A stretch of 64,000 nt of DNA from Candidatus Binataceae bacterium (GCA_030041155.1 JASHOJ010000047.1:14905-78904); one strand, 5' to 3'. Positions 1 to 64,000 are shown, counted from the first letter of the stretch. Made by a program: numbers and translations. Notes: a model not told the origin generated them from the sequence alone.

Positions 1-300
1 CACCAAGGTCACGTTGGGATGATTCGCGTAACTTCCGAGCGACAATTCGATTCGCGCGCGCCGGTCAGACGGAGCTTCGATGAAAAATCGTTTCACCCCG
101 GCGCGTTCGCAGGAGAGCAGAAGCCGCTCCAGCAACGATCTTCCGAAAATGCGATTATCGGGGCGCGAAGGGGCGGCAATCAGGGCCGTTTCTATTGGCA
201 AGGTCTTTTAGAACCCGGTTTCGTGTCGGACTGTCCGACGGGTCAACGTAACATGCTCTTAACCGGAGAGCTAGAAGGTCGAGTTGAGAAAAGTCCATAA
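1..300 (+). CDS. possible 3' end of an unrecognised upstream ORF (partial); may be non-coding
   Basis: Frame is open from the window edge to TAA at 298-300. Third-codon positions are A/T-rich compared with neighbouring genes. No recognisable domain. Confidence 0.12.
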   Translation, partial: HQGHVGMIRVTSERQFDSRAPVRRSFDEKSFHPGAFAGEQKPLQQRSSENAIIGARRGGNQGRFYWQGLLEPGFVSDCPTGQRNMLLTGELEGRVEKSP

Positions 301-385
301 AGTTTGTTTATGAATCGCCTTATCTGTGTACAACCGTGTTAATGGCGCAGAACTGGATGCGCGGGAGTCGGAGCGCGCCGAACTT

Positions 386-415
386 GCCCGACTGAAGGCG
401 CTCAGGGGCTTTTTG
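386..415 (+). terminator. Rho-independent terminator-like hairpin followed by a TTTTT run
   Basis: GCCC...CTGA-aggcgc-TCAG...GGGC nested stem, then TTTTTG at 410-415. Confidence 0.35.
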
Positions 416-655
416 ATGCAACTGACGGTTGCCGTGTAATCGGCGATAAGATCGCGTTCGACAATTGATTATGATGCAGCCGGGGAGATTGCGCCACCAA
501 TTTTTCGCGACCCCGCAAGCCTCTGCGGAACTCTCCTTAAGCTTTTGCGCGCTCTCCTGAGCATCCGCTTGCGGCGCTGATTTACTGGACTCGAATATTC
601 GGCACGCTTATCGAGCGAGAGCCAAAATTCCGCTTTCCGCTTGCATTTCCTCCGG

Positions 656-707
656 GATCGCGCTCACCGCGATCTCGCATCATGTATCAGGCGGGGGAAA
701 GCCGCCT
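656..707 (+). promoter_or_regulatory. two tandem hairpins in the leader of the HAD/NTase operon
   Basis: GATCGCG-ctcac-CGCGATC (656-674) and AGGCGG-gggaaag-CCGCCT (689-707). They lie 36-90 nt upstream of the ATG at 743. Confidence 0.2.
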
Positions 708-742
708 AGAGACTGCGAATCGGCGCTGGTAGACTTTGTGCC

Positions 743-1465
743 TTGCCGATGATCACTACAATCCTATTCGATTTCGGCAGCACCCTTGACGGACCGGTGT
801 ACTGGTTGGACCGCTTCGTTGATCAGTACCGCGCCGCCGGATTTGCTATCTCGCGCGACCGGCTGGACCCGGCTTACTCGCATGCGATCGCCGCTGCCGG
901 CCGAGCTCCGCGAGCAATCTCTCGCTTCGGAATGAAGGACCTGGTGCGTTTTCTTGCCGGGCAACAGGTGGAACTTCTCGCCTCTGAACATCCGCCGAAT
1001 AGCGGCTTGCCGCTCGATTCGCGCGGCAGGAGCCGCTTGGTTGAGACAGTGAGCACGGGTTTCGTTGTGCAGATGCGTCGGGACCTGGAACACAGCCGCG
1101 CGGTGATCGAAAAGCTCAAGCCGCGCTACCGCTTGGGAATAGTGGCGAACTGGTATGGCGACCTCGATCGAATACTGGCCGAGGTGCAGATGAGCGCGCT
1201 GTTTGCCGTCGTTGTCGATTCCGCCAAAGTTGGGTTTCGCAAGCCCGACTCGCGGATGTTCACGACCGCGATGGCCGCCGCGGGATCGCGTCCTGAGACG
1301 ACCGCGATGGTTGGAGATTCGGTTGAGAAAGACTGCGTCCCGGCGCGCGCCCTCGGAATGAAAACCGTACTGTATAGGCCTCTTGGGGAGAAAACAGCCA
1401 GCCTCGAAGCGGCGGCGGATTTCACGATCGCGTCGCTCGATGAACTTCTGGAGCTCTACTGGTGA
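743..1465 (+). CDS. HAD-IA family hydrolase/phosphatase (possibly a phosphomutase)
   Basis: N-terminal motif I ILFDFGSTLDG and C-terminal MVGDSVEKD motif. Stop overlaps the GTG start of the next gene. Confidence 0.7.
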   Translation: MPMITTILFDFGSTLDGPVYWLDRFVDQYRAAGFAISRDRLDPAYSHAIAAAGRAPRAISRFGMKDLVRFLAGQQVELLASEHPPNSGLPLDSRGRSRLVETVSTGFVVQMRRDLEHSRAVIEKLKPRYRLGIVANWYGDLDRILAEVQMSALFAVVVDSAKVGFRKPDSRMFTTAMAAAGSRPETTAMVGDSVEKDCVPARALGMKTVLYRPLGEKTASLEAAADFTIASLDELLELYW

Positions 1466-2178
1466 GCGGTTTCAAAGGGGCAATTCTGGCGGCTGGGCGG
1501 GGCGAGCGCCTGCGTGCCTCGGGCGGCGCGTTCTTGCCGAAGCCGCTGGTCGAACTCGGCGGATCTCCGATGCTCGCGCGGCAGGCGACGGCGCTCCTCG
1601 AGGCCGGCGCAGGCGAGGTGCTTGCGATTATCAACAGCGAGACGGCCGCGCTTCTGAAGCCGGAGAAATTTCCGCCGAAACTCAGCCTGATGGTTCGCGA
1701 CACGCCGAACTCGATGGAATCGCTGTTCGCCTTGGGCGAGCGGCTTTCCGCCGGACATTTTCTGCTCGCCACAGTGGACGCGGTGATGCCCGAATCCGAG
1801 CTGCGGGCGTTCGTCGAGGCCGCGTTCGTACGCCTTTCCGCGTCAAATACAGGCTCCGATGCGGGAGTGCTGGCAGTGGTCAGGTGGCGCGGCGACCGTA
1901 ACCCGCTTTTCACATCCGTAACATCGGCGGGGTTGATCACGGAACTGGGCGCGCGGTCTGCTGAGATGGTCACCGCCGGATTCTATGTGCTGCCGGCCTT
2001 GATCTTCCGGCTGGTGGATAAAGCCAGGCGCCAAAGGCTCGGCGCGATGCGCGAGTTTCTGGCGCTCTTGCTGAATGAAGGATTTTGCCTGCAAGCGATC
2101 GAAGTGAAGAACGCAATCGACGTTGACGAGGCGCCCGACCTGGATGCGGCGCGCCGCCTGGCGGAGAACAATCGATGA
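1462..2178 (+). CDS. sugar-phosphate nucleotidyltransferase (HddC/LicC/IPCT-like)
   Basis: N-terminal GAILAAGRGERL signature of NDP-sugar pyrophosphorylases. GTGA overlap with the upstream gene and ATGA overlap with the downstream gene. Confidence 0.65.
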   Translation: MSGFKGAILAAGRGERLRASGGAFLPKPLVELGGSPMLARQATALLEAGAGEVLAIINSETAALLKPEKFPPKLSLMVRDTPNSMESLFALGERLSAGHFLLATVDAVMPESELRAFVEAAFVRLSASNTGSDAGVLAVVRWRGDRNPLFTSVTSAGLITELGARSAEMVTAGFYVLPALIFRLVDKARRQRLGAMREFLALLLNEGFCLQAIEVKNAIDVDEAPDLDAARRLAENNR

Positions 2179-3008
2179 GTATGCGTGCGATTGGAGTCTA
2201 CCGTGAAAAGGAATTCTCTCCCGGCAAGGTCGAAGCGGATGCGGCTATTCTTGACGCCGTTCTAAGCGAACTCTCCGCCGCCGGCGTTTCGACCGTTGCC
2301 ATGGATGCGCACCAGTTTATCTCGGAAATCGATCTGCGGACCGACCTGGTGATGGCGATGTGCCAGGGCGAAGGCGCGCTGCGCCGGCTTGCCGAGATCG
2401 AGCGGTCGGGCGCGGTGGCAATCAACTCCGCGCTTTCGATCCGCAACTGCTATCGCGATCTTCTGGCGGCAGGGCTTGCACAATCGGGAGTGCCGACACC
2501 CGCGGGCGCGCTGCTCTCGACCAGCGTACTGCCGAGCGCCGGCGCGCTCGGCGGTCTGGACCTGTCACTGCCGCTGTTCGTCAAGCGTGGCGACTTGCAC
2601 GCGCTTGGTCCCGACGATGTACAGCGTGCGGTCGGGCGCGCCGACCTGGAGGCGCGCATGGCGAGCTTTGCGCGCCGAGGTATTCCGCAGGTCTATGTGC
2701 AGCAGGAATTTGCCGGCGACGTGGTCAAGTTTTATGGAGTAAGCGGCGGTTCCTATTTCTGCGCGATTGCCGATTCCGGCGAGCTGCCCGAATCGATCCT
2801 GCAGGGTCTTTCCGAGGCGGCGCAAAGAGCCGCGCTGATGCTGGGGCTCGAGGCGTGGGGCGGCGACGCGGTATTGAGCGGCGATCGGTTTGCTATTATC
2901 GATTTTAACGATTGGCCAAGTTACAGCAGGGTACGGATGCGCGCCGCTCAGGCGATAGCGCGCCGGGCTTTAGCCCTGGTCCGGACGCCCGCGATGGCGC
3001 GGGCATAG
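2175..3008 (+). CDS. atypical ATP-grasp-like protein (possible small-molecule kinase or ligase)
   Basis: PLFVKRGD...H segment and C-terminal EAWGGDAV...FAIIDFNDWP resemble the ATP-grasp catalytic core. There is no Gly-rich loop. Call is from pattern recognition only. Confidence 0.35.
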   Translation: MSMRAIGVYREKEFSPGKVEADAAILDAVLSELSAAGVSTVAMDAHQFISEIDLRTDLVMAMCQGEGALRRLAEIERSGAVAINSALSIRNCYRDLLAAGLAQSGVPTPAGALLSTSVLPSAGALGGLDLSLPLFVKRGDLHALGPDDVQRAVGRADLEARMASFARRGIPQVYVQQEFAGDVVKFYGVSGGSYFCAIADSGELPESILQGLSEAAQRAALMLGLEAWGGDAVLSGDRFAIIDFNDWPSYSRVRMRAAQAIARRALALVRTPAMARA

Positions 3009-3101
3009 ACCGCCTACGAGTAAACGAAGTCGAACAGGGTCGATCGAGATCGATCTCGAGTTAGGTCCGAGTGACCTTGGGGGGAAGAGACAGCTTATCT
3101 G

Positions 3102-4460
3102 ATGGCATCCAACGGCAAGCTTCCGTCAATCCGGACCTCGGTCCCGGGTCCCAAATCGGCTGAAATCTTCGCTCATGAGCAGCGCAACATCGCGCCCGGT
3201 CGGCAGCGAATTTCGCTGCTGGCGGGTGTCGCCTTCGATCATGGCGACGGCGCCACGCTGACTGATGCGGACGGCAACACCTACGTCGATTTTTACGCCG
3301 GCGTCGCGGTGGCGAGCCTCGGGCATGGAAATGCGCGTCTTGCGCAGGCGCTTGCTCGCCAGGCCTCGCGCCTGATCGTCGGCACTTTCGCCACCAAGGA
3401 GCGCGCCGAAGCCTTCGAGCTGCTAAGCCAGGCCGCGCCGGGCAAGCTCAAGCGGTCGCATTTTTATAGTGGCGGCGCGGAGGCTGTAGAGGCGGCGCTG
3501 AGACTCGCACGCTCGGTCACCAAAAAGCACGAGGTGGTCGGTTTCTGGGGTGGTTTTCACGGCAAAACCGGTGGCGTGCTCGGCCTGATCGGCGACGAAT
3601 CAAAGCAGGGTTACGGTCCGCTGCCGGGCGGTCGCTATCAGGTGCCGTATGCCGATTGTTACCGCTGCCCGTTTAAGCTCGAGCATCCCGGATGCGGGCT
3701 TGCCTGCGTCGATTTCGCGCGCGAGCAGATAAAAAATTCGTCGGCCGGCGACGTCGCCGCAATCCTGGTCGAACCGATGCAGGGAACCGCGGGCAATGTT
3801 ATTCCGCCTGATGACTGGCTTCCCGCTATCAAGTCGCTCGCGAAGGAATTCGGTGCGCTTTTGGTCGCTGACGAGATGATCACCGGCTTCGGCCGCACCG
3901 GAAAGATGTGGGGAGTGGAGCATAGCGGCACCGAGCCGGACGTGATCACGGTCGGCAAGGGGATGGGGTCGGGGTTTCCCGTCTCGGGTGTGCTTCTGAG
4001 CGATGAACTCGGCAGGGCGGAGCCATTCGGCAAGCCCAGCGCGTCGTCTTCGAGCTACGGCGGAAATCCGCTCGCGGCAGTCGCGGTGGCAGAGACCCTC
4101 AAGACGATTCGCGACGAAAAGCTGGTCGAGAACTCGCGAAAGGTGGGCGCCAAGATGCTCTCGCGGCTCAAGCAGCTTCAAGAAAAATACGAGTTTATCG
4201 GCGACGTGCGTGGCCGCGGCCTGCTGATCGGAATCGAGCTGGTGCGCGATCTGAAAACCCGCGAACTTCTGAACCGAAAGATAACCGAACTGATTTTCGT
4301 CGAGGCGCTGAGGCGCGGCCTTATCACGATGGGCTATTTTCCGAGAATTCGAATCAATCCGCCGCTCGTGATTACCGAGTCGCAGGCCGAGGCGGGAGTC
4401 GCGATCCTGGATGAAGTCTTCGCCCACGTACGCGATCACGTGGACTGGCGCGCCGCGTAG
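3102..4460 (+). CDS. class-III (omega) aminotransferase, PLP-dependent; possible HpnO-like enzyme
   Basis: LVADEMITGFGRTGKMWG and the PLP-lysine region TVGKGMGSGFP, as in the AcOrn/GABA/ornithine aminotransferase family. Confidence 0.8.
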   Translation: MASNGKLPSIRTSVPGPKSAEIFAHEQRNIAPGRQRISLLAGVAFDHGDGATLTDADGNTYVDFYAGVAVASLGHGNARLAQALARQASRLIVGTFATKERAEAFELLSQAAPGKLKRSHFYSGGAEAVEAALRLARSVTKKHEVVGFWGGFHGKTGGVLGLIGDESKQGYGPLPGGRYQVPYADCYRCPFKLEHPGCGLACVDFAREQIKNSSAGDVAAILVEPMQGTAGNVIPPDDWLPAIKSLAKEFGALLVADEMITGFGRTGKMWGVEHSGTEPDVITVGKGMGSGFPVSGVLLSDELGRAEPFGKPSASSSSYGGNPLAAVAVAETLKTIRDEKLVENSRKVGAKMLSRLKQLQEKYEFIGDVRGRGLLIGIELVRDLKTRELLNRKITELIFVEALRRGLITMGYFPRIRINPPLVITESQAEAGVAILDEVFAHVRDHVDWRAA

Positions 4461-4475
4461 GACAAAAATCGCTCC

Positions 4476-4949
4476 ATGCCCGAATCATCTGGAAACGCGG
4501 CGCTGTTCCTTGATCTCGGCGGCACGCTTATCAAGCTCGACGAGACTCAGGAAATTCCGCAGGATTCAAACGGCAGCGTCATCGTCGAACTCCTCGATAA
4601 TGTCGCCGATCGCCTGCGCCCGATGCGCGAGTACCTGATGTTCGTGGTCACGAATCAGTCCAAGATTAAGCGCGGGCGCTTCACGATGGATCAAATCGAA
4701 GACGCCCTCCGGGTGCTTGACCAGAAGCTCGGCGACATCCTGACCGCCTGGAAGGTGTGCCCGCACGACGATGCTGACGGTTGCGAATGCCGCAAGCCAA
4801 AATGCGGCATGATCACTGAACTGGCCGGCCTCTATGGGGTCGACTTGTCGAACTCGATCATGGTCGGCGACAGCCCCGCGGATGAGGGCGCGGCTCGCGC
4901 GGCCGGAGTCAAATTCATCCACGCTCGCGATTTCTTCGGCTGGCGCTGA
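4476..4949 (+). CDS. HAD-IIIA phosphatase, GmhB (D,D-heptose-1,7-bisphosphate phosphatase)-like
   Basis: LFLDLGGTL motif I, Zn-binding CPHDDADGCECRKPKCGM motif, and MVGDSPADEGAA motif. Confidence 0.7.
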   Translation: MPESSGNAALFLDLGGTLIKLDETQEIPQDSNGSVIVELLDNVADRLRPMREYLMFVVTNQSKIKRGRFTMDQIEDALRVLDQKLGDILTAWKVCPHDDADGCECRKPKCGMITELAGLYGVDLSNSIMVGDSPADEGAARAAGVKFIHARDFFGWR

Positions 4950-5524
4950 AAGCGCGTCGCGCCCGAACTCAACGTGCGTGCGCGCGGAAGGCGGCCAGGG
5001 TTTCGAGTGCGGGGCAGGGACCCGATTCGAATGTAAGCAGACGTCGATGGCTCTCCTCGGCATCCAACTGTTTTCCATCGTCTGCGAGCGCTTCAATCTT
5101 GTTCCGATCCACCCGAAAGCCCCATTTGCATCGTATGCAGAAGTAAATCCGGGTCCCTCGGCTCACTTGCGCGTCGCCGTTCAGGACTGGCCCAATCACG
5201 TATTCATGACGCAGGGCGCGCCCGGTTGGCGGCAATTGTTGGTACGAACGAAAGCTCACGCATATAGCAAGTGGCAATTACTGGACCGGATCGGAAAAGC
5301 GCGGCGGTTAAGCAATTTCACACAAATTGCCAGCGCGGCCGCGGGATGCATTGTTGAACAACGCGATGCGTCATTGCATTCCGCATGGCGCGCGGCCTTC
5401 ATGAATGCAGCGTCTGAGACGACATTGGCTGCAGAGGAACGCCGATGGGTGCGGGTGGACAATTGGCCGGCGCGAGCGAGATACTCAGCCCGATATTTTC
5501 GGAATCGCCCGGGGTGCATCGATC

Positions 5525-6376
5525 ATGAAAATCGGTCTGCTTACGCCATTCAGCGGTCGAAACGGAAATCCAGCAGAGTTCGCACGCATCGCCGAGTCGC
5601 TCGGCTACGAATCCATCTGGGTGCCGGAGCATCCCGCGGTTCCGGCTAATCCCGCGTCGAAATTTCCCGCCGGGGGCGATATTCCGCCGATCTATTTTTC
5701 GATGGGCGATCAGATGATCGCGCTCGCGATGGCTGCTGGAGCCACGACCAAGCTCAAGCTTGCAACCGGCATCTGCCTGGTGCCGGAGCATAACGCGATC
5801 GCGATAGCCAAGCAGATAGCGTCGCTCGATGCGTTTTCGGGCGGGCGATTTATCTTCGGAATCGGCGCGGGATGGCTGCGCGAGGAATCCGAACTTTTCG
5901 GCGTCGACTTTCCGCGCAGGTGGACTCAGACCGCGGAGATGGTTGCCGCGATGCGCGAGTTATGGAGCCGCGAGGAAGCATCGTTCGAAGGCAAGTACAT
6001 CCGTTTCTCGAAAATCAAGTGTGCGCCCAAGCCGCTGCGCAAGGATGGTCCGCCGGTCGTGATCGGAAGCCTGGATAAGAACGCGCTGAAACGAGTGGCG
6101 AAGTGGGCCGACGGATGGTGCCCGATCCGAATCTCGGCTGACTTTCTGGCGGGCAAGCTCGCGGAGCTGAAGCGTGAATGCGCCGAACTGGGGCGCGACT
6201 TCTCCCGGCTCGATATTACCGTGATGGGATACATTCGCGGTGACCGATCCGCCGTGCAGGATGAATTGGCCAAGTTCGCGCAGGCGGGCGCCACGCGCTT
6301 TGTCATCGGCCTCGGCGAATTCACCCCCGAGACGATGGGACACACGCTGGAGCGTTTCGCCGCCACGTTCGTTTAG
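5525..6376 (+). CDS. LLM-class flavin/F420-dependent oxidoreductase
   Basis: Luciferase-like monooxygenase fold starting MKIGLLTPF...ESIWVPEHP. Start chosen at the internal ATG typical of the family. Confidence 0.65.
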   Translation: MKIGLLTPFSGRNGNPAEFARIAESLGYESIWVPEHPAVPANPASKFPAGGDIPPIYFSMGDQMIALAMAAGATTKLKLATGICLVPEHNAIAIAKQIASLDAFSGGRFIFGIGAGWLREESELFGVDFPRRWTQTAEMVAAMRELWSREEASFEGKYIRFSKIKCAPKPLRKDGPPVVIGSLDKNALKRVAKWADGWCPIRISADFLAGKLAELKRECAELGRDFSRLDITVMGYIRGDRSAVQDELAKFAQAGATRFVIGLGEFTPETMGHTLERFAATFV

Positions 6377-6548
6377 GTCGCCACTTTTCCGCGCCAAACT
6401 TCTCAAATCCGCAGTGCAGCCGCGCGATGGCGATGCAGTCGCGGGACTGCATCCAGATGTGCACAAGATCCAATCAATTCCACGGCTTTACGCATGGCAA
6501 TCCTCTTGCTGTTGCGTCTCAAGCGAGACTTACGGAGGACGCTTAGGG

Positions 6549-6797
6549 ATGATTTCCATGATTCTGATCGGACTTATCGCTGGATGGCTTGCCGGTAAGG
6601 CGGTCCGCGGCAACGGTTATGGGATGCTGGCGGACGTTGTGCTAGGTCTGGTGGGTGCGGTGCTGGGTGGCTGGATCTTTGGCGCGGTTGGATTTCATGC
6701 ACATCACCTCGTCAGCTTGATTGGCGTGGCGACTTTAGGCGCGATCACGCTGGTGATGTGCGCGCGGCTGGCTACCGGCGAATTGTTCGACGACTGA
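6549..6797 (+). CDS. GlsB/YeaQ/YmgE-family transglycosylase-associated small membrane protein
   Basis: LIGLIAGWLAG...GGWIFGAVGF Gly-rich transmembrane repeat. GGAGG ribosome-binding site lies upstream. Confidence 0.55.
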   Translation: MISMILIGLIAGWLAGKAVRGNGYGMLADVVLGLVGAVLGGWIFGAVGFHAHHLVSLIGVATLGAITLVMCARLATGELFDD

Positions 6798-6900
6798 AGC
6801 CGGTGGGAGAGTGTGCGCGCGGATGAAGCGGCGGCGCAGCGGTGCGAGTTGGATCGCGCACCTCTCCCAAAGGAGCGACTGAACAAATACAACTTTTGCT

Positions 6901-7935
6901 GTGAAACTGCGCGGCGCAATCTCCGGGTTTGGCGAAGTGGCCGCCCGGGCCCATTTGCCCGGATGGCTTGCACGCGAGGCGGTTGATATCCGCGTGGTGC
7001 ACGATCCTATTTCCGAACGGCGCCACGAGGCGATTCGCCATATCAAAGGCGTGCGGGTTTATGACGACCTTGAGCTGATGCTCGATGGCGAAGCGCCGGA
7101 TTTCGTGGATATCGCGAGTCCGCCGGCCTTCCATGCTGCCGCGGTGCGAACGGCTCTCAAAGCGGGAGCGCACGTGCTGATCGAAAAGCCGATGTGCCTC
7201 TCGCTGGACGAGTTTGATGACTTGTGCTCGATCGCGCGGCAGACTGGCCGCGTCCTGTGCTGCGTTCACAACTGGAAGTACGCGCCCGCCTATGCGAAAG
7301 CCGCCAAACTTATCGCGGAAGGCCGATTGGGAGCGGTGCGATTTATCTCTCTCGACCGCCTGCGAACCGCGCCTGCCGGAGCCGGCGGCTCGGGGGGGCA
7401 GTGGCGTGCTTCCGTCGCCTCGGGCGGCGGCATCCTGATCGATCATGGATGGCACGTCTTTTACCTTATGCAGTGGCTAATGGGTGGCGAACCAGCGCTC
7501 GCGATTTCCGCGAAACTCGGCGATGCCGGCGAAAGCGGAGCCGAACAGACCGCCGATCTGCGCGTCTCGTTTCCAGGAGGACGGCTCAGCGGTAACCGGA
7601 TTGCGCGTGCTTACCTGTCGTGGCGATCGCCCGTCCGGCGCACCTCGGCGCTTATCTACGGCGAAACCGGGATGCTGGAAATCGAAGGCGATAATGTCCG
7701 GCTTATTGATAGCGACGGACGCATAGAGACATTTTCGGCAGAAGACGCCCCCGATGACTCTTATCATGCGGGATGGTTTGCAGGCGTAGCCTCAGCTTTT
7801 GAGCGCGCCATCTCGGAGGGTCCGGACTCACCATCTGCCCGGGTGAATTTGGCCGAGGCGCGCAACGCGCTGGCACTAACTATCGCGTCGCGCGAATCGT
7901 CAGCATCGGGTTCCGAGATTAGTCTGGCTCGATGA
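6901..7935 (+). CDS. Gfo/Idh/MocA-family NAD(P)-dependent oxidoreductase (inositol/sugar dehydrogenase family)
   Basis: N-terminal Rossmann GFGEVA, the DFVDIASPP...HVLIEKPM motif. GTG start. Confidence 0.7.
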   Translation: MKLRGAISGFGEVAARAHLPGWLAREAVDIRVVHDPISERRHEAIRHIKGVRVYDDLELMLDGEAPDFVDIASPPAFHAAAVRTALKAGAHVLIEKPMCLSLDEFDDLCSIARQTGRVLCCVHNWKYAPAYAKAAKLIAEGRLGAVRFISLDRLRTAPAGAGGSGGQWRASVASGGGILIDHGWHVFYLMQWLMGGEPALAISAKLGDAGESGAEQTADLRVSFPGGRLSGNRIARAYLSWRSPVRRTSALIYGETGMLEIEGDNVRLIDSDGRIETFSAEDAPDDSYHAGWFAGVASAFERAISEGPDSPSARVNLAEARNALALTIASRESSASGSEISLAR

Positions 7936-8035
7936 ACTGCGCTCCTGACCGTCGGTCAATTTGAGCATCGGTCCGACGGCTGTCGTTAGCTTTATCTCGC
8001 TGCCTGACCGACTGACCGCTTGGACGGTACTCTTC

Positions 8036-8063
8036 TTGACTTAGATTTTAGCGGCGCTAGAGT
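8036..8063 (+). promoter_or_regulatory. sigma70-like promoter candidate for tetR/hpnH
   Basis: TTGACT (8036-8041), 16-nt spacer, TAGAGT (8058-8063). A 7-bp inverted repeat CCGTCGG/CCGACGG lies just upstream. Confidence 0.3.
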
Positions 8064-8149
8064 AATTATTGACCGAAGGGTTAGCGGCGACGGCTCCTAC
8101 CCCACGGTTAAGTTGCACTGATGCAATCTTCATCTTTCAGGACCAGGTC

Positions 8150-8809
8150 ATGAGTGCATTATCGGCAAGAGCTGGGTCGGTTGAGGTGCGCGGGGGCTCT
8201 CAGGACTCGCGCGACGAAATCCTGAAAGCGGCGATGCATCTATTCGCCAGCCGCGGCTTCCATGAGACCTCGATGTCGGAGGTTGCGCGGGAGGCGCGGG
8301 TCAGCAAAGCGCTGATCTTCTGGCACTTTAAGACCAAAGAAGAGCTATTCGTGGCGGTGTTGAATCGCCTGCTCGAACCCTACTTTATCGATTTTTCCGA
8401 AGAGGCCGGCGTGCTGGACGAGCGCGCGCAGCTACGGAAGCTGGTTGAATTTTATCTATTGTTCGTGCGCGACAACGCGAGTTCGGTGCGATTCTTTATC
8501 GCCCAAATGCTGCACGATCAGCACTTTGCGGAGGGACTCAACGAGCAGGTTCTGAAACTCTACTCGGGCTACCGGAACATGCTTATCGAGCTGATCTCGC
8601 GCGCGCAGGAGAAAAATCTCTGCTCGCGGCAGTTTACGCCGGCGGCTGCGGCGGGCTTCCTGCTATCGGCGCTCAATGGAATTCTGATTGAACATCTTTT
8701 CGTCCAGAACCATCCACTCGATCCGGAGAGCGCGACCGCCATGGTCAGTGGATGGCTTTTCGGCGAAGACCTGAAACCCGCGGATCGCGAGGGAAAAGCT
8801 TTCGCCTGA
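8150..8809 (+). CDS. TetR/AcrR-family transcriptional regulator
   Basis: N-terminal HTH ILKAAMHLFASRGFHETSMSEVAREARVSKALIFWHFKTKEELF. Located 30 bp upstream of hpnH on the same strand. Confidence 0.8.
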   Translation: MSALSARAGSVEVRGGSQDSRDEILKAAMHLFASRGFHETSMSEVAREARVSKALIFWHFKTKEELFVAVLNRLLEPYFIDFSEEAGVLDERAQLRKLVEFYLLFVRDNASSVRFFIAQMLHDQHFAEGLNEQVLKLYSGYRNMLIELISRAQEKNLCSRQFTPAAAAGFLLSALNGILIEHLFVQNHPLDPESATAMVSGWLFGEDLKPADREGKAFA

Positions 8810-8839
8810 ACTTCCTTAGCCAGAACCTGGAGAGCAACA

Positions 8840-9844
8840 ATGCGGATGCCGCTTAAGCAAATGATCGACCTCGGCCGGTATGTGCGAGCCAGAAAAAAGG
8901 CCGGCGAGAAGTACTTTCCGCTGGTGCTGATGCTCGAGCCGCTGCACGCGTGCAATCTAGCCTGTATCGGATGCGGCCGGATTGTCGAATACAAAGACAC
9001 CATCCGCGACATGATGCCGCTCGAAGAGGCGCTCGCCTCGGCTGAGGAATGCGGAGCGCCGCTAGTCTCGATCTGCGGCGGAGAGCCGCTGATGTACAAG
9101 CATATCGTGCCGCTCACCACCCGGCTCATGGAAGAGCAGAAGCGGCACGTGATGATCTGCACCAACGCAATCCTGCTCGAACGATTCGTCAAGCAAGTGC
9201 CGCCTTCGCCCCGTCTGAGCTTCAATCTTCACCTCGACGGGATGCGAGACACCAATGATCGGGTGACCGATCGCAAAGGGCATTTCGATATCGTGATCAA
9301 GATGATCCGGATGCTCAAAGAGAAGGGTTACCGGGTCCAGACCAATACCACCGTGTTCCGGGAAACGACCGCCGAAGAATTGGAGGAGATGGTCAAGTAT
9401 CTCGGCAGTCTCGGAGTCGATGGGATGCTGCTCAGCCCCGGCTATCATTACCAGGTGCTGACCAACGATGAGCTGTACCTGACCGGCGATCAGAGCGTGG
9501 CGAAATTCCGCCGGGTCCGTGATCTCTCGCACGACTACAACGTGATCAACACGCCCATCTATCTGGACTACCTGGTCGGCGAACGCGATCTCCTGTGCAG
9601 CCCGTGGACCACGGTCACGCGCAATCCTCAGGGATGGAAGGGGCCCTGCTATCTAATTACCAACGGCCACTATAAGACGTTCGCGGATATGCACGAGAAG
9701 ACCGATTGGGAGTTCTATCGCACCAAGCAGGATGTCCGATGCCGCGACTGTAAGATGCATTCCGGTTTCGAGGGGACGGTCGCGATGGATTTCGGCAGGA
9801 ACCTGAAGGATTCGTGGCGGATGGTTCGCCATTACATGGCCTGA
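8840..9844 (+). CDS. hpnH: hopanoid biosynthesis radical-SAM protein HpnH (adenosylhopane synthase)
   Basis: LVLMLEPLHACNLACIGCGRI CxxxCxxC motif and overall HpnH architecture. Confidence 0.85.
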   Translation: MRMPLKQMIDLGRYVRARKKAGEKYFPLVLMLEPLHACNLACIGCGRIVEYKDTIRDMMPLEEALASAEECGAPLVSICGGEPLMYKHIVPLTTRLMEEQKRHVMICTNAILLERFVKQVPPSPRLSFNLHLDGMRDTNDRVTDRKGHFDIVIKMIRMLKEKGYRVQTNTTVFRETTAEELEEMVKYLGSLGVDGMLLSPGYHYQVLTNDELYLTGDQSVAKFRRVRDLSHDYNVINTPIYLDYLVGERDLLCSPWTTVTRNPQGWKGPCYLITNGHYKTFADMHEKTDWEFYRTKQDVRCRDCKMHSGFEGTVAMDFGRNLKDSWRMVRHYMA

Positions 9845-9858
9845 AGCGCCACAACGGC

Positions 9859-9889
9859 GCGCGGATTTCCCCGCGGGTGCGATCCGCGC
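9859..9889 (+). other. GC-rich stem-loop between hpnH and ispA (8-bp stem with a nested inner hairpin)
   Basis: GCGCGGAT-(ttccccgcgggtgcg)-ATCCGCGC. No U-tract follows. Confidence 0.25.
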
Positions 9890-9945
9890 CGTCGCGCCAA
9901 CTAACTGCCGATTAGTTCCGGCAGCGCCCGCCAGAGCCAGAAGAC

Positions 9946-10836
9946 GTGTTTGATCTTGATCGGTACCTGAAAGACCGTGCTGCGACAGTTGAACGCGCCC
10001 TTGAGCGCGCCGTGCCGGAGGTCTCCGGTCCCGATGCGCGCCTGTCCGACGCGATGCGCTACAGCTTGCTCAGCGGCGGCAAGCGCCTTCGGCCAATCCT
10101 GGCGCTCGCCGCTTGCGAGTCGGTCGGCGGCGCAATCGAGTCCGCGATGGGGCTCGCCTGCGCGGTCGAGATGATTCACACCTACTCGCTCATCCATGAC
10201 GATCTGCCGTGTATGGACAACGACGATTTTCGCCACGGCCGCCCAACCAATCACAAGATATACGGCGACGCGATGGCCACGCTGGCCGGCGATGCGCTGC
10301 TGACCGACGCGTTCAAGGTGCTGGCCCGATCGGTTTCGGAAGCCGTGCCGCTTGAGCTTATGGTCGCGACTATCGCGGAGCTTTCCGAGGCCGCTGGCTC
10401 GGCTGGGATGGTTGGCGGGCAGGTGATCGATATTCAGAGCGAGAATCAGAAGCTATCGCTCGACGAGCTGAAGCATCTGCACAGCAAAAAGACCGGCGCG
10501 CTTTTCCGAGCCTCGATATTGGGAGGCGCACGGCTTGGCGGCGCGAGCGCCGCGGAGATGGTCTCGCTGGAAGCCTTCGCGCGCGCCGTAGGGCTGGCGT
10601 TTCAGGTGGTCGACGACATCCTTGATGTGGAATCGACCACCGAAAAAATGGGCAAGCGGACGCAGAAGGACGATGCTCTGGGCAAGGCGACTTTCCCCGC
10701 ACTGCTCGGACTCGAAGAATCGCACGCGTTCGCCCGCTCTCTGATGCACACGGCGCACAGCGCGATTGCGGGCTTCGGCGATCGCGCCGAACCTTTGCGC
10801 CAGATCGCAGCGTTCATGGTGGAGCGCAAATCATGA
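9946..10836 (+). CDS. ispA: polyprenyl (farnesyl/geranylgeranyl) diphosphate synthase
   Basis: First and second Asp-rich motifs LIHDDLPCMDNDDFRHGRPT and FQVVDDILD. GTG start. Confidence 0.85.
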   Translation: MFDLDRYLKDRAATVERALERAVPEVSGPDARLSDAMRYSLLSGGKRLRPILALAACESVGGAIESAMGLACAVEMIHTYSLIHDDLPCMDNDDFRHGRPTNHKIYGDAMATLAGDALLTDAFKVLARSVSEAVPLELMVATIAELSEAAGSAGMVGGQVIDIQSENQKLSLDELKHLHSKKTGALFRASILGGARLGGASAAEMVSLEAFARAVGLAFQVVDDILDVESTTEKMGKRTQKDDALGKATFPALLGLEESHAFARSLMHTAHSAIAGFGDRAEPLRQIAAFMVERKS

Positions 10837-11891
10837 GCGCCGCCCCGGCTTATCAAACTCGGTCCGCGCGCCGCGCGATGCTGATCGAGCCGGGCCGTCT
10901 GGAGCTTTGCGCGTACGCTCCGCCCCGCCCGGGTCCGGGCGAGCTGCTACTTCAGGTGCGTTGCGCTTTGAGCTGCGGAACTGACCTGAAGGCATGGCGC
11001 CGCGGTCATCCCTTGTGGAAGCTGCCGATGCCCTTCGGGCACGAGTTCTCGGGCGTGGTGATCGAAGCCGGATCCGGAGTAAGCGCCTTCAAGGCCGGCG
11101 ATGAAGTGATGGCGGCGCCTACCGCGCCATGCGGCGAATGCTTTTACTGCGCGCGCGGGGACGAAAATCTGTGCCCCGATGCGGTCGGGCGGATGCTGCA
11201 CGGAGCATACGCGGACCTGATCGTGATTCCGGCGCATATCGTCGCGCGCAATACGTTTATCAAGCCGCGCGATCTTCCGTTCGAAGAAGCCGCGCTCCTG
11301 GAACCACTTTCGTGCGTCGTGCATGCGCAAGCGATGGCCGCGCCTGCCGCGCACGAGACAGCCATGGTCATCGGCGCCGGTGCATTTGGATTGCTTCACA
11401 TGATTGTTTTGCGCGCCGCCGGTGTTCGCCAGATAGTGGTCGCCGGACGCGGCGACGCGCGGCTTAGGTGGGCGGCCGACCTGGGCGCCGATCGCGTAAT
11501 CGATGTGCGCGCACAGGATGCAGCTTCCGAGATCGCGCGCTTAAACGGCGGTTTCGGCCCCGACCTGGTCATCGAATGCACCGGGCAAGTGGATGGATGG
11601 AGCGATGCGTTCGCGCGGGTACGCCGCGGCGGGCGGGTGGTATTTTTTGGCGGATGCGCGCCGGGAACCGCGCTTAGCGTCGACACTCGCCGGATGCATT
11701 ACGACAACCTGACACTGCTCGCTCCGTTTCACTATCGTCCGCGTGATGTTCAGGCGGCATACGCGATGCTTTCGCGGCGAGATCTGGGAGCCGGGCGGAT
11801 TATCAACGCGCGCCGCAGCCTGGCCGATCTCGCGAGGGTGTTTGAGATGCTGGAGCAGGGGACCGTGCTCAAATGCGCGGTAATTCCGTAG
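10833..11891 (+). CDS. Zn-dependent medium-chain alcohol dehydrogenase (threonine/sorbitol-DH-like) embedded in the hopanoid cluster
   Basis: CGTDLKAW...GHEFSG...Zn-site Cys cluster CGECFYCARGDENLC and a GxGxxG Rossmann motif. ATGA overlap with ispA. Confidence 0.75.
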   Translation: MSAAPAYQTRSARRAMLIEPGRLELCAYAPPRPGPGELLLQVRCALSCGTDLKAWRRGHPLWKLPMPFGHEFSGVVIEAGSGVSAFKAGDEVMAAPTAPCGECFYCARGDENLCPDAVGRMLHGAYADLIVIPAHIVARNTFIKPRDLPFEEAALLEPLSCVVHAQAMAAPAAHETAMVIGAGAFGLLHMIVLRAAGVRQIVVAGRGDARLRWAADLGADRVIDVRAQDAASEIARLNGGFGPDLVIECTGQVDGWSDAFARVRRGGRVVFFGGCAPGTALSVDTRRMHYDNLTLLAPFHYRPRDVQAAYAMLSRRDLGAGRIINARRSLADLARVFEMLEQGTVLKCAVIP

Positions 11892-11909
11892 CGGCGCGAA
11901 TTTAAGCGG

Positions 11910-13889
11910 GTGCAAGCGATTGGTATGAGCCAGATTGTAGAGACTGATTTTCCGGCGCAAGCCGCGCCGATAGCATCACGCGACGAGTTCGCGGCCAAAA
12001 TCGATTTCACCATCGACCGCGCGCAGCGATCGCTTATCGCCGCGCAGTATCCTGAGGGCTACTGGCACGCTCCGCTCGAGGCGAATGCGGAGATGAACGC
12101 CGAGTTCATCATCTTCAATCACTTCATGGAGAATGTCGATCCGGTTCTCGAGTCGAAACTCAAGAAATTCCTGCTCGATAGTCAGAACGCCGACGGCAGT
12201 TGGAGCCTCTATGCCGGTGGCGAGGGCTATCTGTCGAGCACGATTGAGGCCTACTTCGCGCTCAAGCTTGCCGGGATGCGCGCCGGCGACGAGCCGCTGC
12301 TCCAATCTCGCCGATGGATTCTCGCGCACGGCGGAATCGAGAAGTGCGGAACCCTTGCGCGCTTCTATCTTGCCGCGATGGGGCAGGTGCCGTGGGAAGC
12401 TACCGCGGCGATTCCCCCCGAGGTCGTGCTGCTGCCCAACTGGTTCCCGTTCAACGTGTATGAACTGGCATCGTGGGCGCGCGGCACCGTCTTCGGCCTG
12501 ATGGTTCTGCAGGCGATGCGCCCGATGGTGCCGGTGAGCTTTCAGGAAGGCGTGCTGGAGCTTTACATTCAGCCTCCGCACTTCACGCGCTTCAAACAGC
12601 CGGCCGCGGCGCGTCTTTTCTCTCTGCGCTCGATGTTTAACGTGCTCGATCGCGGCCTCCGCTTCTACAATCGGCACGCGCCCTCCGGTCTTCGCTCAAA
12701 AGCGCTTCGCGCGGCAGAGAGCTGGATCGTCGAGCATCAGGAGGCCAATGGTTCATGGGGCGGTATCGAGCCATGCTACCTGCTGAGCGCGATGGCGCTG
12801 AAGGCGCTTGGCTACAAGCTCGATCATCCGGTGCTCAAAAAGGCGCTTGAGGCGTCCAAGGAGCTTATCTGGGAGTTCGGCGATCGCGCGCTCTATATGC
12901 CGTGCGTCTCGCCCAACTGGGACAGCGCGCTTGCGGCCAAGGCGCTGCTCGATTCCGGACTCGATCGGAGTCATCCCGCTCTTACGAAGTGCACCGAATG
13001 GTTCATCGATCATCAGATCTTCGAGCGCGGCGACTGGTCGATAAAACGGCCGAAGCTCGAGCCGGGCGGCTGGGCGTTTGAGTTCTACAACAATTGCTAT
13101 CCCGATGTGGACGATTCCGCCGTGATCCTCGCCGCGATGGCGGAGTGCGAAGGCGCGGATAAGGAGAAGCGCGATCGTTCGATTCGCGCCGGCGCGAACT
13201 GGGTGATGGGGATGCAATCGAAGGACGGCGGTTTCGCCGCCTTCGACGTTGATAATGATTCGCACTGGCTCAATTCGCTGCCGCTCGCGGATGTCGAAGC
13301 GGTGACCGATCCCTCGTGCGCGGATCTGACCGGACGCGTGCTCGAGATGATGGGCGCGGTCGGCTACAAGCCCGACCATCCTGTCGCTCGCCGCGCGATC
13401 GATTGGCTCCGAAAAAATCAGACGCCCGAGGGCGCGTGGTGGGGAAGGTGGGGCGTCGCCTACATTTATGGAACTTTCTCCGCGCTGTCAGGATTGCGCG
13501 CGATAGGCTTTGACATGAGCGAGCCCTGGATTCGCCGCGCGGTCGAGTGGCTCAAGTCAAAGCAGAACGAAGACGGTGGTTGGGGCGAGAGCCCGATGGC
13601 CGACAGGGATTCCGCCTGGCGCGGACGCGGCACCAGTTGCGCCTCGCAGACCGCGTGGGCGCTCATCGGTCTCGTCGCGGGCGAAGATGGTGTTTCTGAT
13701 AGCGCGATGCGCGCGGCGTCTTGGCTCTGGGAGCGGCAGAACGACAATGGCGCGTGGGACGAATCGGAGTTTACCGGCAACGGCTTCCCAAACCATTTTT
13801 ATCTCCGATACTACATGTATTCCCATTATTTCCCGTTGATGGCGCTGGGCCGGCTCAGAAAACGCATCTCTGAAACGCGGGCGTCTTGA
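11910..13889 (+). CDS. shc: squalene-hopene cyclase
   Basis: Multiple QxxxGxW repeats and the catalytic DVDDSAV (DxDD) motif. An alternative ATG start lies at 11925. Confidence 0.9.
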   Translation: MQAIGMSQIVETDFPAQAAPIASRDEFAAKIDFTIDRAQRSLIAAQYPEGYWHAPLEANAEMNAEFIIFNHFMENVDPVLESKLKKFLLDSQNADGSWSLYAGGEGYLSSTIEAYFALKLAGMRAGDEPLLQSRRWILAHGGIEKCGTLARFYLAAMGQVPWEATAAIPPEVVLLPNWFPFNVYELASWARGTVFGLMVLQAMRPMVPVSFQEGVLELYIQPPHFTRFKQPAAARLFSLRSMFNVLDRGLRFYNRHAPSGLRSKALRAAESWIVEHQEANGSWGGIEPCYLLSAMALKALGYKLDHPVLKKALEASKELIWEFGDRALYMPCVSPNWDSALAAKALLDSGLDRSHPALTKCTEWFIDHQIFERGDWSIKRPKLEPGGWAFEFYNNCYPDVDDSAVILAAMAECEGADKEKRDRSIRAGANWVMGMQSKDGGFAAFDVDNDSHWLNSLPLADVEAVTDPSCADLTGRVLEMMGAVGYKPDHPVARRAIDWLRKNQTPEGAWWGRWGVAYIYGTFSALSGLRAIGFDMSEPWIRRAVEWLKSKQNEDGGWGESPMADRDSAWRGRGTSCASQTAWALIGLVAGEDGVSDSAMRAASWLWERQNDNGAWDESEFTGNGFPNHFYLRYYMYSHYFPLMALGRLRKRISETRAS

Positions 13890-13916
13890 AACCGCGTGCC
13901 GTAACTGGTTGCGCAG

Positions 13917-15095
13917 ATGGCGTCAAAGGCAATCTCGATTCTCGGAACCACCGGCTCGGTTGGAGTGACCACCCTCGACGTGGTCGCGCGCTATCGAGAT
14001 CGCTTTCGCGTGGTTGCGATGGCTGCCGGAAGAAATCTAGATCTCCTGGTTCGCCAGATTGCTGATTTCAAGCCCGAGCTGGTTTCGGTTGCCAATGCTG
14101 CCCTCGCCGTGGAGCTGCGCGCTCGGCTTACAGCCGGCAGCCGAGTTGAGATCGCGCACGGGCTTGAGGGTGCGTGCGCCGTCGCGACTCATCCCGAGGC
14201 GAAGCTCGTGGTCTCAGCGCTGGTCGGCGCGCTTGGCCTGCGTCCCACCCTGGCCGCTATCAAGGCGGGCAAAGACATCGCGTTTGCCAATAAGGAGGTT
14301 CTGGTTGTCGCCGGAGAGATGGTCACGCGCGCGGTTCGCGAGTCCGGCGTGCGCCTGCTTCCGGTCGATAGCGAACACAACGCGATTTTCCAGTGCCTTG
14401 AGGGGCGCGGCCGCGACTCGCTCAAGCGAATCATCCTTACCGCGTCGGGCGGTCCTTTCCGCGAGCTTTCCGCCGATCGCTTCGCTGCGATTACGGTCGA
14501 GCAGGCGCTCAAGCATCCCACCTGGCGGATGGGCAGCAAGATCACGATCGACTCGGCGACCCTGATGAACAAAGGGCTGGAAGTGATCGAGGCGCGGTGG
14601 TTGTTCGATGTATCTCGCGCGCGGGTAAACGTTGTCATCCATCCGCAGAGCGTCATCCATTCGATGGTCGAGATGGTTGACGGCTCGGTTATCGCCGAGA
14701 TGGCGATTCCCGATATGGCGATTCCGGTCGCCTACGCGCTCGCGTATCCGGAGCGTCTGCCGCTGCCTCATCTTAAACCGCTATCACTTGCCGAGTGCTC
14801 GCGGCTGACGTTCGAGGAGCCTGACCTCGACCGTTTTCCGTGCCTGCGGCTCGCATTCGACGCGCTCGACGCCGGCGCGACGATGCCCGCGTGCCTGAAC
14901 GCCGCGAATGAGGAACTGGTCGCCGGATTTCTGGCCGGCAAAACGCGCTTTATCGATATCCCGCGGCATATCGAGACAATCATGCGGCGGCATCCGAATT
15001 CTCCGGCGCGAACCCTGGAAGATCTGCTCGAAGTTGACGAATGGGCGCGTGCAGAGGCGCGCCAACTAATCGGCGGCACGCCAAAAGCCGCCTGA
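13917..15095 (+). CDS. dxr: 1-deoxy-D-xylulose-5-phosphate reductoisomerase
   Basis: N-terminal ILGTTGSVG NADPH motif, then LLPVDSEHNAIFQ and ITVDSATLMNKG motifs. Confidence 0.9.
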   Translation: MASKAISILGTTGSVGVTTLDVVARYRDRFRVVAMAAGRNLDLLVRQIADFKPELVSVANAALAVELRARLTAGSRVEIAHGLEGACAVATHPEAKLVVSALVGALGLRPTLAAIKAGKDIAFANKEVLVVAGEMVTRAVRESGVRLLPVDSEHNAIFQCLEGRGRDSLKRIILTASGGPFRELSADRFAAITVEQALKHPTWRMGSKITIDSATLMNKGLEVIEARWLFDVSRARVNVVIHPQSVIHSMVEMVDGSVIAEMAIPDMAIPVAYALAYPERLPLPHLKPLSLAECSRLTFEEPDLDRFPCLRLAFDALDAGATMPACLNAANEELVAGFLAGKTRFIDIPRHIETIMRRHPNSPARTLEDLLEVDEWARAEARQLIGGTPKAA

Positions 15096-15112
15096 TACGA
15101 GGTCGTACTTCG

Positions 15113-16045
15113 ATGGATGCGATACGGACGCGGGAGGCGGGACCGGAAGGCTTAGGTGCCGGATCGGATCTCGCCGCTGATGCGTTCGGCGCGCAATCCC
15201 TCAGGCTCGACGAGGCCTACGCCTGGTGCGGAAAACTCGCGCGCTCGCATTACGAGAACTTCACCATCGCGTCGTGGCTGATGCCGGCGGCGATGCGCAA
15301 GCATATGCACGCGATCTACGCGTACGCGCGAATTGCCGACGACTTCGCCGACGAGGAGCACGATCTCAAAAAGCTCGACGATTGGGAGCGCCAGCTCGAC
15401 CTCGCGTACGCCGGCGCGCCGCGGCATCCGGTATTCGTCGCTCTTGCGGATACCGCCAGAAAGTATGATATCCCGCGCGGCCCATTCGCCGATCTGCTGA
15501 CCGCGTTTCGCTCCGACGTCGATTTCAAAGGCTTCGAGACGATGGACGAGTTGCTGGGCGGCTACTGCGCTTACTCGGCCAATCCGGTCGGCCGTCTGGT
15601 GCTCTATCTGTTCGGCTACCGCGACGCGGAGCGCCAGCGCGCGTCTGATCTGGTATGCAGCGGCCTTCAGCTTGCGAATTTCTGGCAGGACGTCGCGATC
15701 GATCTCGAAAAGGGCCGCATCTATTTTCCGCGCGCTGACCTCGCGCGCTTTGGCGTAACCCCGTCCGATCTCCAGAGTGGAGCTGTGACCGCGCAATTCA
15801 CCGCTCTGATGGACCACGAGATCGGCGTCGCGCGCGCGATGCTGCGCGAAGGAGGACTCACTCTCGCCGGATCGGTGGACCGGCGCCTGCGCCGCGACAT
15901 CCTGATGTTCGCCGGCGGAGGACTGGCGATTTTGCGCTTGATTGAACAGGCAGGCTGCGATGTGTTCCGCAACCGTCCGAAGCTTTCCAAACTCGACTAT
16001 TTCAAACTTGGCTGGAATGCCTTGAGAGGACGACTTGAAACCTGA
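15113..16045 (+). CDS. hpnC: squalene-synthase-like HpnC (hydroxysqualene synthase)
   Basis: Trans-isoprenyl diphosphate synthase fold: YAYARIADDFADE and LANFWQDVAIDLEKGRIYFP. Confidence 0.8.
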   Translation: MDAIRTREAGPEGLGAGSDLAADAFGAQSLRLDEAYAWCGKLARSHYENFTIASWLMPAAMRKHMHAIYAYARIADDFADEEHDLKKLDDWERQLDLAYAGAPRHPVFVALADTARKYDIPRGPFADLLTAFRSDVDFKGFETMDELLGGYCAYSANPVGRLVLYLFGYRDAERQRASDLVCSGLQLANFWQDVAIDLEKGRIYFPRADLARFGVTPSDLQSGAVTAQFTALMDHEIGVARAMLREGGLTLAGSVDRRLRRDILMFAGGGLAILRLIEQAGCDVFRNRPKLSKLDYFKLGWNALRGRLET

Positions 16046-16970
16046 ACATGTGCCGGCTAATGCGGATAACTCGGCGCCCGATGCGGCGTTGGTGGCTGAC
16101 TACGAGCACTGCGCTGAAATAACGCGGCGCTCGTCGTCGAACTTCTATTACGCGTTCATGCTGCTGCCCGTCGAGCGGCGCAGAGCGCTCTACGCCGTAT
16201 ATGCCTTCTGCCGCTTCGTCGATGATATAGCGGACGACGGCGCAGGCCCGGATGGCGCGGAGCGCTCGCCGGCGGATTTGCTTCGCCAGTGGCGCGACGA
16301 GCTCGATCGCGTCTACCGCGGCGCGCCGACCCGCGCTATCTCGCGCGCGCTTGCCGATACCGCGGCGCGATTCGCGATCCCGCGCGGCTACTTCGACGAG
16401 GTGATCTCCGGGGTCGAGATGGACCTCTCGCAGAAGCGCTACGCCACCTTTGACGACTTGCGGCTCTATTGTTTTCGCGTCGCTGCCGCGGTCGGGCTCA
16501 TCTGTATCGAAATTTTCGGCTACAGCAATCCGAACGCGCGGGTGTATGCGGAATATCTGGGAATCGCGTGCCAGCTCACCAACATCCTGCGCGACGTCAA
16601 GGAAGACGCCGGGCGCGGCCGTATCTATCTGCCGCTTGAGGATCTGGCCCGCTTCGGCGTGAGCGAAGATGAAATTCTGCGCGGAATTTATAGCGACGCC
16701 TTCGTGCGCCTGATGGAATTCGAAGCCGCGCGCGCCCGCGATTTCTACGATCAGGCCGATCGCCTGCTTCCCGACGAAGACCGGTCCAGCTTGCGCACGG
16801 CCGAGGCGATGCGGCAGATTTACGGCTCGCTGCTGAACCTGATCGTCCAGTCGAATTACCGCGTGCTGGACAAGCGGCTCAGCCTCTCCGCGACGCGCAA
16901 GCTCTATCTGGTCGGGCGCGTATGGGCCAGTTCCAGGCTCGGCGCGCTGCGCGGCCAGGCGCGCGCCTAA
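16035..16970 (+). CDS. hpnD: presqualene diphosphate synthase HpnD
   Basis: YAFCRFVDDIADD and GIACQLTNILRDVKEDAGRGRIYLP motifs. Non-ATG start (TTG at 16035 or GTG at 16050) overlapping the hpnC stop. Confidence 0.8.
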   Translation: MKPEHVPANADNSAPDAALVADYEHCAEITRRSSSNFYYAFMLLPVERRRALYAVYAFCRFVDDIADDGAGPDGAERSPADLLRQWRDELDRVYRGAPTRAISRALADTAARFAIPRGYFDEVISGVEMDLSQKRYATFDDLRLYCFRVAAAVGLICIEIFGYSNPNARVYAEYLGIACQLTNILRDVKEDAGRGRIYLPLEDLARFGVSEDEILRGIYSDAFVRLMEFEAARARDFYDQADRLLPDEDRSSLRTAEAMRQIYGSLLNLIVQSNYRVLDKRLSLSATRKLYLVGRVWASSRLGALRGQARA

Positions 16971-17000
16971 TAGCATGGGTGAGCGCGAGCCGCCGGCACG

Positions 17001-18380
17001 ATGTCAATGATCGACCCGAAAGATGTGGTCGTGATCGGCGGCGGATTCGCGGGACTCAGCGCGGCGGTGGCGCTTGCCGAAAAAGGTTTTCGGGTCGCGG
17101 TGCTGGAAGGAAAGCCGTCGCTTGGCGGGCGCGCTTACTCGTTCCAGGATCCCGATACCGGCGACTTCGTCGATAACGGCCAGCATGTGCTGATGGGATG
17201 CTATACGGCCACGCTGGATTTCCTGCGCAGAATCGGATCGGCGGATAATCTGGTCTTTCACCAGGATCTCGAAATCGAGATGCTGGCGGGGCCTGGCAAC
17301 AGCGCTACCTTGCGCACCGCGCCGCTGCCCGGACCTCTTCATATGAGCGCCGCCCTGATGCGCTATCGGCATCTCAGCGTCGCCGAGCGGATTCAGGTCG
17401 TGCGCGGAGGGTTAAGGTTGCTCGCGATGCGCCGCCGCGATCGTCGCGCGCTGGAAAAGATGACTGTCACGGCTCTGATGGAATCGCTCGGGCAGAGCGC
17501 GAATGCCTGCCGCGCGTTCTGGTTCCCGCTTTCGATTGCGACGCTCAATGACGAGCCGCGGCTATCCTCGGCGGCGCTGCTCGCCGAGGTGCTCAAACGC
17601 GCGTTTTTCTCTCGCCGCCGCGATTCGGCTTTCGTCTATTCGCGGGTTGGACTGAGCGACCTTTATTGCACCGGCGCTCGCGCGATTATCGAGAACGCGG
17701 GCGGCGTCGTATCCACTCGCGCGATTGTCGATTCCCTCGATCGCGGCGAAGACGGCTCGGTTGCTTGCGCGCGGCTGCGGGACGGCCGCAGGCTCGGCGC
17801 CGCCAATTTCATCTCCGCCGTGCCGCCGCAGAGCCTCACGCGGATGCTGCCCGCGGAGGATGGCGCGGATCCATATTTTTCGCGGCTAGCGGAGCTTGGC
17901 GATTCGCCGATCATCTGCGTCCACGTATGGTTCGATCGGGAGATTACCCGCTCCGCGTTCGTCGGCTTTATCGGCGCCACCACTCAGTGGATGTTCAACA
18001 AGCGCAGGATTTTCGAGCGGCACGGCGAGCGGCATCCCGGCTATTTGAGTTTCGTGATCAGCGGAGCGCGCAGACTGGTCGACAGCTCCAATGATGCGCT
18101 GCTCGACCTGGTGCTGGCCGATCTCTGCGCCATGATTCCCGCCGCGCGCGATGCGAAAGTCGTGAAAGCGCTGGTGCTCAAGGAGAAGCGGGCCACGATG
18201 GCGCCCGACCTGCGCTCTCATCAGCTCCGCCCGGGAACCGTGTCGCCGCTCAAAAATCTGTTTCTTGCCGGCGACTGGGTGCAGACCGGTCTTCCCGCGA
18301 CTATCGAAAGCGCGGTCATCTCCGGAATGGCGGCGGCGTCCGCGGTGGCCGCACGATCAACATCCCTTCAGGCGCAATGA
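17001..18380 (+). CDS. hpnE: hydroxysqualene dehydroxylase HpnE (FAD amine-oxidase fold)
   Basis: VVVIGGGFAGLSAAVALAEKGFRVAVLEGKPSLGGRAYSF dinucleotide-binding motif. Position is directly after hpnD. Confidence 0.85.
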   Translation: MSMIDPKDVVVIGGGFAGLSAAVALAEKGFRVAVLEGKPSLGGRAYSFQDPDTGDFVDNGQHVLMGCYTATLDFLRRIGSADNLVFHQDLEIEMLAGPGNSATLRTAPLPGPLHMSAALMRYRHLSVAERIQVVRGGLRLLAMRRRDRRALEKMTVTALMESLGQSANACRAFWFPLSIATLNDEPRLSSAALLAEVLKRAFFSRRRDSAFVYSRVGLSDLYCTGARAIIENAGGVVSTRAIVDSLDRGEDGSVACARLRDGRRLGAANFISAVPPQSLTRMLPAEDGADPYFSRLAELGDSPIICVHVWFDREITRSAFVGFIGATTQWMFNKRRIFERHGERHPGYLSFVISGARRLVDSSNDALLDLVLADLCAMIPAARDAKVVKALVLKEKRATMAPDLRSHQLRPGTVSPLKNLFLAGDWVQTGLPATIESAVISGMAAASAVAARSTSLQAQ

Positions 18381-19381
18381 TGGATCCGAAGCTCGCGCTG
18401 GTAACCGGCGGCAACGGCTTTGTCGGATGCTATGTCGTGCGCGCCCTCCTTCGACAGGGCTGCCGGGTGCGGGTGCTGGTTCGCGAGCACGCCGACATCA
18501 CGGCGCTTGCCGGCCTTCAGGTTGATCTCGCGCGCGGTGATTTGCGAGACGCCCATGCGGTCAGGCGCGCTGCTGCGGGATGCAGCGAGGTTTATCACGT
18601 CGCTGCCGATTACCGCCTGTGGGTGCCGGATCCGGCGGCCATGTACGCGAGCAACGTCGATGGAACCCGCAATGTAATAGAAGCCGCGCGGGCGGCGGGC
18701 GTCCAGCGTATCATTTACACCAGCACGGTCGGCGTTCTCGGGATTCCGCATGGCGCGCCCGGCACCGAAGAGACGCCCTCGTCGCTTCAGGACATGCCCG
18801 GACCATATAAGCGATCGAAATTCATGGCCGAAGAGGTTGCTCGCGAGGCCGCGCGCGCCGGCGCTCCAGTCGTGATCGTGAATCCATCAACCCCGGTGGG
18901 CGCGCTCGATCTGAAACCGACTCCCACCGGACGAATCATCCGCGACTTCATAAGTGGCAGGATGCCGGCATACGTGGACACCGGGCTTAATCTGGTTGAC
19001 GTGGAAGACTGCGCGCGCGGCCATCTGCTTGCCGCCGAGCGCGGGAAAATCGGCGAGCGATATATTCTGGGCGGGGAAAACCTGACCTTAAAGGAGATGT
19101 TCGAGCGTCTTGAGCGCCTGTCGGGAGTGCCGGCTCCGAAGCACAGAATTCCATACGCGGTCGCGCTCGGATTTGCGCTCGGCGCGGAGACGCTAGCGCG
19201 CACGGTGACCCATCGCGCTCCGCGCGCCAGCGTCACCGAGGTCCGGATGTCGCGCAAGCACATGTTCTTTGATTCGTCGAAGGCGCGCAGCGAACTTGGC
19301 TACGCTCCGGGCCCGGTGGATGGCGCGCTTGCGCGCGCGATCGAGTTCTTTCGCAACTCCGCGCCCTCGCGAGCGGCTTAG
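18377..19381 (+). CDS. hpnA: hopanoid-associated NAD-dependent epimerase/dehydratase HpnA
   Basis: LVTGGNGFVGCYVVRALL Rossmann motif and a YKRSK active site. ATGA overlap with hpnE. Confidence 0.8.
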   Translation: MMDPKLALVTGGNGFVGCYVVRALLRQGCRVRVLVREHADITALAGLQVDLARGDLRDAHAVRRAAAGCSEVYHVAADYRLWVPDPAAMYASNVDGTRNVIEAARAAGVQRIIYTSTVGVLGIPHGAPGTEETPSSLQDMPGPYKRSKFMAEEVAREAARAGAPVVIVNPSTPVGALDLKPTPTGRIIRDFISGRMPAYVDTGLNLVDVEDCARGHLLAAERGKIGERYILGGENLTLKEMFERLERLSGVPAPKHRIPYAVALGFALGAETLARTVTHRAPRASVTEVRMSRKHMFFDSSKARSELGYAPGPVDGALARAIEFFRNSAPSRAA

Positions 19382-19393
19382 CGGAAACCTTCG

Positions 19394-20290
19394 ATGCATC
19401 TGCTGATAGGCACGATCCTGCTCAGGCCGTATGTGTTCGTATTCCTGGTGAGCTTCCTGTTCATCGCGATCGTGAACTTCGGCGTTCGCACCACGATCCT
19501 GTTTTCGATTCTCACCTACGGCGTCGCGCTCGGATGCGAATGGTCATCGGTGCATAACGGGTTCCCATTCGGCCTTTATCATTATGTATACGCAACCCGC
19601 GAGCGCGAACTGTGGGCCGCCGGCGTGCCGGTGTTCGATTCTCTGTCGTTCACTTTTCTTGCGTTTGCCAGTTACACCGTCGCGCTGCTCTTGAGCTCGC
19701 CGCTTTATCGCCGCGGATGGGATCTGCGGATTCTGGACACCTGGAAGATTCGCCGTTCGCCGCGCGTGTGGCTGATGGCGGCGCTGTTCATGGTGATGAT
19801 CGACATGGTGGTCGATCCGCTGAGCGTGCGCGGCGAGAAATGGTTTCTCGGCAGGATATTCTGGTACGACCCGGCCGGACCGCACTTTGGAGTTCCGATC
19901 AGCAATTACCTGGGATGGTACTTCGTCGGCGCGATCACGATCGCGATCTTTGTCGCGCTCGATCAGCTCCTGAATCGATCGGCCGCGCGTCCCGCGGGAG
20001 TGGCGGAGCGATTGCCGTCACGCGCGATTCTGGGGCCGCTGCTCTACGCCGGAATAGCGATCTTCGGAATCACGATGCTGTTTTGGATCGGCGCGGCTGA
20101 AATCGCATGGGCCAGCGTCTTCATCTATCTGCCGTTCGCCGCCCTGGTCGCGCATATTCTGACCCGGAGCGGCTCGTATGGTGACGCCGCGGACCGGGAG
20201 CGTCATCTGGCCGACTTTCACTACGAGCGGGATCTTCCGGTGTTTACCTGCGAATCGGGTGAAACCGCCCCGCTGCGGCGCCGGCTATGA
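19394..20290 (+). CDS. polytopic membrane protein, DUF422 / 'carotenoid biosynthesis protein'-like, hopanoid-cluster associated
   Basis: Seven or more predicted TM helices and a conserved GFPFGLYHY segment. No catalytic motif recognised. Confidence 0.5.
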   Translation: MHLLIGTILLRPYVFVFLVSFLFIAIVNFGVRTTILFSILTYGVALGCEWSSVHNGFPFGLYHYVYATRERELWAAGVPVFDSLSFTFLAFASYTVALLLSSPLYRRGWDLRILDTWKIRRSPRVWLMAALFMVMIDMVVDPLSVRGEKWFLGRIFWYDPAGPHFGVPISNYLGWYFVGAITIAIFVALDQLLNRSAARPAGVAERLPSRAILGPLLYAGIAIFGITMLFWIGAAEIAWASVFIYLPFAALVAHILTRSGSYGDAADRERHLADFHYERDLPVFTCESGETAPLRRRL

Positions 20291-21063
20291 CGGCGGCCGG
20301 AAAGCCTGGCGCGCGGAGTTTCTCCGCGCAGGACCACCGCCTCCAGCGCGTCGGCAAGCGTGCGCGTTGCGCGTCCGAGATTTCGCATCATCCGCGGCAA
20401 CCGCAATATGACGCCCGGGTTGCTTGCGATAAATCTGGCCGCGTCGCGTCCGCGAACCTTGCCGTCCGGGCCGGCGATATCTCCGCCAATCACGTCTTCA
20501 TCGACCGCATCCATCACCGCGCGCATCACCGCGAACCTGAGCCCCAGTCTTTCGGCCTCAAGCGCGATCGCGGCGGTTTCCATATCGACCGCAATCGCGC
20601 CGGTCAGCGTTTTTGCGGCCCGCTTCTCGGCTCCGGTGCCGAGAAGCAGGCGCGAGCTGAGGATCGCGCCGGTCGAGTACTCGACCCGCGCGAGCCGCAG
20701 AAAGCGCCCGAGTTCTGCCAGATTCTGATCCGCGATCACCGCGACGTGCCGTACCGTAGCATCGTGGTCGCGGGCGATTATCCGGTCGGCGAGCACCAAA
20801 TCGCCCGCGGCCAGTCCGCTCGACAGAGCACCGGCTACGCCAGTGCCAATCACGATTTCCGGATCCGGAAAAAGATCGAACGCGCGCCGCGCGGCGGCGC
20901 TCGCGCGGTCGAACCCCATTCCAGTCGCGACCGCCGCAATCTGAATGCCGCCAATTTGCGCGCGAAATCCCTTCAAATGCGGATCGCCCAGCGCAAGCGT
21001 CGGCTTTATCCGGCGTCTGAACGCGCCGACTTCCCGAGCGAACGCATAGAAGATCAGGATCAA
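20221..21063 (-). CDS. hpnG: hopanoid-associated phosphorylase HpnG (PNP/MTA-nucleosidase family)
   Basis: PNP_UDP_1 fold: AVATGMG...VIGTGVAGAL...AVDMETAA. The low-complexity C-terminal tail overlaps the convergent membrane-protein gene by 70 nt. Confidence 0.75.
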   Translation of the reverse strand: MILIFYAFAREVGAFRRRIKPTLALGDPHLKGFRAQIGGIQIAAVATGMGFDRASAAARRAFDLFPDPEIVIGTGVAGALSSGLAAGDLVLADRIIARDHDATVRHVAVIADQNLAELGRFLRLARVEYSTGAILSSRLLLGTGAEKRAAKTLTGAIAVDMETAAIALEAERLGLRFAVMRAVMDAVDEDVIGGDIAGPDGKVRGRDAARFIASNPGVILRLPRMMRNLGRATRTLADALEAVVLRGETPRARLSGRRHSRRRSGAVSPDSQVNTGRSRS

Positions 21064-21189
21064 GTCAACTGTCCCGGCGATGCCTCAAAGTCTTGAGCAG
21101 AACCCCGGATACAAGCAAAATTGCGCGGAGATGAAAGTACGTCAAGCTGCTACCGTACTCTTGGATGCTGCTGGACACGGTTACCGTCT

Positions 21190-22095
21190 GTGAAGCAGCT
21201 TATCATCAATGGCGACGATTTCGGGCTGAGTCCTGAAACCAACGCCGGCGTCCTGCGGGCGCATCGGCACGGCGTTCTCACCAGCGCTAGCCTGATGGTC
21301 GCCGAGGCCGCAAGTGAAGATGCGGTGCGCGCCGCGCGCGACATTCCCGAGCTCGATATCGGGCTGCACGTGGTCGTATGCCGCGGGCGCAGCGTGCTTG
21401 CCGCCGACAAGCTTGGCGGCGCGGTCAATCTGTTCGGTCAATTTCCGCAAAATCCGACCATGGCGGGCATGCGATGGTTTTTCAATCGCCGCATTCGCAC
21501 TCATCTTGCCGATGAGTTGCGCGCGCAGGTCGAGCGCCATCTCGAACTGGTCGGCTATCTGCATCATATCGACGGTCATCTGAACTTCCATGTGCATCCG
21601 GTGATGGCCGACATCCTGATTAATCTCGCGGCTGAGTATAAGGTCGCCTGCATCCGCCTTCCGCGCGAAAAAGTTTTCACCACGCTGAAACTCCGGCGCG
21701 ATCACGCGTCGCGCAAGCTGGTGGAGGCCGCCATCTTTCGCGCGCTGTCGCGCCGAACGCGGCGCATGATGCGCGAGCGGGGAATCATTTCGTCCCAATG
21801 GCTCTACGGGCTGCATCAGAGCGGACACTTGAGCGAGCGGTATGTGCTCGGCGTCATCGAGCGCCTGCGCGACGGCACCACCGAGCTGTACTTTCATCCC
21901 GCCGCGGATATCGGCGGCACGCCGCCCGATCCAGGCGCGCAGATCGAGGTCGAGATTCTCACCAGCCCGCGGGTGCGCGCGGCGCTCAAGGCGCGCGGGG
22001 TCCGGCTTACCACCTTTCGCGATCTCGCCCGCGACGGTGCGCCTATCCGTCGCCCGCCGGACCACAGTTTTGCCGGTCAAGTGCTCGATCGCTAA
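21190..22095 (+). CDS. hpnK: hopanoid biosynthesis HpnK (YdjC/ChbG-family deacetylase)
   Basis: LIINGDDFGLSPETNAGVL...DIGLHVVV YdjC motif. GTG start chosen at the conserved N-terminus. Confidence 0.75.
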   Translation: MKQLIINGDDFGLSPETNAGVLRAHRHGVLTSASLMVAEAASEDAVRAARDIPELDIGLHVVVCRGRSVLAADKLGGAVNLFGQFPQNPTMAGMRWFFNRRIRTHLADELRAQVERHLELVGYLHHIDGHLNFHVHPVMADILINLAAEYKVACIRLPREKVFTTLKLRRDHASRKLVEAAIFRALSRRTRRMMRERGIISSQWLYGLHQSGHLSERYVLGVIERLRDGTTELYFHPAADIGGTPPDPGAQIEVEILTSPRVRAALKARGVRLTTFRDLARDGAPIRRPPDHSFAGQVLDR

Positions 22096-22104
22096 CCTCT
22101 GCGC

Positions 22105-22617
22105 ATGAGCACGATCATTGTTCGACCCGCGGCGTTCTCCGACCTGACCGCTATCACCGAGATTTACAACTACTACGTCATCAACACCGCGATCACGTTC
22201 GTTATCGACCCGCTCACGGTTGAAGAGCACGCCCCGTGGTTCCACGCGCATACTGAAGGCGGGCGCTATCAGCTTTTCGTCGCCGAAGATCGCGGTCAGA
22301 TTCTCGGCTTCGCCGGAAGCGGACGCTTTCGCCCCAGAGCCGCGTATGGCACGACAGTCGAGACAAGCATTTACTGCGCCCATCAGAACATCCGCGCGGG
22401 AATCGGAACGATGCTGTATGCGGCGCTGTTCGACGCGATCAAGCGCGAGGACGTTAATCGTATCGTTGCCGGAATCACGCTCCCAAATGACGCTTCGCTC
22501 GCACTGCACAAACATTTTGGCTTCACGCCGGTGGGAACGTTCTCGCAGGTTGGACGCAAGTTCGGCCGCTATTGGGATGTGCTCTGGATGGAGCGTCCTC
22601 GCGCGCTCGGGATGTGA
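22105..22617 (+). CDS. GNAT-family N-acetyltransferase (phosphinothricin-acetyltransferase-like)
   Basis: IRPAAFSDLTAITEIYNYYV N-terminus and the central acetyl-CoA-binding region typical of the PAT/GNAT family. Confidence 0.7.
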   Translation: MSTIIVRPAAFSDLTAITEIYNYYVINTAITFVIDPLTVEEHAPWFHAHTEGGRYQLFVAEDRGQILGFAGSGRFRPRAAYGTTVETSIYCAHQNIRAGIGTMLYAALFDAIKREDVNRIVAGITLPNDASLALHKHFGFTPVGTFSQVGRKFGRYWDVLWMERPRALGM

Positions 22618-22670
22618 ATTCTCTCGCGCGGCTGCGGATATTGACGTACTGTAACGGCGATACGCTGATG

Positions 22671-22695
22671 CTCCGCATCGGACGCGGAGTTTTCC
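22671..22695 (+). terminator. intrinsic terminator after the hpnK-GNAT pair
   Basis: CTCCGC-atcggac-GCGGAG stem followed by TTTTCC. Confidence 0.4.
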
Positions 22696-22714
22696 ATCAA
22701 AAAGGATTATCGCG

Positions 22715-25282
22715 ATGCACGATCAGGAAGGCGCGCCGCAAACTCCCTCTGTGAGCGAATATCGACTGCCAAAAAATGTAACGCCCAACCGCTACGAGCT
22801 TCGGCTGGAGCCGGATCTGAAATCGTTTACCTTCGTCGGATCGGAAACCGTGGAGGTGACGGTCAACCAGCCGACCCGCGAGATCGTGCTGAATTCGCTC
22901 GAGCTCGAAATCAATAGCGCATCCGCCGAGCGCGCCGGAAAATTGCTCAGCGCTGCTGTCGAGATGGAGCCGGCGCGGGAACGTGCTCATCTTCGCTTCG
23001 ATGACGAGCTTGGCGTCGGCGCGTGGGCGCTCAAGATCGTGTTCCGCGGCGTTCTCAATGACAAGCTGCACGGCTTTTATCGCAGCGAATACACCGATTC
23101 CGCCGGAAAATCCCACACAGTCGCGTCCACTCAGTTCGAATCCACCGACGCGCGCCGCGCGTTTCCATGCTGGGACGAGCCGGAGCTCAAAGCGAGCTTC
23201 AGCGTGACTCTGATAATCGATGAAAAGCTCGCGGCGGTCTCCAATGGCGGAATCAAGTCCGAGCGCAAAATAAGCGGCGGGAAAAAAGAGGTCGTCTTCA
23301 CTGAGACGATCCGGATGTCAACTTACCTGGTCGCGTTTATCGTGGGTGAGTTCGAGGCGACCGCGCCGGTCGATGCTGGCACTTCGCTTCGAATCGTGCA
23401 CGTGCCCGGCAAGGCGGAGTTGACCGGATGGGCGCGGCAGATTGGCGTTTTCTCGCTCAAGTATTTCGCCGATTACTACGGAATCAAGTATCCCGGCGAC
23501 AAGCTCGATCTAATCGCAATTCCGGATTTCGCGTCGGGCGCGATGGAAAATCTCGGCGCGATCACGTTTCGCGAAACCGCGCTCCTCGCCGATGAAAAAA
23601 CCGCTTCGCGCGCCGAGCTCGAACGGGTCGCCGACGTCGTCTCCCACGAAAATGCGCACATGTGGTTCGGCGACCTGGTCACGATGCGCTGGTGGAACGG
23701 CATCTGGCTGAACGAGGCGTTCGCGACCTTCATGGAGATGCTCGCGGTCGACGCGTGGAAGCCGGAGTGGAAACGATGGGACAGCTTTTCGGTCTCGCGC
23801 GCCGCGGCGATGGCGGTTGACGGGCTGCGCAGCACCAGGTCGATCGAGTTTCCGGTGTTAAGCCCCGAAGAATGCCGCGCGATGTTCGATATCCTGACCT
23901 ATGAGAAGGGCGCGGCGGTGCTCAGGATGCTCGAGCAGTATCTCTCGCCCGAAATTTTCCGCGACGGTATCCGCCGCTATCTGAAAAAACATCAGTTCGC
24001 CAACACCGAGACCGGCGATCTGTGGGACGCGCTCGAGTCCGCATCGGCCCAGCCGGTGCGCAAGATGATGGACTCGTGGATTTTTCAGCCCGGCTTTCCG
24101 ATCGTCGAGGCCGCGCTCGCATCCGGCGGTTCGTCGCTCAGAATCTCGCAGCGCCGCTTCTATTATCTGAACGAACAATCCGATCAAGTGTGGCACGTCC
24201 CGGTGATGATCCGCGCGCGCGCCGGAGGAAAGGAGGTTGCGCGAAAGGTGCTGCTGACCGATCGCGAGACAGCAATCGATCTCGGCGGCAAGATCGAGTG
24301 GGCGCTTTTGAACGAGGGCGGCCACGGTTTTTATCGCGTGCACTACGCACCGGAGCTTTTGGCCGGACTCACGCGCAATCTCGCGGCGCTCAGGCCGATC
24401 GAGCGCTTCTCGCTGGTCAGCGACACCTGGGCGGCAACGGTCGCGGGGCTTGGACCGCTTGCCGAATTCATCAGGATGGCGCGGCTGTTCACCGGCGAGA
24501 CCGACCTGAACGTCTGGCGCGCACTGCTCGGCGCGTTCAACTATCTCGACATGATCGCGTCAGACTCCGATCGGCCGGTGCTGGCGGCGGCGGTGCGCGA
24601 AATCGCGGGACCGGCGGCAAACCGTCTCGGATGGGAGGCGCGCACCGGCGAAAGCGAGCTCGAGCGGCAGCTCCGCGGAGTAATAATCGCCGCGCTAGGC
24701 ACGGTCGGCGACGATCCGGAGGTTCAGCGCCGCGCCGCCGCGACTTACGCGCAGTTCGAGGATAATCCGGCGCGAGCTGATCGGGATCTTGCACCGGCGC
24801 TGGTCGCGATTCTCGCGCACGCCGGCGACGCGAAGCGCTACGACGAGTTTCTTCGGAAATTCAAATCGGCGCGCACCCCTCAGGAGGAGCAACGCTATCT
24901 TTTTTCGCTGACCGGCTTTCGCGACAGCGCGCTTCTCTCGAAAACGATGGCGATGACGCTGGATGGGCAGGTGCGCACCCAGAACGCGCCCTACCTGATG
25001 CACTCGCTGCTTTTGAACACGACTTCGCGCTACGACGCGTGGGATTTCCTGCGCCGCAACTGGGAAGAGATGGCGAAAAAATATCCCGACAATGCGCTGC
25101 CGCGGATGTGCGAGGCGATTGTCGCGTTGATCGATCGCGAGGATGAGGTGAAAACGTTTTTCACCACCCATCGCGTGCGCCTGGGCGCGAAAATTATCGA
25201 CCAGCACCTTGAACGGCTGCGGGTCGCGGTGGAGTTTCGCGCGCGCGAAGGCGCGTCGCTTTCATCCACGCTCAAGCGGTAG
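22715..25282 (+). CDS. pepN: aminopeptidase N (M1 zinc metallopeptidase)
   Basis: GAMEN motif and HENAHMWFGDLVTMRWWNGIWLNEAFATFME (HExxH-x18-E). Confidence 0.9.
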   Translation: MHDQEGAPQTPSVSEYRLPKNVTPNRYELRLEPDLKSFTFVGSETVEVTVNQPTREIVLNSLELEINSASAERAGKLLSAAVEMEPARERAHLRFDDELGVGAWALKIVFRGVLNDKLHGFYRSEYTDSAGKSHTVASTQFESTDARRAFPCWDEPELKASFSVTLIIDEKLAAVSNGGIKSERKISGGKKEVVFTETIRMSTYLVAFIVGEFEATAPVDAGTSLRIVHVPGKAELTGWARQIGVFSLKYFADYYGIKYPGDKLDLIAIPDFASGAMENLGAITFRETALLADEKTASRAELERVADVVSHENAHMWFGDLVTMRWWNGIWLNEAFATFMEMLAVDAWKPEWKRWDSFSVSRAAAMAVDGLRSTRSIEFPVLSPEECRAMFDILTYEKGAAVLRMLEQYLSPEIFRDGIRRYLKKHQFANTETGDLWDALESASAQPVRKMMDSWIFQPGFPIVEAALASGGSSLRISQRRFYYLNEQSDQVWHVPVMIRARAGGKEVARKVLLTDRETAIDLGGKIEWALLNEGGHGFYRVHYAPELLAGLTRNLAALRPIERFSLVSDTWAATVAGLGPLAEFIRMARLFTGETDLNVWRALLGAFNYLDMIASDSDRPVLAAAVREIAGPAANRLGWEARTGESELERQLRGVIIAALGTVGDDPEVQRRAAATYAQFEDNPARADRDLAPALVAILAHAGDAKRYDEFLRKFKSARTPQEEQRYLFSLTGFRDSALLSKTMAMTLDGQVRTQNAPYLMHSLLLNTTSRYDAWDFLRRNWEEMAKKYPDNALPRMCEAIVALIDREDEVKTFFTTHRVRLGAKIIDQHLERLRVAVEFRAREGASLSSTLKR

Positions 25283-25288
25283 ATGCGC

Positions 25289-26239
25289 TTAGGCCGCCGC
25301 GCGAACCGCGACGGTATTCGGCTTCGAGGCGGCGCGCCTCAGGATCGCGAGATATCCAGGCTGGATTTCCATTCGCGGGCCGTATCCCTTGGCCAGCAGG
25401 ATCCGATGCGCCGCAGGCAGGTTGTAGCACGGCGCCGACATCAGCAGGTGATGCTCGAGGTGGTAGTTGACGAAGTAGGGCGCGATGAACGCGCGCTCGA
25501 TCCAGTTGGCGTGCGTGGTGCGAGTGTTGCGCAGCGGGTCGTCATTGTCCGCCACCATCGAATGTTCCGCGATGCTGCGGATGCGGGTGATAAGCTCGTT
25601 GAACGTCAGCAGCGGCACGACCCACAAAAGCGGATACAGCCACCAGTACCCGGCGATAGCCAGAGCTGCGAACAGGACCGCGTTGGTGATGAAGAATCCG
25701 TGAAAGCGCGTCCATCCTCTGCCGAACTGCGACGCGATCGATTTGCCGGGAGCCGAAAACGCCCGTCTTAGCGCCCCCACGCGCTGCTTGTACGCGGTCT
25801 GTCCGGTTAAATCGCGAATGACTTTGCGCTTGAAGCTCGAACGCGTGATCGGGAACGGAGCGCCGAGCGCGAGGTCGGGATCGTTCGGCTGCTGAGTGAA
25901 GCGGTGATGCAGAATGTGGTAGCTGCGGTACGCGTACATGTCGGACATCAGCGGATCGCCGAGAATCCACGCGCCCACAAAATCATTCAGCTTGAGATTC
26001 TTGAACAGCAGCCCGTGCGCCGCGTCATGCATCAGGATTGCGAGTCCGAGCTGCCGCGCGCCGATAATCATCACCGCCAGCACGAACGTGATCGGATTCG
26101 GCCACCATACGAACAGCGCCATCGCGAGGAAAATCGTTCCCCACGCGTGCAACACCATCCAGGCGCCGCGCAAATCGGACTTGCGCTTCAGATCGAGCAG
26201 CTCATCGGGGGTGAAGATGTTGCTGGCTTTGAATAACAT
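25289..26239 (-). CDS. membrane fatty-acid desaturase-family protein
   Basis: Histidine boxes HDAAHG, HILHHRF and HHLLMSAP. Confidence 0.75.
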   Translation of the reverse strand: MLFKASNIFTPDELLDLKRKSDLRGAWMVLHAWGTIFLAMALFVWWPNPITFVLAVMIIGARQLGLAILMHDAAHGLLFKNLKLNDFVGAWILGDPLMSDMYAYRSYHILHHRFTQQPNDPDLALGAPFPITRSSFKRKVIRDLTGQTAYKQRVGALRRAFSAPGKSIASQFGRGWTRFHGFFITNAVLFAALAIAGYWWLYPLLWVVPLLTFNELITRIRSIAEHSMVADNDDPLRNTRTTHANWIERAFIAPYFVNYHLEHHLLMSAPCYNLPAAHRILLAKGYGPRMEIQPGYLAILRRAASKPNTVAVRAAA

Positions 26240-26306
26240 CGCTTTTGCAATCTCTCGACGCGGCTCGCTACCGCCGCATCGAGAAAGAATGTAACAGAAA
26301 TATGCG

Positions 26307-27131
26307 ATGATTGCAAGAGGCAGTTATAAACTTCCCGATCTTCCGCCCGCCAGAACGGTGGTGTTGGATTTTCTGTCCAACCGTGCTCCGCGCGAAATGT
26401 CGGTGCAGGCGGTGCTCGCGGCCGGATCGATTTTCGGGTTTTCCGAGCAGAACCTGCGGATGGCGCTGGCCCGGCTGGTCGAGCAGGGACTGGCCCGCAG
26501 CACCGGCCGCGGCAAGTACGCGCTGGCGAGCTCGGGCGAGGCGATGCGCAGCGAGGTGCGAAAGTGGCGCACGATTACCGAAGCAACACGGGCGTGGTCG
26601 GGCGCATGGATCGCGATCTACAACGCCGGCGCGGCTCGGAGCGATCGCAGCGCCATTCGCCGCCACGAGGGCGCGATGAATCTGCGCGGGTTTCGCCCGC
26701 TTACGCCCGACCTGTGGCTGCGCCCGGCGAACCTGCGCGAGAGTATCGGCGGCTTGCGCGAACACATGCACGCTCTCGGATTGCATCCCGAGGCTCTGGT
26801 CGGCGCGCTGGACGAGCTGGATGTTGAAACTCAGACCCGAGCCCGGCGGCTGTGGGATGCCGCAGCGCTGCTCGCATCGTATCGCGCGCTTGCACGGGCG
26901 CTTGCGGAAAGCCGGCGAAGCGTCGAGGCGCTGCCGCTCGACAAAGCCGCCGCCGAAACGATGCTTCTGGGCCGCGACGTAATTCGCCACATAAATCTCG
27001 ATCCGTTGCTGCCCGAAGAGATGATGCCGCGGCATCATTTTCGCGCGCTGGTGAGCGCGATGATCGAATACGACGAGATCGGGCGCCGCATCTGGCGCGA
27101 GCTGATGCGCCGGATCGAGAACGGGCGCTGA
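26307..27131 (+). CDS. PaaX-family transcriptional regulator
   Basis: N-terminal winged HTH (LRMALARLVEQGLARSTGRGKYAL) and a PaaX-like C-terminal domain. Divergent from the desaturase. Confidence 0.5.
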   Translation: MIARGSYKLPDLPPARTVVLDFLSNRAPREMSVQAVLAAGSIFGFSEQNLRMALARLVEQGLARSTGRGKYALASSGEAMRSEVRKWRTITEATRAWSGAWIAIYNAGAARSDRSAIRRHEGAMNLRGFRPLTPDLWLRPANLRESIGGLREHMHALGLHPEALVGALDELDVETQTRARRLWDAAALLASYRALARALAESRRSVEALPLDKAAAETMLLGRDVIRHINLDPLLPEEMMPRHHFRALVSAMIEYDEIGRRIWRELMRRIENGR

Positions 27132-27134
27132 ATT

Positions 27135-27551
27135 TTATGCGAGCAGTCCCTTGCCCGGAATGTGGTTGATCTCGAGCCGGATCCCATCCGGATCTTCGAA
27201 CAGGACCGAGTAATATCCAGGCGCCCACGGCCCGACCTCGGGCGGATGGATGATGTTCGCGCCGATCTGCTTCAGAAATTCGTACGCAGCGTCGATATCC
27301 GAATGTTCGCGCGCGCGAAAGCACAGGTGATGCAGCCCGGATCGGCCTTGCGCGAAGCCTTGCCCGCGGTAGGCGGCATCCGCGCGGATTATTCCAACTC
27401 CGGTTCGCGCCCCAATACAGTAAAACTGCGAATCGGTCTTGCGCACAACGAATTTAAGCCCGAGGAATGGCAGCAGCTTCTCGTAAAAAGGCAGGCACGC
27501 CTCGAAGTTGCTGACGGTCAGCATCACATGCGCAGTTCCGTTGATTTCCAT
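27135..27551 (-). CDS. VOC/glyoxalase-bleomycin-resistance family protein
   Basis: Paired beta-alpha-beta-beta-beta modules; the HVMLTVSNFEA and HLCFRA metal-ligand segments. Confidence 0.6.
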   Translation of the reverse strand: MEINGTAHVMLTVSNFEACLPFYEKLLPFLGLKFVVRKTDSQFYCIGARTGVGIIRADAAYRGQGFAQGRSGLHHLCFRAREHSDIDAAYEFLKQIGANIIHPPEVGPWAPGYYSVLFEDPDGIRLEINHIPGKGLLA

Positions 27552-27629
27552 CTCTTGCGCCTTCTCGGTCGGCCAAACTCGCTCGCTGCCAAATTAAAGT
27601 AATACTTTAATTCAGCATGCGCGCGCGCC

Positions 27630-28640
27630 TCAGTGCGCGAGCATCCGGCGGGCGTCGGGCTGTTGATGGCCCAAAATCGGATGCGGCCGGTAAGATTTCT
27701 CGAGCGCCGCGACTTCCTCCGCGCTGAGCTTGATGTCCACCGCGTCTATAGCCTCTTTGAGGTGCTTCAACTTGGTCGCGCCGATAATCGGTGCTGTCAC
27801 ACCAGGCGCCTGGAGGATCCATGCGCACGCGATTTGCGAGGGCGTAACGCCGCGCGCCTTGGCGAGCTTTTCGACCTCGCCAAGCACCTCGAAATCGGTT
27901 TCGGCGAAGTACATATTTTTTGCAAAATCGTCGGATTTCGCGCGCGCGGTGTCGCCGCTCTTCTGAGCGTTTCTATTTCCCGCCAGGAACCCGCGCGCAA
28001 GCGGACTCCACGGAATCAGGCCGACGCCCTCATCGATGCACAACGGATTCATCTCCCGCTCTTCTTCGCGATAGACCAGGTTGTAATGGTTCTGCATCGA
28101 GACGAACCGATGCCATCCGTTGCGCTCCTGCAAGTTGAGCGCTTTCTGGAACTGCCACGCCGCCATCGAGCTTGCGCCGAGGTAGCGCACCTTGCCCGCG
28201 CGCACCAGCGAATCGAGCGCGTCCAGGGTTTCTTCCAGAGGAGTCGAGAAGTCGAAGCGATGAATCTGGTACAGGTCGATGTAGTCCATCTTGAGGCGGC
28301 GCAGCGAAGCGTCGCACGCCTCCAGGATATTTTTGCGCGAAAGGCCGCTGCGATTCGGCTTCGGCGACATCTGGCCGTGAACCTTGGTCGCGAGCACGAT
28401 GTCTTCGCGCTTCATCATCTCGCCGAGCCATCTTCCGGTGATCTCCTCGCTGACCCCGATCGAGTAAACGTTGGCGGTATCGAAAAAGTTGATCCCCAAT
28501 TCGATCGCGGCGGCGAAGTGATCGCGCGCTTCGTCCATCGTGAGCACCCAATCGCGCCATTTTTTGTCGCCATAGCTCATGCATCCCAGGCAGATGCGGG
28601 AGACAGTCAGGCCGGTTCGTCCGAGTTTCGCGTAGTTCAT
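27630..28640 (-). CDS. aldo/keto reductase
   Basis: LGRTGLTVSRICLGCMSYG N-terminus and an IPWSPLARG C-terminal motif. Confidence 0.85.
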   Translation of the reverse strand: MNYAKLGRTGLTVSRICLGCMSYGDKKWRDWVLTMDEARDHFAAAIELGINFFDTANVYSIGVSEEITGRWLGEMMKREDIVLATKVHGQMSPKPNRSGLSRKNILEACDASLRRLKMDYIDLYQIHRFDFSTPLEETLDALDSLVRAGKVRYLGASSMAAWQFQKALNLQERNGWHRFVSMQNHYNLVYREEEREMNPLCIDEGVGLIPWSPLARGFLAGNRNAQKSGDTARAKSDDFAKNMYFAETDFEVLGEVEKLAKARGVTPSQIACAWILQAPGVTAPIIGATKLKHLKEAIDAVDIKLSAEEVAALEKSYRPHPILGHQQPDARRMLAH

Positions 28641-28665
28641 GAGGATCCTCTTTTCGGTTTATCTT

Positions 28666-29562
28666 TCAGCGAAGCGAACCATACCAGTTCGCGATAGCCG
28701 ATCCGATCTCGTGCGGCGAGTCTTCCTGCACGAAATGAATTCCCTTTACCGTCACCTCGCGCTGATTTGGCCATCCGCGGCAAAAATCGCGCTGCACACC
28801 GGTCAGGATCGCGCCCGGATCGGCGTTGATGAAAAGCTTGGGAATCGTACTCGCCGCGAGCCAATCCGCATAGCCTTGCACCACCGCGACCACGTCGTCC
28901 GGGTCGCCATCGATCGGGATTTCGCGCGGCCAGGTAAGAGTTGGGCGGCGCGATTCGCCCGCTTCAGCGAACGGTTTGCGGTAATTGTCCATCTCTTCAG
29001 CGCTGAGCTTGCGGATGATGCTGCCGGGCAGAATTCGCTCGACAAAAACGTTGCGATTCAGAATCAAGTCCTCGCCCGCGGGACTGCGCAGCGTCTTGAA
29101 CAAGTCGCGCGCGGCGTCAGGCCACTCGGACCATTTGAGAGGCCGCACGATCGCTTCCATGTACGCGATTCCCCGCACGCGGTCAGAGTGCCGGCGCGCC
29201 CATTCGAAGCCGAGCGCCGATCCCCAATCGTGAACCACCAGCGTCACTCGTCCGTTCGGCGCCGCCGCCGCAAGCAAAGCGTCCAGATGCACCGCGTGAT
29301 CGGCGAAGCGGTAAGTCTCCGAGACGGTGCGGCCCGACGCGCCCATTCCGACCAGATCGGGCGCGACGCATCGCGCATGCGAGGCAAGACGCGGGATAAC
29401 GTTGCGCCACAGGTACGACGAGGTCGGATTGCCATGGATCAGGACTATGGTATCGCGGCCGTCGCCGGCGTGACCGGTATCGACATACGCCATCGAGGTG
29501 CCGAGCACTTCCGCGCGTTTGCGGGGATAGGGATCGGTTGCGGAAATTTCGCCGGTGCTCAT
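28666..29562 (-). CDS. alpha/beta hydrolase, haloalkane-dehalogenase-like
   Basis: IVLIHGNPTSSYLWR, the HDWGSALGF nucleophile elbow (Asp nucleophile) and a C-terminal His. Confidence 0.75.
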   Translation of the reverse strand: MSTGEISATDPYPRKRAEVLGTSMAYVDTGHAGDGRDTIVLIHGNPTSSYLWRNVIPRLASHARCVAPDLVGMGASGRTVSETYRFADHAVHLDALLAAAAPNGRVTLVVHDWGSALGFEWARRHSDRVRGIAYMEAIVRPLKWSEWPDAARDLFKTLRSPAGEDLILNRNVFVERILPGSIIRKLSAEEMDNYRKPFAEAGESRRPTLTWPREIPIDGDPDDVVAVVQGYADWLAASTIPKLFINADPGAILTGVQRDFCRGWPNQREVTVKGIHFVQEDSPHEIGSAIANWYGSLR

Positions 29563-29597
29563 AGCAGGATGCTCCGGGAGAATAGCGATCGGATAAT

Positions 29598-29619
29598 GGT
29601 TAAGTCGGGAAACTTAACC
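29598..29619. promoter_or_regulatory. 8-bp inverted repeat (candidate operator) in the divergent promoter region
   Basis: GGTTAAGT-cgggaa-ACTTAACC, between the hydrolase start and the FAD oxidase start. Confidence 0.3.
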
Positions 29620-29749
29620 GATTAATACGGCGTTGTGGTAGCGCACGCAACCTGAAATCGCGCCGCTTGCGCGCGCAGTTTGAGCGGGCGCAAGATCGCC
29701 GCAGCCGGCAATCAGCCGCCGTGCGTAAGAGCGTCATCAGGAGAACATC

Positions 29750-31357
29750 ATGGCGGAGCGAAGGCGCAAATTCTGGGGATGGGGCTACGAAGACCAGGGT
29801 CCGAATCCCGAGCAGCAAAAGCATATGGCGGAGCGGATGGCGGCGCGATTCGGATTGAGCGAGCTTCCAATCACTCCGCCGCCCACAGAAAGCGAGCTCA
29901 AGTTGCGCGCGCCCCGCGCGGCTGCGCCTGCGGCGCTCAGCGAAATCTGCTCGTCTTCGACGTATGAGCGCGCACTGCACAGCTACGGACGCGGATTCGG
30001 CGATATCGTGCGCGCCTTTCGCCGCGATTTTTCGAACCCGTTCGACGTGGTTGCATATCCGCGCGACGAGCGCGACATCGTGCGCCTGCTCGAATGGTGC
30101 GACGGCGCAAAGCTTGCGGCGGTTCCGTTCGGCGGCGGATCGAGCGTGGTTGGCGGCGTCGAGCCTCCCAAGGGAGATAGGTTGCGCGGCGCGGTTTCGA
30201 TCGATCTGAGCAAACTCGATCGCGTATTGGAGGTCGACAAAACCTCGCGCGCGGCACGGATTCAGGCCGGCGTGCTCGGTCCCGCGCTGGAAGACCAGCT
30301 CCGTCCGCACGGATATACGCTGAGGCACTTTCCGCAGTCGTTCGAGTTTTCGAGCCTGGGCGGATGGATTGCCACGCGATCCGGCGGCCATTTCGCGACC
30401 TTGTACACGCATATCGACGATTTCGTCGAGTCGCTGCGCGTGGTCACGCCGACCGGAACTCTCGAAACTCGGCGGCTGCCCGGCTCGGGCGCGGGTCCGA
30501 GTCCGGACCGGATGTTTATCGGATCGGAGGGGATTCTCGGCATCATCACCGAGGCCTGGATGCGCTTGCAGGATCGGCCCGAGTTTCGCGCCAGTGCATC
30601 GGTCGCGTTTCCCGATTTCATGTCTGGCGCGGCGGCGGTCCGGCAGATCGCGCAGGCGGGTCTGTATCCCGCCAACTGCCGCCTGCTCGATCCTGGTGAG
30701 GCGCAGAATTCGGGCGCGAGCGACGGCAGCACGGCGGTGCTGGTGCTCGCGTTCGAGTCGAAAGACCATGCGCTGGAGCCGTGGATGAAACGGGCGCTCG
30801 AGTGCTGCGCCGATCACGGCGGAAAAGTTCCGCAAGAGGCCGGCCGCACACGAACCGATTCGGCCGCGACTCACGAAGGCGCCGCCGGCGCATGGCGCAA
30901 CGCGTTTATCAACGCGCCGTACCTGCGCGACACGGTGGTTGCGATGGGGATGGTCAGCGAGACGTTCGAGACCTCGATCACGTGGGATCGATTTCCGAAT
31001 TTTCACGCTAAGCTGATGGAATGCGCGACCGATATGGTGCGGCGCGTGTGCGGCAAGGGGACGGTGACGTGCCGCTTCACCCACGCTTATCCCGACGGGC
31101 CCGCGCCCTATTACACGGTGCTTGCGCCGGGCAAAAAGAACTCGCAGATCGAGCAGTGGGGCGAAATCAAGCAGGCGGTTTCGGATCTTCTGATCGATCT
31201 CGGCGGCACGATCACGCATCATCACGCGGTCGGCAGAGACCATCGCAGATGGTACGATCGGCAGCGTCCTGAAGCCTTCGCACGCGCTCTGAAAGCGGCC
31301 AAGCGCGAGCTGGATCCGCGCGGTATCCTGAATCCCGGCGTGTTGATCGATCCGTAG
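29750..31357 (+). CDS. FAD-linked oxidase, alkyldihydroxyacetonephosphate-synthase (AGPS)-like
   Basis: N-terminal FWGWGYED segment characteristic of AGPS, a PCMH-type FAD-binding domain (AVPFGGGSSVVGG) and a C-terminal VAO domain. Confidence 0.7.
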   Translation: MAERRRKFWGWGYEDQGPNPEQQKHMAERMAARFGLSELPITPPPTESELKLRAPRAAAPAALSEICSSSTYERALHSYGRGFGDIVRAFRRDFSNPFDVVAYPRDERDIVRLLEWCDGAKLAAVPFGGGSSVVGGVEPPKGDRLRGAVSIDLSKLDRVLEVDKTSRAARIQAGVLGPALEDQLRPHGYTLRHFPQSFEFSSLGGWIATRSGGHFATLYTHIDDFVESLRVVTPTGTLETRRLPGSGAGPSPDRMFIGSEGILGIITEAWMRLQDRPEFRASASVAFPDFMSGAAAVRQIAQAGLYPANCRLLDPGEAQNSGASDGSTAVLVLAFESKDHALEPWMKRALECCADHGGKVPQEAGRTRTDSAATHEGAAGAWRNAFINAPYLRDTVVAMGMVSETFETSITWDRFPNFHAKLMECATDMVRRVCGKGTVTCRFTHAYPDGPAPYYTVLAPGKKNSQIEQWGEIKQAVSDLLIDLGGTITHHHAVGRDHRRWYDRQRPEAFARALKAAKRELDPRGILNPGVLIDP

Positions 31358-31421
31358 GGCCTCGGCGCGCGGTGCTCGCTCGGGATAAGATCACGAGGCG
31401 CGCACCCTCACCCTCGCGTCA

Positions 31422-31452
31422 CGATTCCTGCGACAAAGGAGCGCAGGAATCG
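31422..31452. terminator. 11-bp perfect stem-loop between convergent genes (bidirectional terminator-like; no U-tract)
   Basis: CGATTCCTGCG-acaaaggag-CGCAGGAATCG. Confidence 0.35.
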
Positions 31453-31499
31453 CGCCGCTCTCCCTCTCCCGGCGGGCGAGGGCATCCGTAGTTGCGGCG

Positions 31500-31817
31500 C
31501 TAGTCGTCGATGCCGAGTTTGCGGCGCGCCTCTTCGCTCATCATATGCGGCGTCCATGGCGGATCCCACACGATTTCCACGTTCGCGTCGCCGCATCCGG
31601 GCAGCCCCAGCAGCTTGTCCTGGATTTCCTGCGTGATCATCGCGCCGAGATGGCATCCGGGCGCGGTCAGCGTCATCGTGACGTTGATGTTCGCGCCGTC
31701 GAGCGTGACCGCATAGACAAGGCCCAGGTCAACGATGTTGACCGGAATTTCGGGGTCGTAGCATTCGCGCAGCACCTCGTAAACGTCGGCCTCGGTGATT
31801 GCGAGCGAATTATCCAT
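31500..31817 (-). CDS. DUF59/MIP18-family Fe-S cluster assembly protein (SufT/PaaD-like)
   Basis: LRECYDPEIPVNIVDLGLVY...TAPGCHLG conserved-Cys motif. Start taken at the internal Met. Confidence 0.65.
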   Translation of the reverse strand: MDNSLAITEADVYEVLRECYDPEIPVNIVDLGLVYAVTLDGANINVTMTLTAPGCHLGAMITQEIQDKLLGLPGCGDANVEIVWDPPWTPHMMSEEARRKLGIDD

Positions 31818-31940
31818 CGGCGTGCGAGGTATTATATAAAAGAACTGCCGTCGAGGCATACGCAGCCAAATCGCGGCATGCGCGCCGATAGTCGGATAGC
31901 AGACGGCGCGAAACTCTTAATGCATCAGGAGGGCAGTTAT

Positions 31941-32132
31941 ATGAAGAACCTCGGAATCGTCATCCTGCTGGTTGGCGCGCTGTTGTGCTGCCTCACGATA
32001 TTGATCGCAGCTCACGCGACCGGAGAAAACCAGGTCGCCTCTGTTGCGGTCGCGCTAGCCTCGATAGGTGTGGTCATGGCCGGCTCTGTCCTGGTACGGG
32101 CATCGGGTCAGACTGAACCAGTGCAAAGATGA
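31941..32132 (+). CDS. small hydrophobic protein (63 aa, two TM helices)
   Basis: AGGAGGG ribosome-binding site 7 nt upstream of the ATG. The ORF is nested in the frame of a longer spurious ORF. Confidence 0.4.
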   Translation: MKNLGIVILLVGALLCCLTILIAAHATGENQVASVAVALASIGVVMAGSVLVRASGQTEPVQR

Positions 32133-32183
32133 CGAGGATCGTTCGCCGCGGATTGTCGCGCGTCAACGAGGAGTGAATCGAGC

Positions 32184-32534
32184 ATGGCGGACCGCACCAA
32201 GGAAGAACTTTACGACGACGCGATCGACCTCTTCGCGGACGACAAGTTTGCCGACGCGATCGAGGTCTACAAGCGCGCGCTCGAAATCGATCCCAGTTAC
32301 ACCGACGCGGTTCACGGGCTTGCGATGTGCTATCAGGCGCTGGGCGATCTCGACTCGGCGATCGAAGTGACCAAGCGCCACATCGAGCAGGATCCCGAGG
32401 ACATCCTGGCGTTCACCAATCTCAGCATGTTCTATCAGAAGCAGGGAAAAATTAAGGAAGCAGAAGCCGCCGGCGCCGAGGCGCGCCGACTCGATTGGAA
32501 GCGGCAATTGCGCGAGGGCAAGGCGAAATCGTAA
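32184..32534 (+). CDS. TPR-repeat protein
   Basis: AIEVYKRALEIDPSYTDAVHGLAMCY tetratricopeptide repeats. GAGGAG ribosome-binding site. Confidence 0.65.
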   Translation: MADRTKEELYDDAIDLFADDKFADAIEVYKRALEIDPSYTDAVHGLAMCYQALGDLDSAIEVTKRHIEQDPEDILAFTNLSMFYQKQGKIKEAEAAGAEARRLDWKRQLREGKAKS

Positions 32535-32579
32535 GTGCCGGATTGAAACGCGCGGGCGCGAAGCCGAAAGCGAGGGGAG

Positions 32580-33338
32580 ATGAGACTCAAAGACAAGGTC
32601 GTGATGATCACTGGCGGAGGATCGGGTCTCGGACGCGAGATGGGGCTTACATTCGCGCGCGAGGGCGCGGCGATCGCGGTCAACGACATCAATCCCGAAT
32701 CCGCGCAGAACGTCGCGACTGAGATCGAGCGCGCGGGCGGCAAGGCGCGTCCGTTTGTCGCGGACGTGTCGTCCAGCTTGGCGGTCCGCCGCATGTTCGC
32801 GGACTTTGTGGCGGCGTTTGGCCGAATTGACGTGCTGGTCAACAACGCAGGTATCGGGCGCACACGCGAAACCGATGAGCTAAGCGGCCTGCAGGATCTG
32901 CCTGACGAAGATTGGCACAAGATGCTGGCGACGCATCTCGACTCGACGTTCTATTGCACCCGCGAGGCGCTGAAGCTGATGATCCCGCGCGGCGCGGGCC
33001 GCATCATCAACCTTGGATCGATAGCCGGAACGACGGGGCTTGGCGGCGCGGTTGCGTACTCGACCGCGAAGGGCGGGATCATCTCGTTCACCAAGGCGCT
33101 CGCCAAGGAAGTCGTGCAGCAGGGAATCCTGGTCAACTGTATCGCTCCCGGCTTTATCGAGACTCCGATGACGGCGCCGATCACGGATGAGATGAAGCAG
33201 TACTTCACGATGCTCACGCCGATCGGGCGTTTCGGCCAGCCGCGCGATATCGCGTGTGCGGCGCTGTTTCTTGCCTGCGACGAATCGAACTTCATGGTCG
33301 GTCAGGTGGTCAGTCCGAATGGCGGTTTCGTGATCTAG
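32580..33338 (+). CDS. SDR-family 3-oxoacyl-ACP-reductase-like oxidoreductase
   Basis: TGGGSGLG Rossmann motif, NNAG motif and a YSTAKGG active site. Confidence 0.8.
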   Translation: MRLKDKVVMITGGGSGLGREMGLTFAREGAAIAVNDINPESAQNVATEIERAGGKARPFVADVSSSLAVRRMFADFVAAFGRIDVLVNNAGIGRTRETDELSGLQDLPDEDWHKMLATHLDSTFYCTREALKLMIPRGAGRIINLGSIAGTTGLGGAVAYSTAKGGIISFTKALAKEVVQQGILVNCIAPGFIETPMTAPITDEMKQYFTMLTPIGRFGQPRDIACAALFLACDESNFMVGQVVSPNGGFVI

Positions 33339-33374
33339 CGGCCTCGCCATGGCGGCGGGCAGGAGGGAACTGCG

Positions 33375-34010
33375 ATGTACCTGAATCTGGTGAGTTTTAA
33401 TTTTCGCAGCGCAGACACCGACGCCGAGGAGCGAAACTATTTCTCGAACCACGTGCCGCTCGCGCGGCGTCTGGCGGGCCTCAAGTTTTACTACACCGGG
33501 CGCTTGATGAAGGTGCAGGGACGCGACCCCGACCGCTTCCGCGCTGCGATCCTGGGCTATGACAGCGCGGAGGCCGCCGCGGCCGCGATGACTCCGGAGG
33601 CGACGGCGGAACTGATTGCCGACTCGCGAGCGCATCTGAAAGATCTGTCATCGGTTGCGATAAGCGGCGAGGTCGTCCTGCCGTTCGAGAAGCGGCGCCA
33701 GGGTGACCGCTGCCTGATAATGGCCGCGGAGTTCAATTTTACCGACGGCGCGCGCGATCTGGCGGGCGCGGAGAAGCATTACCGCGAGACCCACGTTGAG
33801 CTCGCGCGCAAGCTGCCGGGCCTGCGCCATTACGTGATCGGGAAAATCGCCGGCGGCGATCGGCATCGGATGGCGGTGCTGGCGTTCGACTCGCTGGACG
33901 CGCTGCGCGACGCTTACCGATCACCGGAGGGCCTGGCGCTCGTTCGCGACGAGCAGGCGACGATTGCCGACGCGAGGGTGCGCCGTATCGACGCGCAGGT
34001 CGAGCTGTAG
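33375..34010 (+). CDS. tandem EthD-like (dimeric alpha/beta-barrel) domain protein
   Basis: Internal duplication: NFRSADTDAEERNYFSNHVPLARRLAGLKFY pairs with NFTDGARDLAGAEKHYRETHVELARKLPGLRHY. Confidence 0.45.
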   Translation: MYLNLVSFNFRSADTDAEERNYFSNHVPLARRLAGLKFYYTGRLMKVQGRDPDRFRAAILGYDSAEAAAAAMTPEATAELIADSRAHLKDLSSVAISGEVVLPFEKRRQGDRCLIMAAEFNFTDGARDLAGAEKHYRETHVELARKLPGLRHYVIGKIAGGDRHRMAVLAFDSLDALRDAYRSPEGLALVRDEQATIADARVRRIDAQVEL

Positions 34011-34121
34011 CCGTCTTCTAGATCGCTCGCCGCGCCCAAACGGCGCGATTTCTCAAGACTTCGGCCTGGGGTTCTGCAATTCTTATCGCGACGGGAGCGA
34101 TGGCTGCATTCCCGCGGACAA

Positions 34122-35675
34122 ATGGGTCAGAGAGCCGCCGGTGTTCTTATTCCGCTGTTTTCAACGCGCGTCGGCGATGATCTGGGCCGCGGCGACATCC
34201 TGAATCTCGCGCCGATGATCGATTTCGCTCGCGATGCCGGCTTGAGCATCATTCAGCTTCTGCCGCTTGACGAGACCGCACCCGACGAGAACAGCCCTTA
34301 CAGCGCGATGAGCGTGCTCGCGATCGATCCGATCTATATAGCGATGCGCGGGGTGCCGAACATCGGACGCATCTCGCTGGCTCGCGCAAGGTCGCGCGTA
34401 GGCCGGGGACGCGGGGTTTCGCGGGGCGTTCTGAGGCCGGTCGTTTTGCCGCTGCTCGAACGGGCGTTCAGATCGGCGCGGCGCGGGCGCAAGCTCGAGT
34501 CGGATGAAGGATTTGCGAAGTTCCAGGACTTGAATCGCGACTGGCTGCCCGAATACGCGCTGTTCCGCGCGCTGAAGGAGCGCTTTTCGTGGGAGAGCTG
34601 GGAGGAGTGGCCGCGCGACCTGGCGCATCATGAGCCCGCCGCGGTGGAAACGGCGCGGCGCGAACTTGCACAGCCAATCGCGATGTACTCGTGGTGGCAA
34701 TACCTTGCCGCGACGCAGTGGAACGCGATGCGCTCGTACGCGCACGATCGCGGCGTGTGGCTGGCCGGAGATATCGCATTCTCACCGGCGCGCGAAAGCG
34801 CGGAGGTGTGGGCGAATCAGGAGATGTTCGATCTCACTCGCACAGTGGGCGCTCCCCCCGATGCTTTCAACCAAAAAGGCCAAAGATGGGGACTGCCGCT
34901 GCCCAATTGGGAGGCGATGCGCGCCGGCAATTTCAAGCTCTGGGAAACGCGCGCGCGGCGCGCCGGCGCAATGTTCGATTTGATTCGGATCGATCACGTA
35001 GTCGGCCTGTATAGAACGTTCTCATTCGGCAACGACTCCGACGCAGAGGGACATTTTTCTCCTCAGGATCGAGACGATCAGATAGAGCAGGGCGAGCGGA
35101 TGATGCGCGCGCTGAGCGCGGCAGCCGCGCCATGCGCGTTCGTGGCGGAGGATTTGGGATCGGTGCCGGAATGGGTGCGCGAATCGCTCACCCGCATGAA
35201 TGTTCCCGGCTACAAAGTCATGCGATGGGAACGCATCGGGTGGGACACGCCGCACGAGCGGTTCGTCGCCCCCTCCGCATACCCCGAGCTTTCAGTTGCC
35301 ACCACTGGAACCCACGATACTGAAACGGTTGCCGAATGGTGGCGCGAGCTGGATGCCGCCAGTCGCGAGAAGTTCTGCTCCGCGCTCCATATATGCGACC
35401 GGATGAGGCCCGACTGTCCCAGGCTGCACGAAAGCTCGCTCGACGCGATCGTGGAAACGCTTTACGCGGCGCCCTCGCGATACGTGATTCTGCCGGTCCA
35501 GGATTTCTTCGGATGGACCGCGCGGATTAATCGGCCCGGAACGATAAACGAGTCCAACTGGACCTATCGTCTTCCGCTCACGATAGAACGGCTCCGGCAA
35601 AACCCCTGGGTCGCGGCGCGAATCATAAAACTGCGCGAGCTTGCGCGGAAGTGCGGCAGAACTCCGGCGGCCTGA
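34122..35675 (+). CDS. malQ: 4-alpha-glucanotransferase (amylomaltase, GH77)
   Basis: GVLIPLFS...LLPL N-terminus, RIDHVVGLYR catalytic region and PGYKVMRWE. Confidence 0.8.
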   Translation: MGQRAAGVLIPLFSTRVGDDLGRGDILNLAPMIDFARDAGLSIIQLLPLDETAPDENSPYSAMSVLAIDPIYIAMRGVPNIGRISLARARSRVGRGRGVSRGVLRPVVLPLLERAFRSARRGRKLESDEGFAKFQDLNRDWLPEYALFRALKERFSWESWEEWPRDLAHHEPAAVETARRELAQPIAMYSWWQYLAATQWNAMRSYAHDRGVWLAGDIAFSPARESAEVWANQEMFDLTRTVGAPPDAFNQKGQRWGLPLPNWEAMRAGNFKLWETRARRAGAMFDLIRIDHVVGLYRTFSFGNDSDAEGHFSPQDRDDQIEQGERMMRALSAAAAPCAFVAEDLGSVPEWVRESLTRMNVPGYKVMRWERIGWDTPHERFVAPSAYPELSVATTGTHDTETVAEWWRELDAASREKFCSALHICDRMRPDCPRLHESSLDAIVETLYAAPSRYVILPVQDFFGWTARINRPGTINESNWTYRLPLTIERLRQNPWVAARIIKLRELARKCGRTPAA

Positions 35676-35718
35676 GGGCGCGCCACATCAGATTTGCCGG
35701 CGCAGTCGTGGGCGGCTA

Positions 35719-36882
35719 TCACGCTTCGCGCAATGATTCGATTACGCCCATCCGTGCGGCGCGCCAGGCCGGCAATACTCCTCCAAGCACGCCGATTATC
35801 AGCGCCGCGATTAGTCCCGACGCAAACGCCGACGGAGTCAGGCGAAACGAGAAGATAAACGTCGCCACGCTCATCAGGCGGCTTTCGAGCCCGGACCCAT
35901 ACGCCACGGCGACGCCCAGAATTTCTCCGGCAATTCCGCCGGCCAGTCCCAGCACCGCGCTTTCGATGATGAAGCTGGCAAGAATATGCCCGCGGCTGAA
36001 ACCGAGCGCGCGCAGAACGCCGACCTCGCGCGAGCGGCGCGCGACCGCCGCGTACATCGTGTTCATCCCGCCGAACACCGCCCCGATAGCGAGGATAATC
36101 GCGACCACCACGCCGATGTTGCGAAGCTGATCGGCGAGGTTCGATTGATTGGCATAGAAGCGCGACTCCGGCGTCGCGTCGAGATCGAGCCGCGCGTCAC
36201 GGGTCAGCGCATCCTGAAAATGCGCGCCCATTCCGGGTTTGAGCGTGACGTGCAGCACTGAATAGAAGCCGCCGGTGTGGATATCCTGAGCGAGCAGATC
36301 GAGATCGGTCCATACTTCCGATTCGCGTGCGCTGCCGTGGTCGGAGAACGTACCGACGATGGTCCAGTCTCGGCGTCCGAAGTGGATCACGTGCGGCGGC
36401 GTCAGCGCGGGAAAGCGCGCCGCGAGCCGCGCGCCGACGATCATCTCCGCCTTGCCGGGGCTCGGCATGCGGCCGGTCTCAATTCGGATGCCGCGGTGAA
36501 CCTTGAACGCGATCGGATAGACGCCGCGCAGATAGGTAAAAGCGCTTGCGTCGATCGGCCCGTCGGGCGTGGGATTGAAGGCGGTTACCGTTTCGGGCGA
36601 GACCAGCGGCTGTCCCGCCGGGTCGGAGGCCATTTCAGGACGGCTGCGGATTATTTCGTACTGCTCGCGAGTGACGGTGCTCGACGCCTCCGCGGTTACG
36701 GCGCGACTCAGCACGATCCAGTCGTCCGCTTCACCCCCGCGCGTCATCGTGGCGCGAAGTCCGGCGACAAATCCAAGCAGCAGGAACAGGATCATCACGA
36801 CCAGCGCAATTCCTAGCGCGGTCATCGCGGAAGTGGTGCGCCGCACCATTATGCTGCGCAAATTGTAGCGAATCGGTACCAT
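35719..36882 (-). CDS. ABC transporter permease, FtsX/MacB-type
   Basis: One N-terminal TM helix, a large periplasmic domain, then a C-terminal three-TM FtsX domain. Confidence 0.7.
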   Translation of the reverse strand: MVPIRYNLRSIMVRRTTSAMTALGIALVVMILFLLLGFVAGLRATMTRGGEADDWIVLSRAVTAEASSTVTREQYEIIRSRPEMASDPAGQPLVSPETVTAFNPTPDGPIDASAFTYLRGVYPIAFKVHRGIRIETGRMPSPGKAEMIVGARLAARFPALTPPHVIHFGRRDWTIVGTFSDHGSARESEVWTDLDLLAQDIHTGGFYSVLHVTLKPGMGAHFQDALTRDARLDLDATPESRFYANQSNLADQLRNIGVVVAIILAIGAVFGGMNTMYAAVARRSREVGVLRALGFSRGHILASFIIESAVLGLAGGIAGEILGVAVAYGSGLESRLMSVATFIFSFRLTPSAFASGLIAALIIGVLGGVLPAWRAARMGVIESLREA

Positions 36883-36913
36883 CGCGATTTCGCCCGCGGC
36901 CCGCGCCGAGCGA

Positions 36914-38068
36914 TCAGGTAACCTGCCTAAGCGCGAGCGCGGGGGGAATCCTGAGTGCGGCGATAATCGGAATTATTCCGCTTAAGATTCCGACCGCGAC
37001 CGCGACCGCGATTGCCTGCGCGGCGCCGGCGCCAGTGACCCACAGCGCGCTCATATATCCGATCGAGCCCATCGTGGTGCCGGCTGCGAAAATCGCAAGC
37101 GCGACTCCCGCCCCGAAAACGCCGCCCGCCGCTCCGAGTGCTGCGCATTCGCCGAGCAGCATCGCGGCGATAGCGGTGCGCCCAAAGCCGAGCGTGCGCA
37201 TCACCGCGACTTCGCTCAGCCGGTCGCGCACCGTCATCGCGGTGGAATTCGCGGCTATCAGCAGCACGGTGAGGATTACGATCACGCACAGGCTCAGGAT
37301 GATCGCGCGCACATTGCCGAGGATCGAAAGGCCGCCGGCCAGCGCGTCGCTCTCGGTCAGGGTGCGGGTCTCGAAATCGGAGTTGTGGAAGGTCGCATCG
37401 ATTTCGCGAATCAGCGGCGCGACCTCGTCGGCGCGATCGACGCGAACCACAAGATTCATCGCGAGGTCGGGGTCGGGCAATCCCGCCTCGCGCCGCGCCT
37501 CCTCCAGGTAATCGCGCCGGAAGGCGAAAACATTGGGATAGCGTCCCGACGGCATCTCGCCCAGCAGCACGAACGTCAGCTTGAGATGTCCCGGGCCGGT
37601 GCCGCGCAGCGTCACTTCCTGTCCCGCGTGCCATCCGTACTTACGCATCAGGACGCGCCCGGCGAATGCGCCGCGCCGTTCCCGATAGAGCGCGCGCCGC
37701 GCCTCACCGCTTAGGTCGTAGTCGGGAAACACGTCGGCTATCTCAAGGCCCTCGGCGACCGCGAGGATCCGGTCGCTCGGATCGCGGTAGGTCGCGGGGA
37801 ACGAGGAGATCGCGACGCAGGCGGCGGCGCCGGGAATTTCACGAATCTGATCGCAGTAGCGCGCCGGCATCCCATAGAACGGCAGGCTCCGATTTATCAC
37901 GATCAGCCGGAGGGTTGCCGACGCGTCGTGAACAATCCGGTCCATCGATCCGGGCACCGAGATCAGAATCAGGTAGACGAAGGTTGCGAGCGCAATCGTC
38001 AGCGCGGTCAGGACCGTACGCCTGAGGCTGCGCCGCATGTTGCGTGCGATTAGCTTGAGCAAATACAA
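36914..38068 (-). CDS. ABC transporter permease, FtsX/MacB-type (paralogue of the downstream gene)
   Basis: Same architecture: MRTLGFGRTAIAAM FtsX motif region. Confidence 0.7.
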   Translation of the reverse strand: MYLLKLIARNMRRSLRRTVLTALTIALATFVYLILISVPGSMDRIVHDASATLRLIVINRSLPFYGMPARYCDQIREIPGAAACVAISSFPATYRDPSDRILAVAEGLEIADVFPDYDLSGEARRALYRERRGAFAGRVLMRKYGWHAGQEVTLRGTGPGHLKLTFVLLGEMPSGRYPNVFAFRRDYLEEARREAGLPDPDLAMNLVVRVDRADEVAPLIREIDATFHNSDFETRTLTESDALAGGLSILGNVRAIILSLCVIVILTVLLIAANSTAMTVRDRLSEVAVMRTLGFGRTAIAAMLLGECAALGAAGGVFGAGVALAIFAAGTTMGSIGYMSALWVTGAGAAQAIAVAVAVGILSGIIPIIAALRIPPALALRQVT

Positions 38069-38281
38069 GTCAAACTCCGCCGCGCCGACTTCGAGCCGTA
38101 TTTCAATTAGCCCTGTTTTGACGGCTGCCTCGCGATCGCGGTCCCCATCCGCGCGTGACCAAAAGTCATCGCGAAACGCGCGCCAACTTTTGTACCCGCG
38201 CGCGCGATTGATTTCAAACCCGCCGTTGTTAGCGCGGCGCCGCTGTGACTATAACCAAGTCAAACGCGGAGGCGACTTAGC

Positions 38282-39436
38282 ATGGGTCCGCTCAAGGGAA
38301 TTACCGTCCTCGATCTCAGCATGGTGGTCGCGGGGCCGTTCTGCACCATGATCTTAGGCGATCTCGGCGCCGACGTTATCAAGATCGAACCGCCCGAGGG
38401 CGATGTCTCGCGCATCGTCGTCGGTCAGGAGCGCGGCGGCGTGCCGATTGGAATCCTCAACTGGAATCGGAGCAAGCGCGCGATGGTGCTGGATCTGAAG
38501 CGCGCCGGCGCCGCCGACGTGTTCCTCAAGATGGCGGAGCGGACCGACGTAGTGGTGCAGAATGTGCGGCCCGGCGTGGTCGACCGGCTGGGCGTCGGCT
38601 ATGCGGCAGTCTCGGCGCGAAATCCAAAAATCGTGTACTGCTCGATCGCGGGCTATGGCTTCAAGGGGCCGTATCGCGACAAGCCCGCCTACGACCCGAT
38701 AATCCAGGGACTCGCCGGCGTGATGGCGACGCAGCGCACCCAAGGCCGTCCGCGCGCGGTCAAGAACATCATCGGCGACAAGGTCACCGCGATGACCGCG
38801 GCGATCGCGATTCTGGCCGCGCTGAATAAGGCTCGGAGCGGAAAGGGCCAGCATATCGAACTCGCGATGATCGACGCGGTCGCGTACTACCTGATGGGCG
38901 ATACGATGGCGCGGCATACTTTTCTGCCGCACAAGCCCGGCGTGCCGCCCTCGATGGGCACGCTCGATCCGTTCAAGACCGCCGACGGATACATCACGAT
39001 CGCACCGCTGACCGACAAGCATTGGACCTCGATTCTCGACGCTATCGGCCATCCGGAATGGTTCCAGGGCGACGAACCTCGGCCCGAACGAGTGAAGCGA
39101 TCGATCAAGGCGCTCATCGATCTTTTTCCGACTCAGACCTCGGCGTATTGGCTGGAACGAATCGAGAAGGCCGATGTTCCCTGCGGGATGGTCAACGACT
39201 TCGATACGATTTGGAACGATCCGCAGTTCATCGAGAATGAAACCTTCGTGGAGTACGAGCATCCAGAGGCCGGGATGGTGCGGGGAGTGCGTCCGCCGGC
39301 ACGATTTTCGGAGACCAGAACCGAGTTTTGGCGTCATGCGCCGTCGCTCGGGCAGCATACGGATGAGATTCTCGCCGACTTTGGCTTCAGCGCGCCGGAA
39401 ATCAGCCGATTGCACGCCGAGCAGATCGTGAAGTGA
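38282..39436 (+). CDS. CoA-transferase family III (CaiB/BaiF) protein
   Basis: LKGITVLDLSMVVAGPFCTMILGDLGADVIKIEPP N-terminal signature. Confidence 0.8.
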   Translation: MGPLKGITVLDLSMVVAGPFCTMILGDLGADVIKIEPPEGDVSRIVVGQERGGVPIGILNWNRSKRAMVLDLKRAGAADVFLKMAERTDVVVQNVRPGVVDRLGVGYAAVSARNPKIVYCSIAGYGFKGPYRDKPAYDPIIQGLAGVMATQRTQGRPRAVKNIIGDKVTAMTAAIAILAALNKARSGKGQHIELAMIDAVAYYLMGDTMARHTFLPHKPGVPPSMGTLDPFKTADGYITIAPLTDKHWTSILDAIGHPEWFQGDEPRPERVKRSIKALIDLFPTQTSAYWLERIEKADVPCGMVNDFDTIWNDPQFIENETFVEYEHPEAGMVRGVRPPARFSETRTEFWRHAPSLGQHTDEILADFGFSAPEISRLHAEQIVK

Positions 39437-39451
39437 CACGCCGCGCGCGCA

Positions 39452-40459
39452 TCACGCGATACTCATGACCTCGATCGACATCCGCGCCTGACCGCTCATG
39501 CCGCTGCCAGTTTGCGGATCGGTCGGCGGCTGTGCGACACCGTTGCCGTCGGTCGCGCGGATTCGAATCACGTATTTGCCCGGCTCGGGCGGCGCGAAGC
39601 GGTACTTCCAGACCGTCCAGACATAGCGCGACCGATTATCGATCAGCGTGGCGGCGTGCCAACTCTTGCCGTCGTCGTATGATGCGTCGACGCGCTTGAT
39701 TCCCGACGGTCCCGCGAGCGCCCATCCGTAGATATCGGCGGGCGCGGTCACGCGCGCGCTTCGGTCAAAGAGCGAGCGCATCCCGCCTTCGACGTGCGGC
39801 GAGAAAAATCCGGAATTGATCTTGCGCCAGGCGCTGTTGCTCCATCCGCGCATCTCCCAATATCCTTTCGCCGGATGGTCGATGAATTCCATCGCGGTGA
39901 TCCACTTCGGTTGCTTCATCCCGTACTTGCCGGGAATGAAAATCCTTAGCGGAAAACCATGATTCGGCGGCAGCGCGACTCCATTCATTCGCCACGGCAG
40001 GAAATTTTCCCGCCGCGTGATCTCATCCACCGGAAGACTCGTGAAGTAACCATCCGCGCCGCGCATCATGACCCACTCGGCGCGGCGATCGATTCGCGCG
40101 CGATCGAGCAGCGGTGAAAGCTGCACGCCCTGCCATATCGCATTGCTGATAAGGCTGCCGTCAGGCGGATTGCCGATACATTCGAGCGTCAGCTCTTCGT
40201 TGATTTGCGGCATCGCGCGAATCTGCGCGTACGAGAGTTCCAGCGGATTCTTAACCAGGCCTCTTATCGCGAAACGCCATGACTCGGCGTCCACACGCGG
40301 CGTCCGACTGTAGGTCGTAATGTAGAACTTCGAGTTTGAAGTCGGCCCGCCAAATTTTGCGTCCGAGGCGGCGGCGTGAGCGATCCGGTCAACCCCGCGA
40401 ATGCCCGCCACGATCACGGCGGCTGACGCAAGGGAGATGAACTTTCGCCGCGATAGCAT
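39452..40459 (-). CDS. sulfite-oxidase-family molybdopterin oxidoreductase (YedY/MsrP/SorA-like), Tat-exported
   Basis: Twin-arginine leader SRRKFISLASAA and a Mo-binding TLECIGNPP region. Confidence 0.65.
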   Translation of the reverse strand: MLSRRKFISLASAAVIVAGIRGVDRIAHAAASDAKFGGPTSNSKFYITTYSRTPRVDAESWRFAIRGLVKNPLELSYAQIRAMPQINEELTLECIGNPPDGSLISNAIWQGVQLSPLLDRARIDRRAEWVMMRGADGYFTSLPVDEITRRENFLPWRMNGVALPPNHGFPLRIFIPGKYGMKQPKWITAMEFIDHPAKGYWEMRGWSNSAWRKINSGFFSPHVEGGMRSLFDRSARVTAPADIYGWALAGPSGIKRVDASYDDGKSWHAATLIDNRSRYVWTVWKYRFAPPEPGKYVIRIRATDGNGVAQPPTDPQTGSGMSGQARMSIEVMSIA

Positions 40460-40539
40460 CTGATGCCCTCGGATCGGGCGCGGGATCTGACGCGCCCTTC
40501 ATGATCGAAAACCGGCGGTGGGCGCACCAGGTTCCTCGG

Positions 40540-41343
40540 CTATGCCGCGGAATCCGGCTCCGGAGCGACTGAGGCGAGCCGGCGCGCCACGATTATGAAC
40601 GCCGAATGCGCCACCATCCGGAACACCGGCCGCACGCTCAAACCTTTCACCTGCCAATGCCGAAGCATTGTCTCGAAGCTCTCGAATTGTCCGAACTCCG
40701 GCCGTGCGCTGAGCGCGTCCACCGTTTCCTTCAACTGAATTGCGGTAGGCACGTAGGAGACCAGCACGCCGCCCGGCCGGAGCGCGTGCGCGGCGCCGTC
40801 GAGAGCGCGAAACGGCTCGGCCAAATCCAGGAACATGCGATCGACGCCGGTCTCATCCGTGCCCTGGTACAAGTCCCCCAGCTTGAGCGTCCAGTTGGGC
40901 GCCTCGCCGAAGTATGTAGCCACATTTCGCTTTGCGATCGCCGCAAAGTCCTCGCGAATTTCGTAGGAAATGAGCCGTCCTGCCGGACCGACAGCGCGCA
41001 GGAGCGCAATCGTCAGCGCGCCGGTGCCCACGCCGCCTTCGACCACGGTCGCGCCGGGGAAAACGTCGCCCCAGATAATCAGCGTTCCCGCGTCTTTCGG
41101 ATAGATCACCTGCGCGCCGCGCGGCAGCAGCGGAATGAGGTCGGAATAGGTCGGGCGCAGGATCAGGAAAGTCTCGCCGGAGGAAAACTTGACCCGCGAT
41201 CCCTCTTCGGTTCCGATGATCTCATCGGCCGCAACCTCGCCGCGGATTGTGATTTTCCGGCCGGGATGGAGTGTCTTCAGGTAGCTGCGACCCTTGCGAT
41301 CGATGAAGACGACCGCGTCGCCCGCTTTCAGATGGGGATCCAA
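40540..41343 (-). CDS. tRNA (adenine-N1)-methyltransferase TrmI/Gcd14-like
   Basis: N-terminal beta-domain and the SAM-binding VVEGGVGTGALT motif. Confidence 0.6.
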   Translation of the reverse strand: MDPHLKAGDAVVFIDRKGRSYLKTLHPGRKITIRGEVAADEIIGTEEGSRVKFSSGETFLILRPTYSDLIPLLPRGAQVIYPKDAGTLIIWGDVFPGATVVEGGVGTGALTIALLRAVGPAGRLISYEIREDFAAIAKRNVATYFGEAPNWTLKLGDLYQGTDETGVDRMFLDLAEPFRALDGAAHALRPGGVLVSYVPTAIQLKETVDALSARPEFGQFESFETMLRHWQVKGLSVRPVFRMVAHSAFIIVARRLASVAPEPDSAA

Positions 41344-41525
41344 GCTGGCTTAGCCATATGCGGCTGCCGTCACTTGTGCAACCTGCGCGCGGGGATGGCA
41401 TTCTTCCAGGCGGGCTTTTCGTGTACACTATGAGGGCTGAACTTGCGGCGCAGCGTGCTCATAGTCGAGCGCGCCGCCCGAAGATCAAATCTGATCCAGA
41501 AATCTGACAGAAGCGAGCTTCCACG

Positions 41526-41696
41526 ATGGCTGAGAAGAAGGCAAAAACCGCGGAAAAGTCGGGCGACGCCGCGCACAAGCATCTGTGCCCCAACTGTGGC
41601 GCGGAGAGCAAGGTGACCCGATTTGCTGGCTACGGCCGCAAGGGCTTTTACCTGGTATGCGAGAAGGCCTGCGGATATATCGGAAAGACCCGCTGA
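41526..41696 (+). CDS. small zinc-ribbon protein (56 aa; below the ORF-track size cutoff)
   Basis: CPNCG-x20-CEKAC gives a Cys4 arrangement. GC-rich third codon positions like neighbouring genes. Confidence 0.4.
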   Translation: MAEKKAKTAEKSGDAAHKHLCPNCGAESKVTRFAGYGRKGFYLVCEKACGYIGKTR

Positions 41697-41715
41697 GTTT
41701 TCGAGGGAATTATCG

Positions 41716-42135
41716 ATGGGCAGGGCACGCAAAAGCAAAACTTCCAAGCGCGACAAGTATGCCGGCTTCGCCGACATGGCCGACGACGCTGAAGAAGATG
41801 CGGATCTTCCCAAGGATGAAGCCGGTCGCCGCAAGATAAAGCGCCAGTACGCCGAGTTGCTTGGCATCCGTATAGAGAAGCTGCGTGGAAGAATCCTCAA
41901 TCGCGAGCGGATCAACAAGACGATCGAGGGGATTTACTTCATCTGCGCCAATTGCATGAAAGTGTGCCATTCGCTCGACGACGGCCTTACCGAAGACCCC
42001 GCGAATCAGCAGAACCTATGCGGCGCTTGCGCCAAGCAGAAGGCCCAGGCAGAGGCGCATGCCGCGCGCGAAGCGGCCGGTCCGCAGACACGCGCCAAAG
42101 CGCCGTCGCGCAAGAAGCGGGCTGCGGCTAGCTGA
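41716..42135 (+). CDS. small basic protein with a Cys-rich zinc-binding motif (139 aa)
   Basis: CANCMKVC...CGAC cysteine cluster, Lys/Arg-rich termini. GAGGG ribosome-binding site. Confidence 0.45.
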   Translation: MGRARKSKTSKRDKYAGFADMADDAEEDADLPKDEAGRRKIKRQYAELLGIRIEKLRGRILNRERINKTIEGIYFICANCMKVCHSLDDGLTEDPANQQNLCGACAKQKAQAEAHAAREAAGPQTRAKAPSRKKRAAAS

Positions 42136-42264
42136 CTCGCAACGTCGCAACTCCTCCGCGATGTCTGTTAGCCTGGAAGGTGAAAGTCACCCGCAAACCG
42201 CGCCCAGCCCAAGCGGCTCCTGATGCCGCTTGTTCGTGAATCACGGAAACGATAAACAGGACCG

Positions 42265-43200
42265 ATGTCTCTGCAACTGATCCGGCCGAATATCAATCTC
42301 GATTTCGTCGGAAAGCGCCATTTTTTCGTAATTCTTTCGACCGCGATTAATATCGCGGCTATCATCCTGCTCATTCTGGTCGGCTTCAACTACGGAGTTG
42401 ATTTCGTCGGCGGCAGCGTTGTTCAGATCCAATTTACCAAGCAGACCGATGGCGGTGCGATTCGCCGTGCACTCGCGCCGCTCGATCTCGGCGAAATAAC
42501 GGTCCAGGATTTCGGCGCCGCTTCGAGCCATACCTACCTACTAAGGTTTGAGAAGGTCGCAAACATCGGCCATATCGGCCCCAAACTCGAGGGGCAGCTA
42601 AACAAGGTCTATGGCGACGGCGTCGCGAAGGTGGTGCGGGTTGAGAGCGTAGGCGCGAAAGTCGGCAGCGACCTGCGCCAGCGAGGCCTCTCGGCGGTCA
42701 TTATTGCAACCATTTTCATGGGCGTGTTTATCGCCTGGCAGTTCCGCCACGTGAGCTGGAGCTTTGGCGCGGGCGCCGTGATCGCCTTGGTGCATGACGT
42801 GCTGGTGGTCTCGCTCGCACTGGTGCTAAGCCAATTCCAGTTCGATTTAACGACTCTGGCGGCGCTGCTGACGGTTATCGGCTACTCGGTGCATGACACG
42901 GTTATTGTTTCCGACCGGATTCGTGAGGACGCGGCCAAGCGGCGGCGGGAACCGATCGCATCAATCATGAACCGGGCGATCAATGAGACCCTGTCGCGAA
43001 CTCTACTTACTTCCGGCACCGTGATCGTGGTTTTGGTCGCGCTGCTGGCGTTTGGCGGACCGATTCTGCGTCCCTCGGCTTTCACGCTGCTGATCGGGAT
43101 TATCACTGGGACTTATTCCTCGATTTATATCGCGGGCCCGGTTGTCCTGTTCTGGGAAGGCCGGCACAAGATCGGATCGGTCTCGTCGCGCGCAGCCTGA
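42265..43200 (+). CDS. secF: protein translocase subunit SecF
   Basis: Typical SecF N-terminus LDFVGKRHFF...GVDFVGG and six TM helices. No secD adjacent. Confidence 0.85.
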   Translation: MSLQLIRPNINLDFVGKRHFFVILSTAINIAAIILLILVGFNYGVDFVGGSVVQIQFTKQTDGGAIRRALAPLDLGEITVQDFGAASSHTYLLRFEKVANIGHIGPKLEGQLNKVYGDGVAKVVRVESVGAKVGSDLRQRGLSAVIIATIFMGVFIAWQFRHVSWSFGAGAVIALVHDVLVVSLALVLSQFQFDLTTLAALLTVIGYSVHDTVIVSDRIREDAAKRRREPIASIMNRAINETLSRTLLTSGTVIVVLVALLAFGGPILRPSAFTLLIGIITGTYSSIYIAGPVVLFWEGRHKIGSVSSRAA

Positions 43201-43264
43201 CAGCGCGAGTTTTCGAATAAGATTCTCCGACGTCCGGGCCACTGCGCGCTCGACGTGAAAAATC

Positions 43265-43594
43265 GTGAAAGCCGTGCTGAAAACCGCCCGCGGTCCCTAT
43301 TACCTGAGCCAGGGCGCAGCGCCGATACACGAAGGCGGCGCATTTGTGCTTACGCTTGCGATCGAGCGGGCCGATGGAATCGAGCGAATCGCGTTTCGAT
43401 GCCGGATCGCCGACACTCTGGTGCCGAACGCCGATACCGCGGCAATAATCGGGCGGCTTGCGGGTTGGATCGAGCGGGAGTTCGAGATGACGCGCGAGTC
43501 CGCGCTCAAGACGATTCGCACCGAACGCTCCCTTTATGAAGTCGTCTTTGACGCCTCCAATCCGGGTCCTTTTGCGGCCGGCAGCCTCGGCTGA
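43265..43594 (+). CDS. hypothetical protein
   Basis: 109-aa ORF with a GTG start and gene-like codon bias. No recognisable motif. Confidence 0.35.
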   Translation: MKAVLKTARGPYYLSQGAAPIHEGGAFVLTLAIERADGIERIAFRCRIADTLVPNADTAAIIGRLAGWIEREFEMTRESALKTIRTERSLYEVVFDASNPGPFAAGSLG

Positions 43595-43654
43595 GCGAGG
43601 ATGAATTGCGGCGAACAAGCCGGGGATTCGGCCCGCGCGCGAGTAGCCCGCCAG

Positions 43655-44779
43655 TCAGCTACGCAACGATGCAATCGCCTGCGCGGCCAGACGCTCCGCG
43701 AAGTCGGGACGCCATCTCGTCCACCCCTCGTCCAAGTTCGGCGTCCGCCCGCTGCGCACTATTTGGCGGTACTCGAAGCAAGCCAACCACAGCGCTCGCA
43801 TGTTCAATACTCCGGGGAGCCGGTCCAGCTCCTCGTCGGTGAGCTGGACGTGCTCGCGGTATCCGCGCATAACCGCGTCGACGTAATCTGCGCCAACTTC
43901 CGCCGCGGTCCTCAGTAGCCACGCCAGTGCAGGCAATCGCGGCCCGCGTCCGGACCCAGCCCATCCAACGATCACGAGATTGCCCGGCGCGCCGACCGCG
44001 GCCCACGCGTGGTAGTTGCCGTGTGTGAGCGCTTCGGGCAGGCCTTCCGCGTCGTCGGCGTTCTCGACCTGGTCGCGGAGCCACTCGAAGCCCTCGCGTC
44101 CTTCAGGAGCGACGGCGTCCTCGACGCTCGCCAGAAAGCTCATCGCCGCCGCGAGATCCTGCTTCGGCCGACCTACGTAAAAGCCGCCGTCGTGTTCCTC
44201 CGATCCTCCATCTCTCGCAACCGCGCCGCCCGCCGCGGGAAGCGTGTGCAGTCGCCCGAGCAGGCTCGCCAGTTCGTATTCCACCGTTGGCGACTCGATC
44301 CGGCCATGCGCATCGGTCGGACGTCCGTCTTCGACAAACTCGGTCACGATCAGGGCGCTCCCGTTGAGCACCGATACGGCCTCGTCATGCGCGAGCCGTT
44401 CGGCGGGAAAGTCGTGCGAGGCCAGGAACCGCAGAATTTCCGCGTCGCCCTCGACGCGGCTTACTTTGTCCGCAGGCGAGGAGAAGATTCGAGCCACCCA
44501 CGGTGAACCGTTCTTGCGCTTGACGAGCAACGTCGAGGGATAATGGCCGGGCCAGGAGCCGCGGGGACGCGATCTGGGGTCGTCGATCGGCGCCATCGAG
44601 TTGATATAAATCCCGTAGTGCGCCTCGAGATGCGCTTTGAGCGCCTCGTGCTCGAAGGGCCGGGTGGGCCGCTCCGCCGACTTGCCCGCCTCCAGCGCGG
44701 CGCGCGCTTCGGTGTATCGCTGTCCGGATTCGCGTGCCCGTTTGCGGACTGCACGCTTGAAACTGCCCTGCTTGGTCAT
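43655..44779 (-). CDS. phosphotransferase (APH/choline-kinase-like) family protein
   Basis: Kinase-like fold with a catalytic THGNYHAWAAV region. Start set at the second ATG, which is preceded by GAGGAGG. Confidence 0.55.
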   Translation of the reverse strand: MTKQGSFKRAVRKRARESGQRYTEARAALEAGKSAERPTRPFEHEALKAHLEAHYGIYINSMAPIDDPRSRPRGSWPGHYPSTLLVKRKNGSPWVARIFSSPADKVSRVEGDAEILRFLASHDFPAERLAHDEAVSVLNGSALIVTEFVEDGRPTDAHGRIESPTVEYELASLLGRLHTLPAAGGAVARDGGSEEHDGGFYVGRPKQDLAAAMSFLASVEDAVAPEGREGFEWLRDQVENADDAEGLPEALTHGNYHAWAAVGAPGNLVIVGWAGSGRGPRLPALAWLLRTAAEVGADYVDAVMRGYREHVQLTDEELDRLPGVLNMRALWLACFEYRQIVRSGRTPNLDEGWTRWRPDFAERLAAQAIASLRS

Positions 44780-45020
44780 AGCAAACCTCCTCGACATGCC
44801 CCCGTCCCCCAGCGACGCGGCACTCGAACAGGTCTGTATGGCAAGGACCTTGAGGGTAGATTCCCCTTCGCCTTGGAGGTCCCGGCTGGGGCAGGTTCCT
44901 CACGGGCTCGGCGTCGGCCCGACGCCGTGGACCCAAAGATGCCATTGCTATCTGAGCGATGTCAACGAAGCGGCGCTGCTTTGGAGATTATCCGCGCACT
45001 ACCAGTCCGCTTAGATGTTC

Positions 45021-46976
45021 TTAGCTCAGCGTTCTGCGATCGATTCCCAGCGACGTGATGCGCGACGACAAAGTCGATGGTTTCATCCCGAGCAGTTCCG
45101 CCGCACCGCCTGGCCCGGAGACTTTTCCATTGGTACGTCTTAGAGCATCTATGACGGCCTCGCGCTCTCGATGCTTTAATTCGTTGCGCGTGGGCAGCGC
45201 ACTGTTTGCTGGCGGTTTCGCCCGGCTTCCGTTGCTTTGCGTCGGCTGTGACGGAGGGAGATCGAAGGTAAGCGGACCTTCGCGCCACAAAATGATGGCG
45301 CGTTCAACCATGTTCTGAAGCTCGCGGACGTTACCCGGCCAATGATAGGTCGCGAGCTGGTCCAGTGCTGTCTTGCTGAGTTTCGGCTCCGGGCGGTTCA
45401 TCCGCCGCGCGCTTTGTCTGACGAAATGTGCGACCAGGGGCGGTATGTCCTCGTGGCGCTCCCGCAGCGGAGGAACTTCGAGTGGGAAAACGCTCAAACG
45501 ATAGAACAGATCCTGGCGAAAGCGGCCTTCATCGACTTCCTTTTTCAGGTCTCGGTTCGATGCTGCGATTACCCGAACATTGACCTTGCGCGTCCGAGTG
45601 TCGCCGACCCGTTCAAGCTCCTGCTCCTGCAGAACGCGGAGCAGCTTGGCTTGCATCGCCAGCGGCACTTCGCCGATCTCATCAAGAAATAGCGTTCCGC
45701 CGTCGGCGAGTTCAAAACGCCCCGGTTTGTCTTTGAGCGCGCCGGTAAAGGCCCCTCTCACGTGGCCGAAGAATTCGCTTTCGAAGAGACCTTCCGGCAC
45801 CGCGCTGCAATTTAATTTGACCACGGGGCGCTCGCGACGCGCACTCTTATAGTGGATAGCTCGCGCGATGAGCTCCTTTCCGGTCCCGCTTTCTCCGGTG
45901 ATCAGGACGGTAGCATCGGTCGGCGCGACTAGTTGAACCTGCTGCATGACTTTTCGCAGGCCGGAACTCCCGCCGACTATATTGCCGAAGCTCTGCTCGG
46001 TGCGGATTTCGTCGAGCAGATACGCGTTCTGAGCTTCGAGCCGCGCCTTATCCTGCTCCAGTAGCACCCGGTCAGTGATATCGACAAGCACGACGCGCGC
46101 GTACTTACCGTCTGCCTCCCGCTTCGACCACCACTCAACCCACACCGAACGACCGTCATCCTTGCGACGCAACTCGAGACCGGACCCGGACGCCTCGGTT
46201 CTACTTTCAACCAGCTTTAAAGCTTCGCGCAGATGGTGTTGGGCTTCCGAAGTATCAGAGAACAGAGATCGCCAATGCAGCTCGGCTATCTCCTCGGGCT
46301 TGACGCCAAGAAGCCGTGCCGCGGTGCGGTTCACTTGGATAATTCCCGCGTCAGAACCGACCACATAGGCGATCGGCGCCTCTTCAAAAAAATCACGGAA
46401 TCTTTCTTCGCTCTGGGCAAGCCGCTGGTTCGCCTCACGCAGTTGCTCGCCAATTGCTCGTTCGGCGCGTTCCAGCCGCTCGACCTTCTCCGCGTAAAGT
46501 CGCAGCTCCATCTGATTCATGGCGAGTGCGGCCAACGTCCGCAACATTTCAGCCTCGCCTGATGCGAGGTCGCGCGGCTTCTGGTCAAGGACCCACACCG
46601 TTCCAAGATCCAATCCCTCGTGGGTACGTAGCGGAGCGGCCGCATAGAATCTGACGCCGAGTTCCGCGACCAGGGAGCGGTCGGCTGCTCGCTCGTCATT
46701 CGCGGCGTCGCTCAGGTGGAAAACTCCTTGCGAGAGCATCGCCGTGGCGCACAATCCTGCGTCGCGCGCCGCCTGATGAACGTCAATGCCGACCCGGGAC
46801 TTAAACCATACCCGGTCCTCGTCGACCAGACTGATGCCGGCCATAGGCACGTGAAAGAACCCGGCTGCCATCTCGGCGATGCGGTCGAAGGCCGGTTCCG
46901 GCGGCGTGTCGAGGATCTGGTAGCGCCGGAGCGCGTTCAAGCGCTCAGCTTCCTTGTCGGGGAGCACGTTCTTCAT
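45021..46976 (-). CDS. sigma54-dependent transcriptional activator with GAF and PAS sensor domains
   Basis: [15 protein letters not shown] Walker A, the GAFTGA-type region and a C-terminal Fis-type HTH. Confidence 0.85.
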
Positions 46977-47224
46977 GGCACCAACGCCCGAGCGACAACT
47001 GACTCTAGTGGGCCGGTCACCGGCCGCGGATTGTCACTCGCCCTGTCGCTCGGTCATGGTTCACTTGCTGGTCCGAATATTCTTCCTTTCGAACTCTTCG
47101 AGCAACCTCACTAGCGAAGAATCGTAAGATTACGATTTCTCGGTAACCGACACTTCGTCACGGATTCGAAAAAACTTGTACTCGATATGGTTTTCACAAC
47201 GGACCACTTGGCACGAAAGCTGAT

Positions 47225-47234
47225 TTTGTACAAA
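47225..47234. promoter_or_regulatory. perfect 10-bp palindrome TTTGTACAAA with an upstream TTGTAC half-site repeat
   Basis: Located 23 nt upstream of the ahpD-like start. A TTGTAC repeat lies about 50 nt further upstream. Confidence 0.25.
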
Positions 47235-47256
47235 GCAACTGGCGGGCTAGCACACG

Positions 47257-47835
47257 ATGAGTGAATCCAAAAGCCAGAATCGCATTAAGCTGGTCGATCC
47301 CGATTGTGCAACCGGCGAGATCAGGCGGCTCTTCGCCGAGATGCGAGCGAAATTCGCCTTGGTGCCAAATCTCTTCCGAGTTCTCGCCAATGAGCCGGCG
47401 GCGCTTGAAGGACTCATGAGCCTTGCTGCCGCACTTGCCGGCGGATCTCTTGAAGAAAAGACTCGCGAGAGGCTCGCGCTCGCTATCGCCGAGAGCAACT
47501 TGTGTGCTTACTGCCTGAGCGCGCACAGGGCTATGGCGGCGAAAATCGGGCTGACCCAGCAAGAAATCGGCGACGCCATTCGCGCGAGTGCGGACGATGC
47601 CAGAACCGATGCCATCCTCAAGCTCGCGCGCGGCATAGTCGTCCAGCGTGGTGAACTCTCCGATGCGGACCTTGCGTGGGCACGAACCGCGGGCCTGAGC
47701 GACGGCGAGATCGTCGAGACAGTCGCCAACGTTGCTCTGAACATCTTCGAGAACTACATGAGCCACGTTGCAAGTGTCCCAATCGACCTTCCCAAGAGCG
47801 AATCTCGCGAGACGTCGGGCGAGGGAGGCGAATGA
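47257..47835 (+). CDS. carboxymuconolactone-decarboxylase/AhpD-like family protein
   Basis: CAYCLSAH CxxC-His motif of the AhpD/CMD fold. Confidence 0.6.
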   Translation: MSESKSQNRIKLVDPDCATGEIRRLFAEMRAKFALVPNLFRVLANEPAALEGLMSLAAALAGGSLEEKTRERLALAIAESNLCAYCLSAHRAMAAKIGLTQQEIGDAIRASADDARTDAILKLARGIVVQRGELSDADLAWARTAGLSDGEIVETVANVALNIFENYMSHVASVPIDLPKSESRETSGEGGE

Positions 47836-47836
47836 A

Positions 47837-49225
47837 ATGCCGAATGTGGAGAAATATGACGACCTGATTATCGGCAGCGGAATCGCAGGCAAATTCGCGG
47901 CATGGAATCACGATAGCCGTCGCCGGACCGCAATTGTCGAGCGCGGGCTGCTCGGCGGTGCGTGTCCCAACGTCGCCTGCCTGCCGAGCAAGAACATGAT
48001 CTGGTCTGCCAAGGTAATCTCGCTTGCCCGGCGCGGCATGGAATTTGGGCTTACTACTGAATCGATGGGCGTCGACATGGTAGTTGTCCAAAGGCGCAAG
48101 CGCGCGATGGTCCGAGAGCTGCGCAAGGCGCATGAGGATCATACCAGAGCGAGCGGCGCGGAATTGATCTACGGCGTTGCGCGATTCGTCGCTGCGCGAG
48201 CGGTCGAAATCGAACTCTGCGGCGGCAGCACAAGAATCATCCACGCCGAGCGCGTGTTTCTGGATCTTGGTTCGCGCGCCGCAATCCCCGAAGTGCCCGG
48301 CCTCGCCGAGGCTACGCCGATGACCCATGTCGAGGCGCTGGAACTCGATCGCCTGCCACGGCATCTAATCGTGCTCGGGGGCGGCTACGTTGGCCTCGAA
48401 CTCTCCCAGGCGTTCCGCCGGTTCGGCTCGGAGGTGACGGTGATTGAACACGGCCCGCAACTGGCTAGCCGCGAAGATCCCGACGTCGGCGCCGCACTGA
48501 AGGATTTGTTCCTCGACGAAGGAATCGAGGTTGTGCTCGATGCCAGGACGCGCCGCGTTGAGGGACATTCCGGCAATCGGATTCGACTCTACGTCAATGA
48601 TCCACGCAGCGATCGCGCGCTCGAGGGCACGGATCTTCTCGTCGCGACTGGCCGCGAGGCAAACACCGATGGAATCGGGCTCGACAAAACCGGCGTTCAG
48701 CTCGACGAGCACGGATACATCAGGACTAACGAGCGGCTGGAAACCACCGCGGAAAATATCTGGGCGATGGGCGATTGCGCCGGCAGTCCGCAATTCACGC
48801 ACGTAGGCTTGGATGATTACAGCATTGTTCGCGCTAACCTAAACGGTGGCAATCGCACCAACCGCGATCGCCTGATCCCTTTCTGCATGTTTACTGATCC
48901 GGAACTGGCGCGGATCGGCAGGAACGAAGTCGAAGCGCGTCGCGACGGTATCGAATACCGAATGGCGAAGCTGCCGATGGCCGAAGTGCTCCGCACGAAA
49001 ACGATCTCTGAGCCGCGCGGCTTCATGAAGGCGCTGGTTGCGAAACACAGTGACGAGATTCTCGGCTTCGCGGCATTCGGATTCGAAGCGAGCGAGCTGA
49101 TGGTCGCGATGCAGACCGCGATGCTCGGTCGCCTGCCTTATACGGTATTGCGCGACGCGATCCTGACTCATCCAACAATGTCCGAAGGGCTAAGTCAGTT
49201 ACTGGCTAACGTTCCGGCGCGATAA
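47837..49225 (+). CDS. FAD-dependent pyridine-nucleotide-disulfide oxidoreductase (class I; MerA/Lpd-like)
   Basis: GSGIAG FAD motif, the redox-active disulfide GGACPNVACLPSK and a C-terminal HPT(M)SE dimerisation motif. GAGGGAGG ribosome-binding site. Confidence 0.75.
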   Translation: MPNVEKYDDLIIGSGIAGKFAAWNHDSRRRTAIVERGLLGGACPNVACLPSKNMIWSAKVISLARRGMEFGLTTESMGVDMVVVQRRKRAMVRELRKAHEDHTRASGAELIYGVARFVAARAVEIELCGGSTRIIHAERVFLDLGSRAAIPEVPGLAEATPMTHVEALELDRLPRHLIVLGGGYVGLELSQAFRRFGSEVTVIEHGPQLASREDPDVGAALKDLFLDEGIEVVLDARTRRVEGHSGNRIRLYVNDPRSDRALEGTDLLVATGREANTDGIGLDKTGVQLDEHGYIRTNERLETTAENIWAMGDCAGSPQFTHVGLDDYSIVRANLNGGNRTNRDRLIPFCMFTDPELARIGRNEVEARRDGIEYRMAKLPMAEVLRTKTISEPRGFMKALVAKHSDEILGFAAFGFEASELMVAMQTAMLGRLPYTVLRDAILTHPTMSEGLSQLLANVPAR

Positions 49226-49401
49226 AGCGCATTCCAAAGGAGTTATAACCGTCATGATTTTACGTCCACAGGGAATTTCTATCGATCGAAAAGCCTCTGG
49301 TTAGCGAGAATGAGCTGTCCGTTTCTTCAGACACAGTAAACAAGCCGCCTAATACAAGGGCGAGAATCGCTTGAATGCGCGGAGATAAGAGGGAGTCAGC
49401 A

Positions 49402-50151
49402 ATGCAAGCTTTAGAAGGTAAGACAGCGGTTATCACTGGAGGTAGCAGCGGAATTGGCCTCGCTACTGCGAAGCGTTTCGTTGCCGAGGGGGCGTTTGTC
49501 TTTATCGCGGGACGGCGCCAGGCGGAGTGCGATAAAGCCGCGAAAGAGATCGGCAGGAATGTAGTCGCGGTCGCCTGTGATGTGACCAAGCTGGAGGACC
49601 TAGATCGCCTCTACAAGGAAGTCGCAGCCAGGAAAGGCAAAATTGACATTCTCTTTGCAAACGCCGGCATGGTCGAAACCGTAGCCACACCCGCAGTGAC
49701 GCCGGAGCACTTCGATAGAACGTTCAACACCAATGCTCGTGGCGCGTACTTCACCGTCCAGAAAGCATTACCCCTGCTAAATGACGGCGCCTCAATAATA
49801 CTGACCGCGTCGGCAGTATGGCAGAAAGGGATGCCCATTTACTCGACCTACGCCGCCACCAAGGCCGCTATTCGATCATACGTTCGGACTTGGACGGCGG
49901 AGTTCGCGGCTCGCGGAATCCGCGCGAACGTAATCAGCCCGGGGCCAGTAGAAACGCCCATCTTTGAGGGGCAGTTCTCAACCAAAGAAGCCGCCGACGC
50001 GCTGCGCGAGCAGTTCAAGGCGAGCGTTCCACTGCATCGGATGGGGCGCCCGGAGGAAATCGCTTCGGCCGCGTTGTTTTTGGCCTCAAAAGAAAGCAGT
50101 TACATCACTGGCATTGATCTGCCCGTCGATGGCGGTCTAGTGGCAGTCTGA
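49402..50151 (+). CDS. SDR-family oxidoreductase
   Basis: TGGSSGIG, NAG and a YSTYAATKAA catalytic YxxxK motif. C-terminal GIDLPVDGGLVAV. Confidence 0.8.
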   Translation: MQALEGKTAVITGGSSGIGLATAKRFVAEGAFVFIAGRRQAECDKAAKEIGRNVVAVACDVTKLEDLDRLYKEVAARKGKIDILFANAGMVETVATPAVTPEHFDRTFNTNARGAYFTVQKALPLLNDGASIILTASAVWQKGMPIYSTYAATKAAIRSYVRTWTAEFAARGIRANVISPGPVETPIFEGQFSTKEAADALREQFKASVPLHRMGRPEEIASAALFLASKESSYITGIDLPVDGGLVAV

Positions 50152-50432
50152 CGCTTTAATGGCCAAACTTGATGCAGGCGACTAGTTCTAGACCTTAGCG
50201 AATCAACGTCCATGAGTGAAAAAATGTAGTTCCCCCACCTTGAAGTTAGTGACCGCTGCGGCGCCCCGGGCTCTCTCCTCCCCCGAGAACTCTAGTTCGA
50301 GGCGCCGCACTACTTGTGATTATCACCTGCGCACAGGAGACGAGCGCGAGAGCCATGCCGGAGGCGCGGTCGGCCCGAATCACGCGGACTTAGCGGCGCA
50401 ACGACATGATCGTCTGCGCCTCCAGCCGCTAA

Positions 50433-50486
50433 TATTACGACAGGGGCATCGATCCGCCCGTTGACGGCGGCCCAGTGTCGGTGTGA
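50433..50486 (+). pseudogene. remnant of a second SDR gene (C-terminal fragment ...YYDRGIDPPVDGGPVSV*)
   Basis: The translated fragment mirrors the C-terminus of the upstream SDR (ITGIDLPVDGGLVAV*). An in-frame stop and no ORF lie upstream. Confidence 0.45.
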
Positions 50487-50537
50487 CATTTCTCGTATCG
50501 GGCAGAAGCTCACGCAATCAATCTGTAGAGGTTCAAG

Positions 50538-51233
50538 ATGTCAGCCTTGAATGTACGAGGTCAGGACCGAGAACGATCCTTTAGCGAAGCGATCGCTGAA
50601 CGTCGCGCGACACCCAGCTTCGACGGCTCACCGGTACCCGATGAGGTGCTCGAGAAAATCATCCGAGCTGGAATCGAAGCGCCCAGCGGTTACAACCTTC
50701 AGCCGTGGCGATTTGTTGTGGTGCGCGCCGCCGAACAGAAACGTCGTTTGCGCGCCGCCGCGATGGGTCAGTCGAAGGTCGAAGAGGCCGGCGCGGTCAT
50801 CGTGTGCTGCGGCGATCCGGATGCTCCGCGTGGCAGAAGTCTGGAAGAAGTTCTGGCGGAAGCCGCAAAGCATGGCTTCACTCAAGAGCAGAATCAGCGG
50901 GTCAGGGAGACTGTAACCAAGATCTTCGGCGGACAGCCCGGAACTGCGTTGGGTCTCGCTCCGAGTTATGCCGTCTGGGTCAATCGCCACGTGATGATTG
51001 CTTTCACAACCATGTTGTGGATGGCAGAGGTCCTCGGCTACGACACCGCGCCAATGGAGGGGTTCTTCGAGGACAAGGTAAAGTCCGCGCTCAGCATCCC
51101 GGACCCCATACGCGTCGTAGCTCTATTGGGGATTGGCAAACGAAAAGGCCCTGACAAGCTTTATGCTGGCCGCCGCGATATGCGTAATGTCTGTTTCTCG
51201 GAGAGATGGGGCAACACCTTCCCGGGAGCTTGA
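50538..51233 (+). CDS. nitroreductase-family flavoprotein
   Basis: RRATPSFDGSPVPDEVLEKII...PSGYNLQPWRFVVV signature. Confidence 0.75.
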   Translation: MSALNVRGQDRERSFSEAIAERRATPSFDGSPVPDEVLEKIIRAGIEAPSGYNLQPWRFVVVRAAEQKRRLRAAAMGQSKVEEAGAVIVCCGDPDAPRGRSLEEVLAEAAKHGFTQEQNQRVRETVTKIFGGQPGTALGLAPSYAVWVNRHVMIAFTTMLWMAEVLGYDTAPMEGFFEDKVKSALSIPDPIRVVALLGIGKRKGPDKLYAGRRDMRNVCFSERWGNTFPGA

Positions 51234-51363
51234 TGAATGAGCATCCGCCCCACACACTGGGACGGCGGATAGCACGCAAATAACCCTTGACAAATCAAGA
51301 GAATTCTCATACTAGACTTGATGGGTCGGGAATTTCGGTCGGCCCAAATCGGGCGCGTTTTTC

Positions 51364-51392
51364 GTTGACCGGCGGGGTAAAGGTGGTTATAG
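51364..51392 (+). promoter_or_regulatory. sigma70 promoter of the isc operon
   Basis: TTGACC (51364-51369), 17-nt spacer, TATAGT (51387-51392). Located about 75 nt upstream of iscS. Confidence 0.5.
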
Positions 51393-51412
51393 TGGACTTA
51401 GTTGGTCCACTA
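51388..51412 (+). promoter_or_regulatory. IscR/Rrf2-type palindromic operator overlapping the -10 element
   Basis: ATAGTGGACTTAGTTGGTCCACTAA: 8-bp arms TAGTGGAC/GTCCACTA, about 19/25 matches to the IscR type-1 consensus. Confidence 0.4.
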
Positions 51413-51465
51413 ATTTGAGTCGGCGAAGCGGGGTACCTGCGATCCCCGAGCGGTGATGGAAATCG

Positions 51466-52683
51466 ATGTTGAAGACTCCCATATACATGGACAATCAAGC
51501 CACCACGCGCTGCGATCCGCGGGTGGTCGAAGCGATGCTGCCGTATTTCTCGGAGACGTTCGGCAACGCCGCGAGCCGCAATCATAGTTTTGGATGGCAG
51601 GCGGAAGAGGCGGTCGATAAGGCGCGCAATCAGATTGCGGCCCTGATCGGCGCAAAGTCCAAGGAAATAATCTTCACCAGCGGCGCAACCGAGTCCGATA
51701 ATCTCGCGATCAAGGGAATCGTCGAGTTTTATCGCGAAAAGGGCAATCACGTAATCACCTGCGTCACCGAGCACAAGGCGGTGCTGGATAGCTGCCGCGC
51801 GCTCGAGCGCCTGGGCAAGGCGAGCGTGACCTATTTGCCGGTGGATAAGTACGGGATGGTTGATCCCGATGCGGTCCGCAACGCGATTACCGACAAGACC
51901 GTTCTCGTCACGATCATGTACGCGAACAATGAGATCGGCACGGTTCATCCGATTCGCGAGATCGGCAAAATTGCCAAGGAAAAAGGCATCATCTTTCATT
52001 GTGACGCGGTGCAGGCGGTCGGAAAAATTCCGGTTGATGTTGAGCTGGATCAAATCGACCTGCTTTCGATGAGCGGTCACAAGATTTACGGCCCTAAGGG
52101 TGTTGGGGCTTTGTACGTTCGCTCCAAGGGGCCGCGGGTTCGCCTTAGCCCGATTATCGACGGCGGAGGCCACGAGCGCGGGATGCGATCCGGTACCCTG
52201 AATGTCACCGGTATCGTGGGCTTTGGCGCGGCGTGCGAGCTCTCGGGCAAGGAGATGCCTGAAGAGGCCGCCCGGTTGAAGGAACTGCGCAGCCGGCTAC
52301 AGGCGGGAATTTTCGAGCGGCTCGACGAGGTGTACCTAAACGGTCATCCGACCGAGCGGCTGCCTGGAAACCTGAACGTCAGCTTTGCGTACGTGGAAGG
52401 CGAATCGCTGCTGATGGGGATAAGCGATGTCGCGGTGAGCTCTGGCTCCGCGTGCACCTCGGCTACGCTCGAGCCGTCGTACGTGATTCGTTCACTCGGT
52501 GTGAACGAGGAGCTGGCGCATAGCTCGATTCGATTCGGCCTTGGCCGCTTCAATACCGCGGAGGAAGTTGACTATGTATCCGACCGCGTGACCAGGGAGG
52601 TCAAGCGGCTGCGCGAAATGTCGCCGCTGTACGAGATGGCGCGAGAAGGAATCGATCTCAAATCGGTGCAGTGGAAGTCGTAA
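51466..52683 (+). CDS. iscS: cysteine desulfurase IscS
   Basis: PLP-Lys motif [10 protein letters not shown] and the catalytic SSGSACTS loop. Confidence 0.9.
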
Positions 52684-52707
52684 GCCGAACTTAGGCGCGG
52701 AGGCGCT

Positions 52708-53130
52708 ATGGCATACTCGGACAAGGTTCTTGACCATTACAATAACCCGCGCAACGTCGGCAGCTTCGCCAAGGACGATGCCAATGTCGGTACCGGCGTG
52801 GTGGGCGCTCCGGAATGCGGCGACGTGATGAAGCTGCAGCTTAAGATCACCGATGACGGGGTAATCGAGGACGCGAAGTTCAAGACTTTCGGATGCGGCA
52901 GCGCGATTGCGAGTTCCAGCTATGTCACCGAGCTGGTTAAGGGCAAGAAAATCGATGAGGCGATGGCGATCAAGAACACTCTCATCGTCAAAGAGCTGAA
53001 CCTGCCTCCGGTCAAGATTCACTGCTCGGTGCTGGCCGAAGACGCAATCAAGGCCGCGATTAGCGATTGGAAGAAGCGCAGGGGCGCCGCAAGCCCGGCG
53101 GCTCCGGCTGATAAGGCGCAACAAGGCTGA
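52708..53130 (+). CDS. iscU: Fe-S cluster assembly scaffold IscU
   Basis: GAPECGD...FGCGSAIASS...LPPVKIHCS three-Cys scaffold. GGAGG ribosome-binding site. Confidence 0.9.
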   Translation: MAYSDKVLDHYNNPRNVGSFAKDDANVGTGVVGAPECGDVMKLQLKITDDGVIEDAKFKTFGCGSAIASSSYVTELVKGKKIDEAMAIKNTLIVKELNLPPVKIHCSVLAEDAIKAAISDWKKRRGAASPAAPADKAQQG

Positions 53131-53182
53131 TCGCGCGGCGCGACTGACTTCCGTCTGGCGCGTCTTTCATCCAGCCATCACG

Positions 53183-53500
53183 ATGATTTCGCTTTCGGAA
53201 AACGCGGTTCACAAGATCAAGACGCTGGTCGCCGACAAGGGCGTCGACGCGGGACTGCGAGTGAAAGTGGTCGGCGGCGGATGCTCGGGACTGTCGTACC
53301 GGATGGAAATCGACGCGGCAAAAGAGCGGGACAAGATTTTCGAGCGCGATGGCGCTAAACTTATAGTGGACAAGAAGAGCTTCCTTTATCTTAACGGCTC
53401 CGAACTCGATTACGCGGAAGAGCTGATGTCCTCGGGCTTTCGCGTAGTTAATCCCAATGCCAAGCGAAGCTGCGGATGCGGGGAGTCGTTCGTCGTATGA
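53183..53500 (+). CDS. iscA: Fe-S cluster insertion protein IscA/HesB
   Basis: GGGCSGLSY...CGCGESF motif. Confidence 0.85.
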   Translation: MISLSENAVHKIKTLVADKGVDAGLRVKVVGGGCSGLSYRMEIDAAKERDKIFERDGAKLIVDKKSFLYLNGSELDYAEELMSSGFRVVNPNAKRSCGCGESFVV

Positions 53501-53528
53501 CGGGCGAAAAGGATGTGGCGGGTCTTTT

Positions 53529-54176
53529 ATGGTCGAATGTCCGTCATGCGGACGGCGGCAAGAGCCGCATTTAACCTGCGCGAGCTGCGCCGCGCCGCTT
53601 GGGGTTGAGCTCGACTGCTTCGAGGCGCTCAGCCTGCCCAAGCGGCTGGCAATCGAGGATGAGGCGCTGGAGCGCGTCTATCACGATCTGAGCCGCCGCA
53701 TTCATCCCGACCGCTATGCGCAGGCGCCGGCCGGCTCGCGCGATGCCAGCATGAGATCAACCGCGCTTCTGACCCGCAGCTATCGCACGCTGCGCGATCC
53801 GGTTTCGCGCGGACTCTATTGGCTGGAGCTTCGCGGTCAGAAGCTCTCCGACGACAACAAGAGCGTGCCGCCGGAAATCGCGGACATGGTGTTCGAGGTG
53901 CAGGAGCAATTAGCCGAGTCGCGCGAAGCCAAGCGCGAGCATCGAGCGGAAAGCGCCGACCTGGCCGCGGGTCTGGAAGACCGGCGCGTGGTTCTGCAGA
54001 CCGCGATGAACGGCTATCAGACCGCGCTGCGCGGAAATTTTGTGATGTGGGATATGGACCGCCAGAGCCAGCAGGAACTCATATCCGAATTAAAATTGAT
54101 CCTGTCCAATATTGCATACCTGCGCACTCTGATGCGCGATGTGGATCATGGACTGGTCGAGTTGAAGGCGGCATAA
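53529..54176 (+). CDS. hscB: Fe-S co-chaperone HscB with an N-terminal Cys4 zinc finger
   Basis: CPSCG...CASC zinc finger, then a J-domain (RIHPDRY) and a C-terminal helical bundle. Confidence 0.75.
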
Positions 54177-54178
54177 GG

Positions 54179-56059
54179 ATGCCCGCAATTCTGGGAATCG
54201 ATCTCGGAACCACCAACAGCCTGATCGCGGTGATGGACCACTCCTCGCCGCGGGTGATTGCCGACCAAGCGACTGCCAACAAAGACAGTGCGGCCACGCT
54301 GTTGCCGTCGGTGGTTGCCATCGCGCCGGATGGAAGCGTGGAGACAGGAAGGCGCGCAGTCGAGATGGAGCCTCACCTTACGGTCGAGAAAAACGGCGCG
54401 GTGAGCGCGGTTGGATTTCCAGGCGCCGAGCATGGCGCGGTGATTCGCTCGGTGAAGCGTTACATGGGGCTTGGCGGAGCGGAAATCGCGCCGGAAGACC
54501 GCGCGCGCTACACCTTCGCCGATCTTTCGGGACCGGTTGTCCGCTTTCAGGTGGGCCACCGGATCTTCACGCCGCCCCAGATTTCGGCGGAGATTCTGAA
54601 GGCGCTCAAGCATCGCGCCGAGCGCGCGCTGGGTGAGAGCGTCGACCGCGTCGTCATCACCGTACCGGCATATTTTAACGACGGTCAGCGGCAGGCGACC
54701 AAGGATGCGGGGCGGCTGGCCGGCCTTGAAGTTGTCCGGCTGGTAAATGAGCCGACCGCCGCTTCGCTCGCGTACGGGCTGGGCAAGATGGCCGAAGGCA
54801 AAGTCGCGGTTTATGATTTTGGCGGCGGCACCTTCGACATTTCGATCCTGAACATCAAGGAAGGCATCTTCGAGGTGCTTGCAACCAACGGCGACACGCA
54901 TCTGGGTGGCGACGATATCGACAATGCCGTCGTCGATTGGCTGCTGACCGGGCTTCCCGATGAATTGCGGCGCGAGCGCCGGGTATGGAATAGCGCGCGC
55001 GCGGCCGCGGAGAACGCCAAAAAAATCCTGACCGATAAGGCCGAGGCAGAAATCGCGCTGGAATTGCCCGGCGGCCGGACCATTGGAAAGACGCTTTCGC
55101 GCGCGCAACTGGAGGAGATCGCGCGTCCGTTTGTCGCGCGCACGCTTGAGCGATGCGCGATGGCGCTGGCCGACGCGAAGCTGGCCGCCGCCGATATCGA
55201 CGCGGTCGTGCTGGTTGGCGGGTCGACCCGGATGCCGATCGTCCGGAGGGACGTTGCGGCTGCGTTCGGGCGCGAACCGCTGTGCTCGATCGACCCCGAT
55301 CAGGTGGTTGCGCTTGGCGCGGCGGTCCAGGCCGGCGTTCTGATGGGCACCCAGGGGGATATGCTGCTGCTTGACGTGGTACCGCTGTCTTTGGGTATAG
55401 AGACTATGGGCGGGGTGATGGAGCGGCTGGTACATCGCAATACCACGATACCGACCAGCGTGACCGAGAAGTTCACGACGGCGGTGGACAATCAGACTCA
55501 CGTCGATATCCACGTGGTCCAGGGCGAGCGCGAGATGGCTGCCGATTGCCGCAGTCTGGCGCGCTTCAAACTCGGTCCGATTGAGCCGCAGCCGGCGGGG
55601 CTTGCGCGAGTGGCGGTGACATTTCTTATTGATGCGAATGGAATCTTGAACGTCAGCGCGCGCGACGAGCGCACCGGCCGCGAGCATTCGGTGGACGTCA
55701 AGCCGTCCTATGGCCTCAGCGAAGAGGAAATCGAGCGGATGCTCGAAGAGTCGATCGATCTGGGCGAACAGGATTTGGAGCGGCGGATGCTGATCGTGGC
55801 GCGCAACGACGCGGATCAGATTCTGGCCGCACTTCACAAACAGCTTAGCGAGTATCACAATCTGATTGACCGGAGCGAGCGTGCTCGAATTGAGGAGTTG
55901 ATGTCGCGGCTGGAGGCCGCGCGCGTCGGCGAGGATCGGCAGCTAATCGCGGGGCTGGTCGAGGAATTGAACGACCAGAGCACTCCATTCGCCGAACGGA
56001 TTATGGACGCCGCGATCAAGCACGCGCTGGAAAAGAAATCGGTCGAGCAGGTTTCATAG
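54179..56059 (+). CDS. hscA: Fe-S chaperone HscA (Hsp70 family)
   Basis: [19 protein letters not shown] and [10 protein letters not shown] Hsp70 signatures. Start is 2 nt after the hscB stop. Confidence 0.85.
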
Positions 56060-56092
56060 CACGCGGACAGAACAGGAGAACGCAACAGTATC

Positions 56093-56311
56093 ATGGGTCT
56101 CAAGTGGGAGCAGGCCGAAGAACTGGCGGAAGTTCTGGCCGAAAATCATCCAGGCCTCAATCCGCTCGATGTGCGTTTTACGGATCTTCGCCAGTGGGTG
56201 GTTGACCTGGACGAATTCGGCGATGATCCAAAGGCATCCAATGAAGCCAAGCTGGAGGCAATCCAGATGGCTTGGAACGAAATTTACAAGGAACAGAGCG
56301 AAGAAGATTGA
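56093..56311 (+). CDS. iscX: Fe-S assembly protein IscX (YfhJ)
   Basis: MGLKWEQAEE...NPLDVRFTDLRQWVVDLDEFGDDP, an acidic 72-aa protein. Confidence 0.75.
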   Translation: MGLKWEQAEELAEVLAENHPGLNPLDVRFTDLRQWVVDLDEFGDDPKASNEAKLEAIQMAWNEIYKEQSEED

Positions 56312-56313
56312 AT

Positions 56314-56343
56314 AGACGCCCGGGGACAGGCGTCTTTAATTTA
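56314..56343 (+). terminator. intrinsic terminator of the isc operon
   Basis: AGACGCC-cggggaca-GGCGTCT followed by TTTAATTTAA. Confidence 0.55.
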
Positions 56344-56362
56344 AGCGAGGAGGTGGCGTGCG

Positions 56363-57001
56363 GTGGAAGCAGCTAGCGGGAGCTTGAGGGCGGCCGAGGG
56401 ACAAAAAATGCAGGAAAAGGAAACCCTGGACGAGAAGTTGCCGGGTCTTTTCGAGCCCGACACTCTGTTGCCGATCCAGTATTTCGAGGCGATGCGCAAA
56501 AAGCATCTGCTCGAAGGCGAAAAACGGCTCATTCTTAGCGTTCTCGAAGATGCGGTCGAATGCTTCATGAAGTGCATCGACGCCGGCACCAATAAGGGGC
56601 AGCGGCTGTTTCGCGATGCCGACGAATGGATCAATCACGAAGACAAGAAATGGGTCTTCTCATTCGACAATGTCTGCGACATGCTCGACATCAATCCCGA
56701 TTACATGCGGGTGGGCTTGCGCCGGTGGAAGGAAAAAAAGCTTGACCTGATTGCGCGGCGCCGCGCCGAGATCGAAGCTGAAGCCGCGTTCGCGCTGGCA
56801 AATCCGCAGGCCGCCGCCGCTATTGCCGCGGTGGCTATACATCCGGCTGCCGTGGCTCCTGCGAGCCCCAGCCGGATAGCGGCCAAGCCGATGCCGCCGG
56901 TTCGTCATAAGCCGGTGCATCAGGTAGCCGCGGTTCACGCCAAGGCGCACTCAAAGTCGCATGGCAAAACCCATGCGGCGCTGCACAAGGCGCACGGCTG
57001 A
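56363..57001 (+). CDS. hypothetical protein with an Ala/His/Lys-rich C-terminal tail
   Basis: GAGGAGG six nt upstream of the GTG start. An alternative ATG lies at 56408. No recognisable domain. Confidence 0.4.
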   Translation: MEAASGSLRAAEGQKMQEKETLDEKLPGLFEPDTLLPIQYFEAMRKKHLLEGEKRLILSVLEDAVECFMKCIDAGTNKGQRLFRDADEWINHEDKKWVFSFDNVCDMLDINPDYMRVGLRRWKEKKLDLIARRRAEIEAEAAFALANPQAAAAIAAVAIHPAAVAPASPSRIAAKPMPPVRHKPVHQVAAVHAKAHSKSHGKTHAALHKAHG

Positions 57002-57053
57002 GAACACTCGCGCATCGACTATCGACGCCACGACATTAATCGTCTTTAACACG

Positions 57054-57078
57054 GAGGCGGTCGGCTTTCGGCCGCCTC
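57054..57078. terminator. stem-loop between convergent genes
   Basis: GAGGCGG-tcggctttcgg-CCGCCTC. Confidence 0.25.
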
Positions 57079-57127
57079 TGCTCGTCCGATCGGGGACCGC
57101 GCGATTGCCGGCTCTTCTTCTGTCCAG

Positions 57128-58141
57128 CTACAGCGCGCGCCACGCGTCGCCGAGCCGCTCGATAGCACGCAGCACGCGTTTGCGCCGCTCCTCCGGCTCG
57201 CGAGCAAAGCACGAGAACTGGATCGCGCTGGCGGTTATTCCGGCGCGCTCATAGTCCTTGAGCCGCTTCGCGCACGCCTCCGGCGTGCCGAAGACAAAAA
57301 TCTTTTCGACCATCCCGTCGGGAATTGATTCGAGCGCTCTTTTGCGGTCGCCCGCCGCCCATGCATCGAAGGCGATGGAGGCTTCGTTTTCGTAGCCGAT
57401 TTCTTTGAAGAACTTGTTGTATTGCGGCACGGTGACGTAAGCGGTGAGAGAGCGCCGGAACATCGCGCGGACGGTCGCGTCGTCTTCATCGACCGCGCAG
57501 ATGATCCTGCACGCAACGTCAAGTTTGGACGGGTCTTTACCGCGCGCGCGCATCGCCGCGCGAGTTTCATCGAGCATCGGCGGAAGCGTCTCCGGAGTGA
57601 TGAAGTTGACGATCACGCCGTCGCCGATTTCGCCCGCGGTCCGCAGCATGAGCGATCCCTGCGCTCCAATGTAAATCGGCGGAGGGTTTTCGGTCGGAAT
57701 ATCAAGGCGGAAGCCGTTCATCCTGATCATCTTCCCGGACATCGTGACCTTCTCACCGCGAAAAATAGCGCGCAGCGCCTCCACCGTCTCGCGAATCATC
57801 GTGACCGGCTTGCGAAACGGCACGTCCATCCATTGCTGAACGATGTTGGGCGTGGAGATGCCAAGGCCGAGCACGAAGCGCCCGCCGGTTAGCTGCTGCA
57901 CCGTCATCGCGGACATCGCGATCAGCGCCGGGGGCCGCGTAAACACGGGCACGATCGCGGATCCGAAGTGCATCTTCGGCGAAAGCATCGCGGCCGCCGT
58001 TATCGGCGAGAACGCGTCGGTCGAGAACGATTCATACGACCACGCCTCGGTATAACCGCATCTGTCGGCCGCGCGCACCAGCTCGGGGAAATGCGAATTT
58101 GAAAACGGGTCGAAAGGGATCGTAATTCCAAGTTTCATCAT
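57128..58141 (-). CDS. LLM-class flavin/F420-dependent oxidoreductase
   Basis: Luciferase-like TIM-barrel N-terminus MKLGITIPF...YTEAWSYESFSTDAFSP. Confidence 0.7.
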   Translation of the reverse strand: MMKLGITIPFDPFSNSHFPELVRAADRCGYTEAWSYESFSTDAFSPITAAAMLSPKMHFGSAIVPVFTRPPALIAMSAMTVQQLTGGRFVLGLGISTPNIVQQWMDVPFRKPVTMIRETVEALRAIFRGEKVTMSGKMIRMNGFRLDIPTENPPPIYIGAQGSLMLRTAGEIGDGVIVNFITPETLPPMLDETRAAMRARGKDPSKLDVACRIICAVDEDDATVRAMFRRSLTAYVTVPQYNKFFKEIGYENEASIAFDAWAAGDRKRALESIPDGMVEKIFVFGTPEACAKRLKDYERAGITASAIQFSCFAREPEERRKRVLRAIERLGDAWRAL

Positions 58142-58205
58142 GACGGGTATTGCTCCACCGCGACGAATCTAGCGCAGGGTGATGCCGATCTGAAACCGCC
58201 GATAG

Positions 58206-61109
58206 CTAGCGTGGAGTTGCGAGCGCGGAGTCCAGAACCTGCGCGAGATGCAGCGGCTCTACGCCGGGGCACAGATGGCGAATCTGCGTCCGGCAGGAAA
58301 ATCCGTCGGCAATAACCGTTGTGTTTGTGCCGGCGGCGCGGATTGCCGGACCGAGGACGCGCTCACCCGCGGCGATCGATACCGCGTAGTGATCGGCGCT
58401 GTAGCCGAACCCGCCTGCCATCCCGCAGCATCCGGCGTCGAGCACGTCCAGCTTGAGACCGCGGCATCGCGCAAGAATGGCGGTCTCGGTCTCAATTCCG
58501 GCGATAGACTTCTGATGGCAATGTCCGTGCAGGATCGCTCTGCCCGCGATCGCCGGCGGATCGAACGACGATGCTTCACGGGCAAGAAATTCATCGAGCA
58601 GCATTGCGCGCGCTCCCAGAGCGGTCGCGCGATGATCGCGAGGGAAGAGCGCCGGCAGCTCATCGCGGAACGTGAGGATACAGCTCGGTTCAAGCCCGAT
58701 AATTGGAATGCCGGCATCAGCTTCCTGCGCAAGCGCGTCCATCGCGGAGGACAGAAGATGCCTTGCGCGATCGAGCATCCCCTGATCGTAGAGCGGCCGT
58801 CCGCAGCAAAGATCGCGCGCGGGTATCGTGACGCGAAAGCCGGCGCGTTCGAGCACGCGGGTTGCGGCGATCGCGACTTCCGGTTCGAAGTGATTGGTGA
58901 AAGTGTCCGGAAACAGGATGACTCGCCGTGCGTCCGACGGCGGATTTTTGCGCGTGTTGCGTGCGAACCACGATCGGAAGGTCTCAGGCGCGAAGCGCGG
59001 CAGAGCGCGAGCGGCGGCGAAGCCGAGCGCGAGCCGCGCCAGAGCACCGGCGGCGGGAGTGTGCGTGATGGCGTTGGCGATACGCGGGGCGAAAGCGGCG
59101 GCGCGCGCGATCTCGTGCAGCCGCCCAAAGAACAGCGCCGCGGGCGGGCGGCGATGCTCCTGATAGTAGTGGGAGAAGAACTCAGCCCGATACGCCGCCA
59201 TATCCACCGAGGACGGACATTCCTTTTTGCATCCCTTGCACGCGAGGCAGAGGTCGAGCGCTTCCTTCACGGCGTCATCGGTGAATCCACGCGGCAGCAA
59301 ATCGGTCGTGAGCCCATCGAACAGGATACGGGCTCGGCCGCGGGTTGAGTGCTTTTCATCGCGGGTCGCCATGTAGGACGGGCACATCACGCCAGCATCG
59401 GTTTTTCGGCACTTCCCGATTCCGACGCACTTGAGCGCCGCGCCCGCAAGGCCGCCTTCATCGCTAAAATCGAAATGAGTGGAAATCTCGCGCGGCCTGC
59501 GAGTCCCGGCAAACGCGGCGGCAATCTTCAGATGCGAATCGATCGGATGCGGATTCACCAGCACGCCGGGATTCATGCGTGAATCGGGATCGAACGCGCG
59601 TTTGAAATCCGCGAAGGCGTCGATAATTTTGCGCGGATAGATGACGGGCAGGAGCTCCGATCTGGCGATTCCGTCGCCATGCTCGCCGGAAATCGAGCCG
59701 CCGAACTCCGCGACAATATCGCCGAGCTCTCGCATCGCGGATCGAAACGTCGCGATTCCTCTTTCAGTCGTGAAATCGAAGCTGATGCGCGCGTGAACGC
59801 ATCCCTCGCCAAAGTGGCCGTAGTAGGTCGCGACGGTGAGCGCATGACGCTGGACCATCGCATCGAAGCGGCGCAGATAATCACCAAGGCGCGCGGGCGG
59901 CACGGCCGCATCCTCGGCGCCGGGCCAGGTGCGGGGCCGTCCGGCAATATAGGCGCTGGAGCCGAGACCTGACTCGCGAATTTTCCACACCGCGTCCTGC
60001 TCGCGCTCATCGGTCAGGAGCGCCGCGCCGGTGCATCGGGGAAGCCTTCGCGCCTCGGCGAGCATCTGCTCGGCGCGCGCCCGCGCCTCAGCGGGATTCG
60101 ACCCGCCCAGCTCCGTGACCAGGAATGCACTCCCGGCAGGCAGGAAGCGGACGCCGGGCATCTTTTTCTCGCGCGCGATATCCGGCAGCTTGTGATCGAA
60201 GCCTTCGAGCGCCTCGGGCCGATGCGCCAGCATCCAGGGCATCTGATCGCCCGCGACGAACACATCGTCAAATCCGAGGACAATCACGGCGACACTTTTC
60301 GGGCGCGGCACGACTCGCAAGCTCGCCTTAAGCGTAATTCCGAGCGTGCCCTCAGACCCGACCATCGCGCGCGCCAGATTGAAGCCGCGTTCGGGCAGCA
60401 GATCGTCGAGATTGTAACCCGAGACGCGGCGCGGGATGTGGGGAAAATGATCGCGAACCTCGTCCCCGACTCGGTCGCGCAAGGCGAGCAGCGCCGCGGC
60501 CAGCTCGCCCTCGCGCTCGGAGCGCTTGCGCGCCGCGGTGACGATTGATTTATCGGGGAGATTCGCATTCGCGCCGAGCGAGAGCGTGGTGCCGTCGTAG
60601 AGCATCGCTTCGAGCGACTGGAGATTATCGGCGGTCTTGCCGTATGCCGCGGAATGAGCGCCGCAGGAGTTGTTGCCGATCATCCCGCCGATTGTGCATC
60701 GATCCTTGGTCGACGGGTCGGGCGCGAAAAAGAGGCCGTGCGGCCAGAGCGCCGAGTTGAGATCGCTCTGAACGACACCCGGCTCGACGACGGCGGTGTG
60801 CGACGCGGGATCGATCGCGAGCACTCGATTCATGTATTTGGAAAAATCGAGCACCAGCGCGGTGTTGGTGCATTGCCCGCCAAGGCTGGTGCCGCCGCCG
60901 CGCGCGAGAATCGGGATTGCGTTTTCGCGCGCGAGCGAAAGCGCGGCCTCGATGTCACCCCGATTGCGAGGAGCGACTATTCCGATCGGGACCTGGCGGT
61001 AATTGGACGCGTCCGTCGAGTAGACTGAGAGACTGCCGATATCGAAGCGGACATCGCCTTCGATAATTGACGCAAGCTTGCGTTCCAGCGCTTTGGTCGC
61101 GGGCGTCAT
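58206..61109 (-). CDS. fused FAD-linked oxidase / Fe-S (CCG-domain) oxidoreductase (GlcD-GlcF/Dld-like)
   Basis: N-terminal PCMH FAD domain, central CxxCxxCxxxCP ferredoxin motifs and C-terminal CCG repeats (CCGRPL, CCGMAGG). Confidence 0.75.
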   Translation of the reverse strand: MTPATKALERKLASIIEGDVRFDIGSLSVYSTDASNYRQVPIGIVAPRNRGDIEAALSLARENAIPILARGGGTSLGGQCTNTALVLDFSKYMNRVLAIDPASHTAVVEPGVVQSDLNSALWPHGLFFAPDPSTKDRCTIGGMIGNNSCGAHSAAYGKTADNLQSLEAMLYDGTTLSLGANANLPDKSIVTAARKRSEREGELAAALLALRDRVGDEVRDHFPHIPRRVSGYNLDDLLPERGFNLARAMVGSEGTLGITLKASLRVVPRPKSVAVIVLGFDDVFVAGDQMPWMLAHRPEALEGFDHKLPDIAREKKMPGVRFLPAGSAFLVTELGGSNPAEARARAEQMLAEARRLPRCTGAALLTDEREQDAVWKIRESGLGSSAYIAGRPRTWPGAEDAAVPPARLGDYLRRFDAMVQRHALTVATYYGHFGEGCVHARISFDFTTERGIATFRSAMRELGDIVAEFGGSISGEHGDGIARSELLPVIYPRKIIDAFADFKRAFDPDSRMNPGVLVNPHPIDSHLKIAAAFAGTRRPREISTHFDFSDEGGLAGAALKCVGIGKCRKTDAGVMCPSYMATRDEKHSTRGRARILFDGLTTDLLPRGFTDDAVKEALDLCLACKGCKKECPSSVDMAAYRAEFFSHYYQEHRRPPAALFFGRLHEIARAAAFAPRIANAITHTPAAGALARLALGFAAARALPRFAPETFRSWFARNTRKNPPSDARRVILFPDTFTNHFEPEVAIAATRVLERAGFRVTIPARDLCCGRPLYDQGMLDRARHLLSSAMDALAQEADAGIPIIGLEPSCILTFRDELPALFPRDHRATALGARAMLLDEFLAREASSFDPPAIAGRAILHGHCHQKSIAGIETETAILARCRGLKLDVLDAGCCGMAGGFGYSADHYAVSIAAGERVLGPAIRAAGTNTTVIADGFSCRTQIRHLCPGVEPLHLAQVLDSALATPR

Positions 61110-61222
61110 CGGCGGAGAACGAGTCTATCGCGATAACGATCCGAAGCGGATATCGCGCGTAAGGCCAGTTCGCGGTCTTTCTAACCGCGGTAACGCGCGG
61201 AAAATGAGCGAGGCAATCGGCG

Positions 61223-62476
61223 CTAGAGGTCGATGTCCTTCATGCCCTCGCGCGGCGCACCGACGATCGCGACCATGTTGCCCTCGGGCGCCTCGTTGTC
61301 GTGCATCAGGCCGTGGGTGTGGCCGATATCGTCGAATTTATAGGTGCCAGCCAGGCATGGATCGATTTTTCCGTCGATAACTAACTGGTTGAATGCATAC
61401 GACTGCTCGTCGTTGGCAAAATGCGATCCCTGCAACCGCTTTTGCCGCATCCAGAGATAGCGCAAATCCACGACCGCATTGTAACCAGTGGTGCCCGCGC
61501 AGATGACGACCATCCCGCCGGTATCGCACACGAAAATCGAGGTTGGAGTCGTGTCTTCGCCGGGATGCTCGAAAACGATGCTCGGGCTTTTGCGCTCGCC
61601 GACGATGTCCCAAATCGCCTTGCCGAAAGCGCGGCATTCGGCGGCCCACTTGTTGTATTTCGCCGTGTCGGTCCAGTGCGGCATCATCCCCCAGTGAGAA
61701 AAATTCTTGCGATTGATGCATCCCCTGGCGCCGAGCCTAATGCAGAATGCGGCTTTTTTTTCGCTGCTGACGACCGCTACCGGAATGCCACCGGCAGCTT
61801 TTACGATCTGGATAGCCATGCATCCGAGTCCGCCCGCCGCGCCCCAAATGAGAACGACCTCGCCCTCGCGCACGACGTTCGGCGGCCAGCCCATCAGCAT
61901 TCGATAGGTGGTTGCGCCGACCAGCGTTGGAGCTGCCGCTTCTTCCCATGTGAGATGCTTCGCCTTCGGCATGCACTGATGCGCCTGTACGCGGGTGAAC
62001 TGGGCGAAGCTTCCCCAATTGGTTTCGTAGCCCCAGATTTTGAAAGTGGGATCGTACATCGGATCGGTGCCGTTGCGGACCGCGGGGCAATCGCGATCCC
62101 ATACACCGCAGTGAATTACCACTCGGTCGCCGACCTTAAGGTTGCTTACCTCGGGACCGACCGCGTACACGATTCCCGACGCGTCGCTGCCGCCGATATG
62201 AAAATCGGTCGGGTCGTATCCGGATTTATTGCGCGCCGCGATAACGTCGATAGGCAGGCCGAGCGCCGCAAAGACGTTGTTGCGATTTATTCCCGCGGCC
62301 ATCACGTACACGAGCACCTCGCCCGGCCGCAACTCGGGAATCGCGATTTTTTCGGTTTTGAATGCCTTGCGCGGATGTCCGAAGCGGTCGGCCCGGATCA
62401 CCTGCGCGTACATGAGTTTCGGAATCTGCCCGAGCGGGGGCACCTCGCCTAATTCGAAGATTTCTCTCTTGCTCAT
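61223..62476 (-). CDS. ccr: crotonyl-CoA carboxylase/reductase
   Basis: Ccr-specific N-terminus [24 protein letters not shown] and MDR enoyl-reductase fold. Start taken at the internal ATG matching the family N-terminus. Confidence 0.75.
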
Positions 62477-62790
62477 CGCGAATTTACTGCCTGCGTGTCG
62501 GCTCCTTGGTTTCCTGAGTCCAACCCCAGTCAATAAAACATCAGAATATGGGGGGCGAAGAGATTACGTATATGTTTGCCACGCATGTGACAACACCAGC
62601 GATCGGCAAGCCCTACTGCCGATATCTGAAGCCGCGAAGATGCCTCAGGTTGACGCGTAGTGTGTAATTCCATAAAAAAAGCGCAAACCGGCGCCTCCGG
62701 ATGCATCGCTATCCGCAAACCGGAACGATTCTTGCCGCCACGGTGCGATAATCCGAGTCTATACACAGGAGAGCCTCAACCCAAGGTAAA

Positions 62791-63264
62791 ATGCCGTCGC
62801 GCAAAATCGAGCGTGGCCACTACTTCGAGGATTTCGAGGTCGGCCACCTTTACAAGCATCATTGGGGCAGGACTATCACGGAGGGCGACAATTCGTTCTT
62901 CACCTCGGTCACGATGAACGCGAATCCCATTTACTTTAATCGGGAATACGCACAGTCGTTAGGCTACAAGGGCGTGGTGGTGAATCATCTGCTGGTGATG
63001 AACGTGGTGTTCGGGCTTTCGGTCGAGGATCTCAGCGAGCGCGCGATCGCGCATCTCGGCTACGAGGGCATGAAGTACCTGGCGACGGTGTATCCGGGCG
63101 ACACGCTCACCTCCGAGTCGCTGGTCGTCTCCAAGCGTGACAGCTCGCGGCCGGATCGCGGAATCGTCAAATTTCGCACCACCGGATACAATCAGCGCGG
63201 CGAGAAGGTGCTTGAATACGAGCGTCCGGTCCTGATTCGCAAGCGCAACGTGAAGTCGGAGTAG
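62791..63264 (+). CDS. MaoC-family (R)-specific enoyl-CoA hydratase/dehydratase
   Basis: Single hot-dog fold, 157 aa. Confidence 0.65.
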   Translation: MPSRKIERGHYFEDFEVGHLYKHHWGRTITEGDNSFFTSVTMNANPIYFNREYAQSLGYKGVVVNHLLVMNVVFGLSVEDLSERAIAHLGYEGMKYLATVYPGDTLTSESLVVSKRDSSRPDRGIVKFRTTGYNQRGEKVLEYERPVLIRKRNVKSE

Positions 63265-63272
63265 AGCATCAG

Positions 63273-64000
63273 ATGGCTCTGGTAACGCCCGAGCATGAAG
63301 AGATTCGCCGTTCGGTCCGCGAATTCGTGGAGGCCGAGGTCAAACCGATCGCCAATGACCTCGATCGGCAGAACAAGGAAATTCCCGAGCGTATTCTGAG
63401 CAAGATGGCCGAGCTCGGCTATTTCGGCGTGATTTTTCCCGCCGATGACGGCGGGCTTGGCCTCGATTACATCTCGATGGCGATCGTCACCGAAGAGCTG
63501 TCGCGCGGATGGCTCTCGGTCGGCTCGGTGATGACGCGCAACGTCATCACCGGCACGCTTATCAGCGCCAACGGCACGCCGGAGCAGAAGAAGCGATACT
63601 TGCCAAAGATCGCGCGCGGCGAAATTCTCACCGCCGCGGCATTTACCGAGCCTGACTCCGGCAGCGACACCGCGTCATTCAAGACTCGAGCGGTAAAGCA
63701 GGGCGACGGCTATCTGATAAAAGGATCGAAGATGTGGTGCACGTTCGCGAACCGCGCGAACATGCTGACCGTGATGACCCGGACCGACCCCGACCCGTCG
63801 AAGCGCCACAAGGGTCTGTCGCTGATTCTGTTCGAGAAAGAGCCGGGTGATAATTTCGCGCCGCCGCATCTGACCGGCTCGCCGATCCCGACCATCGGCT
63901 ATCACGGGATGCGCAGCTACGCGCTTCAATTCGAGGACGCATACGCGCCGGCCGCGAATCTTATCGGCGGTCAGGAAGGCCGCGGCTTTTATCAGTTGAT
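63273..64000 (+). CDS. acyl-CoA dehydrogenase (5' partial; runs off the window end)
   Basis: ACAD N-terminal and middle domains: AELGYFGVIFP, TEPDSGSD and GSKMWCT. Confidence 0.8.
   Translation, partial: MALVTPEHEEIRRSVREFVEAEVKPIANDLDRQNKEIPERILSKMAELGYFGVIFPADDGGLGLDYISMAIVTEELSRGWLSVGSVMTRNVITGTLISANGTPEQKKRYLPKIARGEILTAAAFTEPDSGSDTASFKTRAVKQGDGYLIKGSKMWCTFANRANMLTVMTRTDPDPSKRHKGLSLILFEKEPGDNFAPPHLTGSPIPTIGYHGMRSYALQFEDAYAPAANLIGGQEGRGFYQL

Follow-up and report, generated by a model that had tools for sequence, protein, structure and literature searches.

The 64,000-nucleotide stretch of DNA analyzed here (the window) ends in a probable ethylmalonyl-CoA (EMC) pathway gene cluster, for the assimilation of acetate and C1 compounds, from an uncultured soil member of the Candidatus Binataceae. 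The cluster is of a type already known, but two of its enzymes are of unusual build: mesaconyl-CoA hydratase (Mch) is split between two genes, and methylsuccinyl-CoA dehydrogenase (Mcd) is short. It is likely, in our judgment, that this locus represents the core of the EMC pathway of this bacterium and that the genes for a FAD/Fe-S fusion protein and an LLM-class oxidoreductase, which follow ccr on the same strand, are separate from it. Members of the Binataceae abound in soil and peat but have not been cultured; methylotrophy and alkane degradation have been predicted for them, and they are proposed to regenerate glyoxylate through the EMC pathway.

In the proposed scheme, Ccr would convert crotonyl-CoA, CO2, and NADPH to (2S)-ethylmalonyl-CoA, and the mutase and epimerase steps that follow would be encoded by ecm and epi elsewhere in the genome. 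Across a shared control region of 314 bp with two conserved, back-to-back promoter-like blocks, a putative operon of four genes, in the order mchN, mcd, mchC, and lyase, would supply a two-subunit mesaconyl-CoA hydratase, a short Mcd, and a divergent malyl-/beta-methylmalyl-CoA-lyase-like enzyme, which together are predicted to carry methylsuccinyl-CoA through mesaconyl-CoA and beta-methylmalyl-CoA to glyoxylate and propionyl-CoA. In the window this operon is cut off halfway through its second gene, and its remainder is described here from related loci, which are designated by L numbers.

Gene content and the carboxylase type of Ccr

All five reading frames were found in the window by a combined ORF and profile check (see the table), and the named homologues come from Candidatus Binataceae or Binatus. 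On the minus strand, ccr is followed by the FAD/Fe-S and LLM genes with gaps of 113 and 64 bp, respectively, and MaoC and acyl-CoA dehydrogenase (ACAD) genes make up the diverging pair on the plus strand. The initial annotation had named these genes correctly, as judged by Pfam and NCBIfam profiles; its statement that the minus-strand genes are co-transcribed is an inference rather than an observation.

Table. Features of the ccr locus, with positions counted from the first nucleotide of the window
Feature	Position	Strand	Description
LLM-class (F420-type) oxidoreductase	57128-58141	-	337 aa; Bac_luciferase, TIGR03841
FAD/Fe-S D-2-hydroxyacid-dehydrogenase-type fusion	58206-61109	-	967 aa; GlcD-like FAD part and GlpC/GlcF-like part with 2x[4Fe-4S] and 2xCCG
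TAGACT, -10-like box	61122-61127	-	precedes the FAD/Fe-S start codon by 12 nt
ccr, crotonyl-CoA carboxylase/reductase	61223-62476	-	417 aa from ATG; TIGR01751 equivalog
Spacer block 2, facing ccr	62560-62595	-	TTGTCA (-35-like)-N17-TAnnTAAT; nine-locus alignment; contains the TTGCCAC/GTGACAA repeat
Spacer block 1, facing the MaoC operon	62649-62678	+	GTTGAC(G)-N17-TAAAAA within ATTCCATAAAAA; nine-locus alignment
mchN (MaoC1), putative N-half of split mesaconyl-CoA (beta-methylmalyl-CoA) hydratase	62791-63264	+	157 aa; PF19315 MC_hydratase
Short-form methylsuccinyl-CoA-dehydrogenase-like ACAD	63273-64000, cut by window end	+	first 242 aa in window; orthologues 388 aa

The ccr reading frame extends to a TTG at 62533 in the ORF listing, and homology starts at the ATG. 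In a profile search, the product scored 556.2 bits against TIGR01751 (cutoff 378.55), and both parts of the MDR fold are matched (PF08240, ADH_N, and PF00107, ADH_zinc_N). Its best solved relatives are 9kva, AntE (4y0k, the second-best), and the Ccr structure 4gi2 (455 bits), and Ccr identity across 80 loci is 61-84%. The CO2 pocket of the Ccr of K. setae (KsCcr) is formed by four residues, Asn81, Phe170, Glu171, and His365, of which Phe170 can be replaced by Tyr with carboxylation kept (PMC6628652). The corresponding residues of the present protein (N64/N66 in the motif NRNN, Y150, E151, and H352), mapped to KsCcr by motif and via AntE rather than by direct alignment with the K. setae enzyme, are all present; by pairwise alignment they are the same as those in AntE, a validated carboxylase, and they are invariant or nearly so across 81 homologues. 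Judged by these residues, Ccr is of the true carboxylase type. A plain enoyl reductase in this position, which the initial annotation had named as fatal to its proposal, is not what the gene encodes, because the protein passes TIGR01751 and carries the CO2-pocket residues.

The putative divergent operon and its proposed control region

The first plus-strand product, MaoC1, is, on the evidence of its alignments, the N-terminal half of mesaconyl-CoA hydratase. MaoC1 covers positions 18-168 of the 353 positions of PF19315 (MC_hydratase), and MaoC2, the product of mchC in the relatives, covers positions 225-352; together they account for both halves of the double hot-dog MaoC architecture of Mch. 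The best PDB matches of MaoC1 are 4e3e, residues 2-152 (E 1e-37), and 8hgn, a "beta-methylmalyl-CoA dehydratase," residues 3-151, and each MaoC half aligns with the corresponding half of the fused Mch from canonical EMC clusters. The enzyme is not encoded as a single polypeptide of ~350 residues; in all of the Binataceae loci, genes for proteins of 157 and ~160 residues are separated by the ACAD gene. The operon of the relatives goes on, after the C-terminal half of the hydratase, with a malyl-CoA-lyase-like gene, and its genes are spaced by 9-40 bp in all loci.

The ACAD appears, from its sequence, to be closest to methylsuccinyl-CoA dehydrogenase. The best match of the L001 orthologue is (2S)-methylsuccinyl-CoA dehydrogenase of Paracoccus denitrificans (PdMCD; 6es9, 376 bits, core residues 171-550), and the ACAD is 48-49% identical to the long, full-signature Mcd proteins of canonical ecm-mch-mcd-ccr clusters. 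Of ten PdMCD signature residues, eight are kept (Ser248, Arg252, Ala285, Phe287, Thr418, Arg421, Phe534, and Glu535), and the fragment in the window shows the Ser, the Arg, and the segments AAAFTEP and GYHGMRSY. In PdMCD, Arg252, Arg376, and Arg421 bind the carboxylate, Ala285 and Phe287 form the alpha-methyl pocket, Glu535 is catalytic, and Arg252 is essential (PMC5798300). The match to PdMCD spans the whole catalytic core. The ACAD departs from PdMCD in having His for Arg376 and Ser for Glu380, an Arg being present one turn away at the position of Lys379, and in lacking the dimer-mimicking N-terminal extension of ~170 residues, which makes the enzyme a dimer. The start codon lies 9 nt after the mchN stop, which leaves no place for such an extension, and the 388-residue orthologues align to residues 171-550 of PdMCD only. 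In the absence of the dimer-mimicking part, a canonical tetramer would be expected. It should be noted that every characterized Mcd has the N-terminal extension and that the residue replaced by His is one of the three pocket arginines. The ccr-ACAD-MaoC module of Chloroflexota was considered as an analogue and set aside; the ACADs encoded beside ccr there are not of the Mcd type, and they keep only Arg421 and the catalytic Glu of the Mcd signature.

The lyase gene lies outside the window and was analyzed in L001, where its product matches HpcH_HpaI with 95 bits. Its best PDB matches are malyl-CoA/beta-methylmalyl-CoA lyases (5ugr, 4l9y, and 4l7z), which are weak at 91-103 bits, and its identity with lyases from canonical clusters is only ~27-30%. 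All of its NCBIfam scores are below cutoff (citE, 128 of 443 bits; RipC, 100 of 375; haloarchaeal Mcl, 90 of 500), and CitE chains of the Rv2498c type are matched at 28-32 bits as against ~100 for Mcl. The match to Mcl, at ~100 bits, is itself weak and similar to the scores obtained with the CitE and RipC models.

The MaoC-ACAD pair does not stand apart from the EMC pathway: it consists of putative EMC enzymes, the Mch N-half and an Mcd homologue, to which the relatives add the Mch C-half and the lyase-like gene. Thus ccr is accompanied by EMC genes after all, and ecm and epi alone would lie elsewhere. The initial annotation was probably right that the locus handles C5-dicarboxylate CoA esters. 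The search that it recommended for ecm, mcd, mch, and mcl is answered in part, with mcd and mch homologues beside ccr and a lyase-like gene in the relatives; ecm is absent from the window. None of ecm, epi, and meaB was found in the 64-kb window, where three Ecm-type mutases of canonical clusters, used as tblastn queries, also gave no match, or within 10 kb in L001, L082, and L083. A genome survey of the Binatales found all of the EMC genes, including ecm and ccr, and is reported to place ecm elsewhere in these genomes (PMC8262859, Text S1).

Two other assignments of the divergent operon have to be weighed. The operon might serve the catabolism of methylsuccinate, mesaconate, or itaconate through C4-CoA esters, with a methylsuccinyl-C4-CoA dehydrogenase, an itaconyl-/mesaconyl-C4-CoA hydratase, and an (S)-citramalyl-CoA lyase yielding acetyl-CoA and pyruvate, and ccr would then be a mere neighbor. 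The lack of ecm nearby is compatible with this, as is the short ACAD, since the C4-type dehydrogenases of itaconate clusters are ordinary ACAD-family proteins (PMC12290011); the lyase matches RipC/Ccl and CitE, and the MaoC halves match RipB/Ich (133 and 110 bits). However, all of the Rip matches fall far below their cutoffs, and the match to RipB/Ich does not discriminate, because a genuine fused Mch from a canonical EMC cluster gives the same subthreshold match (119 bits); it was accordingly dismissed as evidence for itaconate metabolism. The halves are moreover collinear with Mch, with a beta-methylmalyl-CoA dehydratase as top PDB match, the ACAD keeps Arg252 and Arg421 and the alpha-methyl pocket of PdMCD, the best solved relatives of the lyase are Mcl rather than CitE, RipC, or CLYBL, there is no CoA-transferase or MmgE/PrpD gene in the cluster, and the Binataceae retain the divergent arrangement with ccr. 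A C4-ester pathway is on balance quite unlikely. It is very improbable that ccr supplies alkylmalonyl-CoA extender units for polyketides, as its relationship to AntE might suggest, or that the operon belongs to a leucine/HMG-CoA-type route like that of Rv2498c-Rv2500c of M. tuberculosis, whose gene order, citE-Rv2499c-fadE19, resembles lyase-MaoC-ACAD. Both readings were dismissed: the window and the related loci contain no PKS or carboxylase genes, the similarity of the lyase to Rv2498c-type CitE is far below that to Mcl, and the ACAD carries the arginines expected for a dicarboxyl-CoA.

The spacer between ccr and MaoC1 (62477-62790) measures 314 bp and has a GC content of 0.51-0.54, compared with 0.61 for the window, in keeping with the AT-richer divergent region of about 315 bp described initially. 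The imperfect inverted repeat reported within it is also present, TTGCCAC at 62576-62582 and GTGACAA at 62587-62593 matching at 6 of 7 positions. By a rough estimate, chance alone would give ~4 such imperfect inverted repeats of 7 nt in a spacer of this length (314 bp); a repeat finder did not report this one and returned three different palindromes from the spacer, all short, imperfect, and not conserved. The sequence is of interest because it falls within the best conserved block of nine aligned Binataceae spacers (block 2), and not for the repeat as such. The invariant stretches of block 2 are TTGTC and CAAA, and TTGnC-N9-GnCAA forms its conserved core; the block is a candidate promoter and/or operator of ccr. 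Block 1, in which GTTGAC and ATTCCAT.A.A are invariant in the nine loci, is a candidate promoter of the mchN-mcd-mchC-lyase operon. A scan with consensus promoter and terminator models gave site counts no higher than those of shuffled sequence and zero sites within the intergenic gaps; block 1 escapes a simple promoter scanner because its -10 element has no T at position 6. An Rfam search of positions 56000-64000 at a permissive threshold found nothing, and the spacer is therefore taken to contain no riboswitch or known sRNA.

The FAD/Fe-S and LLM genes beside ccr

The 967-residue protein matches FAD_binding_4, FAD-oxidase_C, Fer4_17/Fer4_8, and CCG in Pfam and contains a CxxCxxCxxxCP sequence and two CCG motifs. 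Among named families it comes closest to YdiJ (NF049975), with 509 bits where the cutoff is 1350; the other equivalogs are also below cutoff (GlcD, 219 of 568; GlcF, 54 of 333; GlpC, NF008369, 197 of 278 over the C-terminal half). Its solved relatives, which span the FAD domain only, are glycolate oxidase, LctD, D-LDH, and D-2HGDH. The single-chain layout of ~950-1020 residues, with a GlcD-like FAD domain, two [4Fe-4S] motifs, and two CCG domains, is that of Escherichia coli YdiJ, a D-2-hydroxyglutarate dehydrogenase (PMC9504171), but the score far below the YdiJ cutoff indicates that the protein is not a YdiJ orthologue and has the architecture alone in common with it. The protein is more aptly called a dehydrogenase than an oxidase, the term used in the initial annotation, and would be a respiratory-chain-linked D-2-hydroxyacid dehydrogenase of YdiJ/Dld-II architecture. 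The FAD/Fe-S D-lactate dehydrogenases of the Dld-II type have the same single-chain architecture, also of ~950-1020 residues.

The LLM protein passes TIGR03841 (Rv3093c subfamily; 253.8 bits, cutoff 213.65) and would be an F420- or flavin-dependent oxidoreductase. No F420 genes (cofG/H or fbiC, cofD, and cofE) were detected among the 45 ORFs of the window scanned with Pfam, and a literature search found no link between Binatia and F420. Orthologues of the FAD/Fe-S protein, with 63-73% identity, occur only on Binataceae-type contigs, as do all of the LLM orthologues. The LLM gene follows the FAD/Fe-S gene by 11-90 bp in most loci and adjoins the isc operon, which occupies 51.4-56 kb of the window; the same seven genes and the isc operon recur in L001, L082, L083, and L084.

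It has been proposed that ccr and these two genes form one functional operon in which 2-hydroxyacid processing is tied to a variant EMC route, for example through oxidation of glycolate to glyoxylate that feeds the lyase or through oxidation of D-malate, methylmalate, or citramalate species. The three genes have the same strand and order in 13 of the 14 informative Binataceae loci, the gap between ccr and the FAD/Fe-S gene is 45-113 bp in six loci, glyoxylate is a predicted product of the divergent genes, and glycolate and other D-2-hydroxyacids are substrates of GlcD-type enzymes. Because the gaps in the window are short and neither contains a terminator-like site, read-through, and with it some functional coupling, is possible. 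However, the linkage is absent from all of the ~70 ccr loci of other lineages, including other Binatia, and even in the Binataceae the ccr-FAD/Fe-S junction is interrupted in L004 and L007 by an opposite-strand MAPEG gene and in L084 by four genes spanning 2.8 kb, some of the intervening genes being on the opposite strand; in L086, the LLM gene lies beside isc without the FAD/Fe-S gene or ccr. A conserved -10-like box also precedes the FAD/Fe-S gene itself: direct inspection of 12 Binataceae loci found a TAnAnT box 8-17 nt before the start codon in 11 (TACAAT in seven, TACGAT in L084, and either TAGACT or TAAACT in L001, L002, and the window), and the box is kept even where the gap from ccr is only 45-64 bp. 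In the window, the TAGACT box may mark a separate promoter of the FAD/Fe-S gene. None of the GlcD, GlcF, and YdiJ cutoffs is reached, and since the whole block, including isc, is syntenic, adjacency within it carries little functional information.

A single operon is consequently unlikely: a functional link of ccr to the FAD/Fe-S and LLM genes is unsupported, and nothing in the data speaks for the connection to glyoxylate or 2-hydroxyacids. Most likely, the FAD/Fe-S and LLM genes are units of their own that happen to lie between ccr and isc; they appear to stay beside ccr through family-level synteny and not through a common function, and the 967-residue FAD/Fe-S gene is probably unrelated to ccr. 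There is a slim chance that the Binataceae have recruited the dehydrogenase, with or without the LLM protein, to the EMC/serine-cycle node as part of one regulon with ccr, in a family-specific version of the pathway with split Mch and extension-less Mcd. If so, it might oxidize glycolate or a C4/C5 D-2-hydroxy-dicarboxylate, feeding or draining the glyoxylate pool and passing electrons to quinone.

Comparison with known clusters

Identification of the locus as the EMC core, with its carboxylase-type Ccr, putative two-subunit Mch, extension-less Mcd homologue, and two conserved promoter-like boxes, should aid the annotation of Binataceae genomes and the reading of metatranscriptomes, and it carries the caution that function read from adjacency may mislead within a family-level synteny block. 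Because the synthetic CETCH cycle of CO2 fixation includes both Mcd and Ccr, an Mcd that is short by nature and an Mch in two parts could also be of interest to enzyme engineers.

The itaconate-methylsuccinate cluster of Pseudomonad and Cupriavidus species (PMC12290011) resembles the Binataceae operon in that a methylsuccinyl-CoA-oxidizing ACAD is encoded together with a hydratase and a HpcH/CitE-family lyase for C5-dicarboxylate CoA esters. That cluster uses C4-CoA esters, however, and includes a CoA-transferase and a MmgE/PrpD isomerase, both missing here, whereas the Binataceae ACAD has largely retained the pocket of Mcd, which is specific for C1 esters.

The same chemistry, from methylsuccinyl-CoA to glyoxylate and propionyl-CoA, is predicted as in the proteobacterial EMC clusters (among the loci compared, L052-L055 and L063, with the order mcd-mch-ecm-meaB-ccr), which have Ccr of the same clade and homologues of Mcd, Mch, and the HpcH-family lyase beside ccr. 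The EMC pathway was defined in Rhodobacter and Methylorubrum. In the Binataceae, Mch is encoded by two genes for proteins of ~160 residues that flank mcd, in contrast with the single gene for ~350-390 residues in the proteobacterial clusters; Mcd has 388 residues, without the extension of ~170 residues and with His at the Arg376 position; and the cluster is without ecm and meaB.

Gene string and carboxylase at the end of the window

The positions and family identities of five ORFs at the end of the window (see table) agree with the gene string described in the initial annotation. In the family scan, Ccr scores above the crotonyl-CoA carboxylase/reductase equivalog cutoff (556 versus 378.55), and LLM, a luciferase-like oxidoreductase, above that of the F420-class family TIGR03841 (253.8 versus 213.65). 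The FAD/Fe-S protein comprises FAD_binding_4 and FAD-oxidase_C domains, two [4Fe-4S] motifs, and CCG domains, and its nearest named family, YdiJ, scores 509 bits (cutoff 1350). The ccr ORF is listed as far as a TTG at 62533, and all homology begins at the ATG. Gaps of 113 and 64 bp separate the minus-strand genes, with no terminator-like site in either; co-transcription of these genes is a conjecture.

The solved proteins closest to Ccr are 9kva, AntE, and Ccr 4gi2. The CO2 pocket of Kitasatospora setae Ccr is defined by Asn81, Phe170, Glu171, and His365 (PMC6628652), for which motif correspondence gives N64/N66, Y150, E151, and H352 in the window Ccr. By pairwise alignment AntE is identical at these positions, where 81 homologues show little or no variation, and carboxylation is kept with Tyr at the Phe position (PMC6628652). 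The pocket residues are therefore present, and the alternative of a plain enoyl reductase, allowed for at the outset, does not apply.

Features of the window and their coordinates
Feature	Position	Strand	Content or evidence
Luciferase-like oxidoreductase, second	5405-6376	+	323 aa
Hopanoid/squalene biosynthesis cluster	8840-20290	+	ORF family annotations: HpnH-like radical SAM protein (DUF3463), polyprenyl synthase, ADH, squalene-hopene cyclase (11910-13889), DXP reductoisomerase, two SQS_PSY (HpnC/D-like), amine-oxidase (HpnE-like), NAD epimerase, carotenoid-synthesis protein
GlcD-type FAD-linked oxidase, second	29750-31357	+	unfused, 535 aa
Family III CoA-transferase	38282-39436	+	384 aa, 23 kb from cluster
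Sigma-54-dependent activator	45021-46976	-	GAF + PAS sensor domains, 651 aa, about 14 kb from cluster
isc Fe-S assembly operon	51466-56059 (about 51.4-56 kb)	+	IscS, IscU, IscA, HscB-like, HscA, IscX-like
ORF between isc and LLM	56363-57001	+	212 aa, Ala/Pro/His-rich C-terminal tail
LLM	57128-58141	-	337 aa; ORF map, translation
FAD/Fe-S	58206-61109	-	967 aa; ORF map, translation
TAnAnT box	61122-61127		TAGACT
ccr	61223-62476 from ATG	-	medium-chain-reductase protein; ORF map, translation
Spacer	62477-62790		314 bp, GC 0.51-0.54 versus 0.61 overall
Block 2	62560-62595	ccr direction	TTGTCA-N17-TAnnTAAT
Block 1	62649-62678	+	GTTGACG-N17-TAAAAA, toward MaoC operon
MaoC	62791-63264	+	157 aa; ORF map, translation
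ACAD	from 63273, cut off at window end	+	ORF map, translation

The divergent arm

The whole arrangement is seen in L001, a relative of 72% identity whose contig measures 1.88 Mb, where MaoC(157)-ACAD(388)-MaoC(161)-HpcH(345) diverge from ccr-FAD/Fe-S-LLM. The window MaoC corresponds to the N-terminal half of the mesaconyl-CoA hydratase (Mch) profile (positions 18-168 of 353) and aligns with the N-halves of PDB 4e3e and 8hgn ("beta-methylmalyl-CoA dehydratase"), the second MaoC corresponds to the C-terminal half (positions 225-352), and each aligns to the matching half of the fused, ~390-aa Mch from canonical clusters. The two genes thus appear to encode a split Mch, with the ACAD gene between them. 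The best solved relative of the ACAD is the methylsuccinyl-CoA dehydrogenase (Mcd) of Paracoccus denitrificans (376 bits, core residues 171-550), in which Arg252 is essential and Ala285 and Phe287 form the alpha-methyl pocket (residue roles from PMC5798300). Ser248, Arg252, Ala285, Phe287, Thr418, Arg421, Phe534, and Glu535 are kept, and the 242-aa fragment in the window has the matching S, R, AAAFTEP, and GYHGMRSY; Arg376 is changed to His and Glu380 to Ser, with Arg at the 379 position, and the ~170-residue N-terminal extension is missing. In a comparison of all ccr-adjacent ACADs of the fetched loci, the Binataceae ACAD is nearest to long Mcd proteins, which have the full signature, share 48-49% identity with it, and come from clusters of canonical type; L052, for instance, has an ecm-like gene (693 aa), a fused Mch (361 aa), an Mcd (565 aa), and a pair of HpcH genes, followed by ccr. 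The signature is absent from the short ACADs adjoining ccr in Chloroflexota. The lyase gene, outside the window, matches malyl-/beta-methylmalyl-CoA lyases best, weakly (about 100 bits) and below every NCBIfam cutoff. Taken together, the arm probably encodes the lower branch of the ethylmalonyl-CoA (EMC) pathway, its substrates being assigned by homology.

An itaconate/methylsuccinate route through C4 esters is an improbable alternative reading of the arm. The pseudomonad cluster for this route has the same three enzyme types as the Binataceae arm, namely ACAD, hydratase, and CitE-type lyase (PMC12290011), and the MaoC halves match RipB/Ich below threshold, but this match does not discriminate because the canonical fused Mch yields an equal one (119 bits). 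The Mcd-type methyl pocket of the ACAD, the collinearity of the MaoC halves with Mch, the absence of CoA-transferase and MmgE/PrpD genes from the cluster, and the conserved pairing with ccr all favor the EMC assignment.

A distinct conserved module, ccr-ACAD(~390 aa)-single MaoC(~160 aa), occurs in Chloroflexota loci of Tepidiformaceae and others (L025, L026, L028, L031, L037, L042, and L049; about 11300-13000). Its ACAD has G-T-L-I-K-E-T-V-R-A-E in place of the Mcd arginine and methyl-pocket signature and may act on a monocarboxylic short-chain acyl-CoA, feeding or draining crotonyl-CoA. In L004, a Binataceae locus, a further LLM is inserted between mchN, the gene for the N-half of Mch, and ccr.

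The spacer and the FAD/Fe-S and LLM genes

Alignment of nine orthologous spacers between ccr and MaoC reveals two conserved blocks amid otherwise divergent sequence, which are putative back-to-back promoters, possibly with an operator. The imperfect inverted repeat singled out in the initial annotation is present within block 2, but only TTGnC-N9-GnCAA is conserved, the CAC/GTG part is peculiar to the window, and chance alone predicts about four 6-of-7 repeats per 314 bp. An Rfam search of the spacer found no known RNA element.

Scanning the genome collection with Ccr gave 80 loci, which were examined by tblastn and ORF clustering with four further contexts added. The order ccr-FAD/Fe-S-LLM is kept in 13 of the 14 informative Binataceae loci, and neither partner gene lies near ccr in about 70 loci of other lineages (other Binatia, Chloroflexota, Proteobacteria, Leptospira, and Dormibacterota); named homologues of both come from Candidatus Binataceae or Binatus. 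Each junction is breakable within Binataceae: between ccr and FAD/Fe-S the distance varies from 45 bp to 2.8 kb, with four genes inside it in L084 and a MAPEG gene on the opposite strand in L004 and L007; in these last two loci the divergent operon is also cut off from ccr by other genes, an NHEJ-ligase gene among them; and the LLM of L086 adjoins isc but has neither FAD/Fe-S nor ccr nor mch/mcd in its vicinity. Furthermore, isc lies directly past LLM in every Binataceae locus, including the window, L001, and L082-L086, so the whole region is syntenic and adjacency alone is weakly informative. In two MFD assemblies from long reads (L007, 11865-15766; L008, 11283-13829), frameshifts break FAD/Fe-S and LLM into several pieces, through either homopolymer sequencing errors or real pseudogenization; if real, they would further indicate that the pair can be dispensed with.

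Of 12 loci, 11 have a TAnAnT box (TACAAT in seven) 8-17 nt 5' of the FAD/Fe-S start codon, and it is kept even where the ccr gap is 45-64 bp, which suggests that FAD/Fe-S has its own promoter and a very short leader. With 11-90 bp between them, FAD/Fe-S and LLM may belong together as a pair. The former probably encodes a quinone-linked D-2-hydroxyacid dehydrogenase. We conclude that the two genes are conserved neighbors of ccr; their coupling to the EMC pathway, as initially proposed, is possible but unlikely and gains no support from a linkage that is confined to Binataceae, has breakable junctions, and lies in a syntenic region. The ORF between isc and LLM has no Pfam match, and similar ORFs recur at the corresponding site of five loci (cluster c17).

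Relation to known pathways

The rest of the window carries unrelated metabolism genes and a family III CoA-transferase, the enzyme type for mesaconyl-CoA C1-C4, itaconate, or succinyl-CoA transfers. It contains no acyl-CoA mutase, and tblastn of the window with three Ecm-type mutases from canonical clusters gave no match. In L016, from another, non-Binataceae Binatia, a PduO-type cobalamin adenosyltransferase gene (8062-8691, +) precedes ccr by about 1.3 kb, an interval occupied by two small unannotated ORFs, and its presence would fit an Ecm step that depends on B12; unannotated homologues (cluster c39) occur near ccr in L024 and L080.

Murphy et al. (PMC8262859, Text S1) reported the complete set of EMC genes, ccr and ecm among them, from Binatales genomes, and the pathway is therefore not new in this lineage. 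We found no description of the cluster architecture, of a split Mch with mcd between its halves, of an Mcd with His for Arg376 and no N-terminal extension, or of the conserved spacer boxes. With substrates, promoters, and transcription units inferred from sequence, these features appear to be modest variations on known enzymes.
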